Shown: positions 1-64,000 of the stretch, one piece after another | Numbering within the stretch: position 1 is the first letter of the stretch | Layout: each line of letters starts with the position of its first letter | Assembly (NCBI GenBank): GCA_046563655.1 | Contig: CM102287.1 | Coordinates: 1,798,001-1,862,000, forward strand | Length of the DNA: 64,000 nucleotides | Reading direction: 5' to 3' | From: Yuukianura sp. NJ FZ-2021 | Lineage: Eukaryota | The notes under the pieces: model-generated | Databases searched by the model: none | The model's input: only the letters and a program-made list of their open reading frames with translations | Told to the model about the DNA's origin: nothing | Translations under genes and position numbers: made by a program

Positions 1-200
1 GTCCTTTATTTGATGCGAACGATGTTAGTAAAACATACAAAAGTATTTCGTAAAAATTCCAACCAATAATAGCAAATAATGTTGAATGTTCAATTTTGAT
101 TTGGAAAGCGTCATAATCGAATATTCCCTGAAATTCCATAGGCAACTGAGTGATCGTGATTGTTAGTATCAAGGTGAGAACTCCTGGTTGGAATCTGGAG
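1..200. repeat. Partial 508-bp satellite monomer (array continues left of the window)
   Basis: Same sequence as the monomers in 1538-38965. It breaks at ...GGAATCTGGAG (200) and resumes as CTGGAGTGAGGG at 1538. Confidence 0.95.
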
Positions 201-1537
201 ATGGATTCAATAGAGAATGGGAAAAAACCAAAACCAACCACAAACCTCGAAAAACTAAAACCAACCCAAAGCTAAACAGAAGTTGAAGCTCGGATTCAAT
301 TGGAATCTTGAGTTCAGCTTCTCTCGGTTTGGGTTTCCAAGCTGAAACTGAGCCGATCGTCTCAAACCTATACCTCCTTACAAAAGCAAGTTGGGGCGGG
401 AAAAATTTTGAATTGCAATTTCAAATTGACATTATGTTTACATAATCAGCTGACTTTTACAAAATCAAACTTTATAACCTTTTTACATTCCATATCATGC
501 AAATTGTGTTTACCTAATCAGCTGACTTTTACAAAATCAAACTTTATAACCTTTTTACATTCCATATCATGCAAATTGTGTTTACCTAATCAGCTGACTT
601 TTACAAAATCAAACTTTATAACCTTTTTACATTCCATATCATACGGATTTGTTCCCATCTCACTACTTTCAACTTTCAACTTTTCAGACAAGGAATAGGC
701 ACTGACCACTACGGCGCTGACCTATCCCTTGCTTCATATGATGTATTCGATTAATTGTAACCGCCTCTTATGAATTTGTTTTTATTATAGGGAATGTTAC
801 CAGTAATGAATTAGTTTCATTCCATTCCATCCCAAGTGTACCAATTAGATTTGGTTAGGGGCAATGTTTATTGGTAGAACCACCGGATGGTCAGAGCCAC
901 GAAAATGGTCAGCGCTTCCGGTGAGTCCAAATCATTTGACATACCGGGAGAACGTTTAAGACATAAAACGACTTACTGTCACTGTTAGCAGGAATCTTAG
1001 CGTAATGTTCAAATGTGATGATTAGGTTACTGCAGATCTCATTTTAATAGTATAGTTACTCCCTCCACTGCATGAAAGTAAGAAGTTTCTCTATTCCGAA
1101 CAGGGAGCTGACGTCATGACTTTAATGTCACAACCACTGCACAATTAGTGTTGTTGCGTATGGTTTTTGACTTTACCACCTTTATATTCTAGCGGACTAC
1201 TGCGCTGACCACTTATTATGGCGCTGACAGTAGTCCTAAACAGTGGTAATTAGTAATTAGTAATGGAGAAGTAATGGGTAAACCAGTTCCAAGCCTGGTC
1301 TGGACCTGGATTGCAAAAAGCTTGGTTTTGGCTAACTTTTGGCTTACTCGAAAAGTCTATTGCATAAGCCAATGCAATAGACTTCACGTTTTCCCCTCTT
1401 TCGCTCGGTTTCGGCTAGGTTTGCAGATGGTTTCGGCTAGGTTTTCGCTTCAAAATTTTGGATTGCATAGGTTTTCGCTTGCAATCCGCTTCTAAGCATA
1501 AACCAAGCCGAACTCAATTCTCTATTGAATTCGACTA
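201..1537. mobile_element. Non-autonomous TIR DNA transposon (MITE-like) inserted in the satellite; superfamily uncertain
   Basis: CTGGAG flanks both sides (195-200, 1538-1543). Perfect 14-bp inverted repeat ATTCAATAGAGAAT (205-218) / ATTCTCTATTGAAT (1517-1530). AAACC-rich left arm and GGTTT-rich right arm. No transposase ORF. Alternative reading: 3-bp TSD CTG with imperfect 21-bp TIRs (198-1537). Confidence 0.8.
436..642. repeat. 72-bp tandem repeat, about 2.9 copies, inside the MITE
   Basis: TAATCAGCTGACTTTTAC... starts at 443, 515 and 587. This explains the 24-aa repeat in ORF 408..698. Confidence 0.95.
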
Positions 1538-4500
1538 CTGGAGTGAGGGCAAGCTCGACATTTCACCGGCACTTCTCGTTTGGGCTCAAAGGTGAACCCT
1601 GACAACAAGTGGTTCACTGGGTGATTTTGTCGTTGATGTAGTACGACAAAGTGGACCGGTATTTGATGCATAACATAAAGATGGTTATCAACGGTAACAA
1701 AGGTAAATTCCATGTTTTAGTGTTTCAGGCTTTGTTGTATAGTTCACCCATTAAGTTAAACCTAAATGACTATTAGATTTATGCACTTGTTGCATAGTAG
1801 AGTAGTGCTAAAATAAAATTTCGGATTGTTTTTGGACACAAGTTATTAAGATGTCCTTTATTTGAAGTGAACGATGTTAGTAAAACATACAAAAGTATTT
1901 CTTGAAAATTCCAACCAATAATTGCAAATAATGGTGAATGTTCAATTTTGATTTGGAAAGTGTTATAATCGAATATTCCCTGAAATTCCATAGGCAACTG
2001 AGTGATCGTGATTCCTAGTATCAAAGTGAGAACTCCTGGTTGGTATCTGGAGTGAGGGCAAGCTCGACATTTCACCGGCACTTCTCGTTTGTGCTCAAAG
2101 ATGAACCCTGACAACATGTGGTTCACTGGGTGATTTTGTCGTTGATGCACTACGACAAAGTGGACCGGTATTTGATGCATAACATAAAGATGGTTATCAA
2201 CGGTAACAAAGGTAAATTCCATGTTTTAGTGTTTCAGGCTTTGTTGTATAGTTCACCCATTAGTTAAACCTAAATGGCTATTAGATTTATGCACTTGTTG
2301 CATAGTAGAGTTGTGCTAAAATAGAATTTCGGACTGTTTTTGGACACAAGTTATTTAGATGTCCTTTATTTGATGCGAACGATGTTAGTAAAACATACAA
2401 AAGTATTTCGTAAAAATTCCAACCAATAATAGCAAATAATGTTGAATGTTCAATTTTGATTTGGAAAGCGTCATAATCGAATATTCCCTGAAATTCCATA
2501 GGCAACTGAGTGATCGTGATTCCTAGTATCAAAGTGAGAACTCCTGGTTGGTATCTGGAGTGAGGGCAAGCTCGACATTTCACCGGCACTTCTCGTTTGT
2601 GCTCAAAGATGAACCCTGACAACATGTGGTTCACTGGGTGATTTTGTCGTTGATGCAGTACGACAAAGTGGACCGGTATTTGATGCATAACATAAAGATG
2701 GTTATCAACGGTAACAAAGGTAAATTCCATGTTTTAGTGTTTCAGGCTTTGTTGTATAGTTCACCACTTAGTTAAACCTAAATGACTATTAGATTTATGC
2801 ACTTGTTGCATAGTAGAGTAGTGCTAAAATAAAATTTCGGACTGTTTTTGGACACAAGTTATTAAGATGTCCTTTATTTGATGTGAACGATGTTAGTAAA
2901 ACATACAAAAGTATTTCTTGAAAATTCCAACCAATAATAGCAAATAATGTTGAATATTCAATTTTTATTTGGAAAGCGTCATAATCGAATATTCCCTGAA
3001 ATTCCATAGGCAACTGAGTGATCGTGATTGTTAGTATCAAGGTGAGAACTCCTGGTTGGAATCTGGAGTGAGGGCAAGCTCGACATTTCACCGGCACTTC
3101 TCGTTTGTGCTCAAAGATGAACCCTGACAACATGTGGTTCACTGGGTGATTTTGTCGTTGATGCAGTACGACAAAGTGGACCGGTATTTGATGCATAAGA
3201 TAAAGATGGTTATCAACGGTAACAAAGGTAAATTCCATGTTTTAGTGTTTCAGGCTTTGTTGTATAGTTCACCACTTAGTTAAACCTAAATGACTGTTAG
3301 ATTTATGCACTTGTTGCATAGTAAAGTTGTGCTAAAATAAAATTTCGGACTGTTTTTAGACACAAGTTATTAAGATGTCCTTTATTTGAAGTGAACGATG
3401 TTAGTAAAACATACAAAAGTATTTCTTGAAAATTCCAGCCAATAATTGCAAATAATGGTGAATGTTCAATTTTGATTTGGAAAGTGTTATAATCGAATAT
3501 TCCCTGAAATTCCATAGGCAACTGAGTGATCGTGATTACTAGTATCAAAGTGAGAACTCCTGGTTGGTATCTGGAGTGAGGGCAAGCTCGACATTTCACC
3601 GGCACTTCTCGTTTGTGCTCAAAGATGAACCCTGACAACATGTGGTTCACTGGGTGATTTTGTCGTTTATACACTACGACAAAGTGGACCGGTATTTGAT
3701 GCATAACATAAAGATGGTTATCAACGGTAACAAAGGTAAATTCCATGTTTTAGTGTTTCAGGCTTTGTTGTATAGTTCACCCATTAGTTAAACCTAAATG
3801 GCTATTAGATTTATGCACTTGTTGCATAGTAGAGTTGTGCTAAAATAGAATTTCGCACTGTTTTTGGACACAAGTTATTAAGATGTCCTTTATTTGATGT
3901 GAACGATGTTAGTAAAACATACAAAAGTATTTCTTGAAAATTCCAACCAATAATACCAAATAATGTTGAATGTTCAATTTTTATTTGGAAAGTGTTATAA
4001 TCGAATATTCCCTGATATTCCATAGGCAACTGAGTGATCGTGATTGTTAGTATCAAGGTGAGAACTCCTGGTTGGAATCTGGAGTGAGGGCAAGCTCGAC
4101 ATTTCACCGGCACTTCTCGTTTGTGCTCAAAGATGAACCCTGACAACATGTGGTTCACTGGGTGATTTTGTCGTTGATGCAGTACGACAAAGTGGACCGG
4201 TATTTGATGCATAAGATAAAGATGGTTATCAACGGTAACAAAGGTAAATTCCATGTTTTAGTGTTTCAGGCTTTGTTGTATAGTTCACCACTTAGTTAAA
4301 CCTAAATGACTGTTAGATTTATGCACTTGTTGCATAGTAAAGTTGTGCTAAAATAAAATTTCGGATTGTTTTTGGACACAAGTTATTAAGATGTCCTTTA
4401 TTTGAAGTGAACGATGTTAGTAAAACATACAAAAGTATTTCTTGAAAATTCCAACCAATAATTGCAAATAATGGTGAATGTTCAATTTTTATTTGGAAAG

Positions 4501-7500
4501 TGTTATAATCGAATATTCCCTGAAATTCCATAGGCAACTGAGTGATCGTGATTCCTAGTATCAAAGTGAGAACTCCTGGTTGGTATCTGGAGTGAGGGCA
4601 AGCTCGACATTTCACCGGCACTTCTCGTTTGTGCTCAAAGATGAACCCTGACAACATGTGGTTCACTGGGTGATTTTGTCGTTGATGCAGTACGACAAAG
4701 TGGACCGGTATTTGATGCATAACATAAAGATGGTTATCAACGGTAACAAAGGTAAATTCCATGTTTTAGTGTTTCAGGCTTTGTTGTATAGTTCACCCAT
4801 TAGTTAAACCTAAATGGCTATTAGATTTATGCACTTGTTGCATAGTAGAGTTGTGCTAAAATAAAATTTCGGACTGTTTTTGGACACAAGTTATTAAGAT
4901 GTCCTTTATTTGATGTGAACGATGTTAGTAAAACATACAAAAGTATTTCTTGAAAATTCCAACCAATAATAGCAAATAATGTTGAATATTCAATTTTTAT
5001 TTGGAAAGCGTCATAATCGAATATTCCCTGAAATTCCATAGGCAACTGAGTGATCGTGATTGTTAGTATCAAAGTGAGAACTCCTGGTTGGAATCTGGAG
5101 TGAGGGCAAGCTCGACATTTCACCGGCACTTCTCGTTTGTGCTCAAAGATGAACCCTGACAACATGTGGTTCACTGGGTGATTTTGTCGTTGATGCAGTA
5201 CGACAAAGTGGACCGGTATTTGATGCATAACATAAAGATGGTTATCAACGGTAACAAAGGTAAATTCCATGTTTTAGTGTTTCAGGCTTTGTTGTATAGT
5301 TCACCACTTAGTTAAACCTAAATGACTGTTAGATTTATGCACTTGTAGCATAGTAGAGTTGTGCTAAAATAAAATTTCGGATTGTTTTTGGACACAAGTT
5401 ATTAAGATGTCCTTTATTTGAAGTGAACGATGTTAGTAAAACATACAAAAGTATTTCTTGAAAATTCCAACCAATAATTGCAAATAATGGTGAATGTTCA
5501 ATTTTTATTTGGAAAGTGTTATAATCGAATATTCCCTGAAATTCCATAGGCAACTGAGTGATCGTGATTCCTAGTATCAAAGTGAGAACTCCTGGTTGGT
5601 ATCTGGAGTGAGGGCAAGCTCGACATTTCACCGGCACTTCTCGTTTGTGCTCAAAGATGAACCCTGACAACATGTGGTTCACTGGGTGATTTTGTCGTTG
5701 ATGCAGTACGACAAAGTGGACCGGTATTTGATGCATAAGATAAAGATGGTTATCAACGGTAACAAAGGTAAATTCCATGTTTTAGTGTTTCAGGCTTTGT
5801 TGTATAGTTCACCACTTAGTTAAACCTAAATGACTGTTAGATTTATGCACTTGTTGCATAGTAAAGTTGTGCTAAAATAGAATTTCGGATTGTTTTTGGA
5901 CACAAGTTATTAAGATGTCCTTTATTTGAAGTGAACGATGTTAGTAAAACATACAAAAGTATTTCTTGAAAATTCCAACCAATAATTGCAAATAATGGTG
6001 AATGTTCAATTTTGATTTGGAAAGTGTTATAATCGAATATTCCCTGAAATTCCATAGGCAACTGAGTGATCGTGATTCCTAGTATCAAAGTGAGAACTCC
6101 TGGTTGGTATCTGGAGTGAGGGCAAGCTCGACATTTCACCGTCACTTCTCGTTTGTGCTCAAAGATGAAGCCTGACAACATGTGGTTCACTGGGTGATTT
6201 TGTCGTTTATACACTACGACAAAGTGGACCGGTATTTGATGCATACAATGAAGATGGTTATCAACGGTAACAAAGGTAAGTTCCATGTTTTAGTGTTTCA
6301 GGCTTTGTTGTATAGTTCACCCATTAGTTAAACCTAAATGATTGTTAGATTTATGCACTTGTAGCATAGTAGAGATGTGCTAAAGTAAAATTTCGGATTG
6401 TTGTTGGACACAAGTTATTAAGATGTCCTTTATTTGAAGTGAACGATGTTAGTAAAACATACAAAAGTATTTCTTGAAAATTCCAACCAATAATTGCAAA
6501 TAATGGTGAATGTTCAATTTTTATTTGGAAAGTGTTATAATCGAATATTCCCTGAAATTCCATAGGCAACTGAGTGATCGTGATTCCTAGTATCAAAGTG
6601 AGAACTCCTGGTTGGTATCTGGAGTGAGGGCAAGCTCGACATTTCACCGGCACTTCTCGTTTGTGCTCAAAGATGAACCCTGACAACATGTGGTTCACTG
6701 GGTGATTTTGTCGTTGATGCAGTACGACAAAGTGGACCGGTATTTGATGCATAACATAAAGATGGTTATCAACGGTAACAAAGGTAAATTCCATGTTTTA
6801 GTGTTTCAGGCTTTGTTGTATAGTTCACCCATTAGTTAAACCTAAATGACTATTAGATTTATGCACTTGTTGCATAGTAGAGTTGTGCTAAAATAGAATT
6901 TCGGACTGTTTTTGGACACAAGTTATTTAGATGTCCTTTATTTGATGCGAACGATGTTAGTAAAACATACAAAAGTATTTCGTAAAAATTCCAACCAATA
7001 ATAGCAAATAATGTTGAATGTTCAATTTTGATTTGGAAAGCGTCATAATCGAATATTCCCTGAAATTCCATAGGCAACTGAGTGATCGTGATTCCTAGTA
7101 TCAAAGTGAGAACTCCTGGTTGGTATCTGGAGTGAGGGCAAGCTCGACATTTCACCGGCACTTCTCGTTTGTGCTCAAAGATGAACCCTGACAACATGTG
7201 GTTCACTGGGTGATTTTGTCGTTGATGCAGTACGACAAAGTGGACCGGTATTTGATGCATAACATAAAGATGGTTATCAACGGTAACAAAGGTAAATTCC
7301 ATGTTTTAGTGTTTCAGGCTTTGTTGTATAGTTCACCCATTAGTTAAACCTAAATGGCTATTAGATTTATGCACTTGTTGCATAGTAGAGTTGTGCTAAA
7401 ATAGAATTTCGGACTGTTGTTGGACACAAGTTATTAAGATGTCCTTTATTTGATGTGAACGATGTTAGTAAAACATACAAAAGTATTTCTTGAAAATTCC

Positions 7501-10500
7501 AACCAATAATAGCAAATAATGTTGAATGTTCAATTTTGATTTGGAAAGCGTCATAATCGAATATTCCCTGAAATTCCATAGACAACTGAGTGATCGTGAT
7601 TTCTAGTATCAAAGTGAGAACTCCTGGTTTGTATCTGGAGTGAAGGCAAGCTCGACATTTCACCGTCACTTCTCGTTTGTGCTCAAAGATGAAGCCTGAC
7701 AACATGTGGTTCACTGGGTGATTTTGTCGTTGATGCAGTACGACAAAGTGGACCGGTATTTGATGCATAAGATAAAGATGGTTATCAACGGTAACAAAGG
7801 TAAATTCCATGTTTTAGTGTTTCAGGCTTTGTTGTATAGTTCACCACTTAGTTAAACCTAAATAACTATTAGATTTATGCACTTGTTGCATAGTAGAGTT
7901 GTGCTAAAATAGAATTTCGCACTGTTTTTGGACACAAGTTATTAAGATGTCCTTTATTTGAAGTGAACGATGTTAGTAAAACATACAAAAGTATTTCTTG
8001 AAAATTCCAACCAATAATTGCAAATAATGGTGAATGTTCAATTTTGATTTGGAAAGTGTTATAATCGAATATTCCCTGAAATTCCATAGGCAACTGAGTG
8101 ATCGTGATTCCTAGTATCAAAGTGAGAACTCCTGGTTGGTATCTGGAGTGAGGGCAAGCTCGACATTTCACCGGCACTTCTCGTTTGTGCTCAAAGATGA
8201 ACCCTGACAACATGTGGTTCACTGGGTGATTTTGTCGTTGATGCAGTACGACAAAGTGGACCGGTATTTGATGCATAACATAAAGATGGTTATCAACGGT
8301 AACAAAGGTAAATTCCATGTTTTAGTGTTTCAGGCTTTGTTGTATAGTTCACCCATTAGTTAAACCTAAATGGCTATTAGATTTATGCACTTGTTGCATA
8401 GTAGAGTTGTGCTAAAATAAAATTTCGGATTGTTGTTGGACACAAGTTATTCAGATGTCCTTTATTTGAAGTGAACGATGTTAGTAAAACATACAAAAGT
8501 ATTTCTTGAAAATTCCAACCAATAATTGCAAATAATGGTTGAATGTTCAATTTTGATTTGGAAAGTGTTATAATCGAATATTCCCTGAAATTCCATAGGC
8601 AACTGAGTGATCGTGATTCCTAGTATCAAAGTGAGAACTCCTGGTTGGTATCTGGAGTGAGGGCAAGCTCGACATTTCACCGGCACTTCTCGTTTGTGCT
8701 CAAAGATGAACCCTGACAACATGTGGTTCACTGGGTGATTTTGTCGTTGATGCAGTACGACAAAGTGGACCGGTATTTGATGCATAACATAAAGATGGTT
8801 ATCAACGGTAACAAAGGTAAATTCCATGTTTTAGTGTTTCAGGCTTTGTTGTATAGTTCACCCATTAGTTAAACCTAAATGACTATTAGATTTATGCACT
8901 TGTTGCATAGTAGAGTTGTGCTAAAATAGAATTTCGGACTGTTTTTGGACACAAGTTATTTAGATGTCCTTTATTTGATGCGAACGATGTTAGTAAAACA
9001 TACAAAAGTATTTCGTAAAAATTCCAACCAATAATAGCAAATAATGTTGAATGTTCAATTTTGATTTGGAAAGCGTCATAATCGAATATTCCCTGAAATT
9101 CCATAGGCAACTGAGTGATCGTGATTCCTAGTATCAAAGTGAGAACTCCTGGTTGGTATCTGGAGTGAGGGCAAGCTCGACATTTCACCGGCACTTCTCG
9201 TTTGTGCTCAAAGATGAACCCTGACAACATGTGGTTCACTGGGTGATTTTGTCGTTGATGCAGTACGACAAAGTGGACCGGTATTTGATGCATAACATAA
9301 AGATGGTTATCAACGGTAACAAAGGTAAATTCCATGTTTTAGTGTTTCAGGCTTTGTTGTATAGTTCACCCATTAGTTAAACCTAAATGGCTATTAGATT
9401 TATGCACTTGTTGCATAGTAGAGTTGTGCTAAAATAGAATTTCGGACTGTTTTTGGACACAAGTTATTTAGATGTCCTTTATTTGATGCGAACGATGTTA
9501 GTAAAACATACAAAAGTATTTCGTAAAAATTCCAACCAATAATAGCAAATAATGTTGAATGTTCAATTTTGATTTGGAAAGCGTCATAATCGAATATTCC
9601 CTGAAATTCCATAGGCAACTGAGTGATCGTGAGTGTTAGTATCAAAGTGAGAACTCCTAGTTGGAATCTGGAGTGAGGGCAAGCTCGACATTTCACCGGC
9701 ACTTCTCGTTTGGGCTCAACGATGAACCCTGACAACATGTGGTTCACTGGGTGATTTTGTCGTTGATGTAGTACGACAAAGTGGACCGGTATTTGATGCA
9801 TAACATAAAGATGGTTATCAACGGTAACAAAGGTAAATTCCATGTTTTAGTGTTTCAGGCTTTGTTGTATAGTTCACCCATTAGTTAAACCTAAATGACT
9901 ATTAGATTTATGCACTTGTTGCATAGTAGAGTAGTGCTAAAATAAAATTTCGGACTGTTTTTGGACACAAGTTATTAAGATGTCCTTTATTTGAAGTGAA
10001 CGATGTTAGTAAAACATACAAAAGTATTTCTTGAAAAATTCCAACCAATAATTGCAAATAATGTTGAATGTTCAATTTTGATTTGGAAAGTGTTATAATC
10101 GAATATTCCCTGAAATTCCATAGGCAACTGAGTGATCGTGATTCCTAGTATCAAAGTGAGAACTCCTGGTTGGTATCTGGAGTGAGGGCAAGCTCGACAT
10201 TTCACCGGCACTTCTCGTTTGTGCTCAAAGATGAACCCTGACAACATGTGGTTCACTGGGTGATTTTGTCGTTGATGCAGTACGACAAAGTGGACCGGTA
10301 TTTGATGCATAACATAAAGATGGTTATCAACGGTAACAAAGGTAAATTCCATGTTTTAGTGTTTCAGGCTTTGTTGTATAGTTCACCCATTAGTTAAACC
10401 TAAATGACTATTAGATTTATGCACTTGTTGCATAGTAGAGTTGTGCTAAAATAGAATTTCGGACTGTTTTTGGACACAAGTTATTTAGATGTCCTTTATT

Positions 10501-13500
10501 TGATGCGAACGATGTTAGTAAAACATACAAAAGTATTTCGTAAAAATTCCAACCAATAATAGCAAATAATGTTGAATGTTCAATTTTGATTTGGAAAGCG
10601 TCATAATCGAATATTCCCTGAAATTCCATAGGCAACTGAGTGATCGTGATTGTTAGTATCAAGGTGAGAACTCCTGGTTGGAATCTGGAGTGAGGGCAAG
10701 CTCGACATTTCACCGGCACTTCTCGTTTGGGCTCAAAGGTGAACCCTGACAACAAGTGGTTCACTGGGTGATTTTGTCGTTGATGTAGTACGACAAAGTG
10801 GACCGGTATTTGATGCATAACATAAAGATGGTTATCAACGGTAACAAAGGTAAATTCCATGTTTTAGTGTTTCAGGCTTTGTTGTATAGTTCACCCATTA
10901 GTTAAACCTAAATGACTATTAGATTTATGCACTTGTTGCATAGTAGAGTTGTGCTAAAATAGAATTTCGGACTGTTTTTGGACACAAGTTATTTAGATGT
11001 CCTTTATTTGATGCGAACGATGTTAGTAAAACATACAAAAGTATTTCGTAAAAATTCCAACCAATAATAGCAAATAATGTTGAATGTTCAATTTTGATTT
11101 GGAAAGCGTCATAATCGAATATTCCCTGAAATTCCATAGGCAACTGAGTGATCGTGATTGTTAGTATCAAGGTGAGAACTCCTGGTTGGAATCTGGAGTG
11201 AGGGCAAGCTCGACATTTCACCGGCACTTCTCGTTTGTGCTCAAAGATGAACCCTGACAACAAGTGGTTCACTGGGTGATTTTGTCGTTGATGTAGTACG
11301 ACAAAGTGGACCGGTATTTGATGCATAACATAAAGATGGTTATCAACGGTAACAAAGGTAAATTCCATGTTTTAGTGTTTCAGGCTTTGTTGTATAGTTC
11401 ACCCATTAGTTAAACCTAAATGACTATTAGATTTATGCACTTGTTGCATAGTAGAGTTGTGCTAAAATAGAATTTCGGACTGTTTTTGGACACAAGTTAT
11501 TAAGATGTCCTTTATTTGAAGTGAACGATGTTAGTAAAACATACAAAAGTATTTCTTGAAAATTCCAACCAATAATTGCAAATAATGGTGAATGTTCAAT
11601 TTTGATTTGGAAAGTGTTATAATCGAATATTCCCTGAAATTCCATAGGCAACTGAGTGATCGTGATTCCTAGTATCATAGTGAGAACTCCTGCTTGGTAT
11701 CTGGAGTGAGGGCAAGCTCGACATTTTACCGGCACTTCTCGTTTGTCCTCAAAGATGAACCCTGACAACATGTGGTTCACTGGGTGATTTTGTCGTTGAT
11801 GCAGTACGACAAAGTGGACCGGTATTTGATGCATAACATAAAGATGGTTATCAACGGTAACAAAGGTAAATTCCATGTTTTAGTGTTTCAGGCTTTGTTG
11901 TATAGTTCACCCATTAGTTAAACCTAAATGACTATTAGATTTATGCACTTGTTGCATAGTAGAGTTGTGCTAAAATAGAATTTCGGACTGTTTTTGGACA
12001 CAAGTTATTTAGATGTCCTTTATTTGATGCGAACGATGTTAGTAAAACATACAAAAGTATTTCGTAAAAATTCCAACCAATAATAGCAAATAATGTTGAA
12101 TGTTCAATTTTGATTTGGAAAGCGTCATAATCGAATATTCCCTGAAATTCCATAGGCAACTGAGTGATCGTGATTCCTAGTATCAAAGTGAGAACTCCTG
12201 GTTGGTATCTGGAGTGAGGGCAAGCTCGACATTTCACCGGCACTTCTCGTTTGTGCTCAAAGATGAAGCCTGACAACATGTGGTTCACTGGGTGATTTTG
12301 TCGTTGATACACTACGACAAAGTGGACCGGTATTTGATGCATACCATGAAGATGGTTATCAACGGTAACAAAGGTAAATTCCATGTTTTAGTGTTTCAGG
12401 CTTTGTTGTATAGTTCACCCATTAGTTAAACCTAAATGGCTATTAGATTTATGCACTTGTTGCATAGTAGAGTTGTGCTAAAATAGAATTTCGGACTGTT
12501 TTTGGACACAAGTTATTTAGATGTCCTTTATTTGATGCGAACGATGTTAGTAAAACATACAAAAGTATTTCTTGAAAATTCCAACCAATAATTGCAAGTA
12601 ATGGTGAATGTTCAATTTTGATTTGGAAAGTGTTATAATCGAATATTCCCTGAAATTCCATAGGCAACTGAGTGATCGTGATTCCTAGTATCAAAGTGAG
12701 AACTCCTGGTTGGTATCTGGAGTGAGGGCAAGCTCGACATTTCACCGGCACTTCTCGTTTGTGCTCAAAGATGAACCCTGACAACATGTGGTTCACTGGG
12801 TGATTTTGTCGTTGATGCAGTACGACAAAGTGGACCGGTATTTGATGCATAACATAAAGATGGTTATCAACGGTAACAAAGGTAAATTCCATGTTTTAGT
12901 GTTTCAGGCTTTGTTGTATAGTTCACCCATTAGTTAAACCTAAATGACTATTAGATTTATGCACTTGTTGCATAGTAGAGTTGTGCTAAAATAGAATTTC
13001 GGACTGTTTTTGGACACAAGTTATTTAGATGTCCTTTATTTGATGCGAACGATGTTAGTAAAACATACAAAAGTATTTCGTAAAAATTCCAACCAATAAT
13101 AGCAAATAATGTTGAATGTTCAATTTTGATTTGGAAAGCGTCATAATCGAATATTCCCTGAAATTCCATAGGCAACTGAGTGATCGTGATTCCTAGTATC
13201 AAAGTGAGAACTCCTGGTTGGTATCTGGAGTGAGGGCAAGCTCGACATTTCACCGGCACTTCTCGTTTGTGCTCAAAGATGAACCCTGACAACATGTGGT
13301 TCACTGGGTGATTTTGTCGTTGATGCAGTACGACAAAGTGGACCGGTATTTGATGCATAACATAAAGATGGTTATCAACGGTAACAAAGGTAAATTCCAT
13401 GTTTTAGTGTTTCAGGCTTTGTTGTATAGTTCACCCATTAGTTAAACCTAAATGGCTATTAGATTTATGCACTTGTTGCATAGTAGAGTTGTGCTAAAAT

Positions 13501-16500
13501 AGAATTTCGGACTGTTTTTGGACACAAGTTATTTAGATGTCCTTTATTTGATGCGAACGATGTTAGTAAAACATACAAAAGTATTTCGTAAAAATTCCAA
13601 CCAATAATAGCAAATAATGTTGAATGTTCAATTTTGATTTGGAAAGCGTCATAATCGAATATTCCCTGAAATTCCATAGGCAACTGAGTGATCGTGATTG
13701 TTAGTATCAAGGTGAGAACTCCTGGTTGGAATCTGGAGTGAGGGCAAGCTCGACATTTCACCGGCACTTCTCGTTTGGGCTCAAAGGTGAACCCTGACAA
13801 CAAGTGGTTCACTGGGTGATTTTGTCGTTGATGTAGTACGACAAAGTGGACCGGTATTTGATGCATAACATAAAGATGGTTATCAACGGTAACAAAGGTA
13901 AATTCCATGTTTTAGTGTTTCAGGCTTTGTTGTATAGTTCACCCATTAGTTAAACCTAAATGACTATTAGATTTATGCACTTGTTGCATAGTAGAGTAGT
14001 GCTAAAATAAAATTTCGGACTGTTTTTGGACACAAGTTATTTAGATGTCCTTTATTTGAAGTGAACGATGTTAGTAAAACATACAAAAGTATTTCTTGAA
14101 AATTCCAACCAATAATTGCAAATAATGGTGAATGTTCAATTTTTATTTGGAAAGTGTTATAATCGAATATTCCCTGAAATTCCATAGGCAACTGAGTGAT
14201 CGTGATTCCTAGTATCAAAGTGAGAACTCCTGGTTGGTAATCTGGAGTGAGGGCAAGCTCGACATTTCACCGGCACTTCTCGTTTGTGCTCAAAGATGAA
14301 CCCTGACAACATGTGGTTCACTGGGTGATTTTGTCGTTGATGCAGTACGACAAAGTGGACCGGTATTTGATGCATAACATAAAGATGGTTATCAACGGTA
14401 ACAAAGGTAAATTCCATGTTTTAGTGTTTCAGGCTTTGTTGTATAGTTCACCCATTAGTTAAACCTAAATGGCTATTAGATTTATGCACTTGTTGCATAG
14501 TAGAGTTGTGCTAAAATAGAATTTCGGACTGTTTTTGGACACAAGTTATTTAGATGTCCTTTATTTGATGCGAACGATGTTAGTAAAACATACAAAAGTA
14601 TTTCGTAAAAATTCCAACCAATAATAGCAAATAATGTTGAATGTTCAATTTTGATTTGGAAAGCGTCATAATCGAATATTCCCTGAAATTCCATAGGCAA
14701 CTGAGTGATCGTGATTCCTAGTATCAAAGTGAGAACTCCTGGTTGGTATCTGGAGTGAGGGCAAGCTCGACATTTCACCGGCACTTCTCGTTTGTGCTCA
14801 AAGATGAACCCTGACAACATGTGGTTCACTGGGTGATTTTGTCGTTGATGCAGTACGACAAAGTGGACCGGTATTTGATGCATAACATAAAGATGGTTAT
14901 CAACGGTAACAAAGGTAAATTCCATGTTTTAGTGTTTCAGGCTTTGTTGTATAGTTCACCCATTAGTTAAACCTAAATGGCTATTAGATTTATGCACTTG
15001 TTGCATAGTAGAGTTGTGCTAAAATAGAATTTCGGACTGTTTTTGGACACAAGTTATTTAGATGTCCTTTATTTGATGCGAACGATGTTAGTAAAACATA
15101 CAAAAGTATTTCGTAAAAATTCCAACCAATAATAGCAAATAATGTTGAATGTTCAATTTTGATTTGGAAAGCGTCATAATCGAATATTCCCTGAAATTCC
15201 ATAGGCAACTGAGTGATCGTGATTCCTAGTATCAAAGTGAGAACTCCTGGTTGGTATCTGGAGTGAGGGCAAGCTCGACATTTCACCGGCACTTCTCGTT
15301 TGTGCTCAAAGATGAACCCTGACAACATGTGGTTCACTGGGTGATTTTGTCGTTGATGCAGTACGACAAAGTGGACCGGTATTTGATGCATAACATAAAG
15401 ATGGTTATCAACGGTAACAAAGGTAAATTCCATGTTTTAGTGTTTCAGGCTTTGTTGTATAGTTCACCCATTAGTTAAACCTAAATGGCTATTAGATTTA
15501 TGCACTTGTTGCATAGTAGAGTTGTGCTAAAATAGAATTTCGGACTGTTTTTGGACACAAGTTATTTAGATGTCCTTTATTTGATGCGAACGATGTTAGT
15601 AAAACATACAAAAGTATTTCGTAAAAATTCCAACCAATAATAGCAAATAATGGTTGAATGTTCAATTTTGATTTGGAAAGCGTCATAATCGAATATTCCC
15701 TGAAATTCCATAGGCAACTGAGTGATCGTGATTCCTAGTATCAAAGTGAGAACTCCTGGTTGGTATCTGGAGTGAGGGCAAGCTCGACATTTCACCGGCA
15801 CTTCTCGTTTGTGCTCAAAGATGAACCCTGACAACATGTGGTTCACTGGGTGATTTTGTCGTTGATGCAGTACGACAAAGTGGACCGGTATTTGATGCAT
15901 AACATAAAGATGGTTATCAACGGTAACAAAGGTAAATTCCATGTTTTAGTGTTTCAGGCTTTGTTGTATAGTTCACCCATTAGTTAAACCTAAATGGCTA
16001 TTAGATTTATGCACTTGTTGCATAGTAGAGTTGTGCTAAAATAGAATTTCGGACTGTTTTTGGACACAAGTTATTTAGATGTCCTTTATTTGATGCGAAC
16101 GATGTTAGTAAAACATACAAAAGTATTTCGTAAAAATTCCAACCAATAATAGCAAATAATGTTGAATGTTCAATTTTGATTTGGAAAGCGTCATAATCGA
16201 ATATTCCCTGAAATTCCATAGGCAACTGAGTGATCGTGATTCCTAGTATCAAAGTGAGAACTCCTGGTTGGTATCTGGAGTGAGGGCAAGCTCGACATTT
16301 CACCGGCACTTCTCGTTTGTGCTCAAAGATGAACCCTGACAACATGTGGTTCACTGGGTGATTTTGTCGTTTATACACTACGACAAAGTGGACCGGTATT
16401 TGATGCATAACATAAAGATGGTTATCAACGGTAACAAAGGTAAATTCCATGTTTTAGTGTTTCAGGCTTTGTTGTATAGTTCACCCATTAGTTAAACCTA

Positions 16501-19500
16501 AATGGCTATTAGATTTATGCACTTGTTGCATAGTAGAGTTGTGCTAAAATAGAATTTCGGACTGTTTTTGGACACAAGTTATTTAGATGTCCTTTATTTG
16601 ATGCGAACGATGTTAGTAAAACATACAAAAGTATTTCGTAAAAATTCCAACCAATAATAGCAAATAATGTTGAATGTTCAATTTTGATTTGGAAAGCGTC
16701 ATAATCGAATATTCCCTGAAATTCCATAGGCAACTGAGTGATCGTGATTGTTAGTATCAAGGTGAGAACTCCTGGTTGGAATCTGGAGTGAGGGCAAGCT
16801 CGACATTTCACCGGCACTTCTCGTTTGTGCTCAAAGATGAACCCTGACAACATGTGGTTCACTGGGTGATTTTGTCGTTGATGCAGTACGACAAAGTGGA
16901 CCGGTATTTGATGCATAAGATAAAGATGGTTATCAACGGTAACAAAGGTAAATTCCATGTTTTAGTGTTTCAGGCTTTGTTGTATAGTTCACCCATTAGT
17001 TAAACCTAAATGGCTATTAGATTTATGCACTTGTTGCATAGTAGAGTTGTGCTAAAATAGAATTTCGGACTGTTTTTGGACACAAGTTATTTAGATGTCC
17101 ATTATTTGATGCGAACGATGTTAGTAAAACATACAAAAGTATTTCCTAAAAATTCCAACCAATAATAGCAAATAATGTTGAATGTTCAATTTTGATTTAG
17201 AAAATGTTATAATCGAATATTCCTTGAAATTCCATAGGCAACTGAGTGATCGTGATTCCTAGTATCAAAGTGAGAACTCCTAGTTGGTATCTGGAGTGAG
17301 GGCAAGCTCGACATTTCACCGGCACTTCTCGCTTGGGCTCAAAGGTGAACCCTGACAACAAGTGGTTCACTGGGTGATTTTGTCGTTGATGTAGTACGAC
17401 AAAGTGGACCGGTATTTGATGCATAACATAAAGATGGTTATCAACGGTAACAAAGGTAAATTCCATGTTTTAGTGTTTCAGGCTTTGTTGTATAGTTCAC
17501 CCTTTAGTTAAACCTTAATGGCTATTAGATTTATGCACTTGTTGCATAGTAGAGTTGTGCTAAAATAGAATTTCGGACTGTTTTTGGACACAAGTTATTT
17601 AGATGTCCTTTATTTGATGCGAAAGATGTTAGTAAAACATACAAAAGTATTTCGTAAAAATTCCAACCAATAATAGCAAATAATGTTGAATGTTCAATTT
17701 TGATTTGGAAAGCGTCATAATCGAATATTCCCTGAAATTCCATAGGCAACTGAGTGATCGTGATTGTTAGTATCAAGGTGAGAACTCCTGGTTGGAATCT
17801 GGAGTGAGGGCAAGCTCGACATTTCACCGGCACTTCTCGTTTGGGCTCAAAGGTGAACCCTGACAACAAGTGGTTCACTGGGTGATTTTGTCGTTGATGT
17901 AGTACGACAAAGTGGACCGGTATTTGATGCATAACATAAAGATGGTTATCAACGGTAACAAAGGTAAATTCCATGTTTTAGTGTTTCAGGCTTTGTTGTA
18001 TAGTTCACCCATTAGTTAAACCTAAATGACTATTAGATTTATGCACTTGTTGCATAGTAGAGTTGTGCTAAAATAGAATTTCGGACTGTTTTTGGACACA
18101 AGTTATTTAGATGTCCTTTATTTGATGCGAACGATGTTAGTAAAACATACAAAAGTATTTCGTAAAAATTCCAACCAATAATAGCAAATAATGTTGAATG
18201 TTCAATTTTGATTTGGAAAGCGTCATAATCGAATATTCCCTGAAATTCCATAGGCAACTGAGTGATCGTGATTCCTAGTATCAAAGTGAGAACTCCTGGT
18301 TGGTAATCTGGAGTGAGGGCAAGCTCGACATTTCACCGGCACTTCTCGTTTGTGCTCAAAGATGAACCCTGACAACATGTGGTTCACTGGGTGATTTTGT
18401 CGTTGATGCAGTACGACAAAGTGGACCGGTATTTGATGCATAACATAAAGATGGTTATCAACGGTAACAAAGGTAAATTCCATGTTTTAGTGTTTCAGGC
18501 TTTGTTGTATAGTTCACCCATTAGTTAAACCTAAATGGCTATTAGATTTATGCACTTGTTGCATAGTAGAGTTGTGCTAAAATAGAATTTCGGACTGTTT
18601 TTGGACACAAGTTATTTAGATGTCCTTTATTTGATGCGAACGATGTTAGTAAAACATACAAAAGTATTTCGTAAAAATTCCAACCAATAATAGCAAATAA
18701 TGTTGAATGTTCAATTTTGATTTGGAAAGCGTCATAATCGAATATTCCCTGAAATTCCATAGGCAACTGAGTGATCGTGATTGTTAGTATCAAGGTGAGA
18801 ACTCCTGGTTGGAATCTGGAGTGAGGGCAAGCTCGACATTTCACCGGCACTTCTCGTTTGTGCTCAAAGATGAACCCTGACAACATGTGGTTCACTGGGT
18901 GATTTTGTCGTTGATGCAGTACGACAAAGTGGACCGGTATTTGATGCATAAGATAAAGATGGTTATCAACGGTAACAAAGGTAAATTCCATGTTTTAGTG
19001 TTTCAGGCTTTGTTGTATAGTTCACCCATTAGTTAAACCTAAATGGCTATTAGATTTATGCACTTGTTGCATAGTAGAGTTGTGCTAAAATAGAATTTCG
19101 GACTGTTTTTGGACACAAGTTATTTAGATGTCCTTTATTTGATGCGAACGATGTTAGTAAAACATACAAAAGTATTTCGTAAAAATTCCAACCAATAATA
19201 GCAAATAATGTTGAATGTTCAATTTTGATTTGGAAAGCGTCATAATCGAATATTCCCTGAAATTCCATAGGCAACTGAGTGATCGTGATTCCTAGTATCA
19301 AAGTGAGAACTCCTGGTTGGTATCTGGAGTGAGGGCAAGCTCGACATTTCACCGGCACTTCTCGTTTGTGCTCAAAGATGAACCCTGACAACATGTGGTT
19401 CACTGGGTGATTTTGTCGTTGATGCAGTACGACAAAGTGGACCGGTATTTGATGCATAACATAAAGATGGTTATCAACGGTAACAAAGGTAAATTCCATG

Positions 19501-22500
19501 TTTTAGTGTTTCAGGCTTTGTTGTATAGTTCACCCATTAGTTAAACCTAAATGGCTATTAGATTTATGCACTTGTTGCATAGTAGAGTTGTGCTAAAATA
19601 GAATTTCGGACTGTTTTTGGACACAAGTTATTTAGATGTCCTTTATTTGATGCGAACGATGTTAGTAAAACATACAAAAGTATTTCGTAAAAATTCCAAC
19701 CAATAATAGCAAATAATGTTGAATGTTCAATTTTGATTTGGAAAGCGTCATAATCGAATATTCCCTGAAATTCCATAGGCAACTGAGTGATCGTGATTGT
19801 TAGTATCAAAGGTGAGAACTCCTGGTTGGAATCTGGAGTGAGGGCAAGCTCGACATTTCACCGGCACTTCTCGTTTGGGCTCAAAGGTGAACCCTGACAA
19901 CAAGTGGTTCACTGGGTGATTTTGTCGTTGATGTAGTACGACAAAGTGGACCGGTATTTGATGCATAACATAAAGATGGTTATCAACGGTAACAAAGGTA
20001 AATTCCATGTTTTAGTGTTTCAGGCTTTGTTGTATAGTTCACCCTTTAGTTAAACCTTAATGGCTATTAGATTTATGCACTTGTTGCATAGTAGAGTTGT
20101 GCTAAAATAGAATTTCGGACTGTTTTTGGACACAAGTTATTTAGATGTCCTTTATTTGATGCGAAAGATGTTAGTAAAACATACAAAAGTATTTCGTAAA
20201 AATTCCAACCAATAATAGCAAATAATGTTGAATGTTCAATTTTGATTTGGAAAGCGTCATAATCGAATATTCCCTGAAATTCCATAAGCAACTGAGTGAT
20301 CGTGATTGTTAGTATCAAGGTGAGAACTCCTGGTTGGAATCTGGAGTGAGGGCAAGCTCGACATTTCACCGGCACTTCTCGTTTGGGCTCAAAGGTGAAC
20401 CCTGACAACAAGTGGTTCACTGGGTGATTTTGTCGTTGATGTAGTACGACAAAGTGGACCGGTATTTGATGCATAACATAAAGATGGTTATCAACGGTAA
20501 CAAAGGTAAATTCCATGTTTTAGTGTTTCAGGCTTTGTTGTATAGTTCACCCATTAGTTAAACCTAAATGACTATTAGATTTATGCACTTGTTGCATAGT
20601 AGAGTTGTGCTAAAATAGAATTTCGGACTGTTTTTGGACACAAGTTATTTAGATGTCCTTTATTTGATGCGAACGATGTTAGTAAAACATACAAAAGTAT
20701 TTCGTAAAAATTCCAACCAATAATAGCAAATAATGTTGAATGTTCAATTTTGATTTGGAAAGTGTTATAATCGAATATCCCGTGAAATTCCATAGGCAAC
20801 TGAGTGATCGTGATTCCTAGTATCAAAGTGAGAACTCCTGGTTGGTATCTGGAGTGAGGGCAAGCTCGACATTTCACCGGCACTTCTCGTTTGTGCTCAA
20901 AGATGAACCCTGACAACATGTGGTTCACTGGGTGATTTTGTCGTTGATGCAGTACGACAAAGTGGACCGGTATTTGATGCATAACATAAAGATGGTTATC
21001 AACGGTAACAAATGTAAATTCCATGTTTTAGTGTTTCAGGCTTTGTTGTATAGTTCACCCATTAGTTAAACCTAAATGGCTATTAGATTTATGCACTTGT
21101 TGCATAGTAGAGTTGTGCTAAAATAGAATTTCGGACTGTTTTTGGACACAAGTTATTTAGATGTCCTTTATTTGATGCGAACGATGTTAGTAAAACATAC
21201 AAAAGTATTTCGTAAAAATTCCAACCAATAATAGCAAATAATGTTGAATGTTCAATTTTGATTTGGAAAGCGTCATAATCGAATATTCCCTGAAATTCCA
21301 TAGGCAACTGAGTGATCGTGATTGTTAGTATCAAGGTGAGAACTCCTGGTTGGAATCTGGAGTGAGGGCAAGCTCGACATTTCACCGGCACTTCTCGTTT
21401 GTGCTCAAAGATGAACCCTGACAACATGTGGTTCACTGGGTGATTTTGTCGTTGATGCAGTACGACAAAGTGGACCGGTATTTGATGCATAAGATAAAGA
21501 TGGTTATCAACGGTAACAAAGGTAAATTCCATGTTTTAGTGTTTCAGGCTTTGTTGTATAGTTCACCCATTAGTTAAACCTAAATGGCTATTAGATTTAT
21601 GCACTTGTTGCATAGTAGAGTTGTGCTAAAATAGAATTTCGGACTGTTTTTGGACACAAGTTATTTAGATGTCCTTTATTTGATGCGAACGATGTTAGTA
21701 AAACATACAAAAGTATTTCGTAAAAATTCCAACCAATAATAGCAAATAATGTTGAATGTTCAATTTTGATTTGGAAAGCGTCATAATCGAATATTCCCTG
21801 AAATTCCATAGGCAACTGAGTGATCGTGATTCCTAGTATCAAAGTGAGAACTCCTGGTTGGTATCTGGAGTGAGGGCAAGCTCGACATTTCACCGGCACT
21901 TCTCGTTTGTGCTCAAAGATGAACCCTGACAACATGTGGTTCACTGGGTGATTTTGTCGTTGATGCAGTACGACAAAGTGGACCGGTATTTGATGCATAA
22001 CATAAAGATGGTTATCAACGGTAACAAAGGTAAATTCCATGTTTTAGTGTTTCAGGCTTTGTTGTATAGTTCACCCATTAGTTAAACCTAAATGGCTATT
22101 AGATTTATGCACTTGTTGCATAGTAGAGTTGTGCTAAAATAGAATTTCGGACTGTTTTTGGACACAAGTTATTTAGATGTCCTTTATTTGATGCGAACGA
22201 TGTTAGTAAAACATACAAAAGTATTTCGTAAAAATTCCAACCAATAATAGCAAATAATGTTGAATGTTCAATTTTGATTTGGAAAGCGTCATAATCGAAT
22301 ATTCCCTGAAATTCCATAGGCAACTGAGTGATCGTGATTGTTAGTATCAAGGTGAGAACTCCTGGTTGGAATCTGGAGTGAGGGCAAGCTCGACATTTCA
22401 CCGGCACTTCTCGTTTGGGCTCAAAGGTGAACCCTGACAACAAGTGGTTCACTGGGTGATTTTGTCGTTGATGTAGTACGACAAAGTGGACCGGTATTTG

Positions 22501-25500
22501 ATGCATAACATAAAGATGGTTATCAACGGTAACAAAGGTAAATTCCATGTTTTAGTGTTTCAGGCTTTGTTGTATAGTTCACCCATTAGTTAAACCTAAA
22601 TGACTATTAGATTTATGCACTTGTTGCATAGTAGAGTAGTGCTAAAATAAAATTTCGGACTGTTTTTGGACACAAGTTATTTAGATGTCCTTTATTTGAT
22701 GTGAACGATGTTAGTAAAACATACAAAAGTATTTCTTGAAAATTCCAACCAATAATTGCAAATAATGGTTGAATGTTCAATTTTGATTTGGAAAGTGTTA
22801 TAATCGAATATTCCTTGAAATTCCATAGGCAACTGAGTGATCGTGATTCCTAGTATCAAAGTGAGAACTCCTGGTTGGTATCTGGAGTGAGGGCAAGCTC
22901 GACATTTCACCGGCACTTCTCGTTTGTGCTCAAAGATGAACCCTGACAACATGTGGTTCACTGGGTGATTTTGTCGTTGATGCAGTACGACAAAGTGGAC
23001 CGGTATTTGATGCATAACATAAAGATGGTTATCAACGGTAACAAAGGTAAATTCCATGTTTTAGTGTTTCAGGCTTTGTTGTATAGTTCACCCATTAGTT
23101 AAACCTAAATGGCTATTAGATTTATGCACTTGTTGCATAGTAGAGTTGTGCTAAAATAGAATTTCGGACTGTTTTTGGACACAAGTTATTTAGATGTCCT
23201 TTATTTGATGCGAAAGATGTTAGTAAAACATACAAAAGTATTTCGTAAAAATTCCAACCAATAATAGCAAATAATGTTGAATGTTCAATTTTGATTTGGA
23301 AAGCGTCATAATCGAATATTCCCTGAAATTCCATAAGCAACTGAGTGATCGTGATTGTTAGTATCAAGGTGAGAACTCCTGGTTGGAATCTGGAGTGAGG
23401 GCAAGCTCGACATTTCACCGGCACTTCTCGTTTGGGCTCAAAGGTGAACCCTGACAACAAGTGGTTCACTGGGTGATTTTGTCGTTGATGTAGTACGACA
23501 AAGTGGACCGGTATTTGATGCATAACATAAAGATGGTTATCAACGGTAACAAAGGTAAATTCCATGTTTTAGTGTTTCAGGCTTTGTTGTATAGTTCACC
23601 CATTAGTTAAACCTAAATGGACTATTAGATTTATGCACTTGTTGCATAGTAGAGTAGTGCTAAAATAGAATTTCGGACTGTTTTTGGACACAAGTTATTT
23701 AGATGTCCTTTATTTGATGCGAACGATGTTAGTAAAACATACAAAAGTATTTCGTAAAAATTCCAACCAATAATAGCAAATAATGTTGAATGTTCAATTT
23801 TGATTTGGAAAGCGTCATAATCGAATATTCCCTGAAATTCCATAGGCAACTGAGTGATCGTGATTCCTAGTATCAAAGTGAGAACTCCTGGTTGGTATCT
23901 GGAGTGAGGGCAAGCTCGACATTTCACCGGCACTTCTCGTTTGTGCTCAAAGATGAACCCTGACAACATGTGGTTCACTGGGTGATTTTGTCGTTGATGC
24001 AGTACGACAAAGTGGACCGGTATTTGATGCATAACATAAAGATGGTTATCAACGGTAACAAAGGTAAATTCCATGTTTTAGTGTTTCAGGCTTTGTTGTA
24101 TAGTTCACCCATTAGTTAAACCTAAATGGCTATTAGATTTATGCACTTGTTGCATAGTAGAGTTGTGCTAAAATAGAATTTCGGACTGTTTTTGGACACA
24201 AGTTATTTAGATGTCCATTATTTGATGCGAACGATGTTAGTAAAACATACAAAAGTATTTCCTAAAAATTCCAACCAATAATAGCAAATAATGTTGAATG
24301 TTCAATTTTGATTTGGAAAGTGTTATAATCGAATATTCCTTGAAATTCCATAGGCAACTGAGTGATCGTGATTCCTAGTATCAAAGTGAGAACTCCTAGT
24401 TGGTATCTGGAGTGAGGGCAAGCTCGACATTTCACCGGCACTTCTCGCTTGGGCTCAAAGGTGAACCCTGACAACAAGTGGTTCACTGGGTGATTTTGTC
24501 GTTGATGTAGTACGACAAAGTGGACCGGTATTTGATGCATAACATAAAGATGGTTATCAACGGTAACAAAGGTAAATTCCATGTTTTAGTGTTTCAGGCT
24601 TTGTTGTATAGTTCACCCTTTAGTTAAACCTTAATGGCTATTAGATTTATGCACTTGTTGCATAGTAGAGTTGTGCTAAAATAGAATTTCGGACTGTTTT
24701 TGGACACAAGTTATTTAGATGTCCTTTATTTGATGCGAAAGATGTTAGTAAAACATACAAAAGTATTTCGTAAAAATTCCAACCAATAATAGCAAATAAT
24801 GTTGAATGTTCAATTTTGATTTGGAAAGCGTCATAATCGAATATTCCCTGAAATTCCATAAGCAACTGAGTGATCGTGATTGTTAGTATCAAAGGTGAGA
24901 ACTCCTGGTTGGAATCTGGAGTGAGGGCAAGCTCGACATTTCACCGGCACTTCTCGTTTGGGCTCAAAGGTGAACCCTGACAACAAGTGGTTCACTGGGT
25001 GATTTTGTCGTTGATGTAGTACGACAAAGTGGACCGGTATTTGATGCATAACATAAAGATGGTTATCAACGGTAACAAAGGTAAATTCCATGTTTTAGTG
25101 TTTCAGGCTTTGTTGTATAGTTCACCCATTAGTTAAACCTAAATGACTATTAGATTTATGCACTTGTTGCATAGTAGAGTAGTGCTAAAATAGAATTTCG
25201 GACTGTTTTTGGACACAAGTTATTTAGATGTCCTTTATTTGATGCGAACGATGTTAGTAAAACATACAAAAGTATTTCGTAAAAATTCCAACCAATAATA
25301 GCAAATAATGTTGAATGTTCAATTTTGATTTGGAAAGCGTCATAATCGAATATTCCCTGAAATTCCATAGGCAACTGAGTGATCGTGATTCCTAGTATCA
25401 AAGTGAGAACTCCTGGTTGGTATCTGGAGTGAGGGCAAGCTCGACATTTCACCGGCACTTCTCGTTTGTGCTCAAAGATGAACCCTGACAACATGTGGTT

Positions 25501-28500
25501 CACTGGGTGATTTTGTCGTTGATGCAGTACGACAAAGTGGACCGGTATTTGATGCATAACATAAAGATGGTTATCAACGGTAACAAAGGTAAATTCCATG
25601 TTTTAGTGTTTCAGGCTTTGTTGTATAGTTCACCCATTAGTTAAACCTAAATGGCTATTAGATTTATGCACTTGTTGCATAGTAGAGTTGTGCTAAAATA
25701 GAATTTCGGACTGTTTTTGGACACAAGTTATTTAGATGTCCTTTATTTGATGCGAACGATGTTAGTAAAACATACAAAAGTATTTCGTAAAAATTCCAAC
25801 CAATAATAGCAAATAATGTTGAATGTTCAATTTTGATTTGGAAAGCGTCATAATCGAATATTCCCTGAAATTCCATAGGCAACTGAGTGATCGTGATTGT
25901 TAGTATCAAGGTGAGAACTCCTGGTTGGAATCTGGAGTGAGGGCAAGCTCGACATTTCACCGGCACTTCTCGTTTGTGCTCAAAGGATGAACCCTGACAA
26001 CATGTGGTTCACTGGGTGATTTTGTCGTTGATGTAGTACGACAAAGTGGACCGGTATTTGATGCATAACATAAAGATGGTTATCAACGGTAACAAAGGTA
26101 AATTCCATGTTTTAGTGTTTCAGGCTTTGTTGTATAGTTCACCCATTAGTTAAACCTAAATGGCTATTAGATTTATGCACTTGTTGCATAGTAGAGTTGT
26201 GCTAAAATAGAATTTCGGACTGTTTTTGGACACAAGTTATTTAGATGTCCTTTATTTGATGCGAACGATGTTAGTAAAACATACAAAAGTATTTCGTAAA
26301 AATTCCAACCAATAATAGCAAATAATGTTGAATGTTCAATTTTGATTTGGAAAGCGTCATAATCGAATATTCCCTGAAATTCCATAGGCAACTGAGTGAT
26401 CGTGATTGTTAGTATCAAGGTGAGAACTCCTGGTTGGAATCTGGAGTGAGGGCAAGCTCGACATTTCACCGGCACTTCTCGTTTGTGCTCAAAGGTGAAC
26501 CCTGACAACAATGTGGTTCACTGGGTGATTTTGTCGTTGATGCAGTACGACAAAGTGGACCGGTATTTGATGCATAAGATAAAGATGGTTATCAACGGTA
26601 ACAAAGGTAAATTCCATGTTTTAGTGTTTCAGGCTTTGTTGTATAGTTCACCCATTAGTTAAACCTAAATGGCTATTAGATTTATGCACTTGTTGCATAG
26701 TAGAGTTGTGCTAAAATAGAATTTCGGACTGTTTTTGGACACAAGTTATTTAGATGTCCATTATTTGATGCGAACGATGTTAGTAAAACATACAAAAGTA
26801 TTTCCTAAAAATTCCAACCAATAATAGCAAATAATGTTGAATGTTCAATTTTGATTTGGAAAGTGTTATAATCGAATATTCCTTGAAATTCCATAGGCAA
26901 CTGAGTGATCGTGATTCCTAGTATCAAAGGTGAGAACTCCTAGTTGGTATCTGGAGTGAGGGCAAGCTCGACATTTCACCGGCACTTCTCGTTTGGGCTC
27001 AAAGGTGAACCCTGACAACAAGTGGTTCACTGGGTGATTTTGTCGTTGATGTAGTACGACAAAGTGGACCGGTATTTGATGCATAACATAAAGATGGTTA
27101 TCAACGGTAACAAAGGTAAATTCCATGTTTTAGTGTTTCAGGCTTTGTTGTATAGTTCACCCTTTAGTTAAACCTTAATGGCTATTAGATTTATGCACTT
27201 GTTGCATAGTAGAGTTGTGCTAAAATAGAATTTCGGACTGTTTTTGGACACAAGTTATTTAGATGTCCTTTATTTGATGCGAAAGATGTTAGTAAAACAT
27301 ACAAAAGTATTTCGTAAAAATTCCAACCAATAATAGCAAATAATGTTGAATGTTCAATTTTGATTTGGAAAGCGTCATAATCGAATATTCCCTGAAATTC
27401 CATAAGCAACTGAGTGATCGTGATTGTTAGTATCAAGGTGAGAACTCCTGGTTGGAATCTGGAGTGAGGGCAAGCTCGACATTTCACCGGCACTTCTCGT
27501 TTGTGCTCAAAGGTGATGAACCCTGACAACATGTGGTTCACTGGGTGATTTTGTCGTTGATGCAGTACGACAAAGTGGACCGGTATTTGATGCATAAGAT
27601 AAAGATGGTTATCAACGGTAACAAAGGTAAATTCCATGTTTTAGTGTTTCAGGCTTTGTTGTATAGTTCACCCATTAGTTAAACCTAAATGGCTATTAGA
27701 TTTATGCACTTGTTGCATAGTAGAGTTGTGCTAAAATAGAATTTCGGACTGTTTTTGGACACAAGTTATTTAGATGTCCATTATTTGATGCGAACGATGT
27801 TAGTAAAACATACAAAAGTATTTCCTAAAAATTCCAACCAATAATAGCAAATAATGTTGAATGTTCAATTTTGATTTGGAAAGTGTTATAATCGAATATT
27901 CCTTGAAATTCCATAGGCAACTGAGTGATCGTGATTGTTAGTATCAAGGTGAGAACTCCTGGTTGGAATCTGGAGTGAGGGCAAGCTCGACATTTCACCG
28001 GCACTTCTCGTTTGGGCTCAAAGGTGAACCCTGACAACAAGTGGTTCACTGGGTGATTTTGTCGTTGATGTAGTACGACAAAGTGGACCGGTATTTGATG
28101 CATAACATAAAGATGGTTATCAACGGTAACAAAGGTAAATTCCATGTTTTAGTGTTTCAGGCTTTGTTGTATAGTTCACCCATTAGTTAAACCTAAATGA
28201 CTATTAGATTTATGCACTTGTTGCATAGTAGAGTAGTGCTAAAATAGAATTTCGGACTGTTTTTGGACACAAGTTATTTAGATGTCCTTTATTTGATGCG
28301 AACGATGTTAGTAAAACATACAAAAGTATTTCGTAAAAATTCCAACCAATAATAGCAAATAATGTTGAATGTTCAATTTTGATTTGGAAAGCGTCATAAT
28401 CGAATATTCCCTGAAATTCCATAAGCAACAGAGTGATCGTGATTGTTAGTATCAAGGTGAGAACTCCTGGTTGGTATCTGGAGTGAGGGCAAGCTCGACA

Positions 28501-31500
28501 ATTCACCGGCACTTCTCGTTTGTGCTCAAAGATGAACCCTGACAACAAGTGGTTTACTGGGTGATTTTGTCGTTGATACACTACGACAAAGTGGACCGGT
28601 ATTTGATGCATAACATAAAGATGGTTATCAACGGTAACAAAGGTAAATTCCATGTTTTAGTGTTTCAGGCTTTGTTGTATAGTTCACCCATTAGTTAAAC
28701 CTAAATGGCTATTAGATTTATGCACTTGTTGCATAGTAGAGTTCTGCTAAAATAGAATTTAGGACTGTTTTTGGACACAAGTTATTTAGATGTCCTTCAT
28801 TTGATGCGTACGATGTTAGTAAAACATACAAAAGTATTTCGTAAAAATTCCAACCAATAATAGCAAATAATGTTGAATGTTCAATTTTGATTTGGAAAGC
28901 GTCATAATCGAATATTCCCTGAAATTCCATAAGCAACTGAGTGATCGTGATTGTTAGTATCATGGTGAGAACTCCTGGTTGGAATCTGGAGTGAGGGCAA
29001 GCTCGACATTTCACCGGCACTTCTCGCTTGGGCTCAAAGGTGAACCCTGACAACAAGTGGTTCACTGGGTGATTTTGTCGTTGATGTAGTACGACAAAGT
29101 GGACCGGTATTTGATGCATAACATAAAGATGGTTATCAACGGTAACAAAGGTAAATTCCATGTTTTAGTGTTTCAGGCTTTGTTGTATAGTTCACCCTTT
29201 AGTTAAACCTTAATGGCTATTAGATTTATGCACTTGTTGCATAGTAGAGTTGTGCTAAAATAGAATTTCGGACTGTTTTTGGACACAAGTTATTTAGATG
29301 TCCTTTATTTGATGCGAAAGATGTTAGTAAAACATACAAAAGTATTTCGTAAAAATTCCAACCAATAATAGCAAATAATGTTGAATGTTCAATTTTGATT
29401 TGGAAAGCGTCATAATCGAATATTCCCTGAAATTCCATAAGCAACTGAGTGATCGTGATTGTTAGTATCAAGGTGAGAACTCCTGGTTGGAATCTGGAGT
29501 GAGGGCAAGCTCGACATTTCACCGGCACTTCTCGTTTGGGCTCAAAGGTGAACCCTGACAACAAGTGGTTCACTGGGTGATTTTGTCGTTGATGTAGTAC
29601 GACAAAGTGGACCGGTATTTGATGCATAACATAAAGATGGTTATCAACGGTAACAAAGGTAAATTCCATGTTTTAGTGTTTCAGGCTTTGTTGTATAGTT
29701 CACCCATTAGTTAAACCTAAATGACTATTAGATTTATGCACTTGTTGCATAGTAGAGTAGTGCTAAAATAAAATTTCGGACTGTTTTTGGACACAAGTTA
29801 TTTAGATGTCCTTTATTTGATGTGAACGATGTTAGTAAAACATACAAAAGTATTTCCTAAAAATTCCAACCAATAATAGCAAATAATGTTGAATATTCAA
29901 TTTTGATTTGGAAAGTGTTATAATCGAATATTCCTTGAAATTCCACAGGCAACTGAGTGATCGTGATTCCTAGTATCAAAGTGAGAACTCCTAGTTGGAA
30001 TCTGGAGTGAGGGCAAGCTCGACATTTCACCGGCACTTCTCGTTTGGGCTCAAAGGTGAACCCTGACAACAAGTGGTTCACTGGGTGATTTTGTCGTTGA
30101 TGTAGTACGACAAAGTGGACCGGTATTTGATGCATAACATAAAGATGGTTATCAACGGTAACAAAGGTAAATTCCATGTTTTAGTGTTTCAGGCTTTGTT
30201 GTATAGTTCACCCATTAGTTAAACCTAAATGACTATTAGATTTATGCACTTGTTGCATAGTAGAGTAGTGCTAAAATAGAATTTCGGACTGTTTTTGGAC
30301 ACAAGTTATTTAGATGTCCTTTATTTGATGCGAACGATGTTAGTAAAACATACAAAAGAATTTCCTAAAAATTCCAACCAATAATAGCAAATAATGTTGA
30401 ATGTTCAATTTTGATTTGGAAAGTGTTATAATCGAATATTCCTTGAAATTCCACAGGCAACTGAGTGATCGTGATTCCTAGTATCAAAGTGAGAACTCCT
30501 AGTTGGTATCTGGAGTGAGGGCAAGCTCGACATTTCACCGGCACTTCTCGTTTGGGCTCAAAGGTGAACCATGACAACAAGTGGTTCACTGGGTGATTTT
30601 GTCGTTGATGTAGTACGACAAAGTGGACCGGTATTTGATGCATAACATAAAGATGGTTATCAACGGTAACAAAGGCAAATTCCATGTTTTAGTGTTTCAG
30701 GCTTTGTTGTATAGTTCACCCATTAGTTAAACCTAAATGAGTATTAGATTTATGCACTTGTTGCATAGTAGAGTAGTGCTAAAATAGAATTTCGGACTGT
30801 TTTTGGACACAAGTTATTTAGATGTCCTTTATTTGATGCGAACGATGTTAGTAAAACATACAAAAGAATTTCCTAAAAATTCCAACCAATAATAGCAAAT
30901 AATGTTGAATATTCAATTTTGATTTGGAAAGTGTTATAATCGAATATTCCTTGAAATTCCACAGGCAACTGAGTGATCGTGATTCCTAGTATCAAAGTGA
31001 GAACTCCTGGTTGGTATCTGGAGTGAGGGCAAGCTCGACATTTCACCGGCACTTCTCGTTTGTGCTCAAAGATGAACCCTGACAACAAGTGGTTCACTGG
31101 GTGATTTTGTCGTTGATGTAGTACGACAAAGTGGACCGGTATTTGATGCATAACATAAAGATGGTTATCAACGGTAACAAAGGTAAATTCCATGTTTTAG
31201 TGTTTCAGGCTTTGTTGTATAGTTCACCCATTAGTTAAACCTAAATGACTATTAGATTTATGCACTTGTTGCATAGTAGAGTAGTGCTAAAATAAAATTT
31301 CGGACTGTTTTTGGACACAAGTTATTTAGATGTCCTTTATTTGATGTGAACGATGTTAGTAAAACATACAAAAGTATTTCCTAAAAATTCCAACCAATAA
31401 TAGCAAATAATGTTGAATATTCAATTTTGATTTGGAAAGTGTTATAATCGAATATTCCTTGAAATTCCACAGGCAACTGAGTGATCGTGATTCCTAGTAT

Positions 31501-34500
31501 CAAAGTGAGAACTCCTAGTTGGTATCTGGAGTGAGGGCAAGCTCGACATTTCACCGGCACTTCTCGTTTGGGCTCAAAGGTGAACCCTGACAACAAGTGG
31601 TTCACTGGGTGATTTTGTCGTTGATGTAGTACGACAAAGTGGACCGGTATTTGATGCATAACATAAAGATGGTTATCAACGGTAACAAAGGTAAATTCCA
31701 TGTTTTAGTGTTTCAGGCTTTGTTGTATAGTTCACCCATTAGTTAAACCTAAACGACTGTTAGATTTATGCACTTGTAGCATAGTAGAGTTGTGCTAAAA
31801 TAAAATTTCGGATTGTTGTTGGACACAAGTTATTAAGATGTCCTTTATTTGAAGTGAACGATGTTAGTAAAACATACAAAAGTATTTCGTAAAAATTCCA
31901 ACCAATAATTGCAAATAATGGTGAATGTTCAATTTTTATTTGGAAAGTGTTATAATCGAATATTCCCTGAAATTCCATAGGCAACTGAGTGATCGTGATT
32001 CCTAGTATCAAAGTGAGAACTCCTGGTTGGTATCTGGAGTGAGGGCAAGCTCGACATTTCACAGGCACTTCTCGTTTGTGCTCAAAGATGAACCCTGACA
32101 ACAAGTGGTTCACTGGGTGATTTTGTCGTTGATGCAGTACGACAAAGTGGACCGGTATTTGATGCATAACATAAAGATGGTTATCAACGGTAACAAAGGT
32201 AAATTCCATGTTTTAGTGTTTCAGGCTTTGTTGTATAGTTCACCACTTAGTTAAACCTAAATGACTGTTAGATTTATGCACTTGTTGCATAGTAAAGTTA
32301 GTGCTAAAATAAAATTTCGGATTGTTTTTGGACACAAGTTATTAAGATGTCCTTTATTTGAAGCTGAACGATGTTAGTAAAACATACAAAAGTATTTCGT
32401 AAAAATTCCAACCAATAATTGCAAATAATGGTGAATGTTCAATTTTGATTTGGAAAGTGTTATAATCGAATATTCCCTGAAATTCCATAGGCAACTGAGT
32501 GATCGTGATTCCTAGTATCAAAGGTGAGAACTCCTGGTTGGTATCTGGAGTGAGGACAAGCTCGACATTTCACCGGCACTTCTCGTTTGTGCTCAAAGAT
32601 GAACCCTGACAACAAGTGGTTCACTTTGGTGATTTTGTCGTTGATGTAGTACGACAAAGTGGACCGGTATTTGATGCATAACATAAAGATGGTTATCAAC
32701 GGTAACAAAGGTAAATTCCATGTTTTAGTGTTTCAGGCTTTGTTGTATAGTTCACCCATTAGTTAAACCTAAATGGCTATTAGATTTATGCACTTGTTGC
32801 ATAGTAGAGTAGTGCTAAAATAAAATTTCGGACTGTTTTTGGACACAAGTTATTTAGATGTCCTTTATTTGATGTGAACGATGTTAGTAAAACATACAAA
32901 AGTATTTCCTAAAAATTCCAACCAATAATAGCAAATAATGTTGAATGTTCAATTTTGATTTGGAAAGTGTTATAATCGAATATTCCCTGAAATTCCATAG
33001 GCAACTGAGTGATCGTGATTCCTAGTATCAAAGTGAGAACTCCTGGTTTGTATCTGGAGTGAAGGCAAGCTCGACATTTCACCGGCACTTCTCGTTTGTG
33101 CTCAAAGGTGAACCCTGACAACAAGTGGTTCACTGGGTGATTTTGTCGTTGATGCAGTACGACAAAGTGGACCGGTATTTGATGCATAAGATAAAGATGG
33201 TTATCAACGGTAACAAAGGTAAATTCCATGTTTTAGTGTTTCAGGCTTTGTTGTATAGTTCACCCATTAGTTAAACCTAAATGCCTGTTAGATTTATGCA
33301 CTTGTAGCATAGTAGAGTTGTGCTAAAATAAAATTTCGGATTGTTGTTGGACACAAGTTATTCAGATGTCCTTTATTTGAAGTGAACGATGTTAGTAAAA
33401 CATACAAAAGTATTTCATAAAAATTCCAACCAATAATTGCAAATAATGGTGAATGTTCAATTTTTATTTGGAAAGTGTTATAATCGAATATTCCCTGAAA
33501 TTCCATAGGCAACTGAGTGATCGTGATTCCTAGTATCAAAGTGAGAACTCCTGGTTGGTATCTGGAGTGAGGGCAAGCTCGACATTTCACCGGCACTTCT
33601 CGTTTGTGCTCAAAGATGAACCCTGACAACAAGTGGTTCACTGGGTGATTTTGTCGTTGATACACTACGACAAAGTGGACCGGTATTTGATGCATACAAT
33701 GAAGATGGTTATCAACGGTAACAAAGGTAAATTCCATGTTTTAGTGTTTCAGGCTTTGTTGTATAGTTCACCCATTAGTTAAACCTAAATGCCTGTTAGA
33801 TTTATGCACTTGTAGCATAGTAAAGTTGTGCTAAAATAAAATTTCGGATTGTTGTTGGACACAAGTTATTTAAGATGTCCTTTATTTGAAGTGAACGATG
33901 TTAGTAAAACATACAAAAGTATTTCGTAAAAATTCCAACCAATAATTGCAAATAATGGTGAATGTTCAATTTTTATTTGGAAAGTGTTATAATCGAATAT
34001 TCCCTGAAATTCCATAGGCAACTGAGTGATCGTGATTCCTAGTATCAAAGTGAGAACTCCTAGTTGGTATCTGGAGTGAGGGCAAGCTCGACATTTCACC
34101 GGCACTTCTCGCTTGGGCTCAAAGGTGAACCCTGACAACAAGTGGTTCACTGGGTGATTTTGTCGTTGATGTAGTACGACAAAGTGGACCGGTATTTGAT
34201 GCATAACATAAAGATGGTTATCAACGGTAACAAAGGTAAATTCCATGTTTTAGTGTTTCAGGCTTTGTTGTATAGTTCACCACTTAGTTAAACCTAAATG
34301 ACTGTTAGATTTATGCACTTGTTGCATAGTAAAGTTGTGCTAAAATAAAATTTCGGATTGTTTTTGGACACAAGTTATTAAGATGTCCTTTATTTGAAGT
34401 GAACGATGTTAGTAAAACATACAAAAGTATTTCTTCAAAATTCCAACCAATAATTGCAAATAATGGTGAATGTTCAATTTTTATTTGGAAAGTGTTATAA

Positions 34501-37500
34501 TCGAATATTCCCTGAAATTCCATAGGCAACTGAGTGATCGTGATTCCTAGTATCAAAGTGAGAACTCCTGGTTGGTATCTGGAGTGAGGACAAGCTCGAC
34601 ATTTCACAGGCACTTCTCGTTTGTGCTCAAAGATGAACCCTGACAACATGTGGTTCACTTTGTGATTTTGTCGTTGATGCAGTACGACAAAGTGGACCGG
34701 TATTTGATGCATAACATAAAGATGGTTATCAACGGTAACAAAGGTAAATTCCATGTTTTAGTGTTTCAGGCTTTGTTGTATAGTTCACCACTTAGTTAAA
34801 CCTAAATGACTGTTAGATTTATGCACTTGTTGCATAGTAAAGTTGTGCTAAAATAAAATTTCGGATTGTTTTTGGACACAAGTTATTAAGATGTCCTTTA
34901 TTTGAAGTGAACGATGTTAATAAAACATACAAAAGTATTTCGTAAAAATTCCAACCAATAATTGCAAATAATGGTGAATGTTCAATTTTTATTTGGAAAG
35001 TGTTATAATCGAATATTCCCTGAAATTCCATAGGCAACTGAGTGATCGTGATTCCTAGTATCAAAGTGAGAACTCCTGGTTGGTATCTGGAGTGAGGACA
35101 AGCTCGACATTTCACAGGCACTTCTCGTTTGTGCTCAAAGATGAACCCTGACAACATGTGGTTCACTTTGTGATTTTGTCGTTGATGCAGTACGACAAAG
35201 TGGACCGGTATTTGATGCATAACATAAAGATGGTTATCAACGGTAACAAAGGTAAATTCCATGTTTTAGTGTTTCAGGCTTTGTTGTATAGTTCACCACT
35301 TAGTTAAACCTAAATGACTGTTAGATTTATGCACTTGTTGCATAGTAAAGTTGTGCTAAAATAAAATTTCGGATTGTTTTTGGACACAAGTTATTAAGAT
35401 GTCCTTTATTTGAAGTGAACGATGTTAGTAAAACATACAAAAGTATTTCGTAAAAATTCCAACCAATAATTGCAAATAATGGTGAATGTTCAATTTTTAT
35501 TTGGAAAGTGTTATAATCGAATATTCCCTGAAATTCCATAGGCAACTGAGTGATCGTGATTCCTAGTATCAAAGTGAGAACTCCTGGTTGGTATCTGGAG
35601 TGAGGGCAAGCTCGACATTTCACCGGCACTTCTCGTTTGTGCTCAAAGATGAACCCTGACAACATGTGGTTCACTGGGTGATTTTGTCGTTGATGCAGTA
35701 CGACAAAGTGGACCGGTATTTGATGCATAACATAAAGATGGTTATCAACGGTAACAAAGGTAAATTCCATGTTTTAATGTTTCAGGCTTTGTTGTATAGT
35801 TCACCACTTAGTTAAACCTAAATGACTGTTAGATTTATGCACTTGTTGCATAGTAAAGTTGTGCTAAAATAAAATTTCGGATTGTTTTTGGACACAAGTT
35901 ATTAAGATGTCCTTTATTTGAAGTGAACGATGTTAGTAAAACATACAAAAGTATTTCGTAAAAATTCCAACCAATAATTGCAAATAATGGTGAATGTTCA
36001 ATTTTTATTTGGAAAGTGTTATAATCGAATATTCCCTGAAATTCCATAGGCAACTGAGTGATCGCGATTCCTAGTATCAAAGTGAGAACTCCTGGTTGGT
36101 ATCTGGAGTGAGGGCAAGCTCGACATTTCACCGGCACTTCTCGTTTGGGCTCAAAGGTGAACCCTGACAACAAGTGGTTCACTGGGTGATTTTGTCGTTG
36201 ATGTAGTACGACAAAGTGGACCGGTATTTGATGCATAACATAAAGATGGTTATCAACGGTAACAAAGGTAAATTCCATGTTTTAGTGTTTCAGGCTTTGT
36301 TGTATAGTTCACCACTTAGTTAAACCTAAATGACTGTTAGATTTATGCACTTGTTGCATAGTAAAGTTGTGCTAAAATAAAATTTCGGATTGTTTTTGGA
36401 CACAAGTTATTAAGATGTCCTTTATTTGAAGTGAACGATGTTAGTAAAACATACAAAAGTATTTCGTAAAAATTCCAACCAATAATTGCAAATAATGGTG
36501 AATGTTCAATTTTTATTTGGAAAGTGTTATAATCGAATATTCCCTGAAATTCCATAGGCAACTGAGTGATCGTGATTCCTAGTATCAAAGTGAGAACTCC
36601 TGGTTGGTATCTGGAGTGAGGACAAGCTCGACATTTCACAGGCACTTCTCGTTTGTGCTCAAAGATGAACCCTGACAACATGTGGTTCACTTTGTGATTT
36701 TGTCGTTGATGCAGTACGACAAAGTGGACCGGTATTTGATGCATAACATAAAGATGGTTATCAACGGTAACAAAGGTAAATTCCATGTTTTAGTGTTTCA
36801 GGCTTTGTTGTATAGTTCACCACTTAGTTAAACCTAAATGACTGTTAGATTTATGCACTTGTTGCATAGTAAAGTTGTGCTAAAATAAAATTTCGGATTG
36901 TTTTTGGACACAAGTTATTAAGATGTCCTTTATTTGAAGTGAACGATGTTAATAAAACATACAAAAGTATTTCGTAAAAATTCCAACCAATAATTGCAAA
37001 TAATGGTGAATGTTCAATTTTTATTTGGAAAGTGTTATAATCGAATATTCCCTTGAAATTCCATAGGCAACTGAGTGATCGTGATTCCTAGTATCAAAGT
37101 GAGAACTCCTGGTTGGTATCTGGAGTGAGGACAAGCTCGACATTTCACCGGCACTTCTCGTTTGTGCTCAAAGATGAACCCTGACAACATGTGGTTCACT
37201 GTGTGATTTTGTCGTTGATGCAGTACGACAAAGTGGACCGGTATTTGATGCATAACATAAAGATGGTTATCAACGGTAACAAAGGTAAGTTCCATGTTTT
37301 AGTGGTTCAGGCTTTGTTGTATAGTTCACCCATTAGTTAAACCTAAATGATTGTTAGATTTATGCACTTGTAGCATAGTAGAATTGTGCGAAAGTAAAAT
37401 TTTGGATTGTTGTTGGACACAAGTTATTCAGATGTCCTTTAGTTGAAGTGAACGATGTTAGTAAAACATACAAAAGTATTTCCTAAAAATTCCAACCAAT

Positions 37501-38965
37501 AATAGCAAATAATGTTGAATGTTCAATTTTGATTTAGAAAATGTTATAATCGAATATTCCTTGAAATTCCATAGACAACTGAGTGATCGTGATTTCTAGT
37601 ATCAAAGTGAGAACTCCTGGTTTGTATCTGGAGTTAGGGCAAGCTCGACATTTCACCGGCACTTCTCGTTTGTGCTCAAAGATGAACCCTGACAACATGT
37701 GGTTCACTGGATGATTTTGTCGTTGATGCAGTACGACAAAGTGGACCGGTATTTGATGCATAAGATAAAGATGGTTATCAACGGTAACAAAGGTAAATTC
37801 CATGTTTTAGTGTTTCAGGCTTTGTTGTATAGTTCACCACTTAGTTAAACCTAAATGACTGTTAGATTTATGCACTTGTTGCATAGTAAAGTTGTGCTAA
37901 AATAAAATTTCGGATTGTTTTTGGACACAAGTTATTTAAGATGTCCTTTATTTGAAGTGAACGATGTTAGTAAAACATACAAAAGTATTTCGTAAAAATT
38001 CCAACCAATAATTGCAAATAATGGTGAATGTTCAATTTTTATTTGGAAAGTGTTATAATCGAATATTCCCTGAAATTCCATAGGCAACTGAGTGATCGTG
38101 ATTCCTAGTATCAAAGTGAGAACTCCTGGTTGGTATCTGGAGTGAGGGCAAGCTCGACATTTCACCGGCAGTTCTCGTTTGTGCTCAAAGATGAACCCTG
38201 ACAACATGTGGTTCACTGGGTGATTTTGTCGTTGATGCAGTACGACAAAGTGGACCGGTATTTGATGCATAACATAAAGATGGTTATCAACGGTAACAAA
38301 GGTAAATTCCATGTTTTAATGTTTCAGGCTTTGTTGTATAGTTCACCACTTAGTTAAACCTAAATGACTGTTAGATTTATGCACTTGTTGCATAGTAAAG
38401 TTGTGCTAAAATAAAATTTCGGATTGTTTTTGGACACAAGTTATTAAGATGTCCTTTATTTGAAGTGAACGATGTTAGTAAAACATACAAAAGTATTTCG
38501 TAAAAATTCCAACCAATAATTGCAAATAATGGTGAATGTTCAATTTTTATTTGGAAAGTGTTATAATCGAATATTCCCTGAAATTCCATAGGCAACTGAG
38601 TGATCATGATTCCTAGTGTCAAAGTGAGAACTCCTGGTTGGTATCTGGAGTGAGGACAAGCTCGACATTTCACAGGCACTTCTCGTTTGTGCTCAAAGAT
38701 GAACCCTGACAACATGTGGTTCACTTTGTGATTTTGTCGTTGATGCAGTACGACAAAGTGGACCGGTATTTGATGCATAACATAAAGATGGTTATCAACG
38801 GTAACAAAGGTAAATTCCATGTTTTAGGGTTTCAGGCTTTGTTGTATAGTTCACCCATTAGTTAAACCTAAATGGCTATTAGATTTATGCACTTGTTGCA
38901 TAGTAGAGTTGTGCTAAAATAAAATTTCGGACTGTTTTTGGACACAAGTTATTTAGATGTCCTTT
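1538..38965. repeat. 508-bp tandem satellite array, about 74 highly similar head-to-tail monomers
   Basis: Minus-strand ORF starts recur every 508 (occasionally 509) bp. Monomers differ mainly at a limited set of recurrent biallelic sites. Confidence 0.98.
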
Positions 38966-39023
38966 AGTAGCATGATTAGTCTATCCAAGAACGTAAAACG
39001 TTTTAGTTTCGTTGTGTGACTCA
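38966..39023 (+). repeat. Left terminal inverted repeat
   Basis: AGTAGCATGATTAGTCTATCCAAGAACGTAAAACGTTTTAGTTTCGTTGTGTGACTCA, containing the palindrome TAAAACGTTTTA. Confidence 0.92.
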
Positions 39024-42000
39024 AGGTAAATTTGCGTTCCGGATACCGCCCAAAGAGCAAGCACCAGAAAATGTTACTTCCTGGAGCAGGTTTCGAAACT
39101 TGATTGCAGGTAGCGCTCCTTCGCGGTAGTTTTTCAGAACGAGATGCTTCACTTTTGCGTTCTTCATGTGCGGCGGAAGCCAGTTGTTGTAGCATACAAG
39201 TTTCCACAACGCTAACCTAAACAAAAGAAACCTTTGGAACAAACTAAATTTTTCAACCGAAGTGTTATGTGACATACCTGTCAACCCGACTTTTCCATTC
39301 CCTTGACACAAGTCGCATCGTGTTGAGCTCATTATTGCTCAAATACGACAACACAAGGGCCATCATCTACACAAAGAATTGGTGGATACAGAAATATCAA
39401 AATCTTGCATATAAGCAGCATGGTTAGTGTGGCCAAGAACATAAAACGTTTTTGGTTCGTCAGTTGAGTCATAGAAATAGTCATTAATAAGTCAATTAAG
39501 AATGCAAGGTCAGTTTCAAAGTATGTTCTTTGAATGACAGGTTATCTTAAAACTGAAAGTCTGTGTTAGGTTTTAGGTTTAGGTTCCGAAGGCTTTTAAG
39601 TGAATCATTGGTCCAAAGTCCGATTTTTTTCATAGACACAAGGACAGTGGTGAGTCATTTTGGAATGTGTGAACATGAGAGTACAAAGTCCAGACGACTC
39701 TTGCAGTGACTCACCGACTTTGCCCGAGTCACACCAAATCTTGACGAATCTCACCGACTCCAGCCGAGTTTCACCGACTTTTGCCGAGTCTCACAGACTC
39801 TTGCCGACTCACGTCGACTTCTGGTCGGAAGCTTAGCTGTAACTAGACGGTTCGGAATACTTCTGAGCTGTGCTTTACCGACACATCTAGGCATCGAACC
39901 GAGTCGAGCTGAGATTTGCGTTAATCTTCATAATTCCTTCCGGTAGAGATAAAAGTGGGGTAGCATGGGAACCAATTCCTCGGATTTATATTTTCACTCA
40001 GACTGTAGTACAATGAAGAGAAAAGTGTGTCAATGCACAATATAATTTTGTGTTTAGTTAACGCACCCACCATCTCATTAGGTTCTTACATTGTATTCCC
40101 AACCATCCCACCACATTACATTAATTCAATGAGAGATATGCGGCGTAAAAGTGTCAAGAGACAGCACGGCTTCAAGTATAAATACGGTGATTTTAAAGAT
40201 CCCCAGAACTCGTTTCGTAATATGTGGGTATGTTTGTGTGGTGTATGGAAAAGAAGAGTGTGTGTTTATTGGGCCGATTCTATGTGAGAAAGAGAATGAA
40301 GTGCTTGAGAGAGCTCTTTGATTTTCGCTGGGGATGTCTGTATCCCGGCTTTCGTGAGAACGAAACCAACGTAGTCCAGGGACTTTTTCAAAAACTGGCA
40401 TTTAGGCTTGGATAGCCGGTAATTTGCCTCTCGCATTCGCTGCAGTATCATGGCCAGAGTTTGTAGGTGCTCTCGTTCCGTGCGACCGCTACAAACTGAA
40501 TCGTCCATAAAGGAACCGGACATGGGTATAGATTTCAAGAGTGTATCCATGAATTCTTGAAAGATCGCTGGGGATGAGGCAATGCCTTGGGGCAAGACAT
40601 TGTATCTATACAGTCCACGGTGTGTGTTTATGACGAGGCAGGACTTGCATGAGTCCTCCAATTCCACTTGGTGGAATGCATCTGGGCCATCAAGCCGTGA
40701 GAATGTTTCACCTCCTGAGACAAGTGAGAACAGTTCCTCCACGCGCTGTAAAGGATATTGGGTAACGTTCAGCTGGGCATTGACCGTGTGCTTAAAATCT
40801 CCGGTAATGCGTACACGTCCATTTGCTTTGGGAACAACAACAACTGGAGAGGCCCAATCGGAATGTTCGATTCGCGAAATGACGCCTGTCTTCTCCATTG
40901 TATCTAATTCCGCGTCTACCTTGCTGCGCAGAGCGAAGGGTATGGGACGGGCTTTGTAAAATTTTGGGACAGCATTGTCTTTCAGAATGACCTTTGCTTT
41001 AAATCCACGGATAGTCCCGTTAACCGGACCAAAAACGTCTGCGTACTCGTCTAGTAGAGCGTTAAGTGTCCATTGCTTGGGCAAATTGGGGGATACATTG
41101 TGACAGCGGGACTGGTCGACAAGTGCTATCTCCATTCCAAAGAGCCGTGTAAGATCTCTGCCAAAGAGACTCTTACCTTTTGAAACTGCAAATGTGTAAT
41201 TGCGTGAAATACCCTGATAGTTCACCTTGACCTCTAGTTCCCCGAGATGTTTGAACTTTTCGTCTGTGAAAGTACGGAAAACTTGACTCGACTTCCGTAG
41301 GGGTGGGGATCCAAGGGAGTTCCGCCAGAAGTTCTCGCTGAGGAGACTTGTTTTGCATCCACTGTCAAGTTCCATGACGTGGTTTACCCCGTTGATCTTG
41401 ACCAAGATCGTGTACTCGGCGTCGAGGGAGGGACCTTGCCGTACAGTATTGACATTCGAGACGTAGTTCTCCGAAGTGTCATGACCTACCGTGTGGGTTG
41501 TGTGGGGTTTCCTGCCATTCCGGCACATTTTCTTGAAGTGGCCACGTTTGCCACATGCGAAGCACTCTGCGTCCTTGTGTGGACAGTCGCGAGCGGTACT
41601 GTGGGCCTTAGAGCCGCAGTTAGGACATTGACTATTTCTGGAGGGCTGGGCTCCAGAAGGTCGGGATTGGGCGCTACCCCTCTGTGGGCCACCCCGGCCA
41701 CGCCCCCTACCACGATGTGGTGTCTGAAATGGGCGACGTGCCGTTGACGCAAAATTTACCTCTGAGGTGTTTGGATTGCGTATAACCATTGCACTGGTGT
41801 CCGCAGCTTCGTGCGACACCGCGACCTTGAGAACCTCCTCCAAGGTCACCTCATCCTCTTTAGTGAAGACCGCCTTCTGGGCACGCTCGCTTGTTAAGCC
41901 AAAGATAAATTGGTCTCTTAAGTGGTTTGGGAGGTTGGTACCAAACTTGCATGTAATCGCCATTTTTCGCAGGGCTGCGAGAAATGCGGATACGGATTCG

Positions 42001-45000
42001 CCTGGGCGCTGTTTCCGTAATGAGAATTTGTATCTCTCTGCGAGGGCTTTAGGGGCTGGTTTAAAGTGATTCTGCAGGGTTGTGATCAAGGTCTTAAGCT
42101 CCGCCTTGAGTGGTGAAATTGGTGATAGCAGATTCACTAGCAAGGAATATGTGGATATTCCGAGGGACGAAAGGAAAATGCCGGCGCATTTCTTTTGCAC
42201 GTCCGCGTCAGTGGATTCTGAGCTAAGTCCATTCGCTACGAGGAATGACTTATAGACATCCACCCAATCTTCGAAATCATCGCTTGATGAATCGAAGGGT
42301 TTTAGGGTTCCAACAATAGCAGTGGCCATGTTATTGTCCTGGAATAATTGGGCAAGTATTGCTGGAAAAGAGGGATGAGTTTTGGGCTTTTACTCTCGTC
42401 GCCAAAATGTGTGGTGTATGGAAAAGAAGAGTGTGTGTTTATTGGGCCGATTCTATGTGAGAAAGAGAATGAAGTGCTTGAGAGAGCTCGAGCTTTTATA
42501 GCTAAGACTTACGTGCTAAGAAAGGTGGGAGGAAAGTTGCATCAGCAATGATGCCTAAACTGGAAATAACTAGTTTCTGTAATTACGTAGTTTCTTACGT
42601 ACATTACAGTTTGTAATTTGTGTAATGTTTGTAAAATAACCTTCAAAAGTAATTAATACCAACAGAGATTCAAAATGACAGCCAGGATGCAAATATTTAC
42701 AACTGAAGGCAGACAACATGAATGATTTTTTCCAATACCAAGATTGACCAAGAGTATAATTAACTTTTCTATATATAAAAAAATCAAATATTTTCTAATT
42801 CCGCTTCTCTGTAAAAGTGGAGTATAGTATTCCACACCACTACCACCACCAGCATCACCACCACCACCACCACCACCACCACCACCACCGCCACCACCAT
42901 AATTCGTTATAAACTTAGCGCTAACGAAATTTTCTTTAGTTGCAAGTTTGTTTCCGCAGAGTGGGAACGTGCTGTATTTGGGATAATACTACCCATCCTA
43001 GCTCTACAATAATTGTAATATACGCTATGAACGTCTACTGCGGAGTTTGTGGCATTCCTTTTTCTCGAGCGGAAGGAGCTATAGCTGCAGGAGCCGGGGA
43101 GGTAGCACCAAAGGCCGGTTCGTCTGTGACAGAAGCCGGGGCGGGAGTCGCCAAGTCCGGAGCGGGAGTACCCGGCGCGGTAGGAGCGGGAGTACACGGC
43201 GCGGTAGGAGCGGGAGTACCCGGCGCGGTGGGAGCGGGAGTACCCGGCGCGGTAGGAGCGGGAGTGACCAAGGCCGAAGCGTATCGAGCGGGAGTGACCA
43301 AGGCCGAAGCGGGGGGAGCGGTAGCGGATGTTGCAGAACCGGATCCTCCCAGGCGCCGAAGAGGCCGACCGCGCAAATGCGTTGGGATTTCGCCAGATGT
43401 GTTTGCCACGCAACGCACTTTGCGACCAAGGATCAAACGCTTTTAAAAAAATCCTATTTGTTTCAAAAAGTTTTTTTTTTTGACTGAATAAACTGAATAA
43501 AACTTTTTTTCGATGGTGAAAAATTGTGAAATCAGGAACGGATTTTTGATTGTATATACAAAATTACATCAATTCAAAAAAGTTTTTCTGTTTGCAACTG
43601 AATAAATCCTTCTACTAATTTCTGTGGGTTGCCTACAGTCGTGTGCTGAATAATTTCGCACAAACAGAACCACCACCTCGCACCTACCGCCACCACCACC
43701 ACTACCACTGTGACGGTGGTGTATTTCCCCACCGTCAGAGGAGTAGGGGGGACCCGCGCAGGGCAGCAGAAGAGGAGGAGAGCAGCAGAGCCACGAGGCA
43801 AAGAGGACCACACCGCACAGCACAGTTTAGCTTTTAGTCTCATTTTAGTCTTTAGATCTTTATTCTGCGAATAAAGATCAGTCTCTTTCTTGGCTCACAC
43901 GCGGATGGTCGTCTCTTCCAGATCTTTTCTCGGGTTGACCGGGGGTCAACTCTACACCACCACCACGACGACGACGACCACCCACCACGTTCCGAAAACC
44001 ATTTGGTGGGAGTGTTGGGCTAAGAACGTGTCATGAGGGAACTATACGGAGGGGGATTGTAATAAGATATTACGAGGGAATTGCAGGGAAGATTAAGAAC
44101 ATATTACGAGTGTGTAGTGCAGCGGCCAGCAGGTTTGTCATGATAAATCTGAAAACTCAAGTTCGGTTTCTAGGTTTGTTTCCCGCTTAGTTCTTTTTAA
44201 CAGTATCTAACCAAATCTATTTTTGAATTGAAAGCTTAAATCATGGAAGGCTTGAAATGTCAATGTTCTTGTATGATGTACACACGCGCCCTGAGGAACT
44301 GAAGGCAGACGATGCGTAGGTTAAGTACCTAACGTAACCTGGCCCGTTGTGACTAATCGTTTATATTACGAATTAAATTCGTAAATCCTCGTGTGCATAT
44401 AACCTGCGAATCTGGATGGGAAGTTATCATTCAGAAAGACATGGAGGGATTTATGAACAATTTGGGGGTACATATGAAAGTTTGGGGAGACTAAAAATAT
44501 ATTCCGAGGGTACAGTGGGGTGACTATAAAAGTAGTTACCTACCAGTTGTAGGTTAGTGGACTAGGCGCACGGACCTGGGAAAATACATAATAAGGTGTA
44601 AGTCCGTCACAGTTCAGTCCCGTTGGTATAAGTATGCATCAACCGCTCTTTGCCGGAACTGACGTAGCAGACCTTCGTGCGTACCTACGAGAGGAAGCCT
44701 TAAGTCCTGGAGGCCCACGTGGAGTCGACTGTTACGCCCGTGCTCTTTTTGCCATCGATCGACCAGGCTCAGTTATCGAATCAAATTTAAATGAATTCAA
44801 ACAATGTACCCTCGACGCAGTTTTCTACCACTGGCACCTCGACGTTGAAGAGTTCTGTAACTCCAGCACTTGGTGTCACTCACTCTTCGTATCAAGAAGT
44901 CGAGAATTCTCCGGAATTTGCAGAGGTATGTTTGTTGAACGATTCTTTACTCTGCTCGGAAGATTTCGGCGCGGCGCCATCGCTGACTACGTCGACGCCG

Positions 45001-48000
45001 AGTTGCGCAATACGGACGCATCCAGTCTCTACAAAGGGATTGTGTACTTCACAACTTATCAACGAAACTATTTTGCGCGCTGGTGGGAACTGCGACCAAT
45101 TCGTGCCACCTGTAGTTCATACCGATTCTACTTGTGCCCAAATTCGTCGAATTATCGATCTGCCGATTCCGTCATGGTTCGCTGCGATGATGTTTGATAA
45201 CCCATTCTTGGAGATAAGAAGTTGAAGCTGCTTCATCGGGACTACATCACTTAGTGTCGATGCTAATCTTGGCTGTATGAAAAGGGTGTCTAGTTTGAAC
45301 CTCGCAACATTGCATCCGTGTTGAGTGAAGCAGGTCAATCCTAAGCACAGTCAATTCGTAAGCATGAACAATTCGTAAGCAGAAAATTCGCAAGCATGGC
45401 AAATTCGTAAGCACAGTCAGTTCGTAAGCATTCTCCAATCGTAAGCAAATTTTTTCGAATGCTTGTGTTTTCGTTTCGTAGGTTATGTGTTTAAGCTTTA
45501 AAATTGATGCTCTGTTAGGTTAGGCTAGGTTAGGTTTTTTAGATTATATTTTCTTCAAAATTTTGCAATTGAAATAGGTTTCACGAGGCTTACAAACGCA
45601 ATGCTTACGAATTCACCATGCTTACGAATTTACCGTGCTTTAAAATTTTAGCTTACAAAGTTGAGCTTACGAACTGACTGTTTACGAATTTGAGCTTACA
45701 AATTGACCTGGAACCGTGTTGAGAAGCTGACATGGTATCATGCAGTTGGATGTGAGTTGAACATTGATGTAGATACTCCAACATGCTGTTTGTGGGGGCG
45801 TGTGGGCTGCCAAGGAAGAAATTGTATGGTGATGTTTAAAACTATTATTTTTCAGAAATCACTTTCGTAAAATAGCTCCGTTTTGCGTTTTGTGCAATAT
45901 TAAAAAAAATTGATTTTTTTGTAAATGATTTTGATTTGTAAATGATTTGTATGTTTTGTACATGATTTGTATATTTTGTAAATGATTTAAGATGAATCTT
46001 CATCAATTTCACAACATCCAAAAACATTGCTGTCCATTCAATTTTTCTCAATTCAAACATATTAAAAAAAGTTTGCTTTCATTTGAATTGATACTGATTT
46101 GCTTTCATTTGAAAGTTTGTACGTTCGAAGGCAAAAAAAAAACGAAATTTACTTTTCAATGTACAAGGAGGATCAAATGTTAATAAACATTTGCGTAAAT
46201 TTGAAGAACTAGAAACACGACAACATACTGTCCATAGAATTCTTGAAAAAAACAACAAGGTAGGGCAATGCTCAAAGGGGTTGAGCATAGGTCTTCTGGA
46301 GGGAGTTGACAATTGATGCGACTTAAACCGGCCTGCCTCAAAACTGTAGAAGAACTGAGAAGCCGTTTTCATGTAACTGATGCACCAAAACATCGCTTAA
46401 ACTTTTCAGTGCGGGTGGTGTGAGGTACTACTTCGTGCATGAGTTGCACCAGAATTGGGTTGGCAATTCTACCATTTAATTGCAACAAAATTATGTTTCA
46501 GTTTTGAGCCCCAAAATATTTGCACTAAATTGATGTTCTTAATTTTTGAGCAAGATGCACATAATGTATTATCGGTGTTGATAAGGCAATGTACTCTTAG
46601 CGAAAAAATTTTGCAAAGGCAAATTTTAACCCTGCCAAGCACTGTTTCCATATTATGAGTTTAAGCCAAATTTTCTACCCTCTAGTTAAGTATTAAATTA
46701 ACAACGTAACTAAACATAGTGTCAGAAAATGACAGGGTCAAAACTTCGTTGTTTAAATATATTTTGAGTGTAATCGAAACCAAAACGTTTTCGGGAAACG
46801 ACTACACTGCGTCTGCGTAACGTGGCCGCTCACTTCGACGCTGTTAATTCTAGAATTTTAGTGCAATGTAGACCTACTGCAAACTCTTGAGCCAAACATA
46901 ACCCCCCGACTGCGATAGGGCTTATGTTTCAGTGGAAAGGGTCCTAAAAAGTGTGACGGACGGACAGACAGACAGACAAAGTCGTATCAATAGTCTTCTT
47001 CAGCACGTCGCAGACGTGCGTCTCCAGAAGACTAAAATTACAAACCAAAACAAAAGATGTTTATTGTACAAGGAAAAATTTTCCGGTTACTAGAACCAGG
47101 GAGCAAAACAACACCCCTTTCATTACTTTTTGAAAGAGATTCTGAAATTCTTGTGGATGAGGAGGAAGAGGAGGATGACGAATGTAATACATTTGGTACA
47201 ACACCAACCTGATCTCCAAAACAACATGACCTAAGCTCTAGACCAGTTCGAACCTTGTCAAAAAAAAAACAAATTTGGGAACCATAAATGAGATTTTTTT
47301 TTCACAAAAAAAAAAGCTGACGTTTGCAGGGACGGGCGCGCGCGCGGTCCCAGCTTTGCCATGGTGGGTTTTAAACGCAACATGCGACGTGGGGTGTTAA
47401 TCCCTACTACCCACGTGGGTTTAAACCCTGCGTGCAACTTGGGTTTAAAACCCTGCTTGCAATTTTTGAAAATGCACGCAGGGTCTAAAACCCAAGTTGC
47501 ACGCAGGGTTTAAACCCACGTGGACACTACGAACTTGGTTTTAACCCTGCATGCAAATTGAGTTTAAACCCTGCGTGCAACTTGGGTTTAAACCCTGCGT
47601 GCAACGTGGGTTTAAACCCTGCGTGCAACTTGGGTTTAAACCCTGCGTGCAACTTGGGTTTAAACCCTGCGTGCAACTTGGGTTTTAGCCCTGCGTGCAA
47701 CTTGGGTTTAAACCCTGCCTCCAATTAATCCAAATTTGACAAACATAAATTATAGTTACAACCAGTTCAGCAGAAAAAAAAGTTAACTGTTACAGGATCT
47801 GATATTTTGAAAAAACAAGTGCAGGGAACGGATGCAAAGAAAAAGTTTGCAAACTCTATGAAATGCAGTAGTATTATATTAGTTGATAAATGTAAAATTA
47901 ACCATTTAGGTTAGGTTAGGTAATGAAATGAAATGTAAAAATGAAAATTAGAAAAGGTTCTAAAAAAACATCAGCTTGCCAAATTTGGGAGGCATTTTTT

Positions 48001-48966
48001 TTTCAAAGTTCACATCTATATTTTCAGAATGTTGAGAAACCCATTTGAATTAGGCATAGACTGCACAAATGACCTTAGACTTTGGAATATAGTCATTCAG
48101 AGTTTTTTGCTGCAACACGTATACTTCCAATCGTTCTTAAACAAAATATGCTCAGTTGACTATTCGCAGAAGCTCTACTGCTTAAATTTTTTCCTAAATT
48201 TAAAAAGGACGCCTTGTTATTTAATCAGACATTCGAAAAGACCAAATTATAAATTCAATACAAAAATTTATTCACAAGATTAAGTTCGGCTCCAAACTCA
48301 AAGTATGACACACTTTCAATGTTCAATGCGTCGGACGGGACACTTATGACATATCGTCAAGAATGTTCAATAACGCAGATTTGGTTAAACAAATTGCATT
48401 TCGTTTTCCTGCTTTTACAATTGCTATCAAGTATTCCAACTGATTTGAGTTTAATTTTGACTCTTGATCTTGATCCGACGAGTCCGATTGCATCTCATCG
48501 TCATCTTCTTCGTCAGCCTCCGAATAGCTCTCTGAGCCTTCATTTTCCTCATTGTCCTCGCCATCGTCATCTACGGCGCCCACAATTGTTCGCAAACCGT
48601 CCAAAGTGAGTCGATGAGCCCCGACGTCGGCATTGTGTAGAGCATGTAAGATCAGTGATATGCTGGATTTGCTCATTCTAACCTAAAGGTTGCTAACCTA
48701 ACCTTTGGGGTAATGTGAGAATTACCCGAAATTTCCTAAGTTCCACGTATATTAACAACATTTAACCATCGTACCTACTCTGGACGAAGTAGTTACATCA
48801 GCACAATCAAAACACACGTATACGGGTACATTTCTCACAGTGCCCCAGTTTCAGGAATATGCGAAAACAGGGTTTCATTCTTATGTTGTCCCTCACAAGC
48901 AAAATTTAAACACCCAACCCAACCCCTTACCTCAGTTGGAAGGCTTTCAAACATGGAGTCTTGCAT
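39021..48966 (-). CDS. Spliced F-box protein gene, 106 aa (exons 48966-48931, 39366-39278, 39216-39021); intron 1 expanded to about 9.6 kb by nested TEs
   Basis: Manual splicing at GT-AG sites gives MQDSMFESLPTE|MMALVLSYLSNNELNTMRLVSREWKSRVD|RLALWKLVCY..., which fits the F-box pattern LP-E...L-SYL...L...VSR-W...LW. Intron 2 is 61 nt. The join of exon 1 to exon 2 is phase 0 but is inferred across 9.6 kb. The stop codon falls in the left TIR. Confidence 0.7.
39414..39471 (+). repeat. Third, diverged TIR copy; probable end of a nested, inverted relative of the element
   Basis: AGCAGCATGGTTAGTGTGGCCAAGAACATAAAACGTTTTTGGTTCGTCAGTTGAGTCA matches the reverse-complemented right TIR at 50/58 and the left TIR at 45/58. 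Confidence 0.8.
39695..39825. repeat. Degenerate repeat of about 10-bp period with a CCGA(C/G)T core
   Basis: CCGACT, CCGAGT and GACTC cores recur at roughly 10-bp spacing. Confidence 0.6.
40266..42329 (-). CDS. Gag-protease-reverse transcriptase polyprotein, truncated before RNase H/integrase
   Basis: Zinc knuckles CPNCGSKAH...C and CFACGKRGHFKKMC, protease LDSG, and RT motifs WASPVVVVPK, LPQG and FMDD. Retroviral sequence ends at ...SPAKIK (40317), after which the ORF reads into the LTR remnant. Confidence 0.92.
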   Translation of the reverse strand: MATAIVGTLKPFDSSSDDFEDWVDVYKSFLVANGLSSESTDADVQKKCAGIFLSSLGISTYSLLVNLLSPISPLKAELKTLITTLQNHFKPAPKALAERYKFSLRKQRPGESVSAFLAALRKMAITCKFGTNLPNHLRDQFIFGLTSERAQKAVFTKEDEVTLEEVLKVAVSHEAADTSAMVIRNPNTSEVNFASTARRPFQTPHRGRGRGRGGPQRGSAQSRPSGAQPSRNSQCPNCGSKAHSTARDCPHKDAECFACGKRGHFKKMCRNGRKPHTTHTVGHDTSENYVSNVNTVRQGPSLDAEYTILVKINGVNHVMELDSGCKTSLLSENFWRNSLGSPPLRKSSQVFRTFTDEKFKHLGELEVKVNYQGISRNYTFAVSKGKSLFGRDLTRLFGMEIALVDQSRCHNVSPNLPKQWTLNALLDEYADVFGPVNGTIRGFKAKVILKDNAVPKFYKARPIPFALRSKVDAELDTMEKTGVISRIEHSDWASPVVVVPKANGRVRITGDFKHTVNAQLNVTQYPLQRVEELFSLVSGGETFSRLDGPDAFHQVELEDSCKSCLVINTHRGLYRYNVLPQGIASSPAIFQEFMDTLLKSIPMSGSFMDDSVCSGRTEREHLQTLAMILQRMREANYRLSKPKCQFLKKSLDYVGFVLTKAGIQTSPAKIKELSQALHSLSHIESAQ
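42395..42404 (-). promoter_or_regulatory. Primer-binding site, probably tRNA-Ser(GCU)
   Basis: TGGCGACGAG lies 5 nt inside the 5' LTR and is complementary to a tRNA 3' end ...CTCGTCGCCA. Confidence 0.7.
42832..42899. repeat. Imperfect (CAC)n microsatellite
   Basis: Run of CCACCACCA...; shorter CAC runs also occur near 43670-43710 and 43955-43990. Confidence 0.9.
43027..43446 (+). pseudogene. Internally deleted paralog of the RING/AT-hook gene (139 aa: N-terminal CxxC, Gly-Ala-Val repeats, AT-hook tail)
   Basis: Starts MNVYCGVC (compare MIICSIC). Ends RRRRGRPRKCVGISPDVFATQRTLRPRIKRF versus KRRRGRPRKCVGISPVVLSTHRSLRPKIRRF in 49483-51124. Lacks the rest of the RING and the coiled coil. The frame is open, so it may be expressed. 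Confidence 0.7.
44634..45197 (+). CDS. Intronless hypothetical protein, 187 aa
   Basis: ATG-initiated ORF with ordinary amino-acid complexity, GC-richer than its flanks, TATAAAA about 110 bp upstream. No motif recognised. Confidence 0.4.
   Translation: MHQPLFAGTDVADLRAYLREEALSPGGPRGVDCYARALFAIDRPGSVIESNLNEFKQCTLDAVFYHWHLDVEEFCNSSTWCHSLFVSRSREFSGICRGMFVERFFTLLGRFRRGAIADYVDAELRNTDASSLYKGIVYFTTYQRNYFARWWELRPIRATCSSYRFYLCPNSSNYRSADSVMVRCDDV
45326..45713. mobile_element. Foldback/MULE-like MITE, about 390 bp
   Basis: Flanking direct repeat CCGTGTTGAG (45316-45325, 45714-45723; true TSD 8-10 bp). CAGGTCAAT / ATTGACCTG near the termini. Arrays of TTCGTAAGC on the left and inverted GCTTACGAA on the right. 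Confidence 0.75.
46254..47035 (-). mobile_element. HINE (non-autonomous Helentron derivative, DINE-1-like)
   Basis: On the minus strand it starts TAGTCTTCTGGAGACGC...AGAAGACTA plus a (GTCY)n microsatellite, and it aligns by eye for about 420 bp with 56848-57265. The 3' end has subTIR CTCCAGAAGAC (about 46301-46291) then hairpin ATGCTCAA-N5-TTGAGCAT (46268-46288). Inserted in a T-rich target. Confidence 0.85.
47411..47720. repeat. 24-bp minisatellite with palindromic core GGGTTTAAACCC, including a 113-bp inverted repeat (47411-47523)
   Basis: Unit CTTGGGTTTAAACCCTGCGTGCAA is tandem at about 47530-47720. Forward and inverted copies face each other at 47411-47523. Confidence 0.9.
48344..48676 (-). 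CDS. Hypothetical acidic protein or exon, 110 aa
   Basis: ORF with a D/E-rich core, preceded by a possible acceptor ...TTAG. No domain recognised. Confidence 0.35.
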   Translation of the reverse strand: MSKSSISLILHALHNADVGAHRLTLDGLRTIVGAVDDDGEDNEENEGSESYSEADEEDDDEMQSDSSDQDQESKLNSNQLEYLIAIVKAGKRNAICLTKSALLNILDDMS

Positions 48967-49057
48967 TGCCCCAACTTCTTCTTCTTCTTTTTTTTTGATT
49001 TGTGTTTGATATTTCTCTCGCAAACGATGTGTTGCGAACGAGAGGAAGTTCAGGCAA

Positions 49058-49254
49058 TTATATACCCCAGACCAAAAATGTATGAAACGTTCCATTCAGG
49101 TTGGGGCGTCCAAGGTCAACCGAACTGTCACCACACGAGAGTCCAAAGTCAACACCGATGAGCTCACCAAGGACAATGGGGCTGAGTCCAGGGTTTGCTT
49201 TGAAGTGAACTTCCTACCCTGCCATCTACTATATGGCATGAGGGTCCAAGGTCA
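49058..49254 (-). promoter_or_regulatory. Putative promoter of the F-box gene: TATA box plus a cluster of nuclear-receptor extended half-sites
   Basis: TATATAA (minus strand) at 49064-49058, about 90 nt upstream of the ATG. CCAAGGTCA at 49110 and 49246, CCAAGGACA at 49167, CCAAAGTCA at 49143. Confidence 0.5.
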
Positions 49255-49482
49255 TGTGCCCCCAAATCTAACTTCTCAACGTAACTGTTGCAAATCTAAA
49301 CTTGTTCAATTGGTATACTAAAACATCAAATTACTGTGAAAAGAATCAGAATTGCGTATTTTAATAAGAAATTCGATTTGACAAAATCAAAGAAAGTGTT
49401 GTGCAATGATAGTTGAATCATATTTACTTCTGAACTTTTTTTTTAATCAATTTCCAAATAACTTTGTGCAAAGAAAAACAAT

Positions 49483-51124
49483 TTAGAAGCGTCTGATCTT
49501 GGGTCTCAAGGAGCGATGCGTGGATAACACAACTGGTGAAATACCGACGCATTTGCGTGGCCGGCCTCTTCGTCGCTTGTGTAGATCGGTTCCAGAAGCA
49601 CCCGCTCCGGTTCCCGAAGCACCCGCTCCGGTTCCCGAAGCACCCGCTCCGGTTCCCGAAGCACCCGCTCCGGTTCCCGAAGCACCCGCTCCGGTTCCCG
49701 AAGCACCCGCTCCGGTTCCTGAAGCACCCGCTCCGGCTCTTGAAGCACACCTATCAGCTCCTTCCGCAGCGGCACTTGTCACACCCACGGCTGCTGCCGC
49801 ACTCACTCCGTCTCCCACTCCTGGCGTCACCGAAGCTGACGGTCCGTTTGCTGCTGCTGGTTGAAACTCCCTCTTGATAGTCATGCTGGACAGCTCCGAC
49901 CTCAAGCGAGCAAGTTCATCAACGGCTTCCTGCCTACTGCGGTCAGCTGCTGAAGCCCCAGCTTCGGCAAAATATGCAGAATCCCGTGCATTGCCTAGTT
50001 GTTCTTGTAAGTCGAATATTCGTTGTCCGTACGACGAACAAGATTCGTCCATCTGACGTTGCAAAGTGTCCATTCTCGCAGCTGATGAGTACTGCTCTTG
50101 AGCCAAACGAATCTTCTCAGCATGAACCTGAGCTTCGGACTCAAGTAGCCTTGCACTCAACTGCTCAACTCGGTTCTCGGATGCTGAAAGTCGCTGGTTC
50201 ATGCCGCTCATCACTGCAGTGTTGCTTGCCAAAGTTTTTTCCCTGAAGAAAACAACATACACAAACAATCATGAATGGAAATCAAATTGCAGCAAATTCT
50301 ACTTTTTTTTTTGTGAAACTTACCACGACTGCGTTTGGGATTTCAGTTCATTTTGTTTTTTTTCCAGCTCCAACTGGAGCTGAATGATGACCCTACTCTT
50401 GTGGGCAGAACCACATTCTACTTCAGTAGCTCGACGTGTTCTAAAAATTTAGCAAACCAACAAAATTTATTCTTTGTTTGCAAACGATTCCAAACATGTA
50501 AGATCAAAAAAAATAATTCACACTTACAAAACATTTTGCATAGGCAAAGATGCAACCCTCCCTTGAATATCATTGAGCACGGTCCGAATCTCACCGAGAA
50601 AAGCACTGAAACAAAAGCATACATTTAACTATTTAAAAAAATATTTCATGATAATAATAATAATTTTACAAACCTGGTGTTCTGGTTTTCGCCAGAAACA
50701 TAAGCCCCGTCGTGAGCGGAGAAGTAGATTCTCCGCCCATCAACTCGTTCGCCCATAGTTTTGACGACAGCATAACACACTGGACATGGTGTCCTGCAAA
50801 AAAAACAAGCAGATTAAAACCTCACTTAAAAATATTTTTGAGTTATAAACATTAACTTCGAATTAAAAAAAAAACTTACTCAACTTCGTTTTGATGCCCA
50901 AGGCATCCTGGGTTTTTCGACGCCGCCCAGTTGATCATGCACAACCTAAAAAAAAAGACACATCAAACGTTTGCTGCATTTTGGAAAAACACAAACTACA
51001 AAAAAAAACTTTTTTTTCCTTACCAGTGCAACACGTGGTTGCACTCGGTGACCACGACCACCGACTTCGGATCTGAAGGCGGGTGTTCCCCAAGCACTTC
51101 CCGACAGATTGAACAGATAATCAT
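49483..51124 (-). CDS. Six-exon RING-H2 / coiled-coil / Gly-Ala repeat / AT-hook protein, 413 aa; putative E3 ubiquitin ligase with TRAIP-like architecture
   Basis: Exons 51124-51024, 50945-50880, 50793-50674, 50605-50528, 50440-50324 and 50242-49483. All five introns are GT-AG and phase 2, and the join has no stop. Translation: MIICSIC...TECNHVLHWLCMINW...TPCPVC...RIYF, then a heptad-like L/E/Q-rich region, about 7 x GAGASGT, then RRRGRPRK. Confidence 0.88.
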
Positions 51125-51510
51125 TTCCAAATCGACTTTTTTGCCACTTTAAACTGTTGACTAACTGCACACATATCAACCTTGAGTCGTTCGTATTTAG
51201 ATATAACGATCAACGAGGACTTAAAACAAAACCACATCAGATGAATTTCAGATTTGTGCAAGCAACGCGCATTTTACACGGGTCAAAGGTCGGAATGAAC
51301 GCGCACCAAGAAAGTGACACAATGACACATACGACATATTTCCGTGCACATTCCTACAAACGTTTCAAGGACATATTACAAAAATAACTACAGCAACTAT
51401 CACTGACTCATTTTTAAAAAACACTCGCTTTCGAAAGAGAGGAAGATTCAAGTTGCACTCGAACGACAAACGTTTGACCTTAACCTTGCATTCTTCATAA
51501 CTTCTTCCTG

Positions 51511-51568
51511 TGACTCACCTAACGAAACTAAAACGTTTTACGTTCTTGGACACACTAATCATGCTACT
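51511..51568 (-). repeat. Right terminal inverted repeat
   Basis: Reverse complement is AGTAGCATGATTAGTGTGTCCAAGAACGTAAAACGTTTTAGTTTCGTTAGGTGAGTCA. Confidence 0.92.
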
Positions 51569-52588
51569 TCCTTTATTTGAAGTGAACGATGTTAGTAAAA
51601 CATACAAAAGTATTTCGTAAAAATTCCAAGCAATAATTGCAAATAATGGTGAATGTTCAATTTTTATTTGGAAAGTGTTATAATCGAATATTCCCTGAAA
51701 TTCCATAGGCAACTGAGTGATCGTGATTCCTAGTATCAAAGTGAGAATTCCTGGTTGGTATCTGGAGTTAGGGCAAGCTCGACATTTCACCGGCACTTCT
51801 CGTTTGTGCTCAAAGATGAACCCTGACAACATGTGGTTCACTGGATGATTTTGTCGTTGATGCAGTACGACAAAGTGGACCGGTATTTGATGCATAAGAT
51901 AAAGATGGTTATCAACGGTAACAAAGGTAAATTCCATGTTTTAGTGTTTCAGGCTTTGTTGTATAGTTCACTTAGTTAAACCTAAATGACTGTTAGATTT
52001 ATGCACTTGTTGCATAGTAAAGTTGTGCTAAAATAAAATTTCGGATTGTTTTTGGACACAAGTTATTAAGATGTCCTTTATTTGAAGTGAACGATGTTAG
52101 TAAAACATACAAAAGTATTTCGTAAAAATTCCAACCAATAATTGCAAATAATGTTGAATGTTCAATTTTTATTTGGAAAGTGTTATAATCGAATATTCCC
52201 TGAAATTCCATAGGCAACTGAGTGATCGTGATTCCTAGTATCAAAGTGAGAACTCCTGGTTGGTATCTGGAGTGAGGGCAAGCTCGACATTTCACCGGCA
52301 CTTCTCGTTTGTGCTCAAAGATGAACCCTGACAACATGTGGTTCACTGGGTGATTTTGTCGTTGATGCAGTACGACAAAGTGGACCGGTATTTGATGCAT
52401 AAGATAAAGATGGTTATCAACGGTAACAAAGGTAAATTCCATGTTTTAGTGTTTCAGGCTTTGTTGTATAGTACACCCATTAGTTAAACCTAAATGGCTA
52501 TTAGATTTATGCACTTGTTGCATAGTAGAGTTGTGCTAAAATAGAATTTCGCACTGTTTTTGGACACAAGTTATTAAGATGTCCTTTA
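51569..52588. repeat. 508-bp satellite, about 2 monomers
   Basis: Resumes in phase after TSD TCCTTT; one monomer has a 3-bp deletion near 51970. Confidence 0.95.
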
Positions 52589-52637
52589 ATTCAATTCAAT
52601 TCTTTAATCTCGGGAAGCGTCCTGCATGCAGGTTGTT

Positions 52638-53221
52638 CCCAACTAGAAACGAAACTTAAATTCATGTTAATTTAACGTTGGAAGTGTGAAAAATCAGTGA
52701 TGTTGTAAATTATAACCGGACTCTGTATTTACAACATAATTTCAACTATTAATTTAGAAGTTAAAATAACGTTGGGGTGATGTGTTTTTATAACAAGTTT
52801 ACAACGCATCATTCTACAACTGTTACCAATTTTGCGAAAATAAGCTAAATTTAACGTCGTTTTAACTTGTGGTGCTGTAGTAGGAGGCGCAACGTTATTT
52901 TCACCTCTTTTTCACATCGCTCCCGCTCTTCTCCGTAACCGGCATGACTGCTAGAAAAGGATAGTGAGACTCCAACAATGTGAGTTTGTGGAAGTGGTGC
53001 AGAGCATAGGAGTGAGAGGAAGAGAAGGGAAGAGAAGGTGGGAGTGCAAAGCTCCACACGGGAGTTATTTTTTTTCACTCTCGCAACAAAAATGCAACGT
53101 TATGTTTTTCCACACTCTCAACATTTTTTTCGCGTGGAAAGCGCGGCCACAAATCACTTTAGCGCAACGTTACGTGGTAACAGAAATAAAACGTTGTTTT
53201 AACTTTCGATTTCTAGTTGGG
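52638..53221. mobile_element. 584-bp MITE with CCC...GGG termini and 2-bp TT duplication (CMC/EnSpm-like), nested in the LINE 3' UTR
   Basis: CCCAACTAGAAACGAAACTTAAA at the left versus reverse-complemented right end CCCAACTAGAAATCGAAAGTTAAA. TT at 52636-52637 and 53222-53223. Confidence 0.75.
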
Positions 53222-53374
53222 TTACGCTTCTTGCAGAAAATTGATACAGAGTTTAACAAATATTAATGTTGAGTTAAGGTAACTTGCTTAGTATTATCGT
53301 TTAAAAGTTAGGATAAAAACAAAGATAAAAATGAATAGTTTGAAAATGAAAATGAAAACAGCAGTGATTCGTCC

Positions 53375-55739
53375 CTAAACATAACCTGCAACAGCATCAA
53401 TGCAAGACAGATTGCAAACATTATCGTCATTAATAGTAAAATCATTAAAATGTGATGTTACATGGGTATTCAGGAAATGGTCAAAAAGCTTAAACCTTTT
53501 AACAGTTTTGAGGTCTAATTCGGGAGGTAATTCACTTGTGATACGGGCAACCGTTTGAATGAGTGACTTTTTATGAAAATTCGGGCAAATTGGGAAGTAA
53601 TGGCGGCGTCGAGTTGACTTCGGTTGAAGTGTGGCATTTTCAATTGAGTCGATCATGCTGTCAAAGAATGAGTTTTTTGATCTAAGAATGGTGAGGTAGC
53701 AACTTAGCGTTTCATATGCTGTCATAGCGTTAAGAGGCAACCAGCCGAGGTTGGTAATTTGTGATGTGATGCTATCCCACTTTGAAAGATTCAAAACAAA
53801 TCTAGCACATCTTCTGTAAAGGTTATTCACTTTCTTTAGTTTGGATTTTTGGGACTGACTGAAGATGACAAGCATGTATTTGAGAATTGGGATTACGTAT
53901 GATGTCACCAAGATTTTCCGGTTGTGCTCGTCAAGGAAATGTTGAAGAGGTAGTAAGTTCCAAAGCGCTGCATTGCCTCTTTTCACAGTTGCGTCGATAT
54001 GTGTGACCCATGTCAAGGACTGGTCAAGGAAAAGGCCTAGCGACTTGATATGTGGTAAGTTTTTGATTGTTGAGTTTCCAACTTTGATCTCGGTTACTCC
54101 AATGCTTTTCAAAATACCCGGTTTCCCAATTATGATGAATTGCGTTTTTTCGGGGTTGATTTTGAGACGGTTGTGTGTCATCCACTCTACAATTGAAGTG
54201 ATGTCATCTTCCAGTTTCTTTAAGAGATAGATTTGGTGGTCCAGAAATGATGAGTGTAGTGTCATCAGCATAGAGAATCGTTATTGAATGTCGTACTGCA
54301 AGTGGCAGATCATTTATCATGATGTTGAACAGGAGAGGTCCAAGAACAGATCCCTGTGGAACAGACAAAATTGTTGGTTTAATTTTTTAAAATTGTAACC
54401 CTAATTTGACTTGTTGGTGACGATGGCCAAGATATGATTCAAACCAGTCTGAATCAATATTGTACCACCGTAGCTTTTGGAGAAGAATGTCTTTGTCGAC
54501 GGTGTCAAACGCCTTCTTGAGATCTAAGGAAGCAATTAGGCTGATGTGGTCTTTGTGCATGTTCTTGTACAATTCCTCAGTTACTCCAATTTGAGCCATG
54601 GTGGTGGAGTGATGTTTCCTAAACCCAAATTGTGCCGAGTATAGAAGTTTATTTTTCTCAAGATGTTTACTGAGTTGTTCGTGAGCAGCTTTTTCTAGAA
54701 TTTTGCTGATGATTGGTTGTGTTGAAATTGGGCGCATGTCAGATGGATGTTCTGGATTCTTGATTTTTGGAATGGGTACAACAATTGAATGCTGAAAAAT
54801 CGGTGGGAATATTTTTGTTGAAAAGCTCAAGTTCACAATTTTTGTCAACTGTTCGTAGATTACTGGGGCGCAGATGCAGTGAGAGAACATCCAGTGTGAA
54901 AAACCCAGAGAGTCAAGTGTTGTTGACTGCTTCTTGGTAATGGACTTCCAAATACGTTTTATATCACTTGTGTAAATGGGCCTTAATATCATCTGGTCAA
55001 CTGTTGTTGATAGTTTAGTAGGTTTAGTGGGCCTAACTGTTGATACTTCAGATGGGGTTGTGATGGAGGTAAAATAGTCACTGACATCATCTGCAGTCAT
55101 TTCCTGTTGAAAGGATGAAACTGAGGCAGGCCGTAATCGTTGTAGTAGTTTGTGGACCCCATGCTTCTGAATTTCCATGTTAAGATGGTTTTTCCTGTCA
55201 AGAAATACGCTTTTTTTGATTTGTTTGTTTAAATCAAATACTTGACACTTGATTTCAGGAACGGACAAAAATGGTAGTAGTGTTTGTCGTTCACTCAGTA
55301 AGATCTTCGTGTGTGGAGACATATAGAATCGTTTTGGGCTTTGAATCACTGAAATTCGTTTCACAGGAATGACTTTGTCAAATGCACATTTAACTTTAGA
55401 TGTAAAGTCCTGAAGGAGGTCACTTACACTTACATTTCCATCAGAAAATTCAGTTTGGACAATGTTTTGACCTAACTGTTCAAAGTCACATAATTTGTAG
55501 TCTTTGGTTAGAAAAGTCAAACGTGGACGTTTGGGTTTGGACAAATTGATGTTGGCGTAGACGAGGCAGTGATCCGAAATTCCAGGGTCAATGACACCAC
55601 TCTCACAGATTATTGAGTTTGAACTCGTGTATAGTAAATCAAGTAAACTGTTTCCTCTGGTTGGTTCAGTAATCAGCTGACTAAAACCAGACTCTATTCC
55701 GACATTCTCAACAACACTTTTTAGCGAGGAGGGTACATA
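53375..55739 (-). pseudogene. LINE ORF2 (partial AP endonuclease plus reverse transcriptase), disrupted
   Basis: Motifs QLITEPTRGNSLLDL...[31 protein letters not shown] and YADD. In-frame stop at 54387-54389 and a frameshift near 54220. Confidence 0.9.
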
Positions 55740-56848
55740 CCTTTATTTGAAGTGAACGATGTTAGTAAAACATACAAAAGTATTTCTTGAAAATTCCAAC
55801 CAATAATTGCAAATAATGGTGAATGTTCAATTTTTATTTGGAAAGTGTTATAATCGAATATTCCCTGAAATTCCATAGGCAACTGAGTGATCGTGATTCC
55901 TAGTATCAAAGTGAGAACTCCTGGTTGGTATCTGGAGTGAGGGCAAGCTCGACATTTCACCGGCACTTCTCGTTTGTGCTCAAAGATGAACCCTGACAAC
56001 ATGTGGTTCACTGGATGATTTTGTCGTTGATGCAGTACGACAAAGTGGACCGGTATTTGATGCATAAGATAAAGATGGTTATCAACGGTAACAAAGGTAA
56101 ATTCCATGTTTTAGTGTTTCAGGCTTTGTTGTATAGTTCACCACTTAGTTAAACCTAAATGACTGTTAGATTTATGCACTTGTTGCATAGTAAAGTTTTT
56201 CTAAAATAAAATTTCGGGTTGTTTTTGGACAATAGTTATTAAGATGTCCTTTATTTGAAGTGAACGATGTTAGTAAAACATACAAAAGTATTTCTTGAAA
56301 ATTCCAACCAATAATTGCAAATAATGGTGAATGTTCAATTTTGATTTGGAAAGTGTTATAATCGAATATTCCCTGAAATTCCATAGGCAACTGAGTGATC
56401 GTGATTACTAGTATCAATGTGAGAACTCCTGGTTGGTATCTGGAGTGAGGGCAAGCTCGACATTTCACCGGCACTTCTCGTTTGTGCTCAAGGATGAACC
56501 CTGACAACATGTGGTTCACTGGATGATTTTGTCGTTGATGCAGTACGACAAAGTGGACCGGTATTTGATGCATAAGATAAAGATGGTTATCAACGGTGAC
56601 AAAGGTAAATTCCATGTTTTAGTGTTTCAGGCTTTGTTGTATAGTTCACCACTTAGTTAAACCTAAATGACTGTTAGATTTATGCACTTGTTGCATAGTA
56701 AAGTTGTGCTAAAATAAAATTTCGGATTGTTTTTGGACACAAGTTATTAAGATGTCCTTTATTTGAAGTGAACGATGTTAGTAAAACATACAAAAGTATT
56801 TCTTGAAAATTCCAACCAATAATTGCAAATAATGGTGAATGTTCAATT
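55740..56848. repeat. 508-bp satellite, about 2.2 monomers
   Basis: Resumes in phase after CCTTTA and ends at GTTCAATT, where the Helentron begins. Confidence 0.95.
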
Positions 56849-58143
56849 AGTCGTCTGGAGACGCATGTCTACGACATGCTGAAGAAGACTATTGATACGA
56901 CTTTGTCTGTCCGTCCGTCCGTCCGTCCGTAACGTTTTTTAGTACCCTTTGCATTGAAACATTACCTCCATTATTGACGGGGTGTCCTGTATCGCTCAAG
57001 TGTTTTCTCTACCTCTACATTGCACTCAAACTGCTTTATTAACAATGCAGAATTGTGCGGCTACTTTACGTACCCGCAGTTTCGTGGCATAGCGAAGACA
57101 TTTTGGTTTCGTTTACGCTCACAATGTATTTAAACAACGAATTTTTGATCTGGTCATTTTCTGGCAAGATGTTTAGTTACGTTGTTAAATTAAGCCTTTT
57201 TAGCGGGTTGAAATTCCGGCTTAAATGTTTAATATGTGAATAGTGCATAGCATGGGTCAAAATTGCATTTTACTATTTTTCATAATTTTCATAATTTCGA
57301 TTTTCACAATCGATATTCGACCCCTCGCTCCAGCGTTTATTACATACATAATGTGGGATACATAAACGTTGAATTGTGCATTTGCATAAACCAATTTTAG
57401 TCTTCTGGAGACGCATTTATAATTTCGATTTTAACAATGATATTCGACTCTATAGCTTATGACTTAATTTAATACATTGTGAATTAACATGAAACGATGA
57501 GTATTTTAAAGAAACTATATTTGACTCTTCCTAATTTTGTGCATTTTGCACACTTATTGCACACGAATGTAAAATTATGCAGTTACTTTGACGCTGGGTA
57601 ATGGACGTTGTTATTTCAAAAATTGAGCATACTTGAGAACAAACGTGCGTCAAAATAATTTTATGAGAGTAAAAACTGTCATAGCTTAGTTTTAACATTT
57701 TGATGCAAACGGTTTTTAAACATCATTTTGAGGCATCGTGATTAACACTGAGTTTACTATTATATTGTCATGGGGATGCACAATGCAGTCATAGGTTGTT
57801 GAGTAAGTTGCTTATTGCTATCAATCATGTATAAGAAATTTTTATCATTTTGAATTACTAATTTTAAACAAACAATATTTGACTACTTAACCTCGACCTT
57901 CAATTTTGTTCGAATACAGTCTACTCTTAAAGATACCTTTTCGTCTTCCTCATTCTTCTTCGACTCTCATTCAAGTGTTTAGTTTATAGTTTAATTCTCT
58001 ATATTCAGTTCTATTTTTGAGTGCATAATTTTAATTTTAGATAAACGTTTATCTATTATCTTCGGGTAAGAATGTTTTTTAATCTTAATGTTGTACTCAA
58101 AGTATGCTCATTTACATTTCACTTCATTATTTCAGATAGAATT

Positions 58144-61100
58144 ATGTCAAATCAACAGCAGCGTGCTAGGGCAAGGAACCGTTTGCAGTTATTTCGGGAG
58201 AATGAATCTAGGCGGCAAGGAGAACAAGATAATAATACTACATCACGTCGCTTAGCTCGCGACAACGGAGATTATCGCGAAGTTGAACAAGTTCGAAACT
58301 CCGATGCTCATCGAAATGCTAGATTGGACGATGACCGCCGTCAGCAAGAACAAGTTCGTAACTCCGATGCTCATCGAAATGCTAGATTGGACGATGACCG
58401 CCGTCAGCAAGAACAAGTTCGTAACTCCGATGCTCATCGAAATGCTAGATTGGACGATGACCGTCGTCGGCAAGAACAAGTTCGTAACTCCGATGCTCAT
58501 CGAAATGCTAGATTGGACGATGACCGCCGTCAGCAAGAACAAGTTCGTAACTCAGATGCTCATCGAAATGCTAGATTGGACGATGACCGTCGTCGGCAAG
58601 AACAAGTTCGTAACTCCGATGCTCATCGAAATGCTAGATTGGACGATGACCGCCGTCGGCAAGAACAAGCTCGTGACTCCGAGGCTCATCGCAACTCTCG
58701 TGCTCAGTTTCAAGATCGAACCTGGGAGTCCGTCGTTGAGTTGTTCGAAGCCAGCTGCAGAGAAGGTCCCTCGACCACTTGTCTCTGCTGCGGTGGTCTG
58801 TGGTTTAAGAAATCAATTAAGCATCTACGACGCTCAGATTGTGCTCAGTGTGATGAAGACTTTCTGGACATTGTGTTTTCTAATGATGACCTGGAAGGAG
58901 ACTTTTGTATCACATGTTATGCGGCGGTGAAATCTGGTCGTAGCTCTCGGTTAGCTTTAACCAATGGTCTCCAGTTCCCATTTGTACCAACTGAAGTATC
59001 GTCGTTGACCCGTTTGGAAGCCCGACTAGTTTCACCCTATCATGTGTTTCAGGCAATTTGGGCTGTCCAAGGACCACAAGGTACATTTGGTCGTTCAAAA
59101 ATGAGCTCAGAATTTGATTAGTTTTGTTTGACAATATTTTTAGGTCAATTGAAGACGAAGGGACGGATTGTGAATGTTCCAGTTTCCGTAACGAATATTG
59201 TTCAAAGTCTGCCCCGCCTCCCTTCAGACGATTCAGTCCTGCATCTCCGGCTTGCCCGTCAGATGCATGTGGAGAAGAACTACACGTCTGGAAATATACG
59301 TCCACAAAAAGTAGTTGACGCTGCTAAAGTTTTATGTCAATCACCTTTGTATTCACAACATGGGGTATCACTTTCTAATTCCTGGATCACCGATTCGCAA
59401 CAAGAATTGACTTCAATCAACTCTAGCTTGGAGAGTCAGCTTCAAAGTTCTCTGACAATTTCAAACGAAACAACACCGGAAGGCGATCGCGAGGAATCTA
59501 CTGCGAACGAAACTATGCTGACCGACAGCGCTGGGCTTCGGATTGCTCCCGCAGAGGGAAATCGACCTATTTCTGTCCTTCTGGATGAGGACGCTGTCTT
59601 CTTGGCATTTCCTCAGTTGTTTGGCGGAAAAAAACTGAATCCCATCTTCGATGGGAAGAAAATATCGCGAGCTGATATGTTCAAGTCCTTTGCTAGAAAC
59701 AAGGACCGCCGTGCCGCAGAGTCGGTCGATTTCTTGCTGTACATGGCAAAGGCTCTGGAAATTTCGCGTATAGCTAGCAACAGAAACATTCACCTCAGGA
59801 AGAGAAGATTGAATGGAGAGCTTATTGTTCCCACCGCAGGTCAAGTGCTCCATCAAAGCTACGTTGACGGTCTGATCAGGGACGATAATGCTTATAAGGT
59901 TCTCGCTGGTATCCGAAACGCAGGCACTCACTGGAAGAACGAGGGGAATAAAGTTCGTGCCATGATTCGAACCTTTGGAATTGCTACGTTGTTTGTAACC
60001 ATTAGTGCTGCAGAGTTGAGGCGGAACGAGCTCCTGGTGTTGTTGAAAAAAATTCTGGATGGCGTCGAAATTTCTGAAGAGGAGGCTCAGCAGTTACCCA
60101 ACTCTGAGAAGGCTATTTTAATCCAGAGAGATCCGATCACCTGTGCCCGATATTTTGACAACCGTTACTCTGCGCTGAAGGCAACTTACCGCTCCCGGAA
60201 TGGACCTTTTGGTAATCATGAAATACGACACTTCTACGAAAGAGTAGAATTCCAGCACCGTGGAAGTCCACACGTCCATGCCATGTTCTGGCTCTCCGAC
60301 GCACCAACCTTCAACTCGGAGAAGGCTTCTCATGATGACGTGACGACTTTTATTGACAGTATGATAACTTGCAGTACGAACTATTCTTCAGAAGATCATA
60401 TCCAAGCTCTACTGCCACTACAGACACATCGGCACACTCATACATGCTACAAAAGGACGCACAAAGGAGTGAAATGTCGCTTTGGAATTCCTTTCTTTCC
60501 AATGGACAAAACTCGGATCCTTCTACCTCTGGAAGACACAGCACAACTCAAGGATCTCAAGTTATTACACAAAACTATTCGAGATTTTTTGGAAAATCAA
60601 GTTCTAGACACCGGAATGTCATTCGAAGAATTCCTAGATGCCATAAATTGCGATCTACCTCTTTATTTACGCGTAATACAATCTAAACTAAAGAAGCCTC
60701 ATGTGTTTTTGAAACGTAAACCGAGCGAAGTTTATATCAACGCATACAACGAGAAGATTTTGCGGCTGCAACAGTCCAACATGGATATTCAATTTATCCT
60801 TGATCCATACGCCTGTTGTAGTTATATTGTTGACTACATAAACAAGAGCAATCGAGGTCTTTCGGAACTGTTGAGGAATGTTGTGGACGAAGTGCGGAAA
60901 GGAAACACCGCTAAAAGACAGCCTGCAAGCAATTGGGGCAGCTCACAACCTAAACAGCGAATTATCCGCACAAGAAGCCGCCTACAATGTTCTACAGATG
61001 CCAATGAGCTACTCTTCGGAGAAGTGTGTCTTTGTTCAGACTGGTCCTGCCAGCCATCGTACAAGAATGTTGAAGTCTCAGGCGGATCTATCCCAATTGG

Positions 61101-64000
61101 AACCCGATGACCGGAACATCTTCTTTACCAGTCCAACCGATCACTACGCTCAACGCCCAATTGCATTAGAGTCCCTGAATCTGGCTCAATTCTCGGCTTG
61201 GTTTGAATATTCTAAAACTTTGAGGCGACAACTTGTTGTACCAGACGAAGAAAATGGGGCACCTGCTGAAGAAGAAACGGGAACTGAAGTTTACAAATTG
61301 CGAGACGGTTCTGGATACGTACGAAAGAGGAAATTTGCAAAAGTCATTCGCTTCGTGCGTTACAACAAAGAAAAAGATCCAGACAACTTTTTCCGGGAAC
61401 TCTTGATGTTGTATAAGCCATGGAGAAACGAAGAGCATGAGTGTGGGGAAAATACGGACTGTCGAAAAATTCTAGCTGAAAATATTGACTTGATCACCAG
61501 AAGCAGAAAAGAATTTAATTTCTTTGAAGATTGTATTCTTGACATTGCGATGGAGGAAGTTCTCGCTAGGCCACCGGAGAATGAAGATGACTTGGATGAA
61601 AATCAGCCTTCGGCCGAAGACCTGCGCGAGTATCGTCTGGAAGATTCTTCAGGCACTAACGCAGTTGACTTTGGAAGCTACGAAAGACGACCATTTGCTG
61701 AAACTTTCAAGAATCCACAGTTGACTTCCAATGATGAGTACTGGGCGCTACTTGCATCTTTGAACGACGAACAAAGGGATTTGGTGTATCATACTTTTGA
61801 TCAAGTGAAGCGGCATGACAATATACAATTTCAGATCTACTTGAAAGGAGGAGCGGGTGTCGGAAAATCCCATGTTATAAAGACATTGCATCAGGGGCTC
61901 GTCAGAATTTTCAACTCTGATGTCAATCGTAATCCGGACAAAATCTGTGTATTACTGGTGGCACCCACTGGAAAAGCGGCCTTCAACATTGGAGGCTCCA
62001 CTCTTCACACTGCATTTCAGTTACCTGTTAACCAACGTGAAGCTGGCACCCTTTCGGCCGATGTTTCAAATACGATGGCTGCAACTTACTCGGAACTGAA
62101 GGTCTCACATTCTTTCATATATTTTATGTTCTTAGCTTAATCTAACTTAACATGCTGATTTTCAGATCGTTATATGCGACGAAATTAGCATGGTGGGCGA
62201 ACATTTGTTGGAACAAGTGGACAAGCGCTTACGTGATCTATTTACTTCAAGCGCACCTTTTGGGGGAATCTCTTTCATTGCCGTTGGTGACTTCTACCAG
62301 CTACCACCAGTTCTGGCTGTCCCGTTGACGCATGGCACGATGAGCAACTCCATTTCATCTTTATTCCATCGGCCTCTTTGGAACCACTTTCTTGTGCACG
62401 AGTTGACCACAATCATGCGCCAAAGCGAAGATATCGCCTTTGCTGTGGCCCTCAATAACATGGCCAGGGGAGTGATGACTGATTCAGATAAGGAACTGAT
62501 GCGAAGGCGGTGCTTCGACACCCTGCCAACGGAAGTGGCGGAACTGAGACCTATCCACTTCTTCCAGACCAATGCTGCAGTGACCGCGTTCAACGAAATG
62601 TTCCTTCAGCAGATGCCAGGAGAACTGATCCTCAGCAGAGCTACCGATAGTGTTCGTGGTGATCTCCCTCAGACGTCAAGAGTCCGACTTCTGCAACGGT
62701 TTCAAACGAAACCGCTGAACGAAACAATGGGCCTTCCCATGGAACTTCAATTGAAAATTAACGCTCGTTATATGATGACCAACAACGTCGATTGTGCGGA
62801 CGGATTAGTAAATGGTGTAACTGGTATATTACGAAGAATCGATCTTGGTGTGGCGATAAACGACCGTATTCCACTGCGACTATGGATAGAATTTGAAGAC
62901 GCACGCAGTGGCCAGCAATTACGTTGCCGGTACCAATCAATTGCAGACAATTTGGGCGTTGAGTCAACTTGGACGCCAGTGGAGCTACTCACACAAGAGA
63001 TACATCAAAAGAATGCCAGCATAAAAATCACACGGAAGCAGTTTCCACTTGTTCCTGCAGAAGCAATCACCATTCATAAGAGCCAAGGAATCACGTGTCA
63101 AGCGTAAGTATATAATAAGTATTCCAATTTATTTTACAATTTAAGCATTCCAATTTATATTGTGCAGTGCTGTACTCCATATTGATCGTACTCGCCACAT
63201 TTCTCGAGCTTTGATCTACGTCGGCTGTTCTCGACCTACGAAAGCCAGTGGCCTTTACATTATGGGGGACTTCAGGCCTCCTAAACCAATTTCACCGACA
63301 AGTCCTCTCGCCTTGGAAATGGCTCGTCACGAAACCATGAAGCTGGTCCCAGTATTTCAATCGCTTCACAAAAGGGATGATGGTTTAATCCAGTTCCTTT
63401 ACCACAACGTCCAGTCATTGCCAAAGCATTCCGCAATTTATTCTTCGGATGCAAGTTACAAAATGAGCGACATTCTTCTCTTTGGTGAAACATGGACTCT
63501 GCCGGAAGACAATGTCACAATTGGAGATCATGTGAAAATCTGCAGTGTCGATTGTGTGACAGAAAGGCGACCACTCGGAGCCAGAATTTATTTGCGGCAG
63601 CATTTGACAAATCGCATCCTGAGTACTACTACTAGATTTGTCGAAGATGAGCATGGAAGTTGCAGCTGTGTAGCCATGAATTTTGCTGGAACAAACGTAA
63701 TTGGAATTTACATCAGCCCACGTTTTCGTTGGTGTCTCTTTACCTCCATAATTTCATCTCTAATCAACTCCCTTGGTGGCTCAAGGACGATCGTCGCCGG
63801 AGACTTCAACGTTAATTTCAATCTCATTGCTTCAGCTGAACGCAAGTCGATGTTGGATCTTGGACTACAACTTCGTTCTACTGACTTGCCTACGACAAAG
63901 TTCGGTACCCAAATCGACGCGGTCTTTGCTTCATTTGAATTAGATGCGATTGGATTGTACACGTCCGCGACATCTATCCACGAGCCAATTTGGGGAAGGT
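58144..64000 (+). CDS. Rep (HUH-Y2) / PIF1-like helicase / AP-endonuclease polyprotein; spliced, one frameshift, incomplete at the window end
   Basis: Introns 59081-59143, 62102-62165 and 63104-63167. Rep motifs LFVTISAAE, EFQHRGSPHVHAMFW, YIVDYINK. Helicase motifs GGAGVGKS, DEISM, GDFYQLPPV, TIHKSQG, YVGCSR. Endonuclease motifs HNVQSL, GETW, AGDFN, QIDAVF. Frameshift near 60905-60915. Confidence 0.92.
58286..58700 (+). repeat. 63-bp coding tandem repeat (21 aa, EQVRNSDAHRNARLDDDRR[Q/R]Q), about 6.5 copies
   Basis: Seen directly in the sequence and in ORF 58072..59121. Confidence 0.95.

Follow-up and report, generated by a model that had tools for sequence, protein, structure and literature searches.

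Maverick/Polinton elements are flanked by a 6-bp target site duplication (TSD) (PMC8969392; PMC8097293). According to the accessible text on vertebrate Mavericks, their ends read (AGT)2//(ACT)2 or (AG)3//(CT)3, their terminal inverted repeats (TIRs) measure 46-1447 bp, and iteration of the end motif is said to be necessary for protein-primed "jumping back" (PMC8097293). In nematodes, intron-bearing cargo genes adjoin a Maverick TIR, and such cargo is linked to horizontal gene transfer and selfish elements (Widen et al., bioRxiv 10.1101/2022.07.12.499685). In Pieris mannii, polB-less polintons with LINE/LTR cargo appear to have stayed active (bioRxiv 10.1101/2025.02.07.637071); in insects, polB-less derivatives were noted only recently. 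Our search of the literature on non-autonomous or Maverick-derived elements and on RING/ubiquitin-ligase cargo found no description of an element such as the one presented here, which we interpret, with a probability of roughly 0.6, as a composite non-autonomous TIR transposon with Maverick/Polinton-type ends, one captured gene and one gene fragment.

The element occupies positions 38966 to 51568 of the window, the whole 64-kb stretch of DNA that we analyzed, and lies within a satellite monomer. When its flanks were joined with one TCCTTT removed, 75 of the 81 blast hits of the joined sequence in the window covered it from one end to the other, with 91-97.5% identity and 0-2 gaps in these 75 empty-site monomers; the spacing between hits was 508 bp in 55 of 74 cases. 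Intact monomers contain the TCCTTT site once each, and it stands on both sides of the element as a perfect 6-bp TSD. Since 75 neighboring monomers keep an uninterrupted site, the 12,603 bp represent one clean insertion event. As it stands, we are dealing with one low-copy element inserted in satellite DNA; its GC content is 43%, compared to 36% for the satellite. The outer inverted repeat consists of 58 nt at either end, complementary at 53 of 58 positions (91%), with similarity ceasing at ~58-62 nt; the first letters of the element are AGTAGC and the last are GCTACT. The TIR core occurs three times in the window, against 0.00 occurrences expected from 100 shuffles. These results bear out the preliminary description in its claim of 58-bp AGT...ACT TIRs with a clean 6-bp TSD, but that account had overlooked the third, internal TIR copy. 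A Helitron also neighbors the element, and its best protein relatives are only 40-50% identical and come from diverse eukaryotes; the nearest Atlas cluster is most frequent in Rotifera. The features discussed below are as follows.

38960-38965, no strand: left TSD copy, TCCTTT, a site found singly in intact monomers
38966-39023, plus strand: outer left TIR (L), 58 nt, beginning AGTAGC, 53/58 to the right end
39024-39413, minus strand: genomic fragment of an F-box gene, 390 bp, between L and the internal TIR copy, from Pfam and the reading frame
39414-39520, plus strand: internal TIR copy (TIR'), beginning AGCAGC, oriented as L, ~107 nt similar to the right TIR
40238-42632, minus strand: nested retroelement fragment, Pfam RVT_1 at E=3.3e-23
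42940-43446, plus strand: inverted, diverged partial copy of the last exon of the RING gene, from an ORF and alignment
46251-47150, no strand: nested ~900-bp repeat of very high copy, from contig skips and depth
48344-48676, minus strand: intronless acidic ORF of 110 codons with AATAAA ~75 nt downstream, proposed in the preliminary description as F-box exon 1
49483-51124, minus strand: six-exon RING-H2/coiled-coil/8x GAGASGT/AT-hook gene, 413 codons, from a splice model with an open joined frame
51124-51024, 50945-50880, 50793-50674, 50605-50528, 50440-50324 and 50242-49483, minus strand: exons 1 to 6 of the RING gene
51511-51568, minus strand: right TIR (R), ending GCTACT, from inverted-repeat alignment with L and TIR'
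51569-51574, no strand: right TSD copy, TCCTTT, from the empty-site comparison

The ends had previously been called Maverick-type, a label that stands for the 6-bp TSD (TCCTTT on both sides) and for TIR length (58 nt for L/R, near the lower limit of the published vertebrate range, and ~107 nt for TIR'/R). For the end motif, AGTAGC//GCTACT agrees with (AGT)2//(ACT)2, a consensus derived from vertebrates, at only five of six positions, and TIR' reads AGCAGC. From sequence, we infer Maverick/Polinton-type ends. The element is connected with Mavericks only by the length of its TSD and by its first few bases, the outer TIR is short at 58 nt, and TGASTCA palindromes cluster subterminally, with six of the seven in the window lying less than ~750 bp from the left end or less than 165 bp from the right end. 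Cut-and-paste elements typically carry repeated subterminal motifs. An ordinary cut-and-paste element of another superfamily with a 6-bp TSD (Dada, IS3EU/GingerRoot, a 6-bp-TSD hAT group or an undescribed one) is thus a reading that we regard as unlikely but worth serious weight. Members of hAT have YARNG ends and usually an 8-bp TSD, which do not fit AGTAGC with 6 bp. IS3EU/GingerRoot elements share the 6-bp TSD but have TA..TA termini (PMC10045372), and do not fit the AG..CT termini seen here. Dada, with a 6-7-bp TSD, fits in TSD length but targets multicopy small RNA genes (PMC8869645), whereas the target here is a 508-bp satellite without an Rfam match; positions 38000-58000 contain no Rfam family. 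The terminal trinucleotide iteration, AGT-AGC in L and AGC-AGC in TIR', also argues against this reading, being what protein-primed "jumping back" is described as needing (PMC8097293).

The third TIR copy bears on how the element was assembled. The 58-nt core of TIR' (39414-39471) matches R at 50 of 58 positions and L at 45 of 58, and its alignment with R continues beyond position 58 with one 11-nt indel, so that the ~107 nt shared by TIR' and R, reaching back to ~51460 on the R side, exceed the similarity between L and R. We found no fourth TIR that would close a complete nested element (best other score 30, null maximum 27). TIR' sits 47 nt upstream of an F-box exon. Read along the minus strand, the 390-bp piece enclosed between L and TIR' begins with the 47-nt tail of an intron, continues through an exon of 89 nt (39366-39278) and a GT-AG intron of 61 nt, and enters a second exon at 39216; the frame of this exon extends into L and stops at a TGA at 39023-39021, just outside the piece, and the reading totals 94 codons. 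The F-box signal is confined to the 89-nt exon (Pfam F-box, E=1.6e-5, 25.1 bits, cutoff 20.5), which covers profile positions 10-36 of 43; the domain lacks its first nine positions, and immediately before the exon comes an in-frame stop, with the TIR copy farther upstream. The 64 residues of the second exon gave no Pfam match up to E=10, contained no C-terminal substrate-binding domain (LRR, WD40, FBA and similar) and, compared to longer proteins, gave five candidates, none of them significant.

The preliminary description had read this piece as part of an F-box gene whose first intron was later filled, and had proposed a core of ~3 kb in which a RING E3 and an F-box protein, both from working genes, form a selfish proteolysis or toxin-antidote module. 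Both frames read along the minus strand, the F-box exon exceeds the Pfam cutoff, and later insertions do occur in the interior. In addition, the acidic ORF (48676-48347) lies upstream on the same strand, and although it has no good phase-0 donor, a possible one (ATT/GTAAAA, near 48425) would put L-x-x-x before the exon. On the other hand, this ORF ends in an in-frame TAA and gives only low-complexity Pfam matches below cutoff, the supposed intron has a TIR copy at one side with no matching right end, and it would measure ~9 kb compared to 61-87 nt for the six introns measured at the locus. The missing profile positions and the stop before the exon, the frame that closes inside the outer TIR after 64 further residues matching no domain, and the absent substrate-binding domain likewise speak against a working gene, leaving this arrangement highly improbable. 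Judged from its sequence, the F-box piece is a genomic fragment that has lost both its 5' and 3' parts and has TIR sequence on either side, and neither the two-gene ubiquitin cassette nor the ~3-kb core, which depends on the F-box gene model, survives this result. With its supposed F-box partner reduced to a broken piece of a gene, the locus is better described as a gene-capturing transposon. The idea of a selfish proteolysis module finds no support.

The RING gene, as previously described, is a six-exon RING-H2/coiled-coil/AT-hook gene. Its five introns (78, 86, 68, 87 and 81 nt) are all GT-AG, and the joined frame is open throughout its 413 codons. We picked splice sites by GT-AG and reading frame, independently of the zinc-ligand motif, and the spliced frame places zinc ligands at C4, C7, C28, H30, H33, C36, C59 and C62. 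The C3H2C3 consensus of RING-H2 domains is C-x2-C-x(9-39)-C-x-H-x2-H-x2-C-x(4-48)-C-x2-C, a pattern that this spacing matches. Our Pfam, fold and homologue searches used contiguous single-exon sequence rather than spliced RING or F-box proteins; exon 1 submitted alone, which holds half of the domain, matched seven families at E=0.0012 to 0.04, all below the Pfam cutoff, of which six are RING-type zinc-finger models (among them zf-RING_UBOX at E=0.0012, zf-rbx1 at E=0.018 and zf-RING_2 at E=0.026). A 21-bp repeat is present, and the AT hook, RRRGRPRK, is a very short motif that reached 10 bits (Pfam AT_hook, E=0.97) compared to a cutoff of 17.4. Together, these features suggest that a RING-H2 E3 ligase gene of host style, to all appearances intact, lies directly inside the right end, and any function of its protein would be a prediction from these motifs.

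Searches for relatives of the RING protein were largely empty. The 165-aa coiled-coil part had no true relative among 1.84 billion representatives, the four matches obtained (E up to 0.001) being rejected as homologues because all are multi-stretch repetitive coiled-coil matches. Exon 6 returned nothing from a 5.8-billion word index, where its low-complexity repeat probably swamped candidates, and PDB searches with exons 1 and 3 gave zero matches and two irrelevant matches, respectively. In a separate step, a protein-guided search of metagenome contigs yielded 471 pattern stretches, of which one passed tblastn, and this was rejected as a 30-residue low-complexity match. We also rejected the idea that the introns at the locus form one introner family, since their alignment gives generic AT-rich similarity only.

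The remaining interior is made up of a mosaic of nested pieces. The retroelement fragment holds a gag/zinc-knuckle/protease/RT frame open for 707 codons (40266-42389) and is flanked by 82-bp perfect direct repeats (40235-40316 and 42408-42489). The inverted partial exon copy contains an AT hook, a coding repeat of 24 bp and a C-terminal tail like that of the RING gene, with 80% identity to the last RING exon over 112 nt and 76.9% over 134 nt (43314-43447 against 49615-49482); beyond this 134-nt AT-hook exon piece, we found no more extended inverted similarity between the two halves of the element. The ~900-bp repeat occurs again in the window at 56847-57270 (77.7% over 430 nt), and its summed contig depth is 41,000-122,000 compared to about 100-500 in neighboring bins, depths that we do not treat as copy numbers. 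A 200-aa ORF at 44595-45194 was not treated as a gene (Atlas recognition 1936, scores below 0.9). Pfam searches covered 99 of the 112 six-frame ORFs of at least 50 aa; of the other 13, 12 overlap the RT ORF in different frames and one belongs to the satellite. RVT_1 was the sole real match, and these 99 included no DNA-transposon gene and no Maverick core gene, whether pPolB, rve-type integrase, ATPase, protease or capsid. The earlier claim that the element has no mobility gene is thereby upheld, as is that of a non-autonomous cargo transposon, given the real TIRs and TSD and the intron-bearing RING gene. The element is at most a non-autonomous Maverick derivative.

Public contigs suggest that parts of this structure are present more than once. 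In all four public runs, contigs pass from 40237 straight to 42633 through 10 different letters, which points to other copies without the retroelement fragment, and some contigs skip the ~900-bp repeat, joining 46250 to 47151 or 47161. One contig at ~98% spans the junction of the F-box exon and TIR' (39345-39866), and contigs at ~85-95% cover the RING gene (49793-50611), including in a second organism. These contigs are related copies or alleles and, given similar contig depths, could partly be a second haplotype. The sequences thus suggest that the gutted form exists more than once, with allelic haplotypes possible. The TIR pattern had zero matches in viral contigs and zero in metagenome contigs.

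These data also bear on whether a full-length autonomous Maverick inserted here and was gutted in place by deletions and nested insertions, the present structure never having moved. At 12,603 bp, the element is close to the smallest intact vertebrate Mavericks, given as 12,723 bp in the accessible text of PMC8097293, and its interior is clearly decayed and invaded. However, no core-gene remnant was found among the 99 ORFs scanned, and the RING gene is intact though the supposed core would have wholly vanished. Contigs at 95-98% repeat interior junctions (such as 39345-39866, and 40237 joined to 42633) in the same sample and in the second organism, though these may be haplotypes. We therefore consider gutting in place very unlikely.

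Under the composite reading, an autonomous relative elsewhere in the genome, with a retroviral-type integrase and probably a protein-primed polymerase, would recognize the AGT/AGC-iterated termini, and the element would integrate by a staggered 6-bp cut. The older core would extend from TIR' (39414) to the right end (51568), which share ~107 nt of terminal similarity, and would carry the RING gene. The 448-bp left extension, made up of the 58-nt outer TIR and the 390-bp F-box piece, would have been added later, most likely through insertion of the core into F-box cargo carried by a related element, whose outer left end then served together with the right end of the core. The F-box piece would be a by-product of this event and not a working partner of the RING gene, and the remaining interior would be later transposable-element debris. 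Both the mobilization in trans and the order of these events are our inference. This scenario is one among several routes to two left ends, and L and R are only 91% alike.

By analogy with known viral RING ligases that counteract host silencing, one could also imagine a fully gutted Maverick that persists like a satellite, with autonomous Mavericks supplying replication, integration and perhaps packaging in trans, and in which an intact chromatin-directed RING E3 (RING-H2, coiled coil and AT hook) would serve the element in the same way or act as a selfish factor. We give this extension little credence, but if it were true, a ubiquitin ligase of host origin could travel between genomes on the element. 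If the Maverick assignment holds, the element would be a core-less Maverick derivative still transposing with a complete intron-bearing host-type gene, and it would show in a concrete case how elements of this sort can gain host DNA through a second, related end.

Pack-MULE elements have TIRs and a TSD, no transposase, and captured gene pieces with introns, the TSD of MULEs being 9-11 bp. The 390-bp F-box fragment with its intron and the lack of a transposase resemble a Pack-MULE, whereas the 6-bp TSD with AG ends and the apparently complete captured gene do not. In TRAIP-like RING E3 ligases, a short hydrophobic motif separates an N-terminal RING-H2 domain from a long coiled coil, and the RING gene here appears to have a comparable layout, while its AT hook and GAGASGT repeat are not known from TRAIP. 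The element resembles nematode Mavericks, as these are presented in bioRxiv 10.1101/2022.07.12.499685, in being TIR-bounded and in carrying intron-bearing, relatively GC-rich cargo near one TIR; its 6-bp TSD and AG-type ends fit Mavericks (PMC8969392; PMC8097293). Unlike those Mavericks, it is without pPolB, integrase, ATPase, protease and capsid genes, and its cargo is a RING E3 rather than the WASP protease or KRMA kinase described there. Like the polB-less polintons of Pieris mannii, it is TIR-flanked, has lost replication genes and contains a retroelement; the Pieris elements nevertheless appear to have amplified (bioRxiv 10.1101/2025.02.07.637071). As that report describes them, the Pieris elements still encode other polinton proteins, whereas the element described here encodes none and instead carries a host-type gene.

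The 508-bp satellite in which the element lies forms a tandem array at window positions 1760-38965 and from 51569 to about 56600, with more than 70 monomers that are 91-97.5% alike over the 200-nt site tested and are spaced at 508 bp in 55 of 74 cases and at 509 bp in 15 of 74. Each monomer holds a minus-strand open frame of 148 codons with no Pfam match. The element begins with AGTAGC and finishes with GCTACT; its outer terminal inverted repeats (TIRs), L (38966-39023) and R (51511-51568), are 58 nt long and 53/58 complementary (91%), and TCCTTT borders it on both sides. To reconstruct the empty site, we joined the flanks by script, minus one TCCTTT, and compared the product with the window. 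The junction was crossed by 75 of 81 matches (identity 91-97.5%, 0-2 gaps), so the element is a single, clean insertion of 12,603 bp, with 6 bp of target sequence duplicated. Together, the inverted ends, the TCCTTT pair and the reconstructed empty site bear out the insertion with TIRs and a 6-bp target site duplication (TSD) proposed in the preliminary description. The array is also broken by a non-LTR-type reverse transcriptase ORF (54387-55742, minus strand; RVT_1, E=1.5e-14).

The window contains three copies of the TIR core (0.00 expected, 100 shuffles), and the third copy, TIR' (39414-39471), is oriented like L. Similarity between TIR' and R extends for about 107 nt and includes a single 11-nt indel, whereas L and R match for just 58-62 nt. 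A Smith-Waterman search turned up no fourth copy: the best score elsewhere was 30, and 20 shuffles gave at most 27.

Identity between terminal repeat copies, first 58 nt
L and R: 53/58
TIR' and R: 50/58
L and TIR': 45/58

We infer that TIR' to R (39414-51568) is an older element, and that L and the F-box fragment would be a left extension gained later. Most likely, the older element landed in a related one, within its F-box cargo, and mobilisation would then have run from the left end of that related element to the right end of the inner one; this is the order of events we infer for the composite. Six of the seven TGASTCA palindromes in the window lie in terminal or subterminal parts of the element (39017, 39465, 39651, 39707, 51404 and 51511), with one at the inner edge of each TIR copy; the total is not above chance (7 vs 10.8 expected), but the placement is striking.

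The F-box sequence is a 390-bp genomic fragment, truncated on both sides, with TIR sequence on either side. Its 89-nt exon (39366-39278, minus strand) matches the Pfam F-box (E=1.6e-5, 25.1 bits vs a cutoff of 20.5) at profile positions 10-36 of 43 only. Immediately upstream is an in-frame stop, with 47 nt resembling an intron tail and then the outer terminus of TIR'; downstream, a 61-nt GT-AG intron is followed by 64 more residues in frame, ending at a TGA (39023-39021) within L. The partial profile, the upstream stop and TIR', and the frame ending in L thus mark a fragment cut at both ends. In Pfam, the 64 residues had no match with E of 10 or less, and a search for longer protein relatives of this part found none. 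The F-box "exon 1" proposed earlier is a 110-codon acidic ORF (48676-48347) that closes with an in-frame TAA, offers no phase-0 donor upstream except a weak one and would require an intron of ~9 kb, compared to 61-87 nt in six measured introns, which argues against that gene model. Since the F-box is a captured fragment, there is no support for the suggested two-gene ubiquitin cassette.

The RING gene is real, and its earlier description as a six-exon RING-H2/coiled-coil/AT-hook gene was correct. It starts at an ATG at 51124, and its exons, once joined, give an open frame of 413 codons.

Exons of the RING gene
51124-51024, minus strand, exon 1
50945-50880, minus strand, exon 2, 66 nt
50793-50674, minus strand, exon 3, 120 nt
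50605-50528, minus strand, exon 4, 78 nt
50440-50324, minus strand, exon 5, 117 nt
50242-49483, minus strand, exon 6 (last)

The introns, five in all and of 68-87 nt, have GT-AG borders throughout. The spliced frame holds the RING-H2 ligand pattern C4, C7, C28, H30, H33, C36, C59, C62. Next come a long helical stretch, GAGASGT repeated eight times from a 21-bp tandem repeat in the DNA, and an RRRGRPRK AT-hook. Every intron is in phase 2 and each of the four internal exons has a length divisible by 3; the frame would survive skipping of any internal exon. Pfam was searched with single exons rather than the spliced protein: exon 1, half of the domain, matched seven families below cutoff (E=0.0012 to 0.04), six of them RING-type zinc-finger models, and the AT-hook gave E=0.97. 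A phmmer search with the coiled-coil part among 1.84 billion representatives found no true relative, its four matches being rejected as repetitive coiled coils, and a word-index search with exon 6 found none.

Elsewhere in the interior, 99 of 112 six-frame ORFs (at least 50 aa) were scanned and gave no Pfam match to polymerase B, integrase, ATPase, protease or capsid families; the other 13 were 12 ORFs overlapping the reverse transcriptase (RT) ORF in other frames and one satellite ORF. This RT ORF, an open 707-codon gag/protease/RT frame (RVT_1, E=3.3e-23), lies in a retro block at 40238-42632 and is bracketed by 100% identical 82-bp direct repeats (40235-40316 and 42408-42489). The entire 2395-bp block replaces 10 nt found in other copies. 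It is not a clean insertion flanked by a TSD, and bears a closer resemblance to filler DNA or to a retroelement that has been rearranged. A very-high-copy repeat of ~900 bp runs from 46251 to about 47150 and recurs at 56847-57270. An inverted version of the AT-hook exon, diverged (76.9% over 134 nt) and with a 24-bp repeat of its own, lies at 42940-43446 (plus strand). The ORF here (43027-43446, plus strand) begins M-x3-C-x2-C, recalling the RING gene's start, and may represent a paralogue with an internal deletion; beyond the last 134 nt, no supporting nucleotide similarity to the RING gene was found. Another 24-bp tandem repeat (47411-47724, 7.8 copies) has strong dyad symmetry and adjoins a 55-nt near-perfect hairpin; the Pfam 'Toxin_23' match in its translation is due to chance.

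Parts of the window are present in four public DNA runs, three from one sample of organism A, possibly the organism that was assembled, and one from organism B; we aligned the contigs of these runs at a likeness of at least 80%. Contigs of all four runs join 40237 to 42633, omitting the retro fragment, and contigs in runs X1 and X2 lack the 900-bp repeat; both nested pieces are thus later additions. A single contig, ~98% alike, spans the junction of F-box exon and TIR' (39345-39866), and the RING gene is covered at about 85-95% identity, organism B included. The matches and skipped segments indicate that related copies or alleles exist; contigs give no copy numbers, and some apparent copies may be the other haplotype.

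Beyond the array lies a Helitron (58045-63107, plus strand) with DUF6570, Helitron_like_N and a PIF1 helicase in consecutive frames and, near its start, a 63-bp coding tandem repeat (6.5 copies, 58285-58691). Its closest relatives at the protein level share 40-50% identity and belong to fungi, arthropods and metagenome sources; in Atlas, the nearest cluster occurs most often in Rotifera. The following ORF (63145-63999) had no Pfam match at 1e-5.

Overall, this is a composite TIR element that is non-autonomous and captures genes. Mavericks are described as having 6-bp TSDs and long TIRs (PMC8969392), and those of vertebrates end in (AGT)2//(ACT)2 or (AG)3//(CT)3 with TIRs of 46-1447 bp; such iterated ends would permit 'jumping back' in protein-primed replication (PMC8097293). 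With AGT-AGC at its ends (AGC-AGC on TIR'), the element fits the Maverick pattern best, and a Maverick-type label for the ends is reasonable but unproven. IS3EU/GingerRoot elements also have 6-bp TSDs but end in TA..TA (PMC10045372), unlike AGTAGC//GCTACT. Dada elements, with 6-7-bp TSDs, target small RNA genes (PMC8869645) and do not fit, since the target here is a satellite and no Rfam family was found within 38000-58000. Precedents are nematode Mavericks with intron-bearing cargo genes adjoining a TIR (bioRxiv 10.1101/2022.07.12.499685), polintons that lack polB, carry LINE or LTR cargo and seemingly remained active (bioRxiv 10.1101/2025.02.07.637071), and Tlr1 elements, at times termed non-autonomous polintons (PMC5499653). 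The literature returned by our searches described no core-less Maverick derivative that carries a complete host-type gene; should the link to Mavericks be confirmed, this element would be one.

Follow-up and report, generated by a model that had tools for sequence, protein, structure and literature searches.

A six-exon gene joining a RING-H2 finger to an AT-hook-type tail lies within a mobile-element insertion in a satellite array

The locus raises the question of whether a gene that joins a RING-H2 finger to an AT-hook is really present among satellite repeats and, if it is, whether its position there reflects what its product does or how it arrived. A preliminary description of this DNA had proposed such a gene and suggested that its protein could deliver E3 ubiquitin ligase activity to AT-rich satellite or heterochromatin like the array around it. 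We analyzed the window, by which we mean the whole stretch of 64,000 nucleotides, and all coordinates refer to it. Our preferred reading, to which we give a probability of roughly 55%, is that an intact RING-H2/coiled-coil/AT-hook gene reached the array as a passenger on mobile DNA and that its product would be a bivalent, chromatin-tethered E3 with a general rather than a satellite-specific preference for A/T-rich DNA.

Gene model and protein architecture

The gene, called the RING gene below, is present and intact. Six minus-strand exons (Table 1) splice into a coding sequence of 1242 nt, that is, 413 codons and a TAA stop, with an open frame, and the coordinates, the protein length and the five phase-2 introns of the preliminary description were all reproduced. 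The introns (78, 86, 68, 87 and 81 nt) are all of the GT-AG type, with a GTAAG donor in four of the five and GTTTG in the other, and a pyrimidine tract precedes every acceptor. Since all five are in phase 2, the four internal exons are divisible by three. The GC content of the introns is 16-28%, compared with 44-56% in the exons and 54% over the whole coding sequence, and an in-frame stop is found nine codons 5′ of the ATG. GC3, at 0.48, falls below GC1 (0.59), and there is therefore no sign of codon bias.

Table 1. Positions of the features of the insertion and of the RING gene within the window
Feature	Position	Strand	Remarks
TSD, left copy	38960..38965	+	TCCTTT; satellite monomer positions about 340-345
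Left TIR	38966..39023	+	starts AGTAGCATGATTAGT; inverted pair, 58 nt, 91% complementary
Inner second copy of left end	39414..39520	+	direct repeat of left TIR; 65 nt, 85% complementary to right end
Nested LTR-retrotransposon fragment	40235..42489	-	gag-pol ORF (RVT_1, E = 3.3e-23); identical 82-nt direct repeats on both sides
Second ORF	42940..43446	+	168 codons stop to stop, 139 from the ATG at 43027; converges on RING gene
Possible polyadenylation signal	49442..49447	-	ATTAAA, 36 nt past the stop; read from the sequence, role inferred
Exon 6	49483..50242	-	760 nt; stop TAA 49485-49483; long helices, disordered Gly/Ala/Ser/Thr region, basic tail
AT-hook-type motif	49552..49578	-	KRRRGRPRK, residues 383-391; found by regex
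21-nt tandem repeat	49587..49748	-	7.7 copies, 97% matches; codes the 7-residue G/A/S/T linker unit
Exon 5	50324..50440	-	117 nt; heptad-patterned region
Exon 4	50528..50605	-	78 nt; heptad-patterned region begins
Exon 3	50674..50793	-	120 nt; ligands C59 and C62 (C-P-x-C), then hydrophobic R-I-Y-F stretch
Exon 2	50880..50945	-	66 nt; ligand C36, conserved-type Trp40, start of 22-residue loop
Exon 1	51024..51124	-	ATG 51124-51122; ligands C4, C7, C28, H30, H33
Right TIR	51511..51568	-	inverted-repeat pair; inner edge 386 nt upstream of the ATG
TSD, right copy	51569..51574	+	TCCTTT

The full RING-H2 pattern is assembled only by splicing, as its eight ligands (C4, C7, C28, H30, H33, C36, C59 and C62; residues 4-62) are spread across exons 1-3. 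RING-H2 fingers follow the consensus C-x2-C-x(9-39)-C-x(1-3)-H-x(2-3)-H-x2-C-x(4-48)-C-x2-C, with which the spacing found here (C-x2-C-x20-C-x-H-x2-H-x2-C-x22-C-x2-C) agrees; 200,000 shuffles that kept the composition of the protein did not produce the latter once. The complete ligand set claimed in the preliminary description is thus confirmed. The Pfam, HMMER and AlphaFold queries were separate exons or pieces of the protein. Exon 1 alone gave seven Pfam matches, six of them to RING families with E = 0.0012-0.043 and all below cut-off; the best was zf-RING_UBOX (E = 0.0012), at 19.2 bits where the cut-off is 25.2, each of the RING matches spanned about the first half of the profile, and neither exon 2 nor exon 3, searched singly in Pfam, gave a RING match. 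Because Pfam saw the exons singly, the RING call rests on the pattern together with these half-domain, sub-cut-off matches. In the ESM-Atlas, all ten named neighbors listed for exon 1 carry RING families, with scores of 0.86-0.88 that lie below the 0.9 mark and are taken as a lead only. Ile6 (between ligands 1 and 2), Trp40 (four residues after ligand 6) and Pro60 (after ligand 7) are putative E2-contact residues, roles that we assume from RING-E2 structures, and what we take to be the basic 'linchpin' position after ligand 8 is a Tyr in this protein.

The coiled coil that had been placed after the RING is recovered as a long stretch of helix with a heptad pattern. For residues 97-285 the heptad a/d occupancy amounts to 0.509, a value reached by none of 2000 shuffles, and AlphaFold2 in single-sequence mode predicted helices at residues 2-91 and 96-119 of the exon-6 translation (about residues 163-280 of the protein; block mean pLDDT 66-95), while exon-6 residues 124-245, with pLDDT below 50, are predicted to be disordered. 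The helical region models as a parallel dimer: in the homodimer model of exon-6 residues 1-125 the contacts run i-to-i and in register, the score was 0.55, with 0.14 for the highest-scoring of three controls, the three runs share at least 95% of their contacts, and the partner pLDDT is at least 87. In calibration with microbial proteins the dimer mark was reached by 21 of 30 solved pairs and none of 23 solved single chains; the figures for eukaryotes were 17 of 29 (7 of 16 for animals) and none of 30 single chains, with only one of seven reaching the mark among those that had no older solved relative, and the present coiled coil may have passed it through its likeness to solved coiled coils.

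Beyond the helices, a Gly/Ala/Ser/Thr-rich region (exon-6 residues about 124-220) leads into the basic tail. The AT-hook is defined as a GRP core with K/R flanks (PMC11354804), and the tail fits this definition, with K/R on both sides of a GRP core. That much of the AT-hook assignment stood. The Pfam AT_hook model (PF02178) was matched at nine of its 13 positions, and its score of 10.0 bits lies below the cut-off of 17.4 and is not significant (E = 0.97). The K-R-R-R of the tail is also compatible with a monopartite nuclear signal.

The insertion and its contents

The 508-bp satellite of the preliminary description is real, with 78 copies in register in blocks at 1-200, 1538-38966, 51569-52591 and 55740-56848, but the statement that the gene sits in the array falls. 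The RING gene lies not among satellite monomers but in a 12.6-kb island of non-satellite DNA (38966-51568) between two satellite blocks, which is bounded by terminal inverted repeats (TIRs) and flanked by a target-site duplication (TSD); the gene is 386-444 nt away from the right end of the island. The junctions read TCCTTT / AGTAGC...GCTACT / TCCTTT, with the TIR pair exactly on the satellite borders; the satellite breaks off at monomer position 346 and restarts at 340, and the uninterrupted target site occurs 76 times in the window. A search with a 15-mer of the TIR, allowing up to two mismatches, gave three matches compared with 0.04 expected. The island is an inserted mobile element whose termini are Maverick-like. 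In other superfamilies the TSD measures 8 bp (hAT), 7-8 bp (P), 5 bp (Transib) or 4 bp (piggyBac).

In the vertebrate set described in PMC8097293, Mavericks measure 12.7-24.6 kb and have TSDs of 6 bp and TIRs that range from 46 to 1447 bp, and their end motif, known from vertebrate elements, is given as 5′-(AGT)2//(ACT)2-3′ (PMC8097293) or (AG)3...(CT)3. Like these Maverick/Polinton elements, the island has a 6-bp TSD and TIRs (58 nt) within the reported range; its length of 12.6 kb compares with their 12.7-24.6 kb, and its ends agree with five of the six motif bases on each side, the motif being one from vertebrate elements. Unlike them, it has in the scanned ORFs no gene for a protein-primed polymerase B, an integrase, an ATPase, a protease or a capsid protein: Pfam domains of these kinds, and of transposases, were absent from 57 of the 93 island ORFs of at least 55 codons and from two more, the 34 ORFs outside that scan being those that overlap the retrotransposon fragment, the second tail-bearing ORF or the RING gene. 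PHROGs searches with nine island ORFs gave nothing meaningful. An identity as a Ginger element was rejected, as Ginger has 4-5-bp TSDs and TGTNR ends (PMC2836005).

An LTR-retrotransposon fragment is nested in the island, and within 12 kb of the RING gene there are, besides this fragment, a Helitron and a non-LTR element. The interior of the island may consist of later insertions piled into a short TIR element, in which case the gene would have been brought in otherwise. A 200-codon ORF at 44595-45194 has no Pfam or PHROG match; its Atlas neighbors, with scores of 0.87-0.89, are a lead only, and its AlphaFold2 model is unusable because the mean pLDDT is 34. Rfam gave no matches over the whole window.

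The second ORF has 24/30-nt Gly/Ala-rich repeats and shares an R-G-R-P-R-K-C-V-G-I-S-P tail with the RING gene, and the two are related both by tblastn (E = 1.2e-6) and as an inverted repeat of 134 nt at 77%. Over 34 codons they show 11.0 synonymous and 10.0 non-synonymous differences; the resulting values, which come from these 34 codons only, are pS 0.40 and pN 0.135, or dS 0.57 and dN 0.15, with dN/dS about 0.26, and this suggests purifying selection on the tail. No degenerate RING copy was found in the left arm of the island in three-frame translations or by tblastn. Comparison of the 5′ regions of the two genes gave a local DNA score of 24, below the shuffle maximum of 30, and an origin of the second ORF from the RING gene by deletion was therefore discarded.

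The preferred reading and its alternatives

Under our preferred reading, the 12.6-kb insertion would have landed in a single 508-bp satellite monomer with the RING gene aboard as a passenger. The protein comprises, from N to C terminus, the RING-H2 finger, a heptad helix of about 180 residues, a disordered Gly/Ala/Ser/Thr linker of about 95 residues and a basic tail of 34 residues with its GRP core. The coiled coil would bring together two RING domains and two AT-hook tails, and the product would be a bivalent E3 ubiquitin ligase tethered to chromatin, the tails probably binding A/T-rich minor grooves in general and not the 508-bp satellite in particular. Expression, ligase activity and DNA binding are what we infer from the sequence, and the gene would be either the element's own or one captured from the host. 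If it is expressed, a RING ligase, a dimerizing coiled coil and a minor-groove hook would be combined in one chain, whereas in the known case of CBX2 with RING1A/1B the ligase and hook functions are divided between subunits (PMC13371928). Among the papers that our literature search brought up, none pointed to a RING and an AT-hook together in one protein, which is not proof of absence.

Searches for relatives bear on the history of the gene. The 252-residue last exon, compared by phmmer with 1.84 billion representatives, gave 22 matches at E ≤ 0.001, of which 19 had their best stretch in query residues 103-234, covering the Gly/Ala/Ser/Thr-rich region, while the remaining three started in the helical region; the six of the 22 that were examined included no relative among RING proteins and were low-complexity or generic coiled-coil matches. 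When the same exon was compared with proteins of near length, none of 8000 scored candidates reached E ≤ 0.001. Against longer proteins, the exon-1 ORF drew four candidates, none at E ≤ 10, and the 41-residue tail drew 13 candidates, with no relative among them. A phmmer search of the PDB with exon 1 gave no matches, and two matches of exon 3 to glucansucrase repeats were dismissed as chance. Among viral contigs one locus (L001) was found, which matched the Gly/Ala repeat only. The RING gene could be an orphan, either young or in decay, or it could come from a lineage missing from the databases.

The lack of homologues of the last exon, exon 1 and the tail in these searches favors the possibility that the gene is a captured or duplicated copy that is intact merely through its youth, is unexpressed or functionless, and has a tail that serves at most as a nuclear localization signal, with which its K-R-R-R agrees. 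The TE-dense, satellite-flanked surroundings and the absence of a codon-bias signal point in the same direction, as do the partner ORF, which looks truncated to the tail alone, and the 97% matches of the 21-nt repeat, which indicate recent slippage in the coding region. We nonetheless consider this explanation unlikely, since the frame is open through all 413 codons, good signals mark each of the five introns and none of the eight metal ligands is lost; moreover, the predominantly synonymous divergence of the tail from its paralogue would not be expected if both copies had drifted freely.

A further and more speculative possibility, which we think rather improbable, is that a virus-like, Maverick-like family of transposons carries the RING gene and the facing AT-hook-tail ORF as cargo or as accessory genes. 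The element would then have its own chromatin-tethered ubiquitin ligase, much like some DNA viruses; where it lands, the ligase might remove silencing factors or chromatin of the host, or it might anchor the element to A/T-rich heterochromatin. Cargo-carrying Mavericks have been reported in nematodes (bioRxiv 10.1101/2022.07.12.499685), and ICP0 of HSV-1 is described as a virus-encoded RING E3 ligase that acts at centromeres (PMC3447814). The analogy with ICP0 lies in a RING protein encoded by mobile or viral DNA, although the RING gene differs in having five introns. We know of no AT-hook in ICP0. The location of the gene within a TIR/TSD insertion raises the question of whether chromatin-directed ligases are among the cargo of large DNA transposons in this organism.

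The preliminary description had also compared the protein with TRAIP/NOPO, and an ordinary single-copy TRAIP/NOPO orthologue, that is, an E3 of replication and mitosis in a repeat-rich region with the basic tail as a lineage-specific addition, would account for part of the data. In TRAIP the RING is N-terminal and coiled-coil motifs come after it (PMC4700480, PMC6212796), and the protein described here shares this layout, with a RING-H2 that starts at residue 4 and then a long helical, predicted dimer-forming region; in addition, the presence of introns means that the gene is not a retrocopy. The likeness, which was compared by description, is one of layout only. Vertebrate TRAIP has a conserved C-terminal PCNA-binding PIP box (PMC4700480), whereas neither the PIP box (Q-x2-[ILMV]-x2-[FYWH][FYWL]) nor APIM occurs anywhere in the 413 residues, a difference of little weight since the box is documented for vertebrates only. 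The 22-residue loop between ligands 6 and 7 and the Gly/Ala/Ser/Thr repeat with its AT-hook tail set the protein further apart from TRAIP/NOPO, the last-exon matches that were examined brought up no RING protein, and a TIR/TSD-bounded insertion is an odd site for an essential single-copy gene. The layout claim holds for the RING and the coiled coil, and orthology seems to us quite improbable.

The satellite as a target

The proposal that the AT-hook brings ligase activity to the 508-bp array or to similar AT-rich heterochromatin is, in our view, the most doubtful of these readings, because transposition into the array accounts for the adjacency of gene and satellite and, when a gene has arrived on mobile DNA, such adjacency is uninformative on its function. 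The satellite is moderately AT-rich (36% GC), and its A/T runs are close to those of its flanks, with 67 A4T per 10 kb compared with 48-60 in neighboring non-satellite DNA and 20 A5T compared with 13-32. Since these runs are barely above the flanks, satellite targeting is unsupported.

In favor of the proposal, the GRP core of the tail is a canonical one flanked by K/R, and there is precedent for targeting of this kind. AT-hooks localize D1 and CBX2 to AT-rich satellites (PMC11354804, PMC13371928), and the CBX2 AT-hook, whose R-G-R-P-R-K core is identical to that of the tail, brings PRC1, with its ligase subunits RING1A/1B, to the mouse major satellite (PMC13371928), which is a known case of a RING ligase delivered by a hook to A/T runs in satellite DNA. 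The present locus differs from it in that the hook and the RING, which belong to different PRC1 subunits, are encoded in one chain, and in that the 508-bp satellite has no clear excess of long AnT runs. HMGA and Drosophila D1 resemble the protein in having a GRP core with K/R flanks in a disordered region (PMC11354804); they carry several hooks (three in HMGA) and no enzymatic domain. The RING-gene protein has a RING and one hook per chain, far below HMGA or D1, with that hook below the Pfam AT_hook cut-off, and dimerization would supply two hooks in the modeled pair.

The RING gene and its predicted protein

With a probability of roughly 0.55 for the reading as a whole, we take the RING gene to be intact and orphan-looking, to encode a dimeric RING-H2 ligase whose chain has a flexible linker and ends in an AT-hook tail, and to be carried in an insertion that is bounded by terminal inverted repeats (TIRs) and has Maverick-like ends. 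As the preliminary description had proposed, joining six exons across five phase-2 introns gives 413 amino acids: the coding sequence of 1242 nt is open to a TAA stop, and all five introns run GT...AG and interrupt a codon after its second base. The donors are GTAAG in four cases and GTTTG in one, a pyrimidine tract precedes each acceptor, and the introns measure 68-87 nt at 16-28% GC; GC is 44-56% in the exons and 54% in the coding sequence. Because the introns share one phase, each of the four internal exons has a length divisible by three and any of them could be skipped without loss of frame; a common phase in five introns would be about a 1-in-80 event if phase odds were equal. An in-frame stop lies 9 codons 5' of the ATG, and ATTAAA, a putative poly(A) signal, lies 36 nt 3' of the stop. 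The gene would presumably be expressed, and we regard it as unlikely to be a dead passenger.

The RING-H2 ligands are split across exons 1-3 and read as a full eight-ligand pattern after splicing (C-x2-C-x20-C-x-H-x2-H-x2-C-x22-C-x2-C, residues 4-62), as had been claimed; among 200,000 shuffled versions of the protein, none gave this pattern. Ile6, Trp40 and Pro60 occupy what we take to be the usual RING-E2 contact positions. The protein is a putative ligase. With exon 1 alone as the query, rather than the joined protein, Pfam returned seven matches, six of them RING families, all under cut-off and each spanning the first half of its profile (best, zf-RING_UBOX, with 19.2 bits where the cut-off is 25.2, E=0.0012). 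The ten named ESM-Atlas neighbours listed for exon 1 each bore a RING family, though at scores of 0.86-0.88, below the 0.9 mark.

The coiled coil described after the finger is supported: single-sequence folding of exon 6 predicted two long helices (exon residues 2-91 and 96-119, block mean pLDDT 66-95), and heptad a/d core occupancy over protein residues 97-285 was 0.509, which none of 2000 shuffles reached. Exon-6 residues 124-245 had pLDDT below 50, and the linker, rich in Gly, Ala, Ser and Thr, is encoded by a tandem repeat with a 21-nt unit, present in 7.7 copies with 97% matches. Two copies of exon-6 residues 1-125 were modelled as a parallel, in-register pair, scoring 0.55 versus 0.14 for the best of three controls, with at least 95% of contacts agreeing between runs and a partner pLDDT of at least 87. 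Among microbial proteins, 21 of 30 pairs and 0 of 23 single chains attained the dimer mark. The eukaryotic figures were 17 of 29 pairs and 0 of 30 singles, although only 1 of the 7 pairs that lacked an older solved relative attained it; likeness to solved coiled coils may be enough for a coiled coil to pass. The model suggests that the RING protein could dimerise in the cell.

The insertion carrying the gene

A 12.6-kb gap (the island) separates the second and third blocks of the 508-bp satellite, and the gene is located in it. The array halts at monomer position 346 and restarts at 340, the junctions reading TCCTTT / AGTAGC ... GCTACT / TCCTTT, and the rest of the array contains 76 uninterrupted copies of the target. 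The first 15 nt of the TIR (at most 2 mismatches) occur three times against 0.04 expected, at both island ends and at a second, inner left end. TIRs with a 6-bp duplication are the signature of a DNA element inserted into a pre-existing array. Between the ATG of the RING gene and the right TIR's inner edge there are 386 nt, and the gene is oriented towards the interior of the island.

Features of the RING gene, the island and the surrounding array
Feature	Position	Strand	Remarks
508-bp satellite blocks	1-200, 1538-38966, 51569-52591, 55740-56848		
Satellite insertion	201-1537		1.3 kb
72-nt tandem repeat	431-642		inside insertion 201-1537
Island	38966-51568		
Island TIRs	38966-39023, 51511-51568		58 nt, 91% complementary
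Inner second left end	39414		
Nested LTR fragment	40235-42489		RVT_1
82-nt direct repeats	40235-40316, 42408-42489		identical
Second tail ORF	42940-43446	+	converges on RING gene
Its start, from first ATG	43027-43062	+	
Tandem + inverted repeat block	45330-45650		17-nt unit with TTCGTAAGCA
Tandem + inverted repeat block	47397-47724		24-nt unit with GGGTTTAAACCC
RING gene exons (spliced translation)	51124-51024, 50945-50880, 50793-50674, 50605-50528, 50440-50324, 50242-49483	-	
148-codon satellite frame (example)	51999-52445	-	
Non-LTR retrotransposon	52592-55739		RVT_1, E=1.5e-14
Helitron-like ORFs	58045-63107	+	Helitron_like_N E=4.7e-19, PIF1 E=2.6e-16, DUF6570
63-nt tandem repeat	58285-58691		6.5 copies

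In its 6-bp duplication, TIRs, AGT-type ends and size, the island resembles vertebrate Mavericks, the reference set here, as excerpts of PMC8097293 describe them. Ginger was excluded as the element type. In the 57 of 93 island ORFs (at least 55 codons) that were scanned, and in two more, the domain search gave no polymerase, integrase, ATPase, protease, capsid or transposase; the remaining 34 overlap the RING gene, the second tail ORF or the nested retrotransposon fragment. The sole domain matches were RVT_1 of the nested LTR fragment and low-complexity noise. Accordingly, the island either lacks autonomy, belongs to an unknown family, or started as a short TIR element that other DNA later filled; under each of these readings, the RING gene came to the array on inserted DNA. 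The gene may be cargo of the element. The boldest interpretation, in which a family of virus-like transposons has the ligase as an accessory gene, seems improbable.

Within the island, the 82-nt repeats flank a truncated gag-pol ORF, and their 100% identity suggests a recent event. The two repeat blocks may represent termini, or subterminal repeats, of additional elements nested here.

Relatives, AT-hook tail and the satellite

Searching proteins of near length with the last exon gave no relative. Against 1.84 billion representatives, phmmer gave 22 matches to this exon at E<=0.001; the best stretch fell in query residues 103-234, covering the low-complexity region, for 19 of them, and the other three start in the helical region. 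The six inspected as sequences were simple-repeat proteins. Exon 1 and the tail had no match among longer proteins, and a PDB search with pieces of the gene gave no useful match. The layout had been likened to TRAIP/NOPO, where, according to excerpts of PMC4700480 and PMC6212796, an N-terminal RING precedes a coiled coil. This order holds, and only in layout does the protein agree with those descriptions; vertebrate TRAIP carries a C-terminal PIP box (excerpt of PMC4700480), whereas neither a PIP box nor an APIM was found in the whole RING protein. We consider an ordinary TRAIP orthologue distinctly improbable.

The final 34 residues contain 12 K/R and one D/E. The AT-hook reported there stands by the definition in the excerpted PMC11354804, a GRP core with K/R on its flanks, which K-R-R-R-G-R-P-R-K at residues 383-391 fits, but not by Pfam, whose 13-position AT_hook model gave 10.0 bits against a cut-off of 17.4 (E=0.97). 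The second tail ORF has a paralogous tail of nearly the same sequence (...R-G-R-P-R-K-C-V-G-I-S-P..., then R-F and a stop), behind Gly/Ala-rich repeats of its own (units of 24 and 30 nt) unlike the RING-gene linker. Over the final 34 codons, 11.0 of the changes between the tails are synonymous and 10.0 non-synonymous (dS 0.57, dN 0.15, ratio 0.26). Small as the sample is, it points to the tail being under selection as a module. A search 5' of the second tail ORF revealed no remnant of a RING or coiled coil, and the 5' regions of the two genes showed no likeness in DNA. From its first ATG, this ORF has a C-x2-C knuckle at residues 5-8, compared with residues 4-7 in the RING gene; the likeness could be chance, common descent being unsupported by the DNA.

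Such a tail would be expected to bind DNA, and the preliminary description suggested that the protein might bring E3 activity to AT-rich satellite or heterochromatin such as the array around it. The concept has a precedent in the excerpted PMC13371928, where the AT-hook of CBX2, with the same R-G-R-P-R-K core, recruits PRC1, and with it the RING1A/1B ligase, to A/T runs in the major satellite of the mouse. However, transposition accounts for the gene's place beside the satellite, the monomer has 36% GC, and A4T and A5T runs occur in it at 67 and 20 per 10 kb, close to the 48-60 and 13-32 per 10 kb of three comparison stretches: the island, the non-LTR element and the distal 7 kb. The targeting proposal is accordingly not upheld, and we judge a satellite-directed ligase highly improbable.

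Other features of the array and window

The monomer contains a stop-free frame of 148 codons (447 of 508 nt) in the main and other blocks, intact in 47 of the 75 monomers with the marker peptide and shortened in the others; it had no Pfam match. By rough estimate, neutral decay would account for this proportion of intact frames, and the satellite may thus stem from once-coding sequence rather than being a tandem gene array. The non-LTR retrotransposon is inserted in another monomer with a target duplication of about 9 bp, at monomer positions 349/341, almost identical to the 346/340 of the TIR element. Of the array's three insertions, two struck the same T-rich site, CCTTTATTT, which may be an insertion hot spot. 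The remaining one has subterminal inverted repeats and duplicates 6 bp of its target (CTGGAG); it resembles a small DNA element of the non-autonomous kind. The Helitron-like ORFs are split over several frames, and the 63-nt repeat lies within the first of them.
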